Source of the DNA: Ruditapes philippinarum
Lineage: Eukaryota
Direction of reading: 5' to 3'
Assembly (NCBI RefSeq): GCF_026571515.1
Contig: NW_026861601.1
Coordinates: 62,001 to 126,000 of the forward strand
Length of the DNA stretch: 64,000 nucleotides
Under the pieces are notes generated by a model. It searched no databases. It worked only from the letters and a program-made list of their open reading frames with translations, and was not told the DNA's origin. The translations under genes were made by a program, and so were the position numbers. Positions 1 through 64,000 of this stretch are shown here, in pieces. Position 1 is the first letter of the stretch, and each line of letters begins with the position of its first letter.

Positions 1-568
1 GCAGTGACGCTAATAATTCACTGAAAATATTTAAAACCATCAACACCAACAGTCATTAAACAACTGAAAGGTGCCAATATTTACAAATTCATACTGATAT
101 GAACTTGAAACATGTTGAAAGACAAAACAGAAAGAGTCAGGGAAGTACATAATCGCAAACATCCTTGCGTAATTTCTTAATTTATTCGCAAAGTATATAA
201 ATATATATAAATCTTGCGGTTATGTTTATTCTATCTATATAACACTTGGTCAATGGTAATATAATCTTTTGAAGTATTTCTGCCTTAAATGTCTGTATTT
301 TGGGCAAACCAATAAAAAATGATATTCATCTTCCATTATATGCATGGTACAATTGTTACATTATAATTACATATTTCAGGAACGACCTATAGTGTATCTG
401 CATTGTTAAGACAACTAGATCTATCCGAAAAATACATCCATCTAGTCTTTTTTATAGGTCAGTCACTGAGGACATATCATCAGGCGTTCCTTAAAAGATT
501 ATTTGCATGCCAAGTCATGAGGTAGAATTTTCAGCGCAGAATTCACGGAGAAATGTTAATCAAATTGG

Positions 569-1744
569 CCTTATTAAAGGACCTAGGACCACCGAGGTCA
601 AAAGCTTAAAAATCATAAAATTTGATTTTTTACAAAAATCAAGTGCAGCACTAACATGGAGATATCTGAAAAGAATAATAAAGAAATATATTCAGGATTA
701 CATTGAATGTCGATAGTAAGTTCCATTCTTAGCAAAGCGTTGCGACGATTTTCATTTTTTGGTCATTTCGCAAAATGAAGATGATTATATGGGTGCGGGA
801 ATGATCTGAAGATTTGCACATAAGTAACTTATTGAAACCTACTCATAATCATACATAAATCTCGGAATAATAATGAAATTATAAATGATTATGTAAATAT
901 AAACTCTTGCTCTTATAATACATGTGAAACATTTATAATACATTGTTGTTAGAAACAAAACCTTAAATAATCCAATTTTATTTTAATATACTCTTGGTCA
1001 TACTTATAACAAAATTTTCTGTCTCATGCTCGTAAAAGAAATTTGCTACTATCTAATTATCACATCAAATGCATCCTAAGGCACTGGTCATTAACGTATT
1101 ATTTTTTATTTTGACATGACTGTTTGGTTTCTTAAATAATATGAGTGGCAATGACTTATAACAATAGTAATTTTGTGCCGTTGGTAATATCCATCAGCCA
1201 TTTCTTGTCTTTTTCGTTTTCGGACAAGACTGGTTTTCTTTATGGATAAACTTGAAAACTTTACATAACAATATATATATATATATGCTTGTAATATTGT
1301 AATAGTCACTGTATTATTTTGTATAATATCTCTTGTTGTTAACCTAATTTATTAGTGTTAAGAAATTATTGTACATGATGTAATTTTGTATATATTGTAT
1401 ATATTGTATGTTCTGCTCTTCATAATGGGAGGAAATAAAGAATCTATCTACCTTATTAACGGACCTACACCGAGGTCAAAAGCTTAAAACCATAAAATTT
1501 GATTTCTTACAATATCAAGTGAAGCACTAACCACGTGAAATATCCTGAAGAGGATAATAAAGAAATATATTCAGGATTATATTGAAAGTCGATAGTAAGT
1601 TCCACTCTTAGCAAAGCGTTGCGACGCTTTTCATTTTTGGGTCATTTCGCAAAATAAAGATGATTATGTAGGTGCGGGAATGATCTGAAAATTTGCACAT
1701 AAGTAACTGATTGAAACCTACTCATAATCATACATAAATCTCGG
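569..1744 (+). repeat. About 297-bp direct duplication (569-865, 1451-1744) flanking a 585-bp insert that ends in AATAAA-GAATCTATCTA
   Basis: The two copies align end to end with scattered substitutions. The copies start like the TTAA-AGG MITE family, and the insert tail resembles a retroposon 3' end. Confidence 0.8.
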
Positions 1745-4229
1745 TAAAATACGTCCAGTCCCGTCAACTCAAAAAGATCTGGGTCGATGATGCATGGGCC
1801 TTGTAATATGAAACCATTCATTTAATAATCAGAAGCAACCTGCAATGACGTATATGTTATCTTCATACAAACATTGTGGAATATTATTATTATATTAATA
1901 TGATATTTTGATTGATATTTTACAATTTAGGAGTACATGCAGTCCAAAGGTTATGTATGCGTGGTACAATATGGTATACAATTCTTATTAAAGGCGAGTG
2001 CGGGAAGTTTTTCCTCTATTTATAAACATTAAATAGGATAACTTCAAACTTGTATCTGACAGATGTAAAGATAAAAACTTTTGTAATCGATTTTCTTTTT
2101 TTCTTTTTTTAATGTATCAAATCATTTTACAGCAAAAAATAACAGTAGAAAATCGGATAATTTTATTTCGCCTACGAAATACTCACGTCGGTCAACTGAT
2201 AATCAGTAACGTCTCTGGTATGTTACAATTACGTAAAGGGAGCGTACACAGTCTGCTCTACAATACTTTACCAACAAGGATTCAGGACCTTATTTAACAT
2301 GTATTGTCGGAAAGAGCCATAAAGCTACGAGTTGTCTCTTGCTGCTAAAAGAGCCGGCGTCACACACAATGAAGACGGAGCATGCTCAAACAGAGACAAA
2401 AACCTGTCTCATAAGTAATACATGGAGTTACATGGTTTGCTAAGGCATGCACCAAAATAACATATCTATCATCTTAGTTGAAAAATGAAAATCTTTACAA
2501 AGATTAAATTGCTGTTATCAGCGACGTACGTGTAGGTTAAAAAAAATGCAATGTTCCTGCTGCCATTATGATGTTATAGAGTAGTTGCCAAAATGTGGTC
2601 ACAAAAAACACTCTTTATTATATCGATAAGGGTTTCTGTGGTTTTTTTTTTTTTAGTGTTTTAGTTACACCTGTGTCAAAATTAACCCGAATACACCCTC
2701 CCAACACTTTGACTACCCCCTCCACATCCCCTACCCATTGATAGTTAACTGATATTTTTATCAAATTTGTCAATGTTAATTTGTTGAAACAAATTACACA
2801 AATAAAGCACGGTTTTATTCGCTATACAACATGCATTATCATAGTCTTGTGAATTTTATAATCATTATAATTATAAAAAAGGAATCAGAAGAAACCCAAA
2901 AACGGTTAAAAATTAGGTTACAATTTTGATTACATATACACGTATATTCTGGTATGACGACCTTGACAAGTTAAAATTCATAACCTCCTGACAAAGCTTT
3001 TTAAAAAACTATTTTTAGACGTTCAGAATTACGAAATATAATAAAGCCATATTTATATTAAGACTTTTGGCAAACACTAAACAGATCGTGGGTGTGTGAC
3101 GTCACAACGACTTGATACTTACATTAAGTGTTTAATTGCTTATTTGAATACGTTTTAAACATATGTTTGTTATCGCGTGATATGCCGTTGGTTATATGTA
3201 ACCACAACTGATAAAAATACTGATCTAACTCGAGGTTACATTCTATATTAGTATGTTAATTCTTATCATTTAGTCATGTTTTGGAGAATGAAATCATAAA
3301 AAAATTGATTTGAAGATTAATGTTGACATTATTCTAAATGCGGAAAGAAAATGAAATCTTATACATATGTACATGTGTTATGTCAAATTGAAAACAATGA
3401 ACTTTGGTCATAAACATGAACTCACAATAACTTAAAATATAAACATATTATATAGGGGCAACTAAATTTAGACACATCATCAACAACAACAACAGATAAA
3501 AACGCATGTAATGCACTGCTGTATAAAGTTGAAACATTAATGACCAACAGGCATTCATAAAACATCACTGTCGTCAAAGGGGTCGAATTTCGTCTTTGAC
3601 AATTTGCATGTATTAGCCTGTAGATACAATTAATGCAGTCCATGGCTCAGTAATTATTATATTAAATGCCTGATCATATTCAGCTACCGATCGAGGCGTT
3701 GCACATTGTGACTGCTGTATGTAGATCTACAATGTTATATCTAACTAGATATATAGTGTCTACATATATATAATTCTAATCTATGTTTTTTTTTATTTTA
3801 AATAAATATTCTAATATTCGTAAACAGCTAGCAACCCTTATTCTTAGCACATATCCAAGGCCAGGCCTATGTATATGTGGAATCACGGCTGTATATATAG
3901 TCTAGAACTTTTGCATTCATAACGCGCGTGATATATTTTCAATTAGTCTTTTATTACTTTCAAACGGGGCATAGAAATTCTGTTCAAACAGAATTGTGTT
4001 GAACAGAATTGTGTGACATAGATTTCCTAGCTAACTCAAACGTTCAAAGTTTATAAAATGAAGTAGTCTTGATCACAGGATTTCATGCGTTTTAAATTTA
4101 ATTCACATATAAATAGAATAAGAATGTATACATGTACCTCTGGAGTCAATGCTAAGCTATTGTCATTTTTATATTCAATTAAAAAATATAAACACTCGAT
4201 TTGATTGATTTTTCATGTATACCCGGTAT

Positions 4230-4420
4230 ACCTGTACGCCAATAAACGAAAACTTACCCACAGGTATATTAGACGTAATCCGTATCAATTAACGGCTACG
4301 GTTCATTCGCCAGATCAAAGCGCGCCTAGCAACCAATCAAACTTCGCCAAACAGTTATGTACATGTTTGCAAATATGGCCGCCTCTGTGTAGCGGTATAC
4401 GTCAGTTCGGTGATAAAATT
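4230..4420 (+). promoter_or_regulatory. CpG-enriched proximal promoter of the kinesin
   Basis: CCAAT at ~4239 and ~4333, RFX-type CCTAGCAAC 4325-4333, YY1-like AAATATGGCCGCC ~4371-4383; locally high CpG 100-270 nt upstream of the ATG. Confidence 0.55.
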
Positions 4421-4498
4421 CAGTATTAACATACGTGTATATCTTAAAAACTGTGAAAAAAGATCGGATAACAGTGCCAAATTAATTCAGATTCCACG

Positions 4499-4546
4499 AT
4501 GAGTGAAGGAGAGAATGTTAAAGTGGCTGTCAGGGTGCGACCATTC
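4499..4546 (+). CDS. KIF28: Kinesin exon 1 [16 protein letters not shown]
   Basis: ATG 4499; kinesin beta1 motif; followed by U12 donor ATATCCTTT. Confidence 0.93.
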
Positions 4547-7500
4547 ATATCCTTTTTTTTTATTCGTTAATTGATGAAATCGGGCACCGGCTAATGCAAT
4601 TAACGTAATGAATATTCGATCTTTTGCACAGTTGCATGTTAATAAAATTGTTGCACATTTTATCAAATATGTGCATTGCTACTTTTCATGTTAAATGAAC
4701 AGATCGACTGTTTTGTGTATGGGAATTTATTGAATTTTTAGTAAAATTTTCAAGTGGTGACGCTGGCATGACTGAGCTTGTTGTAATGAAAAATAATTGG
4801 TTTATTGTATGAGTACTATACACACAAATGTTTGAAGAGTAAAGACCAGTACTCTTTTTGCATTATCATGATGGCTAAATTTAAACTTTGCAGTGATGTG
4901 AAATGGTTAATATTTTTTTCAAAGTATGAAAATAGGGCTATACATTGTACATGAATAACCTGGATTAGACCCTGGGGTCAAAATCAGTAGTATATCTACA
5001 TGTACATAGAAGGCTCAGTCTTTATTGATCTGTCAGTCTAATATTTTTTGAACAAAATTCTGAGGCATTTTAATTGCATGTAATAATCATACTAATCAGT
5101 TATTATTTTAAGATATAACAGCATTTACTGTATCATTTCCAATTATTATTCAGAACTTAATTACAATTATTCTAAGAGAATGGAAGCTGGGAGCAAAATG
5201 TAAATGTTGTCATACTTGGCAGACATTAAATTTTATACGTATTTCCCAGTCAATTTATCCAGGGCTTTCCTTAATCTTTTCGGGTAAGGGGGGACTTTGA
5301 CTAGGGAAGATGTTTTTATTTCAGAGATTGAGACCAGGTGACATTTGGATTTTTCGAACCTTTAGCAAAGGCTCTGTCTCAGGGGACAGTTAAATTGTAA
5401 CATAGGTCTCAACTTAAAGACATATCTCATATGTCACCCATTCCGGCGCCAAAATAAAACCACTCTATTGCCCATCTATCCCCTGTCTTTCCCTGGGGAT
5501 CGGGGTGGAAGCATTGGTTTAAATTGATTAGTTCAATATATGAAGAAAGTACTTGGAAGCTTTTCAGACTATTTTGGATTTTGATGCAATAAAGATATCT
5601 TTTTGTAAGAATTTTGTTTGCAGAATTCTCACAATGCCACTTTTTATGGGTGGAAATTCTGAAACTTTTGTGAAATCAAATTCCATCCTAGTATTCCATG
5701 AGATTTACACAGAGCTGCTCACAATTCTCAATACTGTTACAGTACCAGGCTATTGTTAGAATCATGATCAAATACTGTACTGATAGCTCACAAGTCATAA
5801 TGTCATTGCTAATGCTAAAGAAATAGATTTAGGAATGATGGTCTTGAAAGACACTTTTTGGCAAGATTTCCAGAATAAATCTCATTACAAATATTGAATT
5901 TGTGAACCACCTTGCTGGAACAAACAATGATTAGCCTATTCCACCAAGAGCCAGGCCAGCTTGCACATCAGCCCCATCTGACCAGACTCTATACTGTTAG
6001 CAGACTGACATTGATCATTCCAAAATTTATGATGGACAGTTTCAAAAAACTAAAAAAAAAAACTTGACAAACCTATTAGATAAATTTAGCAAGTTGACTC
6101 CTTATACCTTTCTGGCTAAATACTTGAGGCATTTTGGATCCAGAAAAAATTAACTATTGCTCACTGAACGAGCTTTTATAGTGTTATACCCAGGGTAAAC
6201 ATATACATATCATTTTACTTATTGCATATATCCCTCCCCTTCTTTCACTGCCCTTGTGTCTTCTCCCATTTTTAAATTGGTGCCTTCTTGGTGCCCTACA
6301 GGTGTGCCTGGATTGTGTCAGGGGCTGTGTTCTGTGAATGTTACCTTGCCTTGCCTTGTTGATATTTATTTTCATTTTTTTATATACATGTAGATATTTA
6401 TATTTGCTGCCTCATTTTTCTCTCAGCATGCAGGCTTTATAATATACACAACCATACAATTATATGTTATATTCACTACATACACAACTATATAATTGAT
6501 TTCATTTGAGATACCTGTATTAAATGAATTGTATAGATTTTTTCTGTGGGATATATACAGATACTTCTCATTAGGAATATCAATACTGTCATAGAGGATT
6601 ACCGCTTGTTCTCCTAAATAGCTTTCATCATAAAACACTGCTAATAACCATCATATTAATCATCACTTCAACCCTTGCTTTGCTGAATTTTTTAAATGGA
6701 CTTGACCAGTTTCTATTTTTGGAACAGTCCATTTTCAATTTTGGGGATATCTAGAGTTAGCTAGCAGGATAATTAATACACCACTGACTATTCATTTGTC
6801 TTTTGTGTGTCTATGTAGAGAATATAGATACTCAGGAACTTGGCATATGTTTGTTCCTGGGGTAAAAACAAACTTTTACAATTTTTAAATTAATTAATAT
6901 ATATATCGATGATAAGCCAAAAGCTTTGACCATTCTATTGTGAAAGATGGTTGATTAAGCTATAACTGAGAAAGTTTGTACCATCAGATTAGATGGGAAA
7001 AACTCACATTTGCTTAATTCTGGATAATAATTATTCTTTTAAAAATTAATGGATCAGATGTCAAAACCCCATACCCATATAAGTGAACTCTCCCACTTTT
7101 AGGGGGAGACTCCCACTTTTTGTAGCCATATTATCGATGATTTTTCTTAAAATAAGGGGTATTTTCACAAATTAAAGAAATCTCCCTATTTTTGATGTAA
7201 GAACTACCTTCTTTGTTTATTGCAAATTCTAAAATCTCCCTCTTTTCAAAGAAAAATCTCTCACTTGATCATCAAAAAAAGTTCAAATGTATGCCAATAC
7301 CTTGGTATTATATTTTCTTACCAATCTTCCAGCAGAAAAATTAGGATTGAATTGATTATCAGACACTCATACCTGACTGTTCTATTGTCTTTCTATAGGT
7401 TGCATCCTATGAGAAAAAATAATTAAATGGTCATATAGGTAGCTGACCATGTGTTACTATAAAGATGTAAATGTGAATTGGTAGATAATTTAATATTAAA

Positions 7501-10500
7501 TATATTAGAATATCAGACTGAATGATGTCCCAACACCTCTGAACTGCGACTACATCTGTTATCATAGTCATGCTACAGTTTTAAAACATATTGACCTGTT
7601 AGTTACACTTGTTTATATTCCTTAACAACTGTCCACAATGGGCGTGAGAAGGAGCGCAATGCCACCCTTATTATTGAAATGAGTGGTGCTCAAACTAAAA
7701 TAACAGACCCGTCTGGTGCGAATGAGGAAAAGAAGTTTACATTCGACTTCAGCTATTGGTCACATGATGGCTGCAAGGATGACGGCTCCGGATATTTTGC
7801 ACCGGACACTTCCCATTCCAATGGAAAGAAATTTGCAGACCAGGTACACAGCAAGTCTTTTTTATGAATCTGTATTTGTTTTTATTCCTTTGTTTCAAAT
7901 TTTTGTTATTCTTTTGGTTATTTGAAATCAATTTCTTACAGATCAAATTGTCATAACTCTTTTGTGTGATGTGGGTGTAGAATTCAAAGAAGTTAATGGT
8001 AGACCTAAGTTATTTCTATATCAAACTATTGATATAAGTTCAAATATGTTTTAGGCCAATATGCCTTAAATTTACTGTAGTGATATTACCTTGCATAAAA
8101 TAGGAGCCGAACTGCAGAACATCTAAGGTCTATTCCAAAATGACATAACTGACCGAAATCCCTTATTAAATCTTGAAATTTTCCCAGAAACCGTTATAGG
8201 ATTCTTCAAAACAGGACAAAACTTTTAGGCATTGAATGGCATCTTATAAAACATTATTTATAAATAAGTTGCTCATCAGTTTCAATGTGTTTTTTTTTAT
8301 CTCTTTTGCAGCAAAAAGTGTTTAATGAACTTGGTGTAGGTGTACTGAAGAATGCCTGGGAAGGTTACAACTCAACATTGTTCGCCTATGGACAGACAGG
8401 ATCTGGCAAAAGTTGGTCCATGGTCGGCTATGGAGTTAACAAAGGTGAGCTTTGATCTTGTATGACCCAAGATGTTCAAACATAAATTGCTTGACCACAA
8501 AATCTGCTCTAAACCGAGGTAAACTCCCCGATTTTGCGTAATTGACTGGTGATGTTAAAATTTTGGAAATAATTGTTAAAATGAGATATTTGGAGTTAGA
8601 TTACAAAATTTTAAGATTCAGCTCTAGACAGTTATAGAGTATAGTATATTGACTAAATATTGACTGTATTGCTAAATATCTCAATGGCTATTATTTATAT
8701 GGAAGGTACAGGGAAATCATTTGCAGCTAGCTTTAAAACTTAACCTGCTGAATTTGAATAATGGATTTTTCCTGCTTTGAATTTGGAACAGTCCATTTGA
8801 TTTTTAAGGGATTTTGATAACAAAATACAAAACCTGAACTACAAACGGTTAATAATTGAGCTTGGTCAGACTGGCTGGTTCAGCTGTATACTGGTGGCAA
8901 AGCCTGCATGAGTAATCACTGTCTATTCCAGCCTGATAAAAACAAAAATCTTTTGAGTGTTGAAATAAAATTCCTTTACATTTTGATCAAGTATCTCTTT
9001 CTTAGTAAATACATTTTCTTGCACAATCTTACTACCGGTATTCTTTGCTTTATGTTGTGTTATAATAATTATGGTATGTGGTATAACGGCTCCACTTGTG
9101 TCACTTTAAATTATCAACTTCTTCTCATGCAAGACAGTGAGTCTGTTAAAGATTATAGCAGAAGTTCCATTTTATTTTTCATTTTTATTTTTTTCCCCAG
9201 GTATTGTTCCTCTGTACTGTGACATGCTTTTCAAGGACATTGCCAAGAAAAAGGAAGAAGGTGCAAAAGAACAGTTTGAGGTGAGAAAATAACTTGCATT
9301 TTTTTAAAAATATTTTGCAATTTCAATTTTGTCAATGTTTATGACTGTTTTCATAGGAAAATGCAAAACAGAGTTTATGCAAGGAAGGGAATGGAATAAG
9401 TTATGTTGTTAGATGTGGTGAAATGATGCAAATTAAGGTTAATAAAAGTTAAGTTCCAGTAATCAGTTAATGAAATTTGGCATTTCTAATTTTGATATTT
9501 TGCTATAGGATGTGTACCTTACTCTGCAGGTGTCGCAACACTTGCTTAACCTTTGTGAAATGGATCAGCCAAGATTCAAATTTAAAACAGTCTATTCAAA
9601 GTTAAAGAAATTTTAAATTCAAAGTACAAAATTAAGCTATCAGCTTTATACAGCCTGGAAACATACATGTGAACTTTTTTGGATGACCAAGTGGGAGATT
9701 TTTCTTCAAAGAGAGGAAGATTTTAGAATTTGCAATAAACAAAGAAGAAAGTTCTGACATCAAATTTCTTTAATTTGTGAAAATACCCCTTATTTTAAGA
9801 AAAATCTTAGAAAATATGGCTGCAGAAAGTGGGAGTCTCCCGCTAAAAGTGGGAGAGTTCACATGTATGCCTGGAAAGACTGCACAGTTTGTGGCAAAGG
9901 TTTGTCAAGTTTGGTTCCAGAAGGTTATGGTTGCTTTAGTGTGAATTTGGAAAAGCTCCTTTATCCACGAATTGATAATAGTTAGCATGCTGGTATAAAG
10001 TCACTAATATGAATTATAGAGCTCTTTCTAATAGATGTCTCATGGCTCTCTCAAATAAGTCATTGCCCTGAATGTGTTTTTAATAAAATATTACCACATC
10101 TTTTAGGAAATTATCAATTCTTTATAGGTACAATAAACATTTCTTGTTTTATTACAGGTAACATTCAGTATGTTGGAAATTTACAATGAAAACTGTAGAG
10201 ATTTGTTGGACTCCAGTGGCAAGAAAGCTGCTCTTAGAGTCAGACAACATCCAAAATCTGGATTTTATGGTAAGTCTTTTTGCATATTCTGATTTGCTTT
10301 GAGAGCACCTTGATATATTAATTCTTGATAGGCTATATATATATTGATTGGACTTGACCATCTTTCAATTTGTCATAAAAAAGTAAATCATTTTAAGGAG
10401 CTATTTGAAGAGAAGAGCAAAAAAAAGCAGACCCATCATCAGATGGGAAGGATGTGTTGGCTGATCTTGGTCTGCACTGGTCACAGTAAAACCATTTGCT

Positions 10501-13500
10501 TCCAGCAGACTAAGTGTTAATTTTATAGTACTGACCTTCTTTGATTTTGGAACAGTCCATTCAGTGTAACCCTTAACTTGCTGGAACCAAAATGGAATAG
10601 CTGTGGCCACCAGTAGGGAGCCAGGCCAGCCTGTACATCTGTTGTACTGGGATGGTGTACTGGTCTGCCATTTTAGCTGTTTAAGCTCTCTAGAGAGGTA
10701 AAGGTTTATCTAGAGTTAATCTAAAGGTTAACCAGAATATCTGTAAATAATTATTGACTAATGCTTTAGCAAAAGTGATAAAATTAAAAAAGAAATGTCA
10801 TTAAATTTTCAGTATTTTGTATTATTTAATACTAGTATGTTTCAGCTGACAATTAGATCTTTTGGACCTGTGTAGAATAATAAATGGTTAACATCAAGTC
10901 ATTTAAACCCTGTCAGCAGCAAGCCATGGTTTTCTTGAGCCGGAAACACTTTTTGCTTAGTACTGGTTGGATAAAAATTGCATAAAGCCTGGTTAGAATA
11001 CAAGGATGTGCAGGTTGGACTGGCCTTGGTCTATATTGGTTATTGCTTGGCTGATGTTAGTGCTCTGGGAGTTGATCTTTTAAACATTTGGCACCATTAC
11101 ACATTTAATGATTCTGCGATACTGGTTTTCTTATGCATGCATATTTTTGTGTTTACACAGCCGATGGTCTGAATGAGGTGCCAGTTGGTAGTTACGAAGA
11201 AATTGAACAGAGGACAGCTGAAGGTACACGAAACAGAACTGTTGCCTCAACAAAAATGAACGCCACCAGCAGGTAAACATTGCCTTATCTATTTAATGTA
11301 CACAATAAGCCTTTCACAACCTACTGATGTCCATTTACATCACATTTCAGGCTCCTCACAACACAGATGTTCAATTGTAGCATGGATTTTCATTACTGTA
11401 CACTTCAAGCCCCTTATACAGCCTGAAAGTTCATTTACTGTACACTTTAAGCCCTTTACAGCATGAATTTTCATTTATTGAAAACTTCAAGCCCCTTACA
11501 TTTAAAACAGCATAGACATAAACATATGAGCCGCGTCAAGAAAAAACATAATGGCTTTGTGACCAGCATGGATCCAGACCAGCTTGCGCATCCGTGCAGT
11601 ATGATTAGGATCCATGCTGTTCGCTTAAAAACCCTATAGCAAGTAGAGAAACTGATACTGAACAGCATGGATCCTGATCAGACTAAGCGGATGCGCAGGC
11701 TGGTCTGGATCCATGCTGGTCGCAATCGCACTATGTTGGTTTTGTCTGGCACAGCTCATATTGTACAGTTCAGGCCCCAATATGCACAAACTTTTATTGT
11801 TGTACATTTCTACCACTTACAGCATAGATGTTAATTTGCTTGACATTTCACATCCCTCACAGCATGTATATTCAATTGCAGTACACTTCGTGACTTTCAT
11901 GACATAATCATCATAATTATCTTGTACATTTTAGTGCTATTATAGCATGGATGGTCATATAATGTACACTTTAGGCCCCTTACAGCATGTTCAGTCGAAA
12001 AAAATCCAACTAACTCATTAGTGTCTCTTCTATTAAGAATCTGAACTTTATGCTCTGGCATAGACTCATTTAGACTGTAGGTCTGCGTCCATCAATAAAA
12101 CTGGAATGTCTCCTTATGAGCCGCAATGCTTTTAAAGTAAAAGATAATTATTGAGTTGTGTAATAGGATGATGCCACCTTGTTTTGTGAAATTAACATAA
12201 AGGTAAGACAAATAATTGTCTTGAACCCATGTCAAAAATATTTTTGTTACCTGCTGTGCCCTGAGACCTTTAAAATTAGACAATATCTATACATATATAA
12301 AATCAATATTATACATGTATATTTCTTTACCTCTTATATTATTGTGTTAAATTAGTTTTGTTACAATTATCACATTTGGCTGTTACAGTGGTAATGGACT
12401 TTCAATGTGATAGGTCATTTAAGTGCTTTGTACTTAATGCACTAGACAGTTCTAATAGCTGGTACAGAGTTAGTAAATTAATCATTTGAAATATCTGAAT
12501 CTGACAATCATTTCTGATATGAAATAATTTGATAAATCTTTTATCTGTGACTTAATCTTACAAATATTTCATGTTTTGTAACAGACAGATGTATTTGTAT
12601 CAGAGAAAATGCAGGTCTGTGTAGGATTCAAACTCATGGCCTGCCCAAAAACAATGTAAATATAACCTCGACCTATATGTCCCTGCAGATTTCACCATGT
12701 ACATGTACAAAATAAATGCCTTCATCATATTTTTAACATTTTTATAACTTCTGCAGTAAATCTGGATACTTAATTGGTAATTTACTGGTTCACACTGTCC
12801 TGGTTCAGACTGTCGCGGCCAAGGTTGAAGCAACTTTTAGTACAGAGCTACATTGTGGACAGAAATTCGGATCTTAATTTAGTTATTATAAGTGAAATCT
12901 CAATATTAAATGTGTTATTTTCTTTGCCAATTCAAAAAACAAAAATAATATTTACCATTTAAAACCAGTACGCCTGTGGGTCATTTAAAAATACAATTTA
13001 AAGCATTAAATGTGATATTTTGATTAAAAAAATTGCCCTGGTCATTTTGAAATACAATTTAAAGTATTTAATCTGATATTTTGATTTTTAGCCCTGGTCA
13101 TTTTTAAATACAATTAAGAGAATTAAACGTGATATATTGATTTTGCCCTTTAAACGGAAAATTTTTTATTACTTTTTTTTTGTAAGCTTGTACGAGTTGA
13201 TGACGTGTTAAGCAAAGATTATTCTATAATCTCTAATAAATAGATCTTTTGTTTGCATTGAGCCTCTATTGTTCAAATATGCACTGGAATAGAAAAAATG
13301 TACGCAATAGTGAATTATATACGCGGCTTGTAAATGTATATATAGATCCGTTTACCTGTACGGGGTTTATTTGTAACAGTATACAGTCGTAGTCCCATGG
13401 TGCTTGTAAATATTTTGCCAACAGTATTACAGAATATTATGGATACGGTCACGACTACATATATACCAGGGGTTAAAATATATAATATGAAATATTAGTG

Positions 13501-16500
13501 TACAAGGCTTTAACAAATAATGTTATATGTACTTTAAGATTGATTATTGGCAGATTTTTTCTTTATATATAAATGAAGTTTAAAAATGAATCCTTTATAA
13601 AGAAAATTGTACATAGGTCATGAAATTTTCAAATATAGGTGTTTGGGAAGGGGTGATTAAGGGTTTGGGTAGTGTGTGGGGGTATTTTTTTTTTTCCTTC
13701 GTTAAAGCCTTTCATCAATACTGTATGTGCTAATATAATATAATTATGTAGATAAAGTTGCTATTTTTAGACATTTACTGATAATATTTTTTATGCTTAT
13801 TTCATAAACTTGTAATGTCACTAAAATATAAAAATCATACTTTGAGACACAACAGTATTTTTTTTCAATATTGATAAAGTCTTCCTTGTCATTGTATTGG
13901 CAACACACATTGAATGTTTTGACAACATAGTTGTGGAATTCACCTTGTGATTACTGAATTAAAATATAGGACATTTTTACCTACTTAAGATTGTCAAATG
14001 TTGTAACTTTTTCACATTGATAGGACAGAATATTAAACAGGCTTTTCTATGTGTGTGACAGGTCTCCTTATAAGCATAGTGGTAAGAGTCACAGACTTCA
14101 AACCACTTGTCCCTCACTCCTTTAGGTTCAAATCCCACCAAAGACTTTGAAGGTTTTTTTTTCTTGCAAGAAATTACTATTCAGCTACTTAATATGCAAG
14201 GTTGGCACATGTAAATGTCAAAAATATTGCACCTTGACAAAACGCAGCTTTTCGAACTTCCGCTGGAAATACTCAAAATTCACTCTAATGGCCTTTACGT
14301 TGATGATGCGACTTTATAGGCAAACATGAGACGAAACCAACATGAAATATCTTTAAATTATAGAATATTGAATATCTGTCTAAATTTGTTTTAATAATGT
14401 ATGCTGCCTGTAAAAACATCTGGTTCTTTTATCACCAAGCAAAACTGAAATATTAATAACAGCTTAATTTGACTTAAAGAGAATGCATTGATTTTTTTTG
14501 TCCAATGAAAATAACAGAAATAAGCTCAGTATTGTTTATCTGTTGGACATTCATAATGTATTGAATAGTCATGAAGTTAACTTGATATCTCAGTAAAAGG
14601 GATACAATTCCGTACTTGAACCAGTTTTAATTTGAATATACTTTGTAATTGATAAATTCAACAAGTGTGAAAATAACAGTTACATATGTGAAAGTTTAGA
14701 ATTTCGAAAAATAATTGCTTTAATCACAATTTGAAATTGTAAAAAGGGAGATAATAATTTAGAAAACATCGCTCCAATAAAATAAAATGAAGATTATCTT
14801 TATCTATCTATCTATTATCTATTTAAGTGATGGTATTATGTCCAAAATTAATTTGATATATTATATTTTGTTGAAATTTAATTGCAATATGCTTACAAAA
14901 TTTCAATGTTGTTCTAAGTTATAATTATTATAAACCAAATTCCTATACCTTTAAGTTAATCAGATATAATGATTTCATTACTTAGGGTACATAGGGTTAG
15001 TAGGTGACAAGTTCGAGACCAAAGGGTGGCACATTTCTGGAGAACATGTTTCAAATCCTAAAAGCACTGCACTGCTTAAAACAATTGTTTCCTGTAAAGA
15101 AGTTGTCAATTGCTTGCCAGTTGTTTGTCAGTTGTTTGCTGAGAACTGATTAATTTTTGGTACTGAGTGCTCAGTGTAAATAACTGCATGTATTTTTGTG
15201 ATATATTTATGGAAAATTAAAACGGCTATTTGACAAGTTAACACATTTTACACCCATTTTCTTATTTACGTTATCAAGGGTGACAAACTCATTTATTTTT
15301 ACAGATGAACAAAAGATGTTTTGCAGAAAATTCTGATAATTAAAACCACAGATGCCATTTTACTTTGTGTTGCTATTTCCATATATGTTACATGTAATTA
15401 TCTTCCTAATATACATTCAATTACAGCTTTATATTTTAGCTGTTCACATGTATGATTCATACAATTGATAATTCTGTCCGGATAATTGACATAAAATAAT
15501 TATATTTATAGATACTGTATTAACAGTTAGTGTGATATTGAAGGTTGGTCAATTTTGTACTTATAAAGTACAGGTCTAGGTGATACTGCTAAGTTTTGAT
15601 AGATGAACAAATTAAAAATGCCCAAGTAAAACAAAATTTGTGTGAAATGACAACATGTTGAATTAAAATATATCATCTGTGTGAATGCATTGAATATTAT
15701 ACCTGGCAACTGTCTTTTGGCAAAAAAAATTGGCAAAATTAATGAGATAAAGTTTAAAGTTTAAGTCCTATCATTTAAAAGGCAATAATTTATTCTATGG
15801 AGATTAACCATTTGCATGTTTGTATGAATTTTTTTTTTAATGTAGACTACATTCTATTCTAAGTACATAAATTTTATATCAAAGCTCTTGTATTAAATAA
15901 AAAAAGAAACTACATAGGATTTTAAATCCAGAAGAATTTAAATGCCAGGCATGTTTAAAGCCATATTTCAAATACGGTAAAGAAGTGGCTTATGTATGAA
16001 AAGCGGGAGGAAAAAATCTATAAACTATACAATACTCTTATTCATGACTTGTCTTTATAAATTTACATGCAGAAATTAGAAAGCATTAAGCAGAACGCAT
16101 TAAAGGAGAAACGAATAACCCCCACATACTACGTGTTAATCAATAACGCAATAATAAACTAAATCTACTTGGTATGTCAAACACTCCAATAAAGTGGTTG
16201 TTAAATTTGTACTTATATCTGTATGAAAGTTTGAACATGTCAATATGAATAGTGACTTAGTTTAAAGATATTCAAATCAATTTATTATGATGAAAGCTTG
16301 AAGTTTGTTTGAACAGCTCTCGAGACTGGTTTCTGCTACTTACCAGTTCTGGTGTCATATGAAAAAACATAGTTGTGACCCCATAGGGCTTGAACCCATA
16401 ATCCCTTCACTCCTTGTAATAGGGTTTCTAAGCAAACAGCATGGATACTCAGATCAGCCTGCCCTGATGCACAGGCTGGTCTGGATCCATGCTGGATACA

Positions 16501-19500
16501 AACACACTATGTTGGTTTTGTCATGGCGTGACTCAAATACATTGTCTCTTTCTTTCTGTGGTTTGGTGCCTTTTGTCTACTTTCTACTAAATCAGTTGTT
16601 GCCAGTTTGAATCCCCTGGCAAGCAGGATTTTGTTTTTTCCAAACATATTTGCATCTTTCTTTTGCAAATTTGAAATGTTTATAAATCAACTTATACAAA
16701 TTCAGTTGGGTCAGGTATACTGGTTAATGTGATAGCATTGCTAGTGTTCTGAATTTCACTTTAAAGGACAATTAATTAAGCTTTATATAGTGAAATCTAC
16801 TACATGTACAAAGATTACAAAAACTGTAAAATCATGCAATGTACAAGAAAGCAGGACAAAATATTTGATGACAAAATATTCAATTACCATTTTTAGCTGG
16901 TTTTACCATGATTTAACACGTGGTCAGTCTGCTTTATTAAAAATTTACAAAACAGCATACTCTGGTCAGATTTTTATCAAGACATAAAACACCAGTCATA
17001 GACAGCCTAATAGGTGTTAAAGCTTTTTATTTCTTTATTAGCTTGTATTTTTTGAGAGGAAAACTCAAGCTATTATGATTGCTGTGTACATGGTGTAGTT
17101 GTTGTGGTCATCGCCATGAAAAAATTAAATGTAGCCCATTATTCAAACATTTTTAGCTCGACTATTCGATAAGAATAAGTAGAGCTATTGCAGTCACCCG
17201 AGCGTCGGCGTCGGCGTAACCACTTATGTTAAAGTTTTTGTAATAGTTCAAATATTTTCAAAGTCCATTGACATATGGCTTTGAAACTTTGCACATTTGT
17301 TCACCATCATGACCCCAACCTGTAGACAGGAGAAGGTAACTCTATCAAGCATTTTGACAGAATTATGCCCCTTTTTCGACTTAGAATTTACGTTAAAGTT
17401 TTTGTAATAGTTCAAATATTTTGAAAGTCGATTGACATTATGGCTTTAAAACTTTGCACACTTGTTCACCATCATGACCCCAACCTGTAGACAGGAGGAG
17501 GTAACTCTATCAAGCATTTTGACAGAATTATGCCCCTTTTTCGAGTAAGAATTTGTGTTAAAGTTTTTGTAATAGTTCAAATATTTTCAAAGTCGATTGA
17601 CATATGGCTTTGAAACTTTGCACACTTGTTCACCATCATGACCCCAACCTGTAGACAGGAGAAGGTAACTCTATCAAGCATTTTGACAGAATTATGCCCC
17701 TTTTTCGACTTAGAATTTACGTTAAAGTTTTTGTAATAGTTCAAATATTTTCAAAGTCCATAGACATATGGCTTTGAAACTTTGCACACTTGTTCACCAT
17801 CATGACCCCAACCTGTAGACAGGAGGAGGTAACTCTATGAAGCATTTTGACAGAATTATGCCCCTTTTTCGAGTTAGAATTTGCGTTAAAGTTTTTGTAA
17901 TAGTTCAAATATTTTCAAAGTCGATTGACATATGGCTTTGAAACTTTGCACACTTGTTCACCATCATGACCCCAACCTGTAAACAGGAGGAGGTAACTGT
18001 ATCAAGCATTTTTTTTACTATCAAGCACTAAGAATAGTCGAGCGTTGCTGTCCTACCGACAGCTCTTGTTTAAGTTATCAACATTAAACTTGAAATACTT
18101 GCTTTATATTATCTTGACAAGGTGTAGACATGGGGCATAATTCTGAAAGCTATATTTTTTGGAGTTATTCCCCTTTTTAACTTAGAATCTTTGTCAAAAG
18201 TGGTTATTTTAACAGATGAGTATTCAGACTGCATGCAATGTTCTTAATTTACCTGATATAGAATTTATTCTCTATTTTCAGTCGTGCTCACACCATTGTA
18301 TGTATCAAGTTCATCCAGAAGTCAGTGAATGATGCTGGAGAAGAAATGGCTAAATCTTCTGAGGTCAACTTGGTCGATCTTGCTGGAAGGTACCGTACTA
18401 TGTTAAATTTCAGTCAGAGTTTGTCATGGCATAATAATTTATGATCATTAAATATTTCATGTGTTTACAGTCACTGCAAGGAGTAAACTGCCTTGTTTCA
18501 GTACATTTTAAAAGCATTTGAGTGACAAAATTTTCCATTTGTGAAATCTAAAAGTTGTAAAATAAGCTTTATTTGGTAAAGATGAGTCTGTTCAAATGTA
18601 AGATTGAGAATTTTTTATAAGATTTTAGAGAGAAATAGAATTTTTTATTGATTGGAAATTGATTCCTAAACCAGGCATGTATAAAGAAGAAAAATCACAT
18701 TGTTTCTGAAGATTTCCCCCAGGTAGCCTCTAATATTACGATCACACTTTTTTCCAGTGAGAGAGCTGAAAGTACCGGTGCCACTGGTGACCGTCTCAAA
18801 GAAGGTGCCGCTATTAACCAGTCATTGTCCAGTTTGGGTAACTGTATCGCAGCTCTTGCGGACCAAGCTGGTGGCAAAAACACACGAGTGCCTTACAGAA
18901 ACTCTGTACTTACTAAACTGTTGAAGAATGCCCTTGGTGGAAACAGTAAAACTATTATGGTGAGATTTTATCTTTAATTTCAGGTGTTTAATGATTAGAT
19001 TAAAATCCAATAAATTGAAGGAAATATGTTCGCCCGGTTTTTCATTTAATTTTAGTACAAAAACATCCTCAATGTTATCATTTTTGATTTCAAATTACTC
19101 AATAGTAAAGAGACTGACCCAGGTAATTCTTACAAGTGCCAACAATATAAACTTAGGCAAGCTTGCATATCTGTGAATAGGCTGTATTAACCTTGAGTAC
19201 ATTTATTGCTAAATTTAAACGTATTTTACATTGCACATAATTAAAACATCCATGACTTCTTGGAGACGGGAATCAAGATGACGTCAATGTATAAATCAAC
19301 GTCACTATTGCTTTACTTGTATATTATTGAGATAATAAAAAGATAGAAACAAGACACAACGGAAGCTTACATTACTGTACCCCACAAGAATATTGTCCAG
19401 AATTATAAAAGAAGTGGCTGTTGATTATACATGTATATGTTCTATTTATAGATTGCTGCGTTGAGTCCTGCTGATATCAACTATGATGAAACTTTGTCCA

Positions 19501-22500
19501 CCCTTAGATACGGTAAGTCTTATATCTGACATTGCAATATAGGCATTTTACCTCTTATTAAAGGAACTCTTCTGAGGTCTGAAAACTCTAAAAGCATAAA
19601 ATTTGAGTTTCGTTAATAGATCAGCTGGGTCACTTTAAAACAGAAAGATAGAAATATACTCAGAAATAAATTGAAAATCATATTTTTGTGCTATTCATCG
19701 CCAGATTTGAGTACAAAAGTGTTGCAATACTTATTTTTTACTTGAAAATCGGAGTGAGCAAATTTGAAATTTTGCAGACAAGTTATTGGTCTAGACCTAC
19801 ATTGAAAGAAACATTTAAATCCAGGAAAATTATTTCCAGTCTAGCCATGTCAAAAAACCTCAGTGGAGTCCCTTTAAGTTTTAAGATCCTCGTATAAAGT
19901 GTATTGTTCTTACCTACAAAAATATATTTCCAAAGACTATATTATGTAGGAAAATTATTTTTTTGAGATACCTAGGTGTCTTTTTAATATAGAACAGAAC
20001 ATACACTTTATTATGCCCCCATTTCGAAGAAAAGGGGGTATATTGCTTTGCACTTGTCGGTCCGTCGGTCCGTTGGTCCGTCGGTCCGTAGACCAAATGG
20101 TTTCCGAGTGATAACTAAAGAACCCTTAGGCCTAGGAACTTCAAACTTGGTATGGTGATTGGTCATGACCAGTAGATGACCCCTATTGATTTTGGGGTCA
20201 AGGGGTCAAAGGTCAAGGTCACATTGACCTTGTAAGCAAAAACGGTTTCCGATCAATAACTAAAGAGCCTTAAGGCCTAGGAACTTCAAACTTGATATGG
20301 TGATTGGTCATGATCAGTAGATGATCCCTATTGATTTTGGGGTCAAGGGGTCAAAGGTCAAGGTCACATTGACTTTGTAAGCAAAAACGGTTTCCGATCA
20401 ATAACTTAAGAACTTTAAGGCTTAGGAACTTCAAACTTGGTATGGTGATTGGTCATGATCAGTAGATGACCCCTATTGATTTTGGGGTCAAGGGGTCAAA
20501 GGTCAAGGTCACATTGACCTTGTAAGCAATAATGGTTTCCGATCAATAACTAAAGAACTTTAAGGCCTAGGAACTTCAAACTTGGTATGGTCATTGGTCA
20601 TGATCAGTAGATGACCCCTATTGATTTTAGGGTCAAGGGGTCAAAGGTCAAGGTCACATTGACCTCTTGGGTAAAAACGGTTTCTGATCAATAACAAAAG
20701 AACCCTTAGGCCTAGGAACTTCAAACTTGGTATGGTGATTGGCATGACCAGCAGATAACCCCTATTGATTTTGGGGTTAATGGGTCAAAGGTCAAGGTCA
20801 CATTGACCTTGTAGGTAAAAACGATTTCCGATCAATAACGAAAGAACCCTTAGGCCTAGGAACTTCAAACATGGTATGGTGATTGGTCATGACCAGCAGA
20901 TGACCCCTATTGATTTGGGGTTAAGGGGTCAAAGGTCAAGGTCACATTGATTTTGTAGGTAAAAACGGTTTCCGATCAATAACTAAAGAACCCTTATGCC
21001 TAGGAACTTCAAACTTGGTATGGTGATTGGTCATGACCAGCAGATGACCCCTTTTGATTTTGGGGTTAAGGGGTCAAAGGTCAAGGTCACATTGACCTTG
21101 TAGGTAAAAACGGTTTCCGATCAATAACGAAAGAACCCTTAGGCCTAGGGACTTCAAACTTGATATGGTGATTGGTCATGATCAGTAGATGACCCCTATT
21201 GACTTTGTTGGTCAAGGGGTCAAAGGTCAAGGTCACATTGACCTCTTAGGTAAAAATGGTTTCCGATCAATAACTAAAGAACCCTTAGGCCTAGGAACTT
21301 CAAACTTGGTATGATTATTGGTCATGACCAGTAGATGACCCCTATTGATATTGGGGTTAAGGGGTCAAAGGGCAAGGTCACATTGACCTTGTAGGTAAAA
21401 ATGCTTTCAAATCAATAACTTAAGAACCCTTTGGCCTAGGAACTTCAAACATGGTATGGTGATTGGTCATGACCAGCAGATGACCTATTGATTTTGGGGT
21501 CAAGGGGTCAAAGGTCAAGGTCACATTGACCTTGTATGTTAAAAACGGTTTCCGATCAATTAACTAAAAACGCTTAGGCCTAGGAACTTCAAACTTTGTA
21601 TGATGATTGGTCGTGACCAGCAGATGACCCCTATTGAGTTTTGGGTCAAGGGGTCAAAGGTTAAGGTCATGACCAGTAGATACTTGATAACCCTTATTAA
21701 TTGTTTGATCACTGGGTCAGAAGTCATAATAACCTTATCACATGACTAATTGGCTGCTGATAGGGGGCATACATGTTTTACAAACATATCTTGTTACTTT
21801 TAGAAATGAGCCAGCATGATAATAATCAAATGGTCAAAATACATTAAATATACAATGTTATTGTTCATTGATATGTTGATCATAGAGACATGTATTTGTA
21901 TTATGTCTTGAATTATTGAAATGAACAAAGCAAAATTCACTAGTTGAACTAGACAATAACCATATAACTTTTTATGCCCCCGGGCATATAGTAATTGAAC
22001 CTTCCGTCAGTCCGAGCAGACGAGAGCTACATTATGAGGTTTAGGTTTATGTACAGGCACTCTGTATGGGGTTCATTCCGTAGAGACATGTATTATGTGG
22101 TTAAAAATGCTCTTATGGGGTTAAAAAAATTTGCTCTTGTGGGGTTAAGAGATCAAAGGAATAACCCCACAAACACGTCTGCTAAGTAAGTCCGTCCGTC
22201 TGTCCGTCTGAGGTTAACCTAGAACGGCAAGTTGGATTTTTCTTAAGTTCTACCTGTACCAATGGCTTCTAAGTTTACACACTTACTAATCAATACAAAG
22301 TACATGATCTGGGCAAGTTACATAACTCTGGCTTTCATATTTACCAAGTTATTGCCCTTTTCAGCACTTAGAAAATGAATAATGGTTAACCTAAAACGGC
22401 AAGTTGGAAATATCTTAAGTTCTATCTATACTAATGACTTTATAATTTCCACACTTACTTATCAATACAAAGTACATGATATTGCCAAGTTATATAAATG

Positions 22501-25500
22501 TGTCATCCATATTTCCCAGTTATTTCCCTTTTTTCACTTTGAAAATAGGGCCTTGTCTGGTTAACCTATTTCGGCAAGTTGGATTTATCTTAAATTTCTC
22601 CTAATTGCTTAATTTGTTTAATGATATCTTTCATATTTAGTAGGTGGATACCTTTGATGGTCCTCTAATTTTTTGTGGAGTTAGCGGTCTCTAGGGTCAA
22701 GGTCAAGGTCACTGGTCACTGGTTTAAAAAATAAATATAAACATTTTTGCTCATACAGCCTTTATTTTTTAGTTGATGTCTTAGTTTAATACAAACATGC
22801 CAAGGGAGGTCCTCCTTCTTTGGGTGTAGTAAGGGGTCATTTGGGTCAAGGTCAATGTTACCACTGTCAAGGTCACCAATGTTAAAAATAGATTTTTACA
22901 TTTTTACAGGTGTATTGACCTTATTCTATAGACAGATGTTATTTATAATTGATAGAAACATAAACTTTGATGAAGTTAGTGGTCAGTTGGGTCAAGGTCA
23001 CCAGTGCTAAAAATAGATTTTTACACATTTGCTCATACAGCCTTTATTAAGTGACAGATATATTTTATATTTGGTAGGAAGATAACTTGCATGGTATTCA
23101 TCCTTTTGATTGGGGTACGGATCAGTGGGTCAAGGTCACTTGTGCTAAAAATAGATTTTTACACTTTTGCCCATACAGCTTTTATTTATTGATAGATGTA
23201 TTTCATATTTGGTAGGAAGATAACTTGCATGGTATTCTTCCTTTGGATGGAGTAAGGGGTCAGTTTGGTCAAGGTCACCACTGCTAAAAATAGATTTTTA
23301 CACTTTTGCCCATACAGCCTTTATTTATTGACAGATGTATTTCATATTTGGTAGGAAGATAACTTACATGGTATTCTTCTTTTAGATAGAGATAGGGGTC
23401 AGTTTGGTCAAGGTCACCAGTGCTCAAAGTCGATTTTAAACTTTTGCCCATACAGCCTTTATTTAATGACAGATGTATTTCATATTTGGTAGGAAGATAA
23501 CTTGCATGAAGTTAAATATTTTTCAACTTCACAAGTCAGAGCAATGACTTGGCAACTTATATTTTTTTACAATTACAAAATCCCATGACTTTGTCAAGCT
23601 AAGCTATATAACTTGTGTTTACAATTTTTTGGCAATTTTTCTGTCCATAACTGAGTGAATGGGTAAACATTTTTTGAAATATTGCTACTGACAAGAATCT
23701 GAGCCGGGGGCATTTGTGTTTAACAAACACGTTCTTGTTTATAATAATAATACAACTAAAAATACAGTAGTAGATATTCTAATCTACTTATTATTGAAAT
23801 AATATGATATCATTTATCTACAGCTGATCGTGCCAAGCAGATTAAATGTTCTGCCAAGGTTAACGAGGATCCGACTGCCGCACTGATCCGAGAACTGCAA
23901 GAAGAAAACGAAAAGCTCAAGCAGATGTTGGCAACAGGCAAAGTGGACGTGTCTCTCATGGAAGGGGACGATACTGCTGACATGACTGATGAAGGTTTGT
24001 TTTTATATAGATTATCTCCCCTTCAAATAACAATTATGAACTAATCAGAAAGGCTCTATACAGGAAATGGCTGTTTATTTTTACCTTCATCATCTTTTAT
24101 GTTTTATAAGGTTCATCTCTTTAGCAACAACTTGCAATATTGTTTTGCTGAATAACATCAAACAATTCTTGCAGTACCATTTTCCTTTGCAAATACCCAG
24201 TGACGGGCATTTTCTATGCCTTTTATACAGATTTTGGTTTTTTACATAACTTTTTTATTATTTACTTGATATGTATGTATTTCCTTCAATGATTTGAGTA
24301 TGGCAATTGAAAGAATACGATATAAATGTTAAAATGAAATTTTTTAGAGAGAGCCGCCATGAAGAACGAGCTGAAAGAAGAATATGAGAGTATGTTAGAG
24401 AAGAACAAGAAGGACATGGACAATATGGAAGCTGAATTCCAGAAACGTCTCGAGGAAGCCAAGCTCACGGTAAGTTATTTAAACAACATGGAGAGGTGGC
24501 CTATTGACTAAAGTGTATACCTTTTAACTAGAGGATACTTATGTTGATGTGCAGTAAAACCAAACAAAATAAAGAAACAAATATATATTTAATACAAGTA
24601 CTGGTGAGTTCCAGGAGGCAGGCTTGAGAAAGGGTTAATTATGGTTAAATCGAAGTGTCTGGCTTTCATCCTTTCAAACTTTATCTGAACCACTACTGAC
24701 TTTACTTATAGGCCTTTGAGCACAATTGTTAAGGTTATGACTTTCAATTATTATTTTTCCAACTTTATTGTGGCTTGTTTTTCAAGAGCACATTGAATTA
24801 TTTTGTGTGAGGAAACTATTCATCCAGCTTATGGGGAGGTTAACCATAATACCTAGATGTCTGTAACCTTCCTTCTAAATGCATGAAGGAGCTTAATATT
24901 CCCCATGATAATCTTCATCTTATAATGCTAATTTAAGTTTGACCATGCGAGGGAACTGGTAATATTCTTATTCCATTACTATGAAAGTTTCTTGTTTAAC
25001 TATTTTATCAAGAGTTGTATGTATCATAATATTATTATAGAGTGACTATGGATCTATAGCTGAGATTAATGAGAAGAAGAAGAAGCACCCACATTTGTAT
25101 AACTTGAACATGGACCCACAGATGACTGGTAAAATTATACATTTTATCATCGAGGATGACTGTACAATCATAGGAAACGGGAAGGGTGAAGGAACCGACC
25201 TCACTCTAAGAGGTGGCAGGTAAGGGTCGGTCACATTGGTTAATTGATGTTTCATGTTTAACTACTTGATGTTTTATGTTACACTAATTAATGTCTGCAC
25301 AAAGAGAAAAGATAGTAATGAGTACCTTTTGCAGGGTCAGGGTTAAACTTGCCGATATCAATTCAATTTGCACCCATGGGTATGGGTTCGAATCCTGCAA
25401 GGACAGTTTAATTATTTTATGTTGGAAACTTACTCTGCTAGTGTATTAAAAGGTTGATTTATAACTGTGTAATTAGCCAATCCTGTAATTATATAAATAG

Positions 25501-28500
25501 AAAGAATCTGAGGCCATCAGGCAATCAGGTCACCTCACTTAAGGTGGAAATTTACGTTGTGACACTGTTTTGCCATTTTGACTAAATAGACAGTCTCCAG
25601 AACCTAATAAAAAATATTTTTAATGAATGACATTTATTTTTTTACAGCATCATTGATATTCACTGTAAGATCAACCATAAAGATGGTGTGTTCACACTGG
25701 AGACATTCCCGAACGCTCGTACATTACGTAACGGTAAAGCCGTCACAAATGAGACCAAAACACTGAAACATCATGACCGTTTGGTGTTCGGTACAACCCA
25801 GTTTTTTGTGTTCGCAAATCCCTTGGATACCTCTGGATGCAAAGTAGAAGAACCGACATTTGAAATGGCCCAGGCAGAGATTGCCACGAAATCTGGTGGA
25901 TTTGACATGTCTGGTGCAAACAAATCCAGAGGTTAGTCAAACTATATACCCATGTAAAGCTGTTGTCTTGCTCTGTGCAGAGATCAAATCTTTCATCCAA
26001 TATATATAGATCACAATTGTTTATTCCAGGATTAATAATATCTGTCATATGTTGCGTTGGGCGGGTTCCCGAGGGACAGATATACCGATCCAAACCGCAA
26101 ACATATGTTAGATATTTTTTCTTGCATATTCTGCCATATTATTTCATATTTAAAATGGTTTACCTCAATATGATATATGTTCATGGAAATTAAAGTCATT
26201 TCATCCATAACTATTTTCTTACAATAGCGTATGAACTTACAACTTAAATAACAACGGCGAGATGACGTCATCCTAAGCACATATTTCTCTTCTAAAACGA
26301 CGTCATTTTAAAGCGGTTCATTCAAAAAGTGCGCTAAAATGACGTTGTTTGGCACGCGACTCATCTGGCACCCCCCCATGCCAGAGGAAATTTTCGGCAT
26401 GGGTAAAACTCACGGAAACGCCAGTCTGCTATGCAAGAGTAATCCATCTTATCTAAATGATATAATAATGTATAAACCTAGAATGAATTAGATCTTGAGC
26501 CTGGTTGCTACAAATTAGATTTTGACCCTGGATCTAATTGATGTACTTTGTATGAATTAGATTTTGACCATGTATCTAATTGTTTGATAAAAGATAATTA
26601 TATAAAAATGAAAGTTAAATATAATTTTTTATGTACACCTTTAATTGCAATAAATGTAATATAGCATTTTGTATTAATATAAAAGTTATTTATGACACAA
26701 TGCCAGGACAATGTTCATTCTTTACTGATTGATTTCAGAGGAGGCCCTTCTTCAGCAAGAGTTACTGGAGATCATGCCAGCTGTTGAGGAAGCAAACAGT
26801 GTATCAGAGGCTCTTGGTAAAAAGAAGAGATTTGATCTGATGATTGTATCTCCCGAGGCTCGAGGGGAGTTAAATGGCAGAACAGAGGTTAGTCAGGATG
26901 TCTTCATAGCAAAAAACAAGTCATTTGGTGGCTGGGTTGGGATGGGAGTAAACTGGTAGACAGGAAACAGGTCCATTGGATGGCAGGGTTGGGATGGGAG
27001 TAAAATGATAGACAGGAAACAGGGTCATTTGGTGGCAGGGTTGGGATGGGAGTAAACTGGTAGACAGGAAACAGGTCCATTGAATGGCAGGGTTTGGATG
27101 GGAGTAAAATGAGAGACAGGAGAGGTCCATTGGGTGGCATGATTGGGATGGGAGTAAACTGGTAGACAGGAAACAGGTCCATTGGATGGCAGGGTTGGGA
27201 TGGGAGTAAACTGGTAGACAGGAAACAGGGCCATTGGATGGCAGGGTTGGGATGGGAGTAAACTGGTAGACAGGAAACAGGGCCATTGGATGGCAGGGTT
27301 GGGATGGGAGTAAACTGGTAGACCGGAAACAGGTCCATTGGATGGCAGGGTTGGGATGGGAGTAAACTGGTAGACAGGAAACAGGTCCATTGAATGGCAG
27401 GGTTTGGATGGGAGTAAAATGAGAGACAGGAGAGGTCCATTGGGTGGCATGATTGGGATGGGAGTAAAATGAGAGACAGGAAACAGGGCCATTGGATGGC
27501 AGGGTTAAGAAAGAAGTAAAATGGTAGGGACAGAGAACAGGTCCAAAGTTGATTCAAAGCCCCACAAACCACAGGTTTTTTGTTTGCCAGTGAACTTCAC
27601 TTGGACTAGATTTATAGTACATAGAAGTCAGTAAAGTCAAAGGAACAGCTTATCATGTATTAATGAGAAATAGCATGTGACTTTTACATCAAGATGTGTA
27701 ACCTAAGTTATGTGAAATAATTCAGCTATCAATACCTTTACTGAATTCATGCATTCACACAAATTTCTCAAAAACATGAAACCAATGCTACATTTTGAAA
27801 AAGTAAATGATTTAACAATATCAAAAACTTAAATATCATTTATTATTTTCCCCATGCTGATGTTAAGATATTTCATTGACATTTTCTCGTATAGATATAC
27901 ATGTATCTTATCAGTTATGAATGAAAATTGTGATAGTTTTCAGTTAGTTACTTTAACTATAACAATGAACATTGCTTCCTGGTTGCTAGGTAACAATTTT
28001 GGTTTCTATGGTTACAGGTGATGGTGAAGATGACATGCACAGACACAAAGCATGAATGGATTTGGGATAGAAACAAATTTATTGACAGAAAATGCATTAT
28101 GTCTGAAATGATGGACAAGTATGAAGATGGGCTTGAATGGCAAGTTCCACAGGTATGAAACTTACTTAAATGAGTAACTACAGCCAAAGAAATTTAATTT
28201 AAAGCACTATATTTATTCTAAAGTTTTATATTTAACCCAAAGAATTGAAGAGCAAGCCAAAGATTTAGGGCTTGAAAATAATAAGACATTTCAAAGCATT
28301 GCCTTGATTCCTCAAATGATTATCTCTGTTTGCTTACATCTTAAATCTTTAAACAATATAATATATGAAAGTAATTTGAATTATTTATTAAATTTACAAA
28401 TTTTTATTTGTTGTTTGATGTATTTCAGGATAAAGATCCATTTTATGATGATCCCAAAGCAGATTTCCACATTGGCAGTGTTAAAATGTGGTTACAATCT

Positions 28501-31500
28501 GTGTCCTATATGGTAAGAGCTTGGTCAATTATCTTCTTAGTGTATATCCCTTACTGAAAATGTCACATTTTAATCTCTGAGTGTTGACATTGTCTTACAT
28601 AAGTGGAAAAGAATTCTAAAGTACTTTTCCTAGAAGCATCTTAGCAAGAAATCTTCATGGACAAGTGATGCAAAGCCAGTTTCTGCTTTCTTCCAAGAGA
28701 ATTCCATTGAAAATATTTCATTCTCTACAGATTTGAGATAAGAAATATTGTACTGATGTGAGACCAGAAATATTGCCAGAGAGACTGTATCATAGCTTTT
28801 TAAAGCTCATGCTGTTGTGTTTAAAGCTTAATGAATACATTGTATTAATTTATAATCAGCAAGACTTTAGTCATGTTTTCCTTTGCCTTCCAATGCTCAG
28901 TCAAATGAATTAATAAAGATTAATTAACCACCAGCAAGGAGGCAAATTTACTCACCAGGTTATGTGATATTGGTGGAAATTGGTTTCAAACTTGTTTGCT
29001 TGTATTTCAGATTGAGTCCAATGAAACTCTAGATGTCACAGATTTTAAAGGTTCCCCTGTTGGCAAAATGAGTGTAAGTATTTAAGAGCTTTTTGATTCT
29101 ATTAATCATTCATTACCAAGACCTTTATAATTATAGTAAATTGATGTTGAAACAATATTTTGCTATAAGTATATTTTATTGTTTTATCTAGAACTTTATA
29201 AAGCTCATCAAAAATATAGTTTTACAGTTAGAAGCATACAACAAAATGTGTTGTAGAGTCTTAATTATGTTTGTTTAAATAGCATTTCATAAAACATGGT
29301 GTGGAGTGGAGTTGTAAAGAGCTTTCTGTTGATACTCATTAAACAAAGTATTAATTTGTAACAAACTAAACTTTCAATAGTTTATAAATAATTTGAGTTA
29401 GTGTCATTGTTTAAATTTATTATCTCCCCTTATCAGATTGGTGTTTTCCCATGTGATCCTAAAGGAAAGGAATTCACAGAAAAGGATGATAAATTTGTTG
29501 AAGATCCAAATGCTCTTGTTGGCAAGAATATTGACTTTAAGGTGAAGATTGTCAATGCAAGAGGACTACCAAACAAATATACAGTAAGTTTGGAGTAAAT
29601 TTGAGAATTTATTGCGAGAAAAAAAGTTTTCTTTCTTGACAAATTATCGTTTTTCTTGTTGTTGTTTAATAATTTGGATATAATTGTTGTTAACATTCAA
29701 AATCAGAGAAGTAATTGATTATATATTAAAAAGAAAAAGTATGCACTTGTGATGAAGGATGTATTTTCCATGTCATTTCAAGCATATTGGCACATTGCCA
29801 GTAGGCCAGAAAAGTAAAAACAGGTGCAATTATGACTTGAGAAAAATACTGTGTGACATTGCAGAGGGGCCCTCTGTATTGTAAATACCTCTTTTCAACA
29901 ACAGTATCAGTTTTTTCCTAAAGTTAGATTGAGAACAAATGCAATATCTCTAGATCATAGTTTCAGCTATGTCTCCCAAGGGTGTTGCTTTGTTGAGGTT
30001 GTACTGTAGGTTTTAGTCAGTATGGCAGCATTAAAGAAACTCCAGTAATGTCCAAAAGCCTAAAAGCTAAAAAATTTATTTTCTTGCATAGATCAGCTGG
30101 GGCACTTAAAACAGAAATACATGCAAATGATAGTTAAGAAATATACCAGGTTCCCAGTATAAATTGAAAATGGTATTTTTGTTAACCTTCTTAGTTCAAT
30201 TCACTTTTCAATTTTTGGTCATTTGTCAAAATTTGAATAATTATTCTGGAAAATGGAATGAACGAGCAACGATTTGAAATTTTGCACACATGTTTTTGGT
30301 CTAGATCTACATCAAATGGAAACATTAATCTCCAAAAAATATTTTTAGGCCCGTCATTTCAAAAAAACTTGGTGGAGTTCCTTTAATAACATGGTGTTTT
30401 ATTGGTCTGACTTGTGGCTTTGGCATTACTCTGTTGTAGTAACAGACAAGAAAGTCATATGACCATACGAGCACATGCAATTTGACCAGCCTTCATACTT
30501 ATGTCTGAAATACTTTATCATGATAACGACCAGTTTTAAAAGGGATGTCCAACAACTTTATTAAGGTAATTTAGCAGGTTAGTATTTTAATGAAAGCAAA
30601 AGTGCCCAGTCTGCCTTGAGTAAAAAAGCATATCACCAGTTGTAGCTATTATATATGTAATATATAAACTATTATATAATTTTTTTTTCAGGATGTCTAC
30701 TGTAAATATAAAGTTTATTTGGAAGACAAATTCACACAGACCAAAGCTATCAAAGATACAACTAACCCGGATTTTAATCATGAAAGAGTGGTCTCCATGC
30801 AAGGAACTCAAGAGGTAAAAACAAATTCTTCAAAAGAAATGAAGGAAACCAAAGTTCATTTCTTTTATTTGATTTTTTACTAAGAGATTTCATTACAGTG
30901 GCTTCTAATTAAAATGTTCTGGTCATGTATTTTACAATTTTAGGAATGTAATATTGGCACATAATTTATAGTTGTGAAAGGGATATTAATCAATTTTGTT
31001 GCAATGAATTTTACCATCAGTATAGTTACCATAGGCTAGCGGCCTTGTGGAAGTGTGCCTGCCATGACTGTGTCATGATTGGGTCTGATCCTTGGCTAGG
31101 TTTTGTTACACAATCTCTAGAGTGGGGAATTTTTAAGAGGGGAGAGATTGTGTAGTGATAGTGTTTGTCTCTCAACCAGTACTGGTTAGTTCCAGGAAGT
31201 GAACTTGAATATGGTTCAAATAAGTTTAAAGCTTTCATGATAATCATTCTAGAATAAATATGTGAATGTTATAGAATAAATACATGAATGTTGAAATTGT
31301 ACTAGTACCTGCTTCTGTTAAAGGGTTAATAAGGTTGAGTTTCAAGTCATTCCTGTGTTTTCAAAAATTTGAGAAGATAGCCTGTCATAAATTTTGTAAA
31401 TTAATGCATATATAGCATGGTATATTAATTAAACAGCACTACAAAAATGGCACTTCTACAAATCATTCCTGAGGCATGCACATTGCAGAATAGGCATATA

Positions 31501-34500
31501 GCAGGTAAAGTTAAAGTCATCCTAAGTTCCAGTGATGATTGTTTGACCTGTCATGACAAACTCGGTAGATTTTATATTTAGAGATGCTAAGATTCCACAG
31601 CATATGCAAATCTCCAGTTATGTCTTTGTAATAAAATGTATTTGATTTTTTTTTTCAGAATGTAGATTTTTTGAAGACAGGTGCATTTATTGTACAAATC
31701 TGGGGTAAACAGAAAGATCAAAAACCAAAGGCAGGTAACAAACTCAAGATGGCTGCTGCAGGAGGACAAGGTTTACATGTGGTTAACACAAACCAACAGG
31801 TGAGTAACTGTAGTATCTTAGTCAGTGATTGCACTGAGTAATGATTAAAGAAATACTATGCTCATCTTCGGGTATAATCATTTTATTGCAGAAATGTATA
31901 GAAATCTTGTATATTCTTCCTGAGTATGACTTATCTTAATAAGTGAATGTATGAACTATGCTTTGGAAGCTGCATTTTGTATAACTTGTCAATTTAATTT
32001 GGTGTTTTCTTATAAAAACTGCCAGTTTTTTAATGACACTATGTAATCACACTGTGATTACCTGTAGTGTGAAGAGTTTAAAATGTAACATATTTATTAT
32101 GTGTGTTCAAAGATGGTGTTTTTTTTTTTTCAAATATAAAAATTTAATTTGAGCATTATCTGGCATTATCTTTACCAAAGTCAAAGATTTTTTATTACAA
32201 TTTTCGGAAAAGGTTTTGGTATCTTATACTAATAAATAAAGCTTATAAGGGTGCTATGATTAAGTGCTTAAGGTCATTGCCCGGAATCACTTGTCCCTAA
32301 ATTACTGATTTGGGTTTGAAACACATCAGAAAAGACATACATTGTACATGTGGCACATTTTACTTATAAAGATAGTTTTATTTATTACGTTTCATCTTGC
32401 AGAGATTTGATCCAGAAAAGGTGAAATACATGATGGAAGTCACTGCATTGAAAAAGAGACAAGAAAAAATGGAGCATAAACTTGTGAGTTTATTATAATG
32501 TATCTATAATTGCGATAATTTATTGTAATAAATAATTTCTTACTTTACTTGAAAATAGGAAAATAAGTGAATTTTAGTTTCCCTGTAAAATTGTATTATC
32601 AAATGTTAATTATCTAATTGTATGTAGACATGGGACATAATATAACAGCTCTCTATGAAACACTATATTACAAGCTCACTTTGTAACACTATATTATAAG
32701 CTCACTATGTAACACTATATTATAAGCTCACTATGTAACACTTTATTACAAGCTCACTATGTAACACTATATTAAAAGATCACTATGAAACACTATATTA
32801 GAAGCTCAATATGAAATAATATATTACAAGCTCACTATGTGACACTATATTACAAGCTCACTATGAAACACTATATTACAAGATCACTATGAAACACTAT
32901 ATTACAAACTCACTATGAAACACTATATTACAAACTCACTATGAAACACTATATTACAAGTTCACTTTGTAACACTGTATTACAAACTCACTATGAAACA
33001 CTATATTACAAACTCACTATGAAACACTATATTACAAGTTCACTTTGTAACACTATATTACAAACTCACTATGAAACACTATATTACAAACTCACTATGA
33101 AACACTATATTACAAGTTCACTATGTAACACTATATTACAAACTCACTATGAAACACTATATTACAAGCTCACTATGTAACACTATATTACAAGCTCACT
33201 ATGTAACACTATATTACAAGCTCACTATGTAACACTATATTACAAGCTCACTATGAAACACTATATTACAAGCTCACTATGAAACACTATATTACAAGCT
33301 CACTATGAAACACTATATTACAAGCTCACTATGAAACACTATATTACAAGCTTGCTATGATTGTAACACTATATTACAAACTCACTATGAAACACTATAT
33401 TACAAACTCACTATGAAACACTATATTACAGGTTCACTATGTAACACTGTATTAAAAGCTCACTATGAAATACTATATTACAAACTCAATATGAAACACT
33501 ATATTACAAACTCACTATGAAACACTATATTACAAGTTCACTATGTAACACTGTATTAAAAGCTCACTATGAAACACTATATTACAAGCTCACTATGTAA
33601 CACTATATTACAGACCCACATGAGAAAAATGATTGAGGTAGCTGAGGAGCATCAGAAACGTAAAGTATCAACAAAGTTGATCAAGGACATTTACAATGCA
33701 CCTACCAATGACCAGGCCGAGAAGTGTATAGCTCTTATACCTCTGGAGAAAGGTAGGAAACAGTGGTAGGTGTCACACCAGCCAACCTCGTGCTACCAAA
33801 CTAGAATTGATTACAATATTTTAACAAAACAAATTTTGTTAGACTTGTTGACAAATCTCATGATGGAGTAGAAAAGGGATTTTTTCGGTCTTCCAACATT
33901 AAAACTTATACTTTACCATATTTATAGTGCACAGACAGTCCCGCCGGGATTCAGGTTCAAATCATTTTTGGGACATTTGATTTCTTCACGTAAGCAAGCT
34001 ATCTGGGGTGGGCTAGATGATAGAAAGTCAGTTGCGATATTCGGTGCTTGCAAGTGCCTTACATACAATGTAGTGCCATATGACCTGTACAGTTTTGGTT
34101 TGACTTTAAAGAAAAAAAGATATTAATAATATCTGTTACATGTTAAGGTTTGGATTGGAAAATCAGACAACTTTATTTAAGTAATCTAGCAGCCATGTAA
34201 TGTATTGATGAAATCAAAACTGCCCAGTCAGTGTGTGAAATTATCTTCCAAATATATTTTAATATTTACGTCATGAAATTTCTAGCATGGGTAAAACTAA
34301 TGGACACACCACTGTGATATGTAAGAAATTTAGATCTATAACAATACTGACTTGGGGAAAAATAATTACAAAATATCATTAGAAGTGGAAAAAATAAGCA
34401 ATAAGAGTTCTAGATTGGTAGCATGAGTGTTTCCAAGCATGTCTATAGTGAGTTACATGCATTGGAAAGTTTTAATCTCTTATTTTTATATTTAAGAAAA

Positions 34501-35339
34501 AAAAATCTGTAGAGCTGGTAGGCCTACCAATCAAATTTCAATATTTTTACTATTTCTCCAACAAAATAATTATACAAAATTGTACATTGGACTGATGTTT
34601 CAGCTGAATGATCAAACCTACAAGAGTGATAAACATTAATAAGATAGTACAATAGCAGTATTAGAAATTGAATTGATGAATTTTTTAGAATTAAGAAAAT
34701 GAAATATTTATGACAAGCAATATGTTAAACATTCATTTATTTTGATAACTCTGACTTAAAAAGTGATAACTCTGGCTTAAAAAGTGATAACTCTGATTTT
34801 AAAAGTGATAACTCTGATTTAAAAATGATAAAGCTGAAACTTAAAAATTGATAACTCTGAAACTTAAAAAGTGAGAACTCTGGCTTGAAAAGTGAGTACT
34901 CTGATTTAAAAAATAATTACTCTGACTTAACAAGCTGCTATTATGTGGTTAACATATTTCAATTTTTTCTTGGTATTGACTTTTAGATTAAAAATCAATT
35001 TTTATTATTGAGAAATATTTCTGGTTTAGATTCGGATGATGAAGATGGTGACGGGGGAGGAGATTGCTGAAACAATAAGGAAACCAATTGGCTCTGGTTC
35101 CCCCTAATAAACAAGACAAACAAGATACACAAGGAACCGATGGTAAGAAAAAACATAAGAGATCAGGATCAAAATCTTCTCACAGCTCTAGCTCCAGCAG
35201 CAGCTCTTCAGATTCCTCCGATGACGAGAAAAAGAAGGCAAAAGGCAAAGAAAAGAAAGTATCACCTAAACACAGTGCGCAGAAACAAAAACGTCCTTCA
35301 AGTCCCAAGAAGAAATCAAGTGCTTGTGTACTTCTTTAA
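4499..35339 (+). CDS. KIF28: Kinesin-3 family motor, KIF28/KLP-6-like (whole gene, 23 coding exons; 973 aa if it ends at TGA 35068-35070, about 1046 aa if the CaaX tail ending 35339 is reached)
   Basis: The exons join in one frame with matching phases: KVAVRVRPF|[15 protein letters not shown]-loop [14 protein letters not shown], switch I NATSSRAH, switch [36 protein letters not shown], neck VNEDP, FHA ([11 protein letters not shown]...HHDRLVFG), C2-like (NARGLP...TNPDFNHE). The subfamily is assigned from remembered family features. Confidence 0.9.
4547..7636 (+). other. U12-type (minor spliceosome) AT-AC intron, 3090 nt, phase 0
   Basis: 5' site ATATCCTTT at 4547, branch TTCCTTAAC at 7618-7626, 3' site CAC at 7634-7636. 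Removing it joins RVRPF to NGREK in frame. Confidence 0.95.
7076..7293. mobile_element. Non-autonomous TIR element with 8-bp TSD (hAT/P-like MITE), copy 1
   Basis: Ends CATATAAGTGAACT / AGTTCAAATGTATG; flanks CCCATACC / CCAATACC. Confidence 0.8.
7637..7843 (+). CDS. KIF28: Kinesin exon 2 [15 protein letters not shown]...[12 protein letters not shown]...KFADQ
   Basis: Kinesin-3 motif FDFSYWSH; GT donor at 7844. Confidence 0.95.
8312..8444 (+). CDS. KIF28: Kinesin exon 3 with P-loop ([17 protein letters not shown])
   Basis: AG/GT bounded; Walker A. Confidence 0.96.
9201..9280 (+). CDS. KIF28: Kinesin exon 4 ([11 protein letters not shown]...QFE)
   Basis: ttttccccag/gtgaga; phase 1-0. Confidence 0.93.
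9662..9869. mobile_element. Same MITE family, copy 2, inverted relative to copy 1 and inserted in an older MITE
   Basis: Perfect 14-bp TIR CATACATGTGAACT; perfect 8-bp TSD CCTGGAAA (9654-9661, 9870-9877). Confidence 0.9.
10158..10269 (+). CDS. KIF28: Kinesin exon 5 ([17 protein letters not shown]...RQHPKSGFY)
   Basis: LEIYNE motif; cag/gtaagt. Confidence 0.95.
11161..11272 (+). CDS. KIF28: Kinesin exon 6 (...[17 protein letters not shown])
   Basis: First half of switch I; cag/gtaaac. Confidence 0.95.
11527..11758. mobile_element. Palindromic MITE with ~95-bp arms; a right-half copy lies at ~16430-16535
   Basis: TGAGC...GACCAGCATGGATCCAGACCAG / CTGGTCTGGATCCATGCTGGTC...GCTCA flanked by TA (or ATAT). 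Confidence 0.85.
12975..13150. repeat. ~58-bp tandem repeat, 3 copies
   Basis: GGTCATTT..AAATACAATT....GATATTTTGATT repeated. Confidence 0.75.
17153..18070 (+). mobile_element. Helentron-associated (HINE/DINE-like) element with ~4.8 internal 164-bp tandem monomers
   Basis: Subterminal IRs GCTCGACTATTC / GAATAGTCGAGC, (GGCGTC)n microsatellite, 3' hairpin GCTGTC-n5-GACAGC, end TCTTGTT in a T-run; monomers at 17228, 17392, 17557, 17721, 17885. Confidence 0.85.
18282..18389 (+). CDS. KIF28: Kinesin exon 7 (RAHTIV...VNLVDLAGS)
   Basis: Switch I end and switch II. Confidence 0.95.
18758..18959 (+). CDS. KIF28: Kinesin exon 8 ([27 protein letters not shown]...[10 protein letters not shown])
   Basis: Conserved L11-alpha4-L12-alpha5 region. 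Confidence 0.96.
19452..19512 (+). CDS. KIF28: Kinesin exon 9 ([20 protein letters not shown])
   Basis: alpha6 motif; tag/gtaagt. Confidence 0.95.
19562..19873 (+). mobile_element. Kolobok-like MITE (TTAA TSD, AGG...CCT ends)
   Basis: TTAA|AGGAACTCTTCTGAGG ... CCTCAGTGGAGTCCCT|TTAA. Confidence 0.75.
20011..21795 (+). mobile_element. HINE-like element with ~11 tandem 145-bp monomers
   Basis: TATGCCCCC / GGGGGCATA subterminal IRs, (GGTCCGTC)n, 3' hairpin ATGTTT-TAC-AAACAT, end TCTTGTT; monomers at 20099, 20244, 20389, 20534... Confidence 0.88.
21972..23739 (+). mobile_element. HINE-like element with two kinds of internal repeats and a nested insert
   Basis: ATGCCCCCGG / CCGGGGGCAT IRs, (GTCC)n, hairpin GTGTTT-AAC-AAACAC, end TCTTGTT. 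Confidence 0.8.
22015..22183. mobile_element. Small TIR element nested in the HINE microsatellite
   Basis: AGCAGACG...CGTCTGCT; near-duplicated flanks GTCAGTCCG / GTAAGTCCG. Confidence 0.6.
23824..23994 (+). CDS. KIF28: Kinesin exon 10 (ADRAKQIK...[21 protein letters not shown]...)
   Basis: Motor end and kinesin-3 neck coil. Confidence 0.95.
24348..24469 (+). CDS. KIF28: Kinesin exon 11 (coiled coil [12 protein letters not shown]...LEEAKLT)
   Basis: tttttag/gtaagt; frame consistent. Confidence 0.9.
25041..25219 (+). CDS. KIF28: Kinesin exon 12 ([15 protein letters not shown]..., start of FHA)
   Basis: PHLxNLNxDP motif of kinesin-3. Confidence 0.93.
25648..25931 (+). CDS. KIF28: Kinesin exon 13 (FHA: RNGKAV...[10 protein letters not shown]...FEMAQAEIA)
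   Basis: FHA motifs; overlaps ORF 25688. Confidence 0.94.
26739..26887 (+). CDS. KIF28: Kinesin exon 14 ([29 protein letters not shown]...GRTE)
   Basis: EANxxSxxLxK kinesin-3 motif. Confidence 0.93.
26912..27545. repeat. G-rich 52-bp minisatellite, about 12 copies
   Basis: Unit GGGTTGGGATGGGAGTAAACTGGTAGACAGGAAACAGGTCCATTGGATGGCA. Confidence 0.95.
28018..28152 (+). CDS. KIF28: Kinesin exon 15 (VMVKM...[18 protein letters not shown]...)
   Basis: WxxxKFxxR..MxEM kinesin-associated motif. Confidence 0.92.
28429..28512 (+). CDS. KIF28: Kinesin exon 16 (DKDPFYDDP...[14 protein letters not shown])
   Basis: DPF motif; cag/gtaaga. Confidence 0.92.
29011..29073 (+). CDS. KIF28: Kinesin exon 17 ([21 protein letters not shown])
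   Basis: tttcag/gtaagt; phase 0-0. Confidence 0.88.
29437..29583 (+). CDS. KIF28: Kinesin exon 18 ([10 protein letters not shown]...FVEDP...[10 protein letters not shown])
   Basis: Start of C2-like domain. Confidence 0.92.
30035..30382 (+). mobile_element. Second Kolobok-like MITE of the same family
   Basis: TTAA|AGAAACTCCA ... TGGAGTTCCT|TTAA; shares ATAGATCAGCTGGG and GGTCTAGA blocks with the copy at 19562. Confidence 0.72.
30692..30814 (+). CDS. KIF28: Kinesin exon 19 (DVYCKYKVY...TTNPDFNHE...)
   Basis: C2-like motifs. Confidence 0.92.
31659..31799 (+). CDS. KIF28: Kinesin exon 20 ([18 protein letters not shown]...)
   Basis: End of C2-like domain; cag/gtgagt. Confidence 0.9.
32403..32483 (+). 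CDS. KIF28: Kinesin exon 21 ([27 protein letters not shown])
   Basis: cag/gtgagt; coiled-coil-like. Confidence 0.87.
32648..33613. repeat. 26-bp minisatellite, about 37 copies
   Basis: Unit CTCACTATG(A/T)AACACTATATTACAA(G/A). Confidence 0.96.
33614..33752 (+). CDS. KIF28: Kinesin exon 22 ([15 protein letters not shown]...IPLEK)
   Basis: The acceptor is the end of the 26-bp minisatellite; donor G|GTAGGA. Confidence 0.85.
34744..34930. repeat. 21-23-bp minisatellite, about 9 copies
   Basis: GATAACTCTGACTTAAAAAGT variants. Confidence 0.85.
35030..35339 (+). CDS. KIF28: Kinesin terminal exon region: [13 protein letters not shown] (35030-35070) plus an out-of-frame Ser/Lys-rich tail ending [10 protein letters not shown] (open 35079-35339)
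   Basis: Acceptor tttag at 35029; purine-rich coding-like composition; CaaX immediately before TAA. How the frames connect is unresolved. Confidence 0.7.
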
Positions 35340-38300
35340 GTTTAATTCCATAATTATTTTCTGTTCATCTTCTTGATGATGAAGTTTTTGTCTAAAATTA
35401 AAATACGGAATATATTTTTCATTGTTATAAGAATAATTCACTTTAGTCTTAAAATGATATGTAACTGATAGAAACATATCTTTGTTTATTCTTTATTGAC
35501 CACTTAAATTTAACTTTTAAAGCTTTGGGGTTGTTTTTAGATATTTGACTTTAATTTATCAATGGTGAATCTTAGATTTTTGCTCCAATGTTATTTACTT
35601 TTACAAATAAACAGTCTTACGGTTCTTGTTATGTCTTGTTGACGAAATCTTGTTGGTTGTGTTATTTTGTATATAAAACTTTAGATAGTGACCTTATGGG
35701 GTAATTATACTCAAACTGTATCAGACATTAATTTAAAATGCTTTGTTGTGCGATGAAAATGAACTTGAATCATACGAAATGGAACAGATGTATATGTGAA
35801 ATATGAACAGATAGATACATTTTGTGCTGATTGTACATGTATGTCTGACCTTAAATTATAATTGTTGACCTTTTTGCTTTTGTTGTATAGTAAAATATTT
35901 TTGCGGTTATATTTTTATGTAGATAATTACAATTTGTCCTTAAAATCATTCCGTCCAGTGAATTATGTGTCAGTATTTTAAGTATGAAATTAGTGATTTT
36001 GTTATTTCATTGTGTTTTTCTTATAATTATAAATGTAAATATTTCCTAAATTATCTTTATATATACATATATATGTATCAGGTTGTAGGTGTGAAACCAT
36101 TTTAATTTTATATGAAATACCGTGAAATTTGGAACTGTCTGTAATTCGGCCTTATCAGTGCAGGTATAATGACGCAGACTTATCAAGATTATGTTCATCC
36201 AATTAGGAAAATGTGCATCATAATTTCTGCACTTCAATATAATAACAGTGATGTTTCTCTTTAATATACTGAAACAAGATATTGATCACTGAGTTCTAGG
36301 TATGCTTTTCCTATTGTTTTAAGGCTAATTTGAGAACTACACACATTTTTTTCTTCGCTTTTTGAATATCGATACTATAGTTTCAAATAGTATTTGCGAG
36401 CATGTCCCTTAATTGTACTTAGTATCTTCTATTTGGACCACACATAGTTCTACATACATAAATATATTAATGTACCGTATGTGTCACCATTTCACTCATG
36501 TAGTTTAATATAACCTTCAGAAACCATGTTAAATCATATGATGTCATCATCTATTTATAGCAATGTTTATTTTTAGCTCAAGTTTACACATAATATAACA
36601 TATTCCTTATATGTTCTGTGTACTCAGATGTCATGCAATACTAAAAATGATCTTCATTGATTTATACATGTTTTTTTGTGCTCAATATTTCTTTTTTCGT
36701 TGAAAATGAAAAAAAAAATCTAATATGGTTAGAAAAATTTAGATATGAAATATAATACCTTTATATGCAAAGCATAATAGAAGAGGTGAAGTTGTATTAC
36801 CTTGTATTATCCCCTTTTTCCAATATATATTATTTAAAGGGACATTACTGCTGTGTTATTCTGGAATGTTTACTGCCATATTTGTACCCATGATGACATA
36901 ATCTTTTTTTTATGCACTTGAAAATTGTTGACATTTGTGAACTGTTTTAGCAGAGATGTAGAAAGTGCTTTATGTTTTATCATCAGCCTAAATGATCAAG
37001 TGAGACTGACTACCTTATGTAGTCATGTGAAAGACACATTTAGTCAAATTGACTATCAAGGTAGTCATTGGTCCAACTACTATGTTATATAAATAAACAT
37101 TCTCATTTTAACTGAAAATTTATTAACCAATTAAGTAGGTAGTCATATTCGAATTTGAGAAAAGGCTAATAACAAATAAGGTAGCCATATGCTAATTTAA
37201 GAACACATGATCAATTAAGTAGTCATGTGTTAAATAAAGATCTGGTAGTCATGTGTTATATAAGATCCAGGATAGATTACACATACAGATAAAATGTTGG
37301 GGGATTAAACTTTCCCCTGAGAAATGTAATAAAAATGACGGTAAAATATAAATTAATATATAAGTTATAAATTTATAAAATTATCTATAAACATAAGTAA
37401 ATTTTATAGCCAATATTAACATAGTATTAAATGTGTGGTTTCTTTGTATTCTTCCTTTTCATCTAGTATTTAATCAGACAAAATAATGGTGAAAACCATT
37501 CTCTTGAAGCGAAAACTGTGATACGGAAATGTATAACACTAATAGCTATTCAATTCTCATATAATCTTTCTTGAAAAATTAATCAGAATCTATTAAAATG
37601 AAAAATTAGTAGTAAATCTGTAGTATTAATTCACTTATATCAATCACATGTAGTAAAATTGATTAAGTAAAAGTAGTAAAATTGATTAACCAGTAGTAAA
37701 ATTGATTCAAATATAAATTAATTAATATAATTATGGATTAATTGATTGATTAACCTCACTTTGGAAGCATTTTCTGTGATACAAATAGATAATATATGTA
37801 AAGTTAGGTCAATATAATAATGCATAGTGCTAGACTATAATTTAGCTCTAAACTTTTGAAATTTGCTGACTCGGCAATTTTCAAGCTCATGGGCAATTTC
37901 TGTGATAAAATATACATGAAATATATATATTTCTTCTTATATGTAAAGCACTAGTTAAAATTTAAACAACTTGTATTCTTAGGGAAACTCAAATAGTGGT
38001 TTGATAAAGTTTTCAGTCTGTTTTTTGAAACAAAATGTATTTGAATAACATTTTTTTTCAAGCTCTAGAAGCCGAATCTGTGATATTTAAGGCGCTGTGA
38101 TACATGTGGTTGCAGGTGTTCAGTTCGGCTTGATTTCTTACATTTTACAGGCTTAGAAGTGAAAATGAACCAATTTGCCATGTGCTTTGATTGCAGCAGT
38201 GCTACATTGCCCTGGCTCATTGTTTTTGCAATGCAGACTCCTTAAAAATGTGATTGAAGGACAATTGTTATTTTTTAGGGGTTTAAGGGGTGCATGGATT

Positions 38301-41300
38301 GGCATTTTGATACTTATGTAATTTGTGAGACAATCAAGAAAACTGCCCTGCTAGTATAATTTGTGTGATGTATTTTTGTGTCTGTTTGTTTCCTAGCATC
38401 ATGTGCTGGTATATGTGGGAAAGTTTCATATGTAAAGAAGGTCATATGTGGAATTATGGTACAAATGATACAATGGTGTTAGGCTGAGCGGAAAAGAGTG
38501 GGTGGGACAAAGATTGGTTTAGCTTCTTCGGGTGTTGGTAATAGGAAATGCTGAGCGGTAATTAGGGAGATTGCTGATTGGGTAAATTTTTGAAATGTTC
38601 GTGGGTATACCGGGGCCTCGAGGGGGCAAATTGCTAAGTGGGGATATTGGAAAATTGATGGGTAATAGGGAACTGATTGGTGGGTAATAGGAAAATGATG
38701 GGTTGATAATAGGGAAATGCTGGGTCAGAACGGGGGAATGTATAAAAGAAATTTGGAATGAATGGTATTTTCTGCAAGTTCACATTATTTTTGTTTATCA
38801 TTTTTGTTTTATTTATTATATTTCCATCCTAAATCCTTTGTTGTTTTTTTTGTAAATATTATATGTTATAACAGTTATTTAATTTAATAACTCAAAACTT
38901 TCCACCCAATATTTGTAATAGTGGTTTTCCCTGTTGTAGAACTTTTGATTATTTAACTATATGCTTTGTAAATAGTGTGCTTTATTTAACACAGACATAG
39001 GTTGCAGTGAGTTTTTTCTTTTAACTAAAAAACACAATATAGTGCTATTCAAATATAAAGTTGCTACTATTTTATCCATTATAACTTTATTAAATTTGAT
39101 CTGATAAAACTATCATCAATGCTAAAAAAATAAAGAGAGAAAAAAAATGAGTCAATTAAATACTTTATTGCGAAGATTTGAAAAAAAAATATATGGAAAT
39201 GCGCTCGTATGAGTGACAATTTGGTATGTGAGCTTGAAAGATTATCTTTTGTTTTTATGTTAGTAAAATACTTTATTTATTTAAAATTGAATTTATTTAT
39301 TTGAAGTAAGTTAACTTATGAAAATTGGGCATATCTAAGGAAAAAATTCAAACATCTTTTGAGACGTGATATGGTTAAAATAGTGTGACAAGTGACGTAA
39401 TTTTGTAGTGGAGTAATATGTAGTTGATTTACATTCTTAATTTTCAACCTTCCGGTGAACTATTTTTCATTGGGTTTACATTATTTGTTTTGAAAAAGGA
39501 ATGCACATGGAATTTTCTAACCATCTGTCAACATCAATTTTGAACAGAAATTTTGAAAATTAAAAAACCAATTTTTTTTTACTGGGTTTTCTGAATGAAG
39601 AATGTATTAATTACTAAGTTTTTTTTTTTAATCATCAAAATTAAATGAAGGATGAAAATTAAGGATGCTAGTGTTGGTAAGGGGGCCATTTGGAACACTG
39701 CCAAAATTTGAATTTTTGAAAACTTACCCATGCAGAATGCTGGGTGAAAAGCTTATCAAAGCAAAACTGTGATACTTTGTAAATAAATCGATTGGTCAGT
39801 CATTTCATTAAAAGGAGATGTTTAAAAGACTATGTCTTTTTACATTGTTAGATTTCATGGACATTCTTTTCGCCCAATTTTCATTTCATGATCATTAGCA
39901 AAATGTGGTACATAAAATATATACTCAACAAATGACCCTCCGGTGAATAAAATATATAACATCCCGCCACTCGCACGCTCTCACATATTGTAGCCACTTT
40001 ATTAAATGTAAGCACTTTAGAATGTTTATTATAGTAAATGAAAAAAATCAGTTTTTATCTATATTTATTTTTTTTTTCAAATAGCTGAGTTAAACATGCA
40101 TAATTTTGCTTAATAGTTAAATAAGACTACAATAAAATGACTTAATGTATGATAATTATAAACAGCAAGAATATGAGTAATCTATCCTGGATCCATAAAA
40201 TTAAAAATATTTTAAAATGTGTCTTTCTCACCTAGATTAGGCTGATGGACATATCAAAAGAGAGCACTTTCAATATCTAATATTCAACTGCAATAAAAAA
40301 AGGGAAAGAAATCCGTAAGGACCTGAGTTGAAAATCTATTTTAGGAATAGATCAGCTCACAGAGACAGTGGAGGAGAAAATGGTTCCACATAGTACTATT
40401 ATGTCATGGGTGTTATGAACTAAGACCCTTTGAACAGTACAGTCATTCCAGAATAACAGATTTGTTTGTTCAACTTATTGACACTCATTTATCATGTCAA
40501 CTTCCTAACATTTCATATCTTTTCATGAACGTTGCTTTGTTATGGATTTTGATTTATTGTCTAGATAAATAGTTTCTACTTTGTTATTGTGTAAAATCAT
40601 AAAAATATATGTGAATATCTTCTGTCAGAAAAATAGTATGCTGAGTTATGAAACTGAGGCAGGCAACATACAAATATTGCTCTGCTATTGGTCGAATTCA
40701 AATTCAAATTTTTAAACCAACCAATCAACTGTAATGGTGACAGACTGGTTATATATTTCAATTTTTTTTTCATCATTTTATATTTTAATACATTCATTGC
40801 AGGCAATGATTTTTATATGATTTATAATTTTTACCTTGTAATAATTTATTAACATAACTATTTAAACACACTTACCTGTATCCATATGACTCGCGAGTTT
40901 TTCAAATTGGCTTGTTATATATAAAAGATTTTTTTTTTTAAATCTTTCATTGACTGTGAGATATCCAAACTTTGATTATAGTTTAGTATGATTGCCATGT
41001 ATCATATTTTTTTTGGCATCCTGATCAACTTGTTGATCAACTTGCTTTTCTGAAGTTTGAACCTGATCAACAAATAAAAAAAAACAAAACAACATTCCGT
41101 CCATTTTCATTTATTGTATTTATACCTTTAAATCATTCTGAATTTTACTGATAAATATATTTTTACTCCTCATTACCGTCCACTGTTTGAACTGTATTTA
41201 TTTCATTCTTGAAGACTTTTACTTTGTTCAATGCATTCCTTATATACATGTATATTATGTACATGACGTGTGACAGATTTTATAGACACTATTTTCTGCA

Positions 41301-42719
41301 ATAATTTCAAGTGCACAAAGGGACCTGGGTAATATTTGACTTTTTCATAAGTATCATATTAGATCAATACTGTAAGAACTTGTTCCAAGTATATTTAACA
41401 AAATAATAATCAAGACCAGCCACACTCTACTGTCCTCTCATTGGTTGATTTCTAACGTGAGCTCAGCCAATCAGAGCGCCTCTAGCTTGAGACTGGTTTA
41501 GTGAACAAGTTTTTTTATTCAGTATTTAAGACTTGATATGACTTATAAAAGTTTGTTTGTGCACATTCCTTTCTCCATACTTTGCCTGTAAAAATTGTGA
41601 ATAAATTTTGTGAACCAGTATAATTAAGTTCTTGTATCACACTGCTTATGTGCATAAGACACAAATTACTGGTATTTAATATGTTCTCTTTTGTCATATA
41701 TATATTTATCAGTATCTTACTACTTACTCATATTTTAAATATTTTTGTGATTGATTGTTTTATTTAGTATGTACTATCAACAAATCTAGACAACTTGATT
41801 CTAAATGATCAAGAGGATATTTAATGTGAGATCTAAAATAGACAAGGATTAAAGTTAATGTGATGATTCTAAAAATAGTCTTGGATAGAAGTTAATGTGA
41901 TGATTCTTAAAATAGACTTGGAGATAAGTTAAGACAATCATTCTAAAAACAGATCTTAGGAAACAAGTATTATTCTATAAATAGAATTTGGCTTACATCA
42001 GGTGGTATTAAATAAAACATCGCAAATTTGTAGAAAATTGATTTTTAAATTAGGAAAACAAGTTACAATACTGGTTTATGATTGAAAAAGAAATAGTTTT
42101 TGATCAAAACTTGCTATTTGATTATTTCATGAAGACTTAGATAAGTTTGTATTATTATTATTACTATTTAATATTTTCTTTTCAATTTTTGATTTAATTT
42201 GTTTTTTTCTAATCTACATAAGATTGGTTGAAGTTTAACTTAGGCACAACATTTATGTATCTGCACATTAAGCTGAACAGCACTTGAGTACAAAAAAAAC
42301 TTTTTTTGAAAATTATTTTTGTAAAACATTTTATATTTTTTTTTAAAAGATCTATTTCCTTTTTTCAGTATTATATTTTGTACCAACTGGTTCAATCATG
42401 TGGAAACAGTATTTTATTTTGTAGTTAATTAAGAGAATTGTGTGTCTTAAAACTTTTTATAGAAATATATTATATATGGTATTAATTATCATGTTCAAGC
42501 TATGGAAATGCATTAGAATTCATACATCTGAACCATGGAATAAATATGGGTAAAACCATAGCATAATTGAAATAGAATTACGATGTGTTATTAGCTCAAA
42601 AAATGTTGAAAATTACATCCAGAATAAACCTTTCTTTTGTAATATTGAGTTATCTTTCTTTTTCATCCTTAAGGTATAGAAATAACACGCCTTTTAATGC
42701 CCAGATTAAGTCATGGTTC

Positions 42720-43645
42720 TTGCATCCAACCAGTTACTAGTAGTTGCATAGTATATTCAATTACTGATACTTGAATCCAACCAATTGCCAGTACTTGTAT
42801 ACAACCAATTACTGTTATTTGCATACAAACAATTACTGGTACTTGCATACAACCAATTACTGTCACTTGCATACAAACAATTACTGGAACTTGTATACAG
42901 CCAATAACTGTTACTTGCATACAATTTCCATTATACTTAAATACAAACAATCACCAGTACATGCATGCAACCAATTACTGTTACTTGCATACAAACAATT
43001 ACTGTTACTTGCATACAAACAATTACTGGAACTTGTATACAGCCAATAACTGTTACTTGCATACAATTTCCATTATACTTAAATACAAACAATCACCAGT
43101 ACATGCATGCAACCCATTACTGTTACTTGCATACAAACAATTACTGTTACTTGCATACAAACAATTACTGTTACTTGAATACAACCAATTACCAATACTT
43201 GAATACAAACAATTACCAGTACATGCATGCAACCAATTACTGTTACTTGCATACAAACAATTACTGTTACTTGCATACAAACAATTACTGTTACTTGCAT
43301 GCAACCAATTTCTGTTACTTGCATACAAACAATTGCTGTTACTTTCATACAACCAATTACTGTTACTTGCATACAAACAATTACTGTTACTTGCATACAA
43401 ACAATTACCAATACTTGAATACAAACAATTACCAGTACACGCATGCAATCAATTACTGTTACTTGCATGCAACCAATTTCTGTTACTTGCATGCAACCAA
43501 TTGCTGTTACTTGCATGCAACCAATTTCTGTTACTTGCATACAACCAATTGCTGTTTTTTTTTTTACTTGCATACAACCAACTGCTGTTACTTGCATACA
43601 ACCTATTACTGTTACTTGCATACAAACAATTACTGGCACCATACA
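42720..43645. repeat. 24-bp minisatellite, about 38 copies
   Basis: ACTTGCATACAA(A/C)CAATTACTGTT; it produces the periodic ORFs in the ORF track. Confidence 0.95.
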
Positions 43646-44149
43646 ACTAAGCAAGTGAACCAAATTTATATATTTCACATGTTTTCAGACATGTCTGACA
43701 GTGTGATATAACTGATATCTCACTAATACATGTATATCTCAGAAACTCAATAAATAACACGAGATAAATGAAGGATACTTTAAGTCTATGAAGAAAAATA
43801 CATTTTTTAAAAAAAATTAGCCTTAGTGTCATTGGCCATGTCTCTTAATAATTGTGAATTATTCCCATAGTAGAGGCATCTACAAGGTATCTACATCCCC
43901 CTTGTGGTTGATGGGTTGCCTTTTAGGGCTGAGGCATCAGAGTTACAACCACTGTTTATCCCTGCGCAACTAAAATTGATTCAAATTATTGGAATCTCTG
44001 CATCTTTTAGCTCCAGCAGTTGATTTGACCCCTGGTGTTGCTTTATGTTTGAAATACTTGTAAGTTTAGCCAAAATTGTCTTTTATGTTTCACCAACATC
44101 ACCTTAATTGTGTTGGTACATTGTAAAACCAACAAACGAGGTATCTACA

Positions 44150-44470
44150 TAACAAGATCTACATATGTAAAACATGCATGCCCACCACTGCCAGCCAATT
44201 AATCAACCCGATTAGTTTCAGTGCAAAATGCCCATGGATTATCTAGTTATTGGTCGGGGGTCATTTTGATATAAAGGGTCAATGTGACCTTGACCTAGTG
44301 ACCCCAAAAGCAATAGGGTTTATCTACTGGTCATGACCAATCACTATACCAAGTTTGAAATTCCTAAGCCCATGCATCCTTAAGTAATTGATCTGAAATG
44401 GTTTGGTCTTAATCTGCCAAACATGTACAAAGCAATATACCCCCCAATGCTTTCAAGGGGAGGCATAATT
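44150..44470 (-). mobile_element. Short, low-monomer copy of the 20011-21795 HINE family
   Basis: Reverse complement of both termini and about 1.5 monomers (TGTGACCTTGACC, GGTCATGACCAATCAC). Confidence 0.75.
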
Positions 44471-44736
44471 ACAAGTACAAACAGGTTGCTTATATATGTA
44501 AACACATACTGTGAATTGTATAATACACACTTTCAAATTAAATACAAATGTATCTGGAAATACATGTATAATATGTTATGTTAGTAATAGAATACAAAAC
44601 AAAACAAACACTTTTGATTTTGAAAAATATCTTTTTAATAATGTAAAGCATCAATTCATAGTGTCAATATTTAACATTATTCAATTAACAAAAACACTGT
44701 ACAAAAGAAAAACCTGTACAAAAGTGAAGTAGCGTT

Positions 44737-44912
44737 AGAGACAATATATCCCTATAGGTAAACAATATATCCCTATAGGTAGACAATATATCCCTATAGG
44801 GATAGGTAGACAATATATCCCTATAGGTAGACAATATATCCCTATAGGTAAACAATATATCCCTATAGGTAGACAATATATCCCTATAGGTAGACAATTT
44901 ATCTCTATAGGT
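44737..44912. repeat. 21-bp minisatellite, about 8 copies, palindromic core CCTATAGG
   Basis: GACAATATATCCCTATAGGTA. Confidence 0.93.
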
Positions 44913-46967
44913 TACATTCTTTGACAAGGCAGGCACTGGGAAAATATTCAAAGAAGGAAAACAATAAATTTACTAAGAAAAGGGTAACATGCTTGACTTT
45001 GATCACACGATACATACGTATTACACATATATGTTCCCAAACAATAACTTACCCATGTCAATTGCTGGGTCAAAAATGTCCATTGATAAAGTCTGACCAA
45101 ACTCTACTGTTGCATGCCTAATTTACCTTTTCAATATTGAAAATCCTTACAACAATAATAATTTAAAATTCCAGAAATTTGTTTATTTTGGGAGCTGTAC
45201 TATATACATGTACTAATAAAAGAGCTTGGCATTAACAAACACAAGACCCATAGAGTGACTGTTCTTATTATTGAGCCATGATATATGTCTAATGTCAGAA
45301 TATCGGATAAAGTCATAACTAATACTCTCTTAAGATGTTTTTGAGACTATTCTCTTGTTAAGAAAGGGAAGAAAATGTGTAAAGTAAAGTAGACAAAACA
45401 ATATTAAAACCTGTGTCAAAATTCATGTAACATCAGTGTCAGACAGCCATCATGTTAAAAATATAAAAATGTTCTTGAGACCTGTTACTTTATGACTTCA
45501 CCTATTTTATACATGTATATTACTTTCGGAAGATGACAATAACATCGAAGATGATAAACTTTTGAAATAACTATTTTGTATGAATAATAATATCTTTTAT
45601 GTGATATATATTTATATTATATCTTTATATTGAGTAATTATTTTAAAACTGAGACAATTTTTTTTTTCAATTGAACACAATCCAGTATAGTATATGGCAT
45701 TTTAAAACTAAATGGTTTGTTTTACAACAACAATTTTTTAGGGCTATTATGAATGAATACATAACAATAAACGCAAAAATAAAACATACAAAATAGGAGA
45801 GCCAACAGCAACACTGTCCCAACATGCCCTATGATGCTATGGACCATGTAATGTCAAAACATTCTAATGCACATGTCAAAATAAACATACATGTATATAA
45901 ATGCATAAATGTAAATAAAACTTTAGAAAAACTTTAAAAAAATTTGCATGTGTTCTTGTGGCAGACTTTTCTTCTTGTTTTATCTTAGCCACCCTACATA
46001 TCTTAAATAGACTTGTCAATTTTTCAATTTGGAATAGACCACTCATCTTTTTTTAGGAGAAATTACAAAAAAAAACTGACCAAATGGTGAACAATGTCGG
46101 CCATAATCTAGACCGCATGAATATACCAACTGATCATGGTCTGCATTGGTCACATGGGTAAAATTCAGTTGCCACTAGCAGGTTTAGCGTAAAAACACGT
46201 GTTAATTTGATGAAAAATTTTGTCCACACAGATTCAAAAGTTGTAGGATCATAACACAACAAGCAAATTACATGTACATACATACAATTAACTGACATTA
46301 TTTCAACCTACATGTGTATGAACATCCATTATTTAGAGTAAATATTTTTAAGACGATTTTCTAAAAAACAAAATATGGTCGAGATTCTATTCTGTATAAA
46401 AAAACATCTAAAAAAAAAACAAGTTTAAAAAATAACTGAAAAGAAAGAAAATGCACAGAAAACATGGACTTTCTCCACTGCATAATAACATTCATAAACA
46501 GTTATATTTATTTACAACAATACAGACACAGTACCTTTAAATTATTTGATGTACGGTGGTTTAATCCACTTGACTCTTCCATATGAATTTTTCACGAGAA
46601 CAAAGATCAGTTCAGAATTAAATTCAAAATGTTTATAATAAACTTTTTGCAAAAAAACAAAACCAAAAAAAAAACAAGCAGATAAAAATTGCTTTTTCAT
46701 GACATGCAATGCAAATATATGAGAAATGCATAATAACAACAACTACGAGACCATAATATTCTTCAAATAAAATAAAAAACAATTGTGCAATATGAGACCT
46801 TTTAGACTTTTCAACAAATGAGGAAAAAACATGTTAAGAATGCAAGCTCAAAATATTACTTATCAAAAATTACATTGTATTTAATGCTGCCACATTCAAT
46901 GAGATTTTTAAATTACAATCAAAATATTTAAAATTCTGCATAATAATGTTGAGATATTCTAACATTA

Positions 46968-47174
46968 CAGTCAAACCTGCCCTAGTGTTTTGCCACTCTG
47001 ACAATGTTATGGCTTTGAGTCTGATTTCCTGGCTTTGATGACGGGGATTAGATCCCAAGACATTCTGTCAAAAATAATTTCTGGGAAGGACCAGCACTCG
47101 GGTGTTCCTGTATCTAATATCAGGATAATCTCCCATGATGGTTTTTATAAATAATAATTATGCAGGTTTGACTG
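46968..47174. mobile_element. Tc1/mariner-pogo-type MITE
   Basis: TA|CAGTCAAACCTGC ... GCAGGTTTGACTG|TA. Confidence 0.8.
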
Positions 47175-47359
47175 TATATACATGTACATAACACAACTGT
47201 GATTCTTAGAAATTGAGAAAAATAAAAATAATATTTGTCTAAACTGAGATAATATAATGAATAACTTTGTAAAGTGAAAATATACAAGCAAACATATGTA
47301 ACTAAAAAAATGATATTTATAATATTTTTCATGTAAAGTGAATGCATGCACAAAAAATA

Positions 47360-47985
47360 TTCCTGCAAATTGAGAAATTACAAATACTAATTACTTGTGT
47401 AAACTGAGAAATTACAAAGATTAATTCCTTGTGTAAACTGAGAAATTACAAAAATTAATAACTTGTGTAATCTGAGAAATTACAAAAATTAATTTACTCA
47501 TGTAAACTGAGCAATTACAAAGACTACTTATTCGTATAAATTGAGAAAATACAAAACATATTTTTATAAACTGAGAAATCAAAGAACATTCTAGTAAATT
47601 GAAAAGATATACAAAGAGCATTCTTTCAAACAGAGAAAATATGACAAATATTCTTGTAAACTGAGAAAATACAAAGAAAAATTTTTTCTTGTAAACTGAG
47701 AAAATACAAAGAATATTCTTGTAAACTGAGAAAATATGACAAATATTCTTGTAAACTGAGAAAATATGAAGAAAAATATTCTTGTATACTGAGAAAATAC
47801 AAAGAATATTCTTGTAAACTGAGAAAATATGAAGAAACTGAGAGAAAACATAGGCTTTTCTTATAAACTGAGAAAAACTATTCTTTTTAACAAATATTCT
47901 TGTAAACTGAGAGAATACAATATATATACAAAATTTCTTGTAACAGAAAGATTACAAAGATTCTTTTGTAAGCTGAGAAAATGCC
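47360..47985. repeat. Degenerate ~30-bp minisatellite
   Basis: TTCTTGTAAACTGAGAAAATACAAAGAATA variants. Confidence 0.85.
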
Positions 47986-47988
47986 AAA

Positions 47989-49740
47989 AACAAGATTGCA
48001 TTTGAGAAAAATGCTATGCCACCGCATGGTTCAAATTTCATAGCTGTACATCAAAGGACAAGAAAGTAGGTCACATCATCAAAATCTAGGTCACCTGATA
48101 TCAAAGTTCAATTTTACAACTAAAACTGTGCACATGGTCAAAATGTCATTGCTGTACATCAAAGGACAAGAAAGTAGGTCACTGTCCCCTTGGGCCCAAG
48201 GGTTTAATTTCAAAACAATTTTGATACAGGTCCACCAAATAACATTTCAAGTCAAATATCTAAGCTATAGCTTTCTCCCATTCAGAAAACATTTGTTTTA
48301 TTTTCTGTTTTTACTATGTGTACATAATGAGAATCACTGCCCCCGGGCAGGGCCAATTTTGACACCAGGGGAAAATTTTGAACAACTTTGGTAGAGGACC
48401 TATTAATGATATTATATATCAAACACCAAAGCTCTATGCCTTGTACCTTCAGACAAAAATATTTTTTATTTTTTCACTATATGTACATAATGAAAATCAA
48501 TGACCCCCGGGGCGGAACCAATTTTGACCCCAGGGCTATAATTTGAACAATCTTGCAAGAGGTTCACTACACAATGTTTCATGCAAAATATCTTAACTCT
48601 AGCCTTTGTAAATTTAGAGAAGATGATTTTTTAAGTTTTTACTATATACATAATATAAGGAAAACCTATGGCCACCGGGGGCGGGGCTAATTTTGACACA
48701 AGAGGCAAAATTTGAATAACTTTTGTAGAGTACCTTTAGATGATATTATTTAACAAATATTAAAGCTTCAAGCCTTGTACCTTCAGACAATAAGATTTAT
48801 TTATTTTTTACTATATGTATATATTGAAATAAAAGACCCCCAAGGGCGGGGGCAATTTTGACCCCAGGGCTATAATTTGAACAATCTTGCTAGAGGTTTA
48901 CTACACAATGTTTCATGCAAAATATCTAACCTCTAGCATTTGTCAATTGCTAGAAGAATTTTTTTTGAAGTTTTTATTATAAGTTTTTACTATATACATA
49001 TAAGGAAAACCAATGACCCCCGGGGCGGGGCCGATTTTGACCCCAGGGCTATAATTTGAACAATCTGGGTAGAGGTCTACCAGACAATGCCTTATGCAAA
49101 ATATATAAGCTCTAGGCCTTTTGGGTCTTTACAAGAAGGTGTTTTAAGTTTTTACTATATGTACATATAGTGAAAATCAATGACCCCGGGTGGGGCCGAT
49201 TTTGACCCAAGGGCTATAATTTGAACAATCTTGGTAAGGGTCTACCAGATCATGCCTTATGCAAAATATCTAAGCTCTAGGCCTTTTGGGTTTTTACAAG
49301 AAGGTATTTTAAGTTTTTACTATATGTACATAGTGAAAATCAATGACCCCCGGGGCGGGGCCATTTTTGACCCCAGGGCTATAATTTGAACAATCTTGTT
49401 AGAGGTCTACCAGACAATGCCTTATGCAAAATATCTAAGCTCTAGGCCTTTTGGGTCTTTACAAGAAGATTTTTTAAATTTATTCTTATAATTCCTTTTG
49501 GTTGCCATGGCAACCAGATTTCTGCATGGAATGAAATTCTTTGAACAACTTTGGAAGCACTTCACCCAAGGAACAATCCTGCCAAGTTTGGTTGAAATTG
49601 GACTAGTGGTTTTTCACAAGAAGATTTTTTAAGTTCACTATATAATCTATATAACACACACACAAACACACACACTAACACACACACACACAGGTGAATC
49701 GCTATATGCCACCGCATCGCAGATGCTGCGGTGGCATAAA
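47989..49740 (-). mobile_element. HINE-like element with ~7 internal ~165-bp monomers resembling bivalve BIV160/Cg170-type satellite
   Basis: TATGCCACCGCA IRs at both ends, (CA)n tract ~49653-49692, monomer core GACCCCCGGGGCGGGGCC..TTTTGACCCCAGGGCTATAATTTGAACAA. The family name is from memory. Confidence 0.8.
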
Positions 49741-50024
49741 AAGATATTGTAAAAGAAAACTCTGCGAAAACTAGAGATCTCTGAGCTTATAAATAAATAC
49801 AAATTTATTGTCATAAAAACCTAAAAAAAAACTTTTGAGCTTTAAGAACAAATCACCTGGAAAGTAGATTAAGCCCTATCAAGAAATATATATTCTAATG
49901 AATTCTCTTACATAATGTATAATTATAAAGTTGGTATAAAATTGAATTTCATTGTGATTGATTTTTTCTTCTTCAAAAATTTAAGTTATGTTCATATAAT
50001 TACAGAAATAAATTATTCAACTAT

Positions 50025-50290
50025 GGTTTTGTTTGTTTGATTGGGTTCTACATCACCTCAACACAGTATTGGTGATGTTCCAGCTTTACTGGTGGAAGAA
50101 GGCCTCAGGTTCCATGCATTATTTCAGGCACAAACAGGCCCCTTAGTAGAAACACCGATGTTCCGTAAGCTAGCTGGATAGCTTCCTCACAAAAGTCATG
50201 AAAGAATCCAAAATCCCTGTTGGGATTCCAACCCACAGCGGTGAGGGGCAAGTGGTTTAAGTCAACAACCTTAACCACTCGGCTACGGGT
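50025..50290 (-). mobile_element. tRNA-headed SINE, near full length; degenerate copies at ~14060-14340, ~24715-24960, ~25335-25570, ~33945-34110
   Basis: On -: A box TAGCCGAGTGG, B box-like GGTTGGAATCC, central TGTGAGGAAGCTATCCAGCTAGCTTACGG, (CAAA)n tail. Confidence 0.8.
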
Positions 50291-52288
50291 TTTAAATGTT
50301 TTATTCATTGACAATTCTATCAAAAGTGCTTTGGCTTCACTTGTTATTTGCAACAAGAGATTTTGTTAAATTGATATTAACTGCCAAAATTTGATACACA
50401 TCCATTACTAAGCATTATATACTTCAAAATATCAGTGAAAATGAAAATGGAATCTTTACCTAATATAATGATAGAGGGTCCACAAAATTGAGCAAAGTCA
50501 AGCCAAATAGCTCTTAATAGTAATTGACATGTACTTCAAATATACATGAAATGACATTAAAATCATTATGACATTATTATTGTATGATGTAATTTGGTCA
50601 TCATTTACAGAAATTTTATTAAGAATTACAGGCATAGATATCATTAAGTTATAGATTGATTTATTGAAAATTAATTTATGTTCAAATTCATTTGATTTAA
50701 TTGGTCTTGGGGAAACAAAAAGGATCAAAATAGCAATAAATGAATATCATACATCAACAAAATATTAAAAACTTGTTGAAACTTGATCTCCCAAAAATAT
50801 AGATATATAAAAAAATGAATATATGTACAAATTAAGTACTAGTATGTGCATATTAAGCATGTTTACATAAAAATGTACATGTGTATACATATATGTATAT
50901 AAAATTTTGCATAGGAAAAAAAATCAATAATGCATATCAATGAAAAAACTCATTAAAAGAATTGTATGAAAAGGTATACAACATGAAAAAAGTGGGTCCA
51001 TGATAGTTCTAAAATGCTTAATAGTATTTCATTGTCCAAGATATAGAAATCAAAAACACAATTCTTGGTGCATAGCACAATTAAGTCGCTAAGTGCAAAC
51101 TGATCTAAACGGCACAAATCTTGGTTTTGTTCCCTAGTTTACATGGAATGAGATTAACAGACTTTCTATGGCAGAATCCGAGCGATGGCAGAAGTTTAAT
51201 ATGAGAATATATTTGTGTCAGGAGCGAAAACAAACATTTCAACAGTATCAAGAAAATTTCAAAGAACCATTGCTTAAATCAGTAATGCTCTGGTTATAAA
51301 AACAACAAATATCTGTTATAAGTCTATCTTACACAATTTCTTTCAAATTGTGCCTCATTACTGTAAACATTTCCTTCGTAGTTTGTGTCATAACCAAAAA
51401 CAATTTCTCTTTTTCCTTCTACCCAATGAGAACAACTCAAGACAATGTTCAAAACAAAATCAGCCTGTCCTTTCCTATTTTGCATCAAAAAGAATATTAC
51501 TACAACAACAACAACAACAACAAGTACCAGTAATTAGATCTGATTTACAACATGTTCAATGTACATCACACCATTATATCAACCTGACTTTTGATTTGTA
51601 CATAACCAGTATAAAAACTGGATGAAACATCAAAACAAGTTTTAACTAACCCTATATACAGACATTCCAAAAATGTCAACCCTGATTTTTAACAACAATC
51701 TAATGACTCTCATCCATTAAAATCTAACCTCAAACTTTTAACCCGATTGAACTGAAAGAGATTAGCCTTTGCCACAAATATAGAGCCAGGCCAGTCTGCA
51801 AATCCAGGCCATCTAACCAGGCTCTATACTCTATATCAGTAGTCTTAACAGTTTTACCTTGATATTAAACTCCTATTAACTTTAAATGATCTATTCCAAA
51901 TTCAAAGATGGGCAAATCCATTTCAAATTCAGTAGGTTAAGAGTTTTGATTTATCAGATTCTTTTATCAAACATCGTCATATTATGACATAACGATCACC
52001 AAGAAAAGAAAGCCACTGCTATTATGACATATTAAGAAATGCTGACATATGTTGGCTAAAACAGGTTAAATCCAGTACTAAATAAACCTTGAGATGGTGT
52101 TGGTGGTGTTGGTAAATTACCCTCCAGATCATGACTGACAGTAAGGCACTTTGAATTCACCAGAGCACAGAAGAACATCTAAAAAACACATTTAATGGCT
52201 CAATGATCACAAATAAATGCCTGGTAAGAGATCACAGTACAATTGCCTTGGGTAAGGATATTACAGAGCTAAGATTCCCAGCAAATGT

Positions 52289-52620
52289 CATACAAAAGTC
52301 AAATATGGTTTAAATTACTAGTCGCCATACGAAAGTTAAATATGGTTTAAATTACTAGTTGCCATACAAAAGTTAAATATGGTTTAAATTACTAGTCGCC
52401 ATACAAAAGTCAAATATGGTTTAAATTACTAGTTGCCATACAAAAGTTAAATATGGTTTAAATTACTAGTCGCCACACAAAAGTCAAATATGGTTTAAAT
52501 TACTAGTCGCCACACAAAAGTCAAATATGGTTTAAATTACTAGTTGCCATACAAAAGTCAAATATGGTTTAAATTACTAGTTGCCATACAAAAGTTAAAA
52601 TGGTTTACATTACTAGTCGC
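52289..52620. repeat. 37-bp minisatellite, about 9 copies
   Basis: AAATATGGTTTAAATTACTAGTYGCCAYACAAAAGTY. Confidence 0.95.
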
Positions 52621-55046
52621 TTTGCCTTTTCATCAGTTCCATTTCCACATGTAGCAATGGATTTCATAACCTATGGTGTGTCTGGAATTATAACAATAGG
52701 TAGCAAAAATTGGTTCCAGAAACAACCATACATTATTTTAGTCTAGCTCAACAACTGACTGTAAAACAGATAAATAAAACAAACTTGCTTCAAAACATTA
52801 ACATTTTCATTTGCAATCACTATAGTCCATAAATGTGTACCACATTTACCAAATCCAGAAACAAGTCTAATAATACATCCTTGACATAACCTGAGCTGTT
52901 TTTTCCTGCAAATGATTACCTCCCTTTACCTTCATTTCAATAATCTACATCCTTACTATCACAATGAGTATTTGGTCCCTGAGCAAAACTGCCCTCATAT
53001 AAAAAACACCACATACCTGCGAAACAGTTTACGCAACAAACCATGCCATTCCATTCAATTACACCAATAATAACAATGATATCACAGAAAGATTTTAAAT
53101 TCTTGCATTTTACATTGTATGACATCATTTTATCATACATCAACAATACCAGAGTGTAAGAGTAATCTCCTGACATTTCAAGCGGTCTATGTTTAAAATA
53201 AACATACATGTAATACACATATTGCTTCTTGAAACTTGTTGCAACAAACAAAATGTTTACCTAACAATGCAACCAACAAAATCTTTACATAACAAGGGGC
53301 TAGAGTTAGTTCAAAATTGACCAATGTTGTGACAAATTTTCCGTGACCTTCTTTGCCATCAGTTTAGAACAAGGGCGACCTACACATCCATGCAGTCTGA
53401 CCAAGATCTATACTGTTGGCTAACAAACTTCAAATTTTCATCCTATATACATATCATACTTATATACATTTTTGTGACCAGTTACAAATAAATCAGTTCT
53501 ATTGGCCGATTCAAAAATCATGCTCAGAATCAACCAATCAGATGCATGGGAATTTTAAAAATTTGCATATGACATCTTATTTTAACTATTCATCCTAATA
53601 ACTGTAATATTGAAAATAGTTAAATATGGAAAACTGCCAAAATGCCTAATCAAGTCACATTGGCGATTCTTAAATTTCAAACATGAAAAAAATACATTAA
53701 GAAATGAAAGAAGCAAAAATGGTTAGAACAAAATGCCAGTTATGAGATCTTTCAATATCTTCAAAGATATCTTCTTTCAATCATAAAACTGAAGTAACAC
53801 ATGTTGCTTTGCAAGACTTTCAACAGATAAAAAAGGGTTTTTAACCTGGTATTTTGAGACTTATACAAATATTTTGTTAAAAAATATCTATTGTAAACAT
53901 AATTTGCATAAATGAAAGGCATTCACAATTACCAGAGCAGGTTTCTACTGCCAGAATGATCATGTGTTTATAGTTAGTTAGGACTCAGTAATATACATTT
54001 TGAGAATAAACTGTGAAACCAGTCTATTTAATAAATCATTTCTATTGGCTGATTCAAAAATCATGCTCAGAATCAACCAATCAGACGCATGGGCTTCAGA
54101 CTGGTCTTCTATCTCTAATTTAAAAACATTTACATACATGTTTCACTTAACAGCTATCCTCCTGAAAACACACTTATTAGTATACCAGTCTGCTAAGGCA
54201 CCTCATACCAATGTACATGTTTATTGCTATTCTTTCTGATGCACAGTCTATTTAATTTGTAAAGAAAACATATTTTCAAACCCAGTCACAAATAATAACA
54301 TTATATACACTTTGCACCAATGTGAGTTAAATTCTAGGCTATAACAGTAGAAAGCACTGTCCTTCCACATTTTCTTCAAAAACACTCCTATATGTTGTCT
54401 ATACACAGGTCCAAAATATACCACATTGCATTCTTTTCAATACAACTTTACACCACCGGTATACAGCAAATCTACTATACGTAAGTAATAACGTTTACAA
54501 GCCATATTTCCGGTGTCGTCTGCTGCTACCAATCAAGAAATTCTTGGACCGTTCCTTCAAACACCATCTTACACATAGTGGTAAAGTCGCAACAATAGTT
54601 CATACACTAAACATTGAACATAACTATCACCTTCTCCTATTTATCTTCAACTCTCATCTTAGATAGACCAATGCTACTATGAACTATAGCATTTTTTCCT
54701 ACCGAAAATATTTCTGCACCACATTTTTGCAACGTCTTCATAAACAGCACAAACAATACACACACTACGATAATTAAAGCTTTACACATCTGTTTTACTC
54801 TCAAATACTTGTGTTATTTTTTTGACAATTGTACCAAGCATACATGTACTATATTACCTGATTACACGTATGCTACAATTCACAGTCCAACTGCTTTCGA
54901 TTCTATAAACATACACGTGTTTACTCATTCAGGTGGCATCAAACAAGTTACGCAGACTGTAAAAGTCATATAATCTGACCCATTTACTTTTCTGTACAAT
55001 AACCAATTTATACCGCAGTGCACTTTACCATTTCCTGTACAACAAT

Positions 55047-61666
<6,620 letters not shown>

Positions 61667-61790
61667 CTGTAAAAACAAAAATAAATGACATTATTCTATA
61701 GTGTATGTGTATTCTAGGCTTAATAAGGGCCCATCCACCCTTTCAGGCACTGAGAGTATGAACCCCCCCCCCCCCTTATACTATTCTTAA

Positions 61791-62136
61791 GTATTGTTTG
61801 TATTTAGGTTTATTTATACTCAGCGCCAGAATAACCATATGTCCGAGATTATAGCATCCTTGCCGGTCCACTATGGTAGTCACATCGGGGACGTCTTTTT
61901 CAAGCAGAATCTTCCTGGTAGCCCATTCTTCGTTCGTTGGTGGTAAAGGAGACGAGAATACTGTCAAGGCATCATGTTCCTGACTGACGACAACAAAAAC
62001 GGCCTTCTTTAGCGCCAACCCTCCAGAGTTAGTCACGACAGGTCAACCAATCATCTCTGGTACTTGAGATGACTTGACCTTGACCTGCCGTGTGCCTTCT
62101 CCACGACGTGCACGCCTCTGGAGGGATTTGGAGAAG
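61791..62136 (-). mobile_element. Retroposon insertion (SINE or 5'-truncated LINE end) with 11-bp TSD
   Basis: ACTATTCTTAA at 61780-61790 and 62137-62147; GC-richer body; tail on - AATAAACCTAAATACAAACAATAC. Confidence 0.8.
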
Positions 62137-62789
62137 ACTATTCTTAATACAAATGTAACAGCCATTATAGTTGGTTGAATTAAATGGTTTTGTGTTTTTT
62201 ATTAAAAGATAATTTCACTTTGACAGCTTTTTTCTTTTGGGTAAAAACATTTTTCCAGCGGCACATATTACTCTCTGATTTTACAGCATTTCATATACCA
62301 TATTAATATACATTGTATTCCATGACAGTAAATATTTGCTGATTTAGCAAAAACAATCATTTGATTACAATGCTGGATTGATTTATGACTATATTATATA
62401 AATGGAAGCTTCAATTAGACAATTTATAATTACTATTTAAAGCTTGGAGACTAACTTCAATATATTTCTATACAGTATGTTTTAAATTTTTTAATACAAA
62501 CATTATTTTAAGGCCAATATTAAAGGCCAGATAAAAATAATTCATTGGTTATCAGACCTGCTGTTATGTTTTCATTCAGCCTATATTTAGTATACTTGAA
62601 ATCCAATTATAACAAAATTATCTTCCTCACATGTTGTTCACTTGTTTTTTTTTCCAGTATTATGGCCTTTTAAAAAATTCATTTAATACAATTTTAAATT
62701 TGGCATGACTAAATATAAGGTAATATTAAAGTTAAAATGCTGCTAAAGATTCCTCCAACTTTAATTTCGACTTCTCATTTTACACACAA

Positions 62790-64000
62790 AACAAGAGCTG
62801 TCGGTAGGACAGCACGCTCGACTATTCTAAGTGCTTGATAGTAAAAGAGCCTTGATAATGTTAAATTTTTTAAGATCACAAAAGGTCTAATTTTTTTTTA
62901 ATAAATTCATGTTATAGGCCTTAGAGAGAGTCTAATTATACAGTATTGGCTTGACTATTCGGAAGGTAATGTCACAAGGTTGTTTTATTGAGTATAATAA
63001 TACTAATTACCTATGAATACATAAATTTGACAGAAAAGGTACAAAGGCTTCTAATTAAGATGTTTTATCAAGTAAATCACTGCTTTATTATTATGAATGC
63101 ATAAAATTGTCCCAAAAAAGGCACAAACCCTTCAGTAGTAATTGAGATAACAGCTTACAAGCAAAACTTTACCATGAATTTCTAAGTTGAAAAAGGGGAG
63201 AAAAATCAGCCTAAATGCAAGATAGAATTATGGATTTTTGTCAGTGACCTACAATTATGACCCTAAATGCATATGTGAAGTTTTAAATAAATATCTTTAA
63301 TAGTTATTGAGATATGTAAAACTTGCATGTAAACATTAACCAAGAGACTAAGTAGAAAAGGGGATATGAATCAGCCTTAATGCAAGATAGAGTTATGGAA
63401 CTTGGTCAGTGACATACAATTATGACCCACCAATTATGACCCTAAGAGCATGTGTAAAGTTTCAAGTAAATATCTTTGAAGACATTTAACCTTTAACCAA
63501 AATTTCTAAGTTTCAAAGGGGCAAATAATTCTTCAAATTTTGCAGGCAGAGTTATGCAATTTTGCAAACTGATGTATATTGTTACTATAAAAAAGTATTT
63601 TAAATTTCAATTGAATATCTCAAGCAATAATTGAGATATTTGACTTTACAAAAAAACTTTAACCAAAATTTCTAAGTTCCAAAGGGGCATAATTCTGTCA
63701 ATATTGTAGGCAGAGTTATCCAACTTGTCAATCTAATGTACCTTGTTACTATAAATACGTATTGTAAGTTTCAATTGAATATCTCAAGCAATAATTGAGA
63801 TATTTGACTTTACAAAAAACATTAACCAAAATTTCTAAGTTAAAAAGGGGCATAATTCTGTCAATATTATAGGCAGAGTTATCCAACTTGTCAATCTGAT
63901 GTACCTTGTTACTATAAATAAGTATTGTAAGTTTCAATTGAATATCTAAAGGAATTATTGAGATATTTGACTTTACAAAAAACTTTAACCAAAATTTCTA
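62790..64000 (-). mobile_element. Near-identical second copy of the 56738 element with more monomers; runs off the window
   Basis: Collinear with 56738-57770 over about 1 kb. Confidence 0.88.

What the first reader, a model, noticed from the sequence alone, without database searches (positions are those of the whole stretch)
35030..35339. Kinesin last exon stops early, with a protein-like CaaX tail stranded in another frame
Seen: exon 22 (phase 1) spliced to 35030 reads [13 protein letters not shown] then TGA (35068). A second frame, open only from 35079 after TAA 35076, encodes about 86 aa ending [13 protein letters not shown]. The other 2.9 kb of CDS has no frame break, and no single indel connects the two frames. 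Inference, routes that would connect them: (a) alternative AAG acceptors at 35079, 35115, 35124 or 35133, all in phase with exon 22 but with little or no pyrimidine tract; (b) an 18-nt micro-exon 35030-35047 plus a 68-86-nt GT-AG intron from 35048 with CTAAT at 35104; (c) recoding; (d) two homopolymer errors (G5 at 35053, C5 at 35100), which would give [21 protein letters not shown]. If real, this is an on/off switch for lipid anchoring of a motor.
Basis: partly seen in the sequence, partly recalled or inferred. Interest (0 to 1): 0.8.

Follow-up and report, generated by a model that had tools for sequence, protein, structure and literature searches.

The report
Clam KIF28 kinesin lipid-anchor tail
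The early stop in this clam kinesin gene comes from five surplus letters in the assembly; the real messenger RNA reads straight through to a lipid-anchor signal (CVLL) that most animal KIF28 kinesins share, and a nearby alternative splice site makes a version without it.

Summary
Exon 22 (33614-33752, phase 1) spliced to 35030 reads [16 protein letters not shown], and an 86-codon frame from 35079 ends [13 protein letters not shown].

The frame break is not biology. Spliced RNA contigs from two studies join 33752|35030 and lack five window letters (35065; 35070-71; 35079; 35088 or 35090). A third RNA run and a DNA run show the same shorter sequence. No run shows the window's form. Without those letters the exon is one frame of 101 codons ending CVLL.

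The gene is the Manila clam KIF28/KLP-6 kinesin-3. Its tail aligns with those of Mercenaria and Mactra. Of 200 long relatives, from ctenophores to echinoderms, 158 end in CxxX.

One run also uses a donor 13 nt downstream (GT at 33766), giving ...LEKGRKQ-stop. This is the RefSeq clam protein. Long and short isoform pairs exist in Mercenaria, Physella, Liolophura and Eriocheir.

The scan noted the CVLL end before (s1-810672), on this same stretch. No paper found links KIF28 to prenylation.

The parts
4499..35339 (+). KIF28/KLP-6-type kinesin-3 gene, 23 coding exons (Manila clam orthologue)
   Evidence: tblastn of RefSeq Ruditapes philippinarum KIF28P (P0129) onto the window gives about 100% identity exon by exon. 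Pfam finds Kinesin and FHA on single exons.
33614..33752 (+). Exon 22, reading THMRKMIEV...CIALIPLEK plus the first base (G) of the next codon
   Evidence: Sequence read. RNA contigs of X3, X6 and X7 cover 33614-33750/52. It is identical to P0129.
33753..33765 (+). 13-nt extension of exon 22 used when the downstream donor (GT at 33766-67) is chosen. It reads G-R-K-Q, and its last two bases TG plus A at 35030 make a TGA stop. This gives the tail-less isoform.
   Evidence: X3 joint 33765|35030 with GT..AG ends, depth 16.4 against 8.9 for the canonical joint. Translation. RefSeq P0129, Mercenaria X2 (P0128), P0124 and P0137 end ...LEKGRKQ.
33753..35029 (+). Last intron (GT..AG, phase 1). It holds a 21-bp x 9 tandem repeat (34743-34934) and a high-copy repeat near 34240-34330.
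   Evidence: Joint 33752|35030 in X3, X6 and X7, with zero RNA depth inside the intron except at the repeat. Tandem repeats.
35030..35339 (+). Coding part of the last exon. In the reads it is one frame of 101 codons (acidic stretch, Ser-rich, Lys-rich, CVLL) followed by TAA.
   Evidence: X6 record 17 spans 33614-33750 and 35028-35440; X7 record 21 spans the joint to 35127. A script translated the window after dropping the five letters. Alignment to the tails of Mactra P0131 and Mercenaria P0317.
35065..35090 (+). Faulty stretch of the window, with five surplus letters in four places (35065 T; 35070-71 AA; 35079 G; 35088 T or 35090 G). This is a probable assembly consensus error.
   Evidence: table 4 lists the letters left out in X6 and X7. 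Table 7 shows loose ends after 35064 and before 35091 in X1 (DNA) and X3 that carry the shorter form. The X1 bin depths mean zero cover of the window form over 35065-35090, while its flanks are identical.
35068..35070 (+). False stop codon TGA, created by the surplus T at 35065
35079..35336 (+). The 'stranded' 86-codon frame, which is the true reading frame of the tail from about 35091 onward
   Evidence: All substitutions seen here in RNA alleles (35090, 35093, 35094, 35306) are synonymous in this frame, while the 3'UTR just after the stop is dense with differences.
35307..35336 (+). Polybasic patch plus CaaX box: [10 protein letters not shown] (Cys codon at 35325-27)
   Evidence: Sequence. 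Cdc42-prenyl carries the same box, KKSRR-CVLL, and is a GGTase-I substrate (PMC9868626). 158 of 200 relatives end in CxxX.
35340..35700 (+). 3'UTR, which runs beyond 35700 and is highly polymorphic between runs
   Evidence: RNA contigs continue to 35700 and past it. AATAAA at 35606.

Best explanation
The window carries the Manila clam (Ruditapes philippinarum, or a very close relative) orthologue of the kinesin-3 motor KIF28/KLP-6. In the animal, the last exon is one continuous reading frame. After ...LIPLEK it encodes about 101 residues: an acidic stretch, a Ser-rich run, a Lys-rich run, and the end [10 protein letters not shown]. This is a polybasic CaaX box of the geranylgeranyl type. The early TGA and the 'stranded' frame arise because the assembled sequence has five surplus letters in four places between 35065 and 35090, each lengthening a short run. 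This is most likely a consensus error at a heterozygous spot.

The anchor is switched on and off by splicing at the donor side. Donor GT 33753 gives the CaaX isoform (about 1061 aa). Donor GT 33766, 13 nt downstream, gives ...LEKGRKQ, with a TGA formed across the junction (964 aa, no tail).

Shown: the splice joints, the shorter sequence in reads, conservation of the tail and of CaaX, and isoform pairs in other species. Inferred: that the Cys is actually prenylated, and that this tethers the motor to membranes.
For: Reads:
- X6 and X7 RNA contigs join 33752|35030 and lack 1+2+1+1 window letters at 35065, 35070, 35079 and 35088/90.
- X1 DNA and X3 RNA show the same shorter form as loose ends after 35064 and before 35091.
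- X1 has zero depth on the window form, yet 0 differences over 34663-35064 and 35091-35158, and 1 over 35129-35700.
- Removing 5 nt moves the spliced frame into the CVLL frame.
- Allele differences inside the tail are all synonymous in that frame. The exon 22 difference at 33667 is synonymous too.

Orthologues:
- Mercenaria X1 reads DSDDEDGGGDGGGDGGKPIALVPP...KKSSACVLL.
- Mactra reads DTDDEGEGGGSKPVGVIPPSKQ...KKSSACVLL.
- 158 of 200 relatives of at least 850 aa end in CxxX, against a Cys frequency of 0.9%.

Switch:
- X3 has a second joint, 33765|35030.
- RefSeq P0129 ends GRKQ.
- Same-species long/short pairs diverge at this point in Mercenaria, Physella, Liolophura and Eriocheir, at the same alignment column.

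Family: Pfam Kinesin and FHA; source names KIF28/KIF28P/KLP-6; orthologue P0005 matches the KLP-6 structure 7wrg at E 2e-222.
Against: - All reads were Logan contigs, which drop rare variants. Absence of the window form in four runs is therefore not proof that no animal carries it.
- X1 differs from the window in part of the intron (34455-34568), so it may not be the assembled individual.
- The alternative donor was seen in one contig of one run, with only 23 letters on the shorter side.
- No experiment shows prenylation of any KIF28.
- The nematode relatives found here lack CaaX, and vertebrate tails were not retrieved.
Confidence: 0.85

Rival explanations
1. The window shows a real but rare haplotype of the sequenced clam: a natural frameshift allele that truncates the tail after DGDGGGDC and so mimics the tail-less isoform.
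For: Bivalves are extremely polymorphic; the UTR haplotypes differ at 5-8% of sites. Contigs cannot prove absence. A tail-less protein is made normally by splicing, so such an allele could be tolerated. X1 is not identical to the window everywhere (34455-34568).
Against: It needs four separate insertions within 26 nt and no substitutions, on a haplotype whose flanks are letter-perfect in X1. None of four runs from four studies has it. All other variation in the tail is synonymous, which indicates purifying selection. Each surplus letter lengthens a short run, the usual signature of long-read consensus error.
Confidence: 0.12
2. The window sequence is right, and the two frames are joined by RNA processing or recoding: an alternative AG acceptor at 35079/35115/35124/35133, an 18-nt micro-exon plus a short intron, or ribosomal frameshifting.
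For: The acceptors are in phase with exon 22. A CTAAT branch-like motif lies at 35104.
Against: Only two joints were found, and both use the acceptor at 35028-29. RNA contigs run uninterrupted from 35030 to 35440. The segment these routes would skip (DADNKKPIALVPP) is conserved in Mercenaria and Mactra. The RNA itself carries the shorter sequence, so no recoding is needed.
Confidence: 0.02
3. The CVLL frame is untranslated 3'UTR that happens to be open, and the protein truly ends at TGA 35068.
For: The window as assembled stops there. Pfam gives only a weak low-complexity match for the tail (SR-25, E 0.002).
Against: P(open by chance) is about 6e-4. The tail is homologous to tails of other bivalves down to KKSSACVLL. 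Only synonymous variation is seen in it, and polymorphism rises sharply right after TAA 35337.
Confidence: 0.01

Closest known systems
C. elegans KLP-6 / rat KLP6 (KIF28P), kinesin-3 subfamily
   Same: Motor, FHA and a C-terminal region that aligns to the MBS and MATH-type domains. Orthologue P0005 aligns to the full-length KLP-6 structure 7wrg over residues 4-851 (E 2e-222). Sources name the relatives KIF28/KIF28P/KLP-6.
   Different: The KLP-6 papers read here describe no lipid anchor and tag the C-terminus with GFP (PMC9314371, PMC10945585). The nematode relatives retrieved lack CaaX. The clam protein adds a disordered tail of about 100 aa ending in CVLL.
Farnesylated kinesins: CENP-E (kinesin-7) and Trypanosoma brucei KinesinCaaX
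   Same: A kinesin with a C-terminal CaaX box. KinesinCaaX (CVIM) was shown to be farnesylated (PMC3206815).
   Different: They belong to other kinesin families. X = M gives farnesyl, whereas the clam box is CVLL (geranylgeranyl type). PMC3206815 states that its kinesin is restricted to kinetoplastids. Here the box spans most animal phyla within kinesin-3.
Cdc42-prenyl C-terminus (KKSRR-CVLL)
   Same: The identical CaaX box CVLL, preceded by a basic patch. Leu at X directs GGTase-I (PMC9868626). The two Cdc42 splice variants also differ in their lipid signal.
   Different: Cdc42 is a small GTPase regulated by GDI, not a motor. In the clam tail the basic patch is KKK, followed by SSA.
INF2-CAAX / INF2-nonCAAX splice isoforms
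   Same: Alternative splicing at the 3' end decides whether the protein carries a prenylated CaaX box and sits on a membrane (PMC3237625; PMC8077471).
   Different: INF2 is a formin. The clam switch is an alternative 5' splice site 13 nt apart that creates a stop across the junction. The INF2 splicing mechanism was not examined here.

Membership tests
Kinesin-3, KIF28/KLP-6 subfamily | N-terminal kinesin motor domain | tested here: met
   Pfam PF00225 on exons 8264-8452 (E 2.9e-12) and 18663-18974 (E 5.1e-26).
Kinesin-3, KIF28/KLP-6 subfamily | FHA domain after the neck | tested here: met
   PF00498 on exon 25631-25933 (21.1 bits against a cut-off of 20.7). phmmer of this exon finds KIF28 proteins first.
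Kinesin-3, KIF28/KLP-6 subfamily | Whole-length orthology to named KIF28/KLP-6 proteins, including the C-terminal region that aligns to the MBS and MATH-type domains | tested here: met
   RefSeq R. philippinarum KIF28P maps onto 22 window exons at about 100%. Orthologue P0005 aligns to KLP-6 7wrg residues 35-859.
CaaX prenylation substrates (GGTase-I type) | Cys at position -4, aliphatic a1 and a2, and X = Leu at the very C-terminus | tested here: met
   C-V-L-L followed by TAA at 35325-35339. Same box as Cdc42-prenyl.
CaaX prenylation substrates (GGTase-I type) | The box is in frame with, and translated as the end of, the protein | tested here: met
   Met in RNA contigs of X6 and X7, and in the shorter form seen in X1 and X3 (translation). 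Not met in the window sequence as assembled.
CaaX prenylation substrates (GGTase-I type) | Conservation of the box among orthologues | tested here: met
   158 of 200 relatives of at least 850 aa end in CxxX (X = Q 77, L 51, M 21). Most of the rest are short isoforms or truncated models.
CaaX prenylation substrates (GGTase-I type) | Covalent isoprenoid on the Cys, -aaX cleavage and carboxymethylation | not testable with these tools
   Needs metabolic labelling or mass spectrometry.
Splice-switched lipid anchors (INF2, Cdc42 type) | Two mRNA isoforms of one gene, one ending in CaaX and one not | tested here: met
   X3 holds both joints, 33752|35030 and 33765|35030. The RefSeq clam protein is the short form. 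Same-species pairs exist in four other species. In the clam the short form rests on one contig.
Programmed ribosomal frameshift / recoding | The mRNA carries the two frames as in the genome, and the ribosome shifts between them | tested here: not met
   The mRNA contigs do not carry the two-frame arrangement; they are 5 nt shorter and in one frame.

The most novel reading that the evidence does not exclude
KIF28/KLP-6 kinesin-3 motors are ancestrally lipid-anchored. A C-terminal CaaX box (Leu, Met or Gln at X) is kept from ctenophores, placozoans, sponges and cnidarians through to molluscs, arthropods, echinoderms and amphioxus. It would be the family's missing cargo-binding module, standing where KIF1A has a PH domain and KIF16B a PX domain. 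In molluscs and crustaceans a conserved alternative 5' splice site at the last, phase-1 intron makes an anchor-less isoform. None of the papers found here mentions this.
Probability: 0.5. Interest if true: 0.75.

Novelty: new member of a known kind. Interest (0 to 1): 0.5.

Why it matters
For the assembly, a five-letter error hides the long isoform. The RefSeq clam entry found here (XP_060555492.1) is the tail-less form only, while the neighbouring genus Mercenaria has both forms annotated.

For biology, how KIF28/KLP-6 binds cargo is open. The structure and motility papers read here invoke unknown cargo adaptors or 'other factors' for activation, and they tag the C-terminus. A covalent prenyl anchor, conserved across most animal phyla and removable by splicing, would give a direct and easily tested answer. 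It would also add a third kinesin family to the short list of prenylated motors.

Tried and rejected
- Second copy or haplotig in the same genome that might hold the correct form: there is only one match, the window itself.
- Pfam on the tail: only a weak low-complexity match to SR-25, so not informative.
I could not check whether the RefSeq assembly is the same as the window or compare another assembly.
- Tanaka et al. 2011 on rat KLP6 is not held.
- Three word searches listed no vertebrate KIF28, and the alignment to KLP-6 stops before its C-terminus. Whether vertebrate and C. elegans proteins carry CaaX stays open.
- Literature searches for KIF28/KLP-6 together with CaaX or prenylation found no paper making the link. 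Subscription journals are not covered.
The joined protein was never sent to a search tool.
- The big representative search was used because exon-sized queries cannot reach full-length kin in the word search.
- No structure prediction was run: the tail is low-complexity and presumably disordered.
Full report
**1. Observation**

- Exon 22 runs 33614-33752, starts in phase 0 and ends one base into a codon (G). The donor is GT at 33753 and the acceptor AG at 35028-29.
- G plus the exon from 35030 reads [13 protein letters not shown], then TGA at 35068-70.
- A different frame is open over 35079-35336 and ends [10 protein letters not shown], with TAA at 35337-39.
- The two open stretches do not overlap, so one indel cannot join them.
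- The 86-codon frame is not a chance event. P is about 6e-4 with the local composition, and the tail is 41% G+C against 27-30% in the intron and downstream.

**2. What the reads say**

One search found 20 runs that hold the exon. I laid four of them on 33610-35700: X1 (DNA) and X3, X6 and X7. All four are Logan contigs, from four studies.

X3, X6 and X7 are RNA. They have no depth in the intron apart from a repeat near 34240-34330, and they carry GT..AG joints.

Contigs X6 record 17 and X7 record 21 run from exon 22 across the joint 33752|35030 and on into the last exon. Relative to the window they lack:
- one letter at 35065;
- two letters at 35070;
- one letter at 35079;
- one letter at 35090 (X6) or 35088 (X7).

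There are no gaps at G5 (35053-57) or C5 (35100-04).

X1 and X3 show the same shorter sequence as loose ends after 35064 and before 35091. The X1 bin depths (5.52 and 7.08) are exactly what is expected if its contigs stop at 35064 and resume at 35091. The window's form therefore has zero cover in X1. Yet X1 matches the window with 0 differences over 34663-35064 and 35091-35158, and 1 over 35129-35700. By contrast, the RNA runs carry second haplotype contigs in the 3'UTR that differ from the window at 5-8% of sites.

A haplotype that is letter-perfect on both sides but differs by four run-lengthening insertions within 26 nt looks like a consensus error, probably at a heterozygous spot. The alleles differ at 35088-35094, and the contigs break there. 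A real private allele cannot be excluded from contigs alone.

**3. Consequence**

Five fewer letters move the spliced frame into the CVLL frame. A script that dropped those five window letters gives 101 codons after ...LEK: [12 protein letters not shown], then ADNKKPI (from the reads), then ALVPPNKQ...[10 protein letters not shown] and stop.

The allele differences inside this frame are all synonymous:
- ATT/ATC at 35088-90;
- GCT>GCA at 35093;
- CTG>TTG at 35094;
- CCC>CCA at 35306.

The exon 22 difference at 33667 is synonymous as well. Differences become dense immediately after the TAA. That is the pattern expected of translated sequence under selection.

**4. Identity**

Pfam finds Kinesin and FHA on single exons. 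phmmer with the FHA exon alone (window:25649-25930), followed by three word searches seeded with hits, brought about 220 relatives. Their sources name them KIF28, KIF28P or KLP-6.

RefSeq Ruditapes philippinarum KIF28P (P0129, XP_060555492.1, 964 aa) maps on the window at about 100% in 22 exons, up to 33763.

Orthologue P0005 aligns to the full-length C. elegans KLP-6 structure 7wrg (E 2e-222).

The joined protein was not sent to any search.

**5. The tail is conserved**

- Mercenaria isoform X1 continues after ...LIPLEK with DSDDEDGGGDGGGDGGKPIALVPP... and ends KKSSACVLL.
- Mactra reads DTDDEGEGGGSKPVGVIPPSKQ...KKSSACVLL.
- Across the family, 158 of 200 proteins of at least 850 aa end in C-x-x-X, with X = Q (77), L (51) or M (21). 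Cys makes up 0.9% of residues.
- The taxa include ctenophores, placozoans, sponges, cnidarians, molluscs, annelids, nemerteans, brachiopods, a priapulid, a flatworm, chelicerates, crustaceans, echinoderms, hemichordates, amphioxus and tunicates.
- Nematode hits lack the box. Vertebrate proteins were not retrieved.

**6. The real switch**

X3 also holds a second joint, 33765|35030 with GT..AG ends, at depth 16.4 against 8.9 for the canonical joint. It uses a donor 13 nt downstream. The frame then reads G-R-K-Q, and TG plus A forms a TGA across the junction. Because the stop sits at the last junction, nonsense-mediated decay is not expected (established rule; inference here).

This is exactly the end of the RefSeq clam protein and of Mercenaria X2, P0124 and P0137.

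Cluster look-ups gave same-species pairs:

| Species | Short isoform ends | Long isoform tail |
|---|---|---|
| Mercenaria | GRKQ | 178 aa ending CVLL |
| Physella | GKPR | 101 aa ending CILL |
| Liolophura (chiton) | GK | 44 aa ending CVLL |
| Eriocheir (crab) | GNND | 23 aa ending CQLL |

In each short form, Gly follows the shared sequence. This is what reading G|GT into the intron gives. In molluscs the divergence falls in the same alignment column.

In the clam itself it rests on one contig of one run plus the RefSeq model.

**7. Mechanism**

Inferred from established CaaX rules and from PMC9868626: CVLL with Leu at X is the box of Cdc42-prenyl (KKSRR-CVLL), a GGTase-I substrate.

The clam end [10 protein letters not shown] should therefore be geranylgeranylated, trimmed and methylated. 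Together with the basic patch, this should hold the motor on acidic membranes. The long acidic and Ser/Lys-rich linker would act as a flexible tether. The GRKQ isoform would be soluble or adaptor-dependent.

None of this was tested.

**8. Known or new**

- Prenylated kinesins are known: CENP-E and T. brucei KinesinCaaX (PMC3206815).
- Splice-switched CaaX boxes are known: INF2 (PMC3237625) and Cdc42 (PMC9868626).
- Searches of the paper library found nothing linking KIF28/KLP-6 to CaaX or prenylation. The KLP-6 structure and motility papers speak of unknown cargo adaptors or other factors, and they tag the C-terminus.
- Subscription journals are not covered, so prior description cannot be ruled out.

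**9. Limits**

- All reads were contigs, and only one laying call was allowed.
- Tanaka et al. 2011 is not held.
- Only one copy of the exon exists in the assembly.

Noticed in passing
window 32640-33612: A 26-bp minisatellite of about 37 copies (90% matches) fills the end of intron 21 and runs right up to the acceptor of exon 22. I kept it out of the stretch laid with reads.
   Followed up: partly
window 34743-34934: A 21-bp tandem repeat of about 9 copies lies inside the last intron. X1 DNA matches it with no difference.
   Followed up: no
window 34240-34330: A short high-copy repeat in the last intron has depth 145 in the DNA run against about 5-8 around it. It is also present in all three RNA runs, with loose ends on both sides, so it is probably a transposon fragment expressed elsewhere.
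   Followed up: no
window 35340-35540: The 3'UTR exists as two sharply different haplotype contigs in X3 and X7 (6-10 differences per about 120 nt, plus 1-nt indels at 35384 and 35505). The coding tail just upstream shows only synonymous changes.
   Followed up: partly
RefSeq XP_060555492.1 (P0129) against window 33614-35339: The only R. philippinarum protein of this gene in the collection is the short GRKQ isoform (cluster of one member). Mercenaria has both the long and short forms annotated. The five surplus letters may be why no long isoform was annotated in the clam.
   Followed up: partly
proteins P0157-P0177, P0227-P0313: There is a second KIF28 paralogue clade, which includes a second R. 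philippinarum protein, P0175. It ends almost invariably ...S-x-A-C-[TSV]-[ILV]-Q, a farnesyl-type box with Gln at X. Deuterostome members of the first clade end C-x-[IVL]-M.
   Followed up: partly
window about 55050-61700, minus strand: Exon-like open frames of a cyclin-dependent-kinase-type protein kinase ([10 protein letters not shown]...DFGLAR; ...[13 protein letters not shown]) mark the neighbouring gene on the opposite strand.
   Followed up: no
window 42700-43700 and 26900-27600: Long tandem or degenerate repeats give spurious open frames of 200-290 codons on both strands (IQTITVTC... and [21 protein letters not shown]...). The second lies in a kinesin intron.
   Followed up: no
tblastn places exon 1 at 4499-4546 and exon 2 from 7637, which fits those borders. 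The splice-site type was not checked.
   Followed up: no
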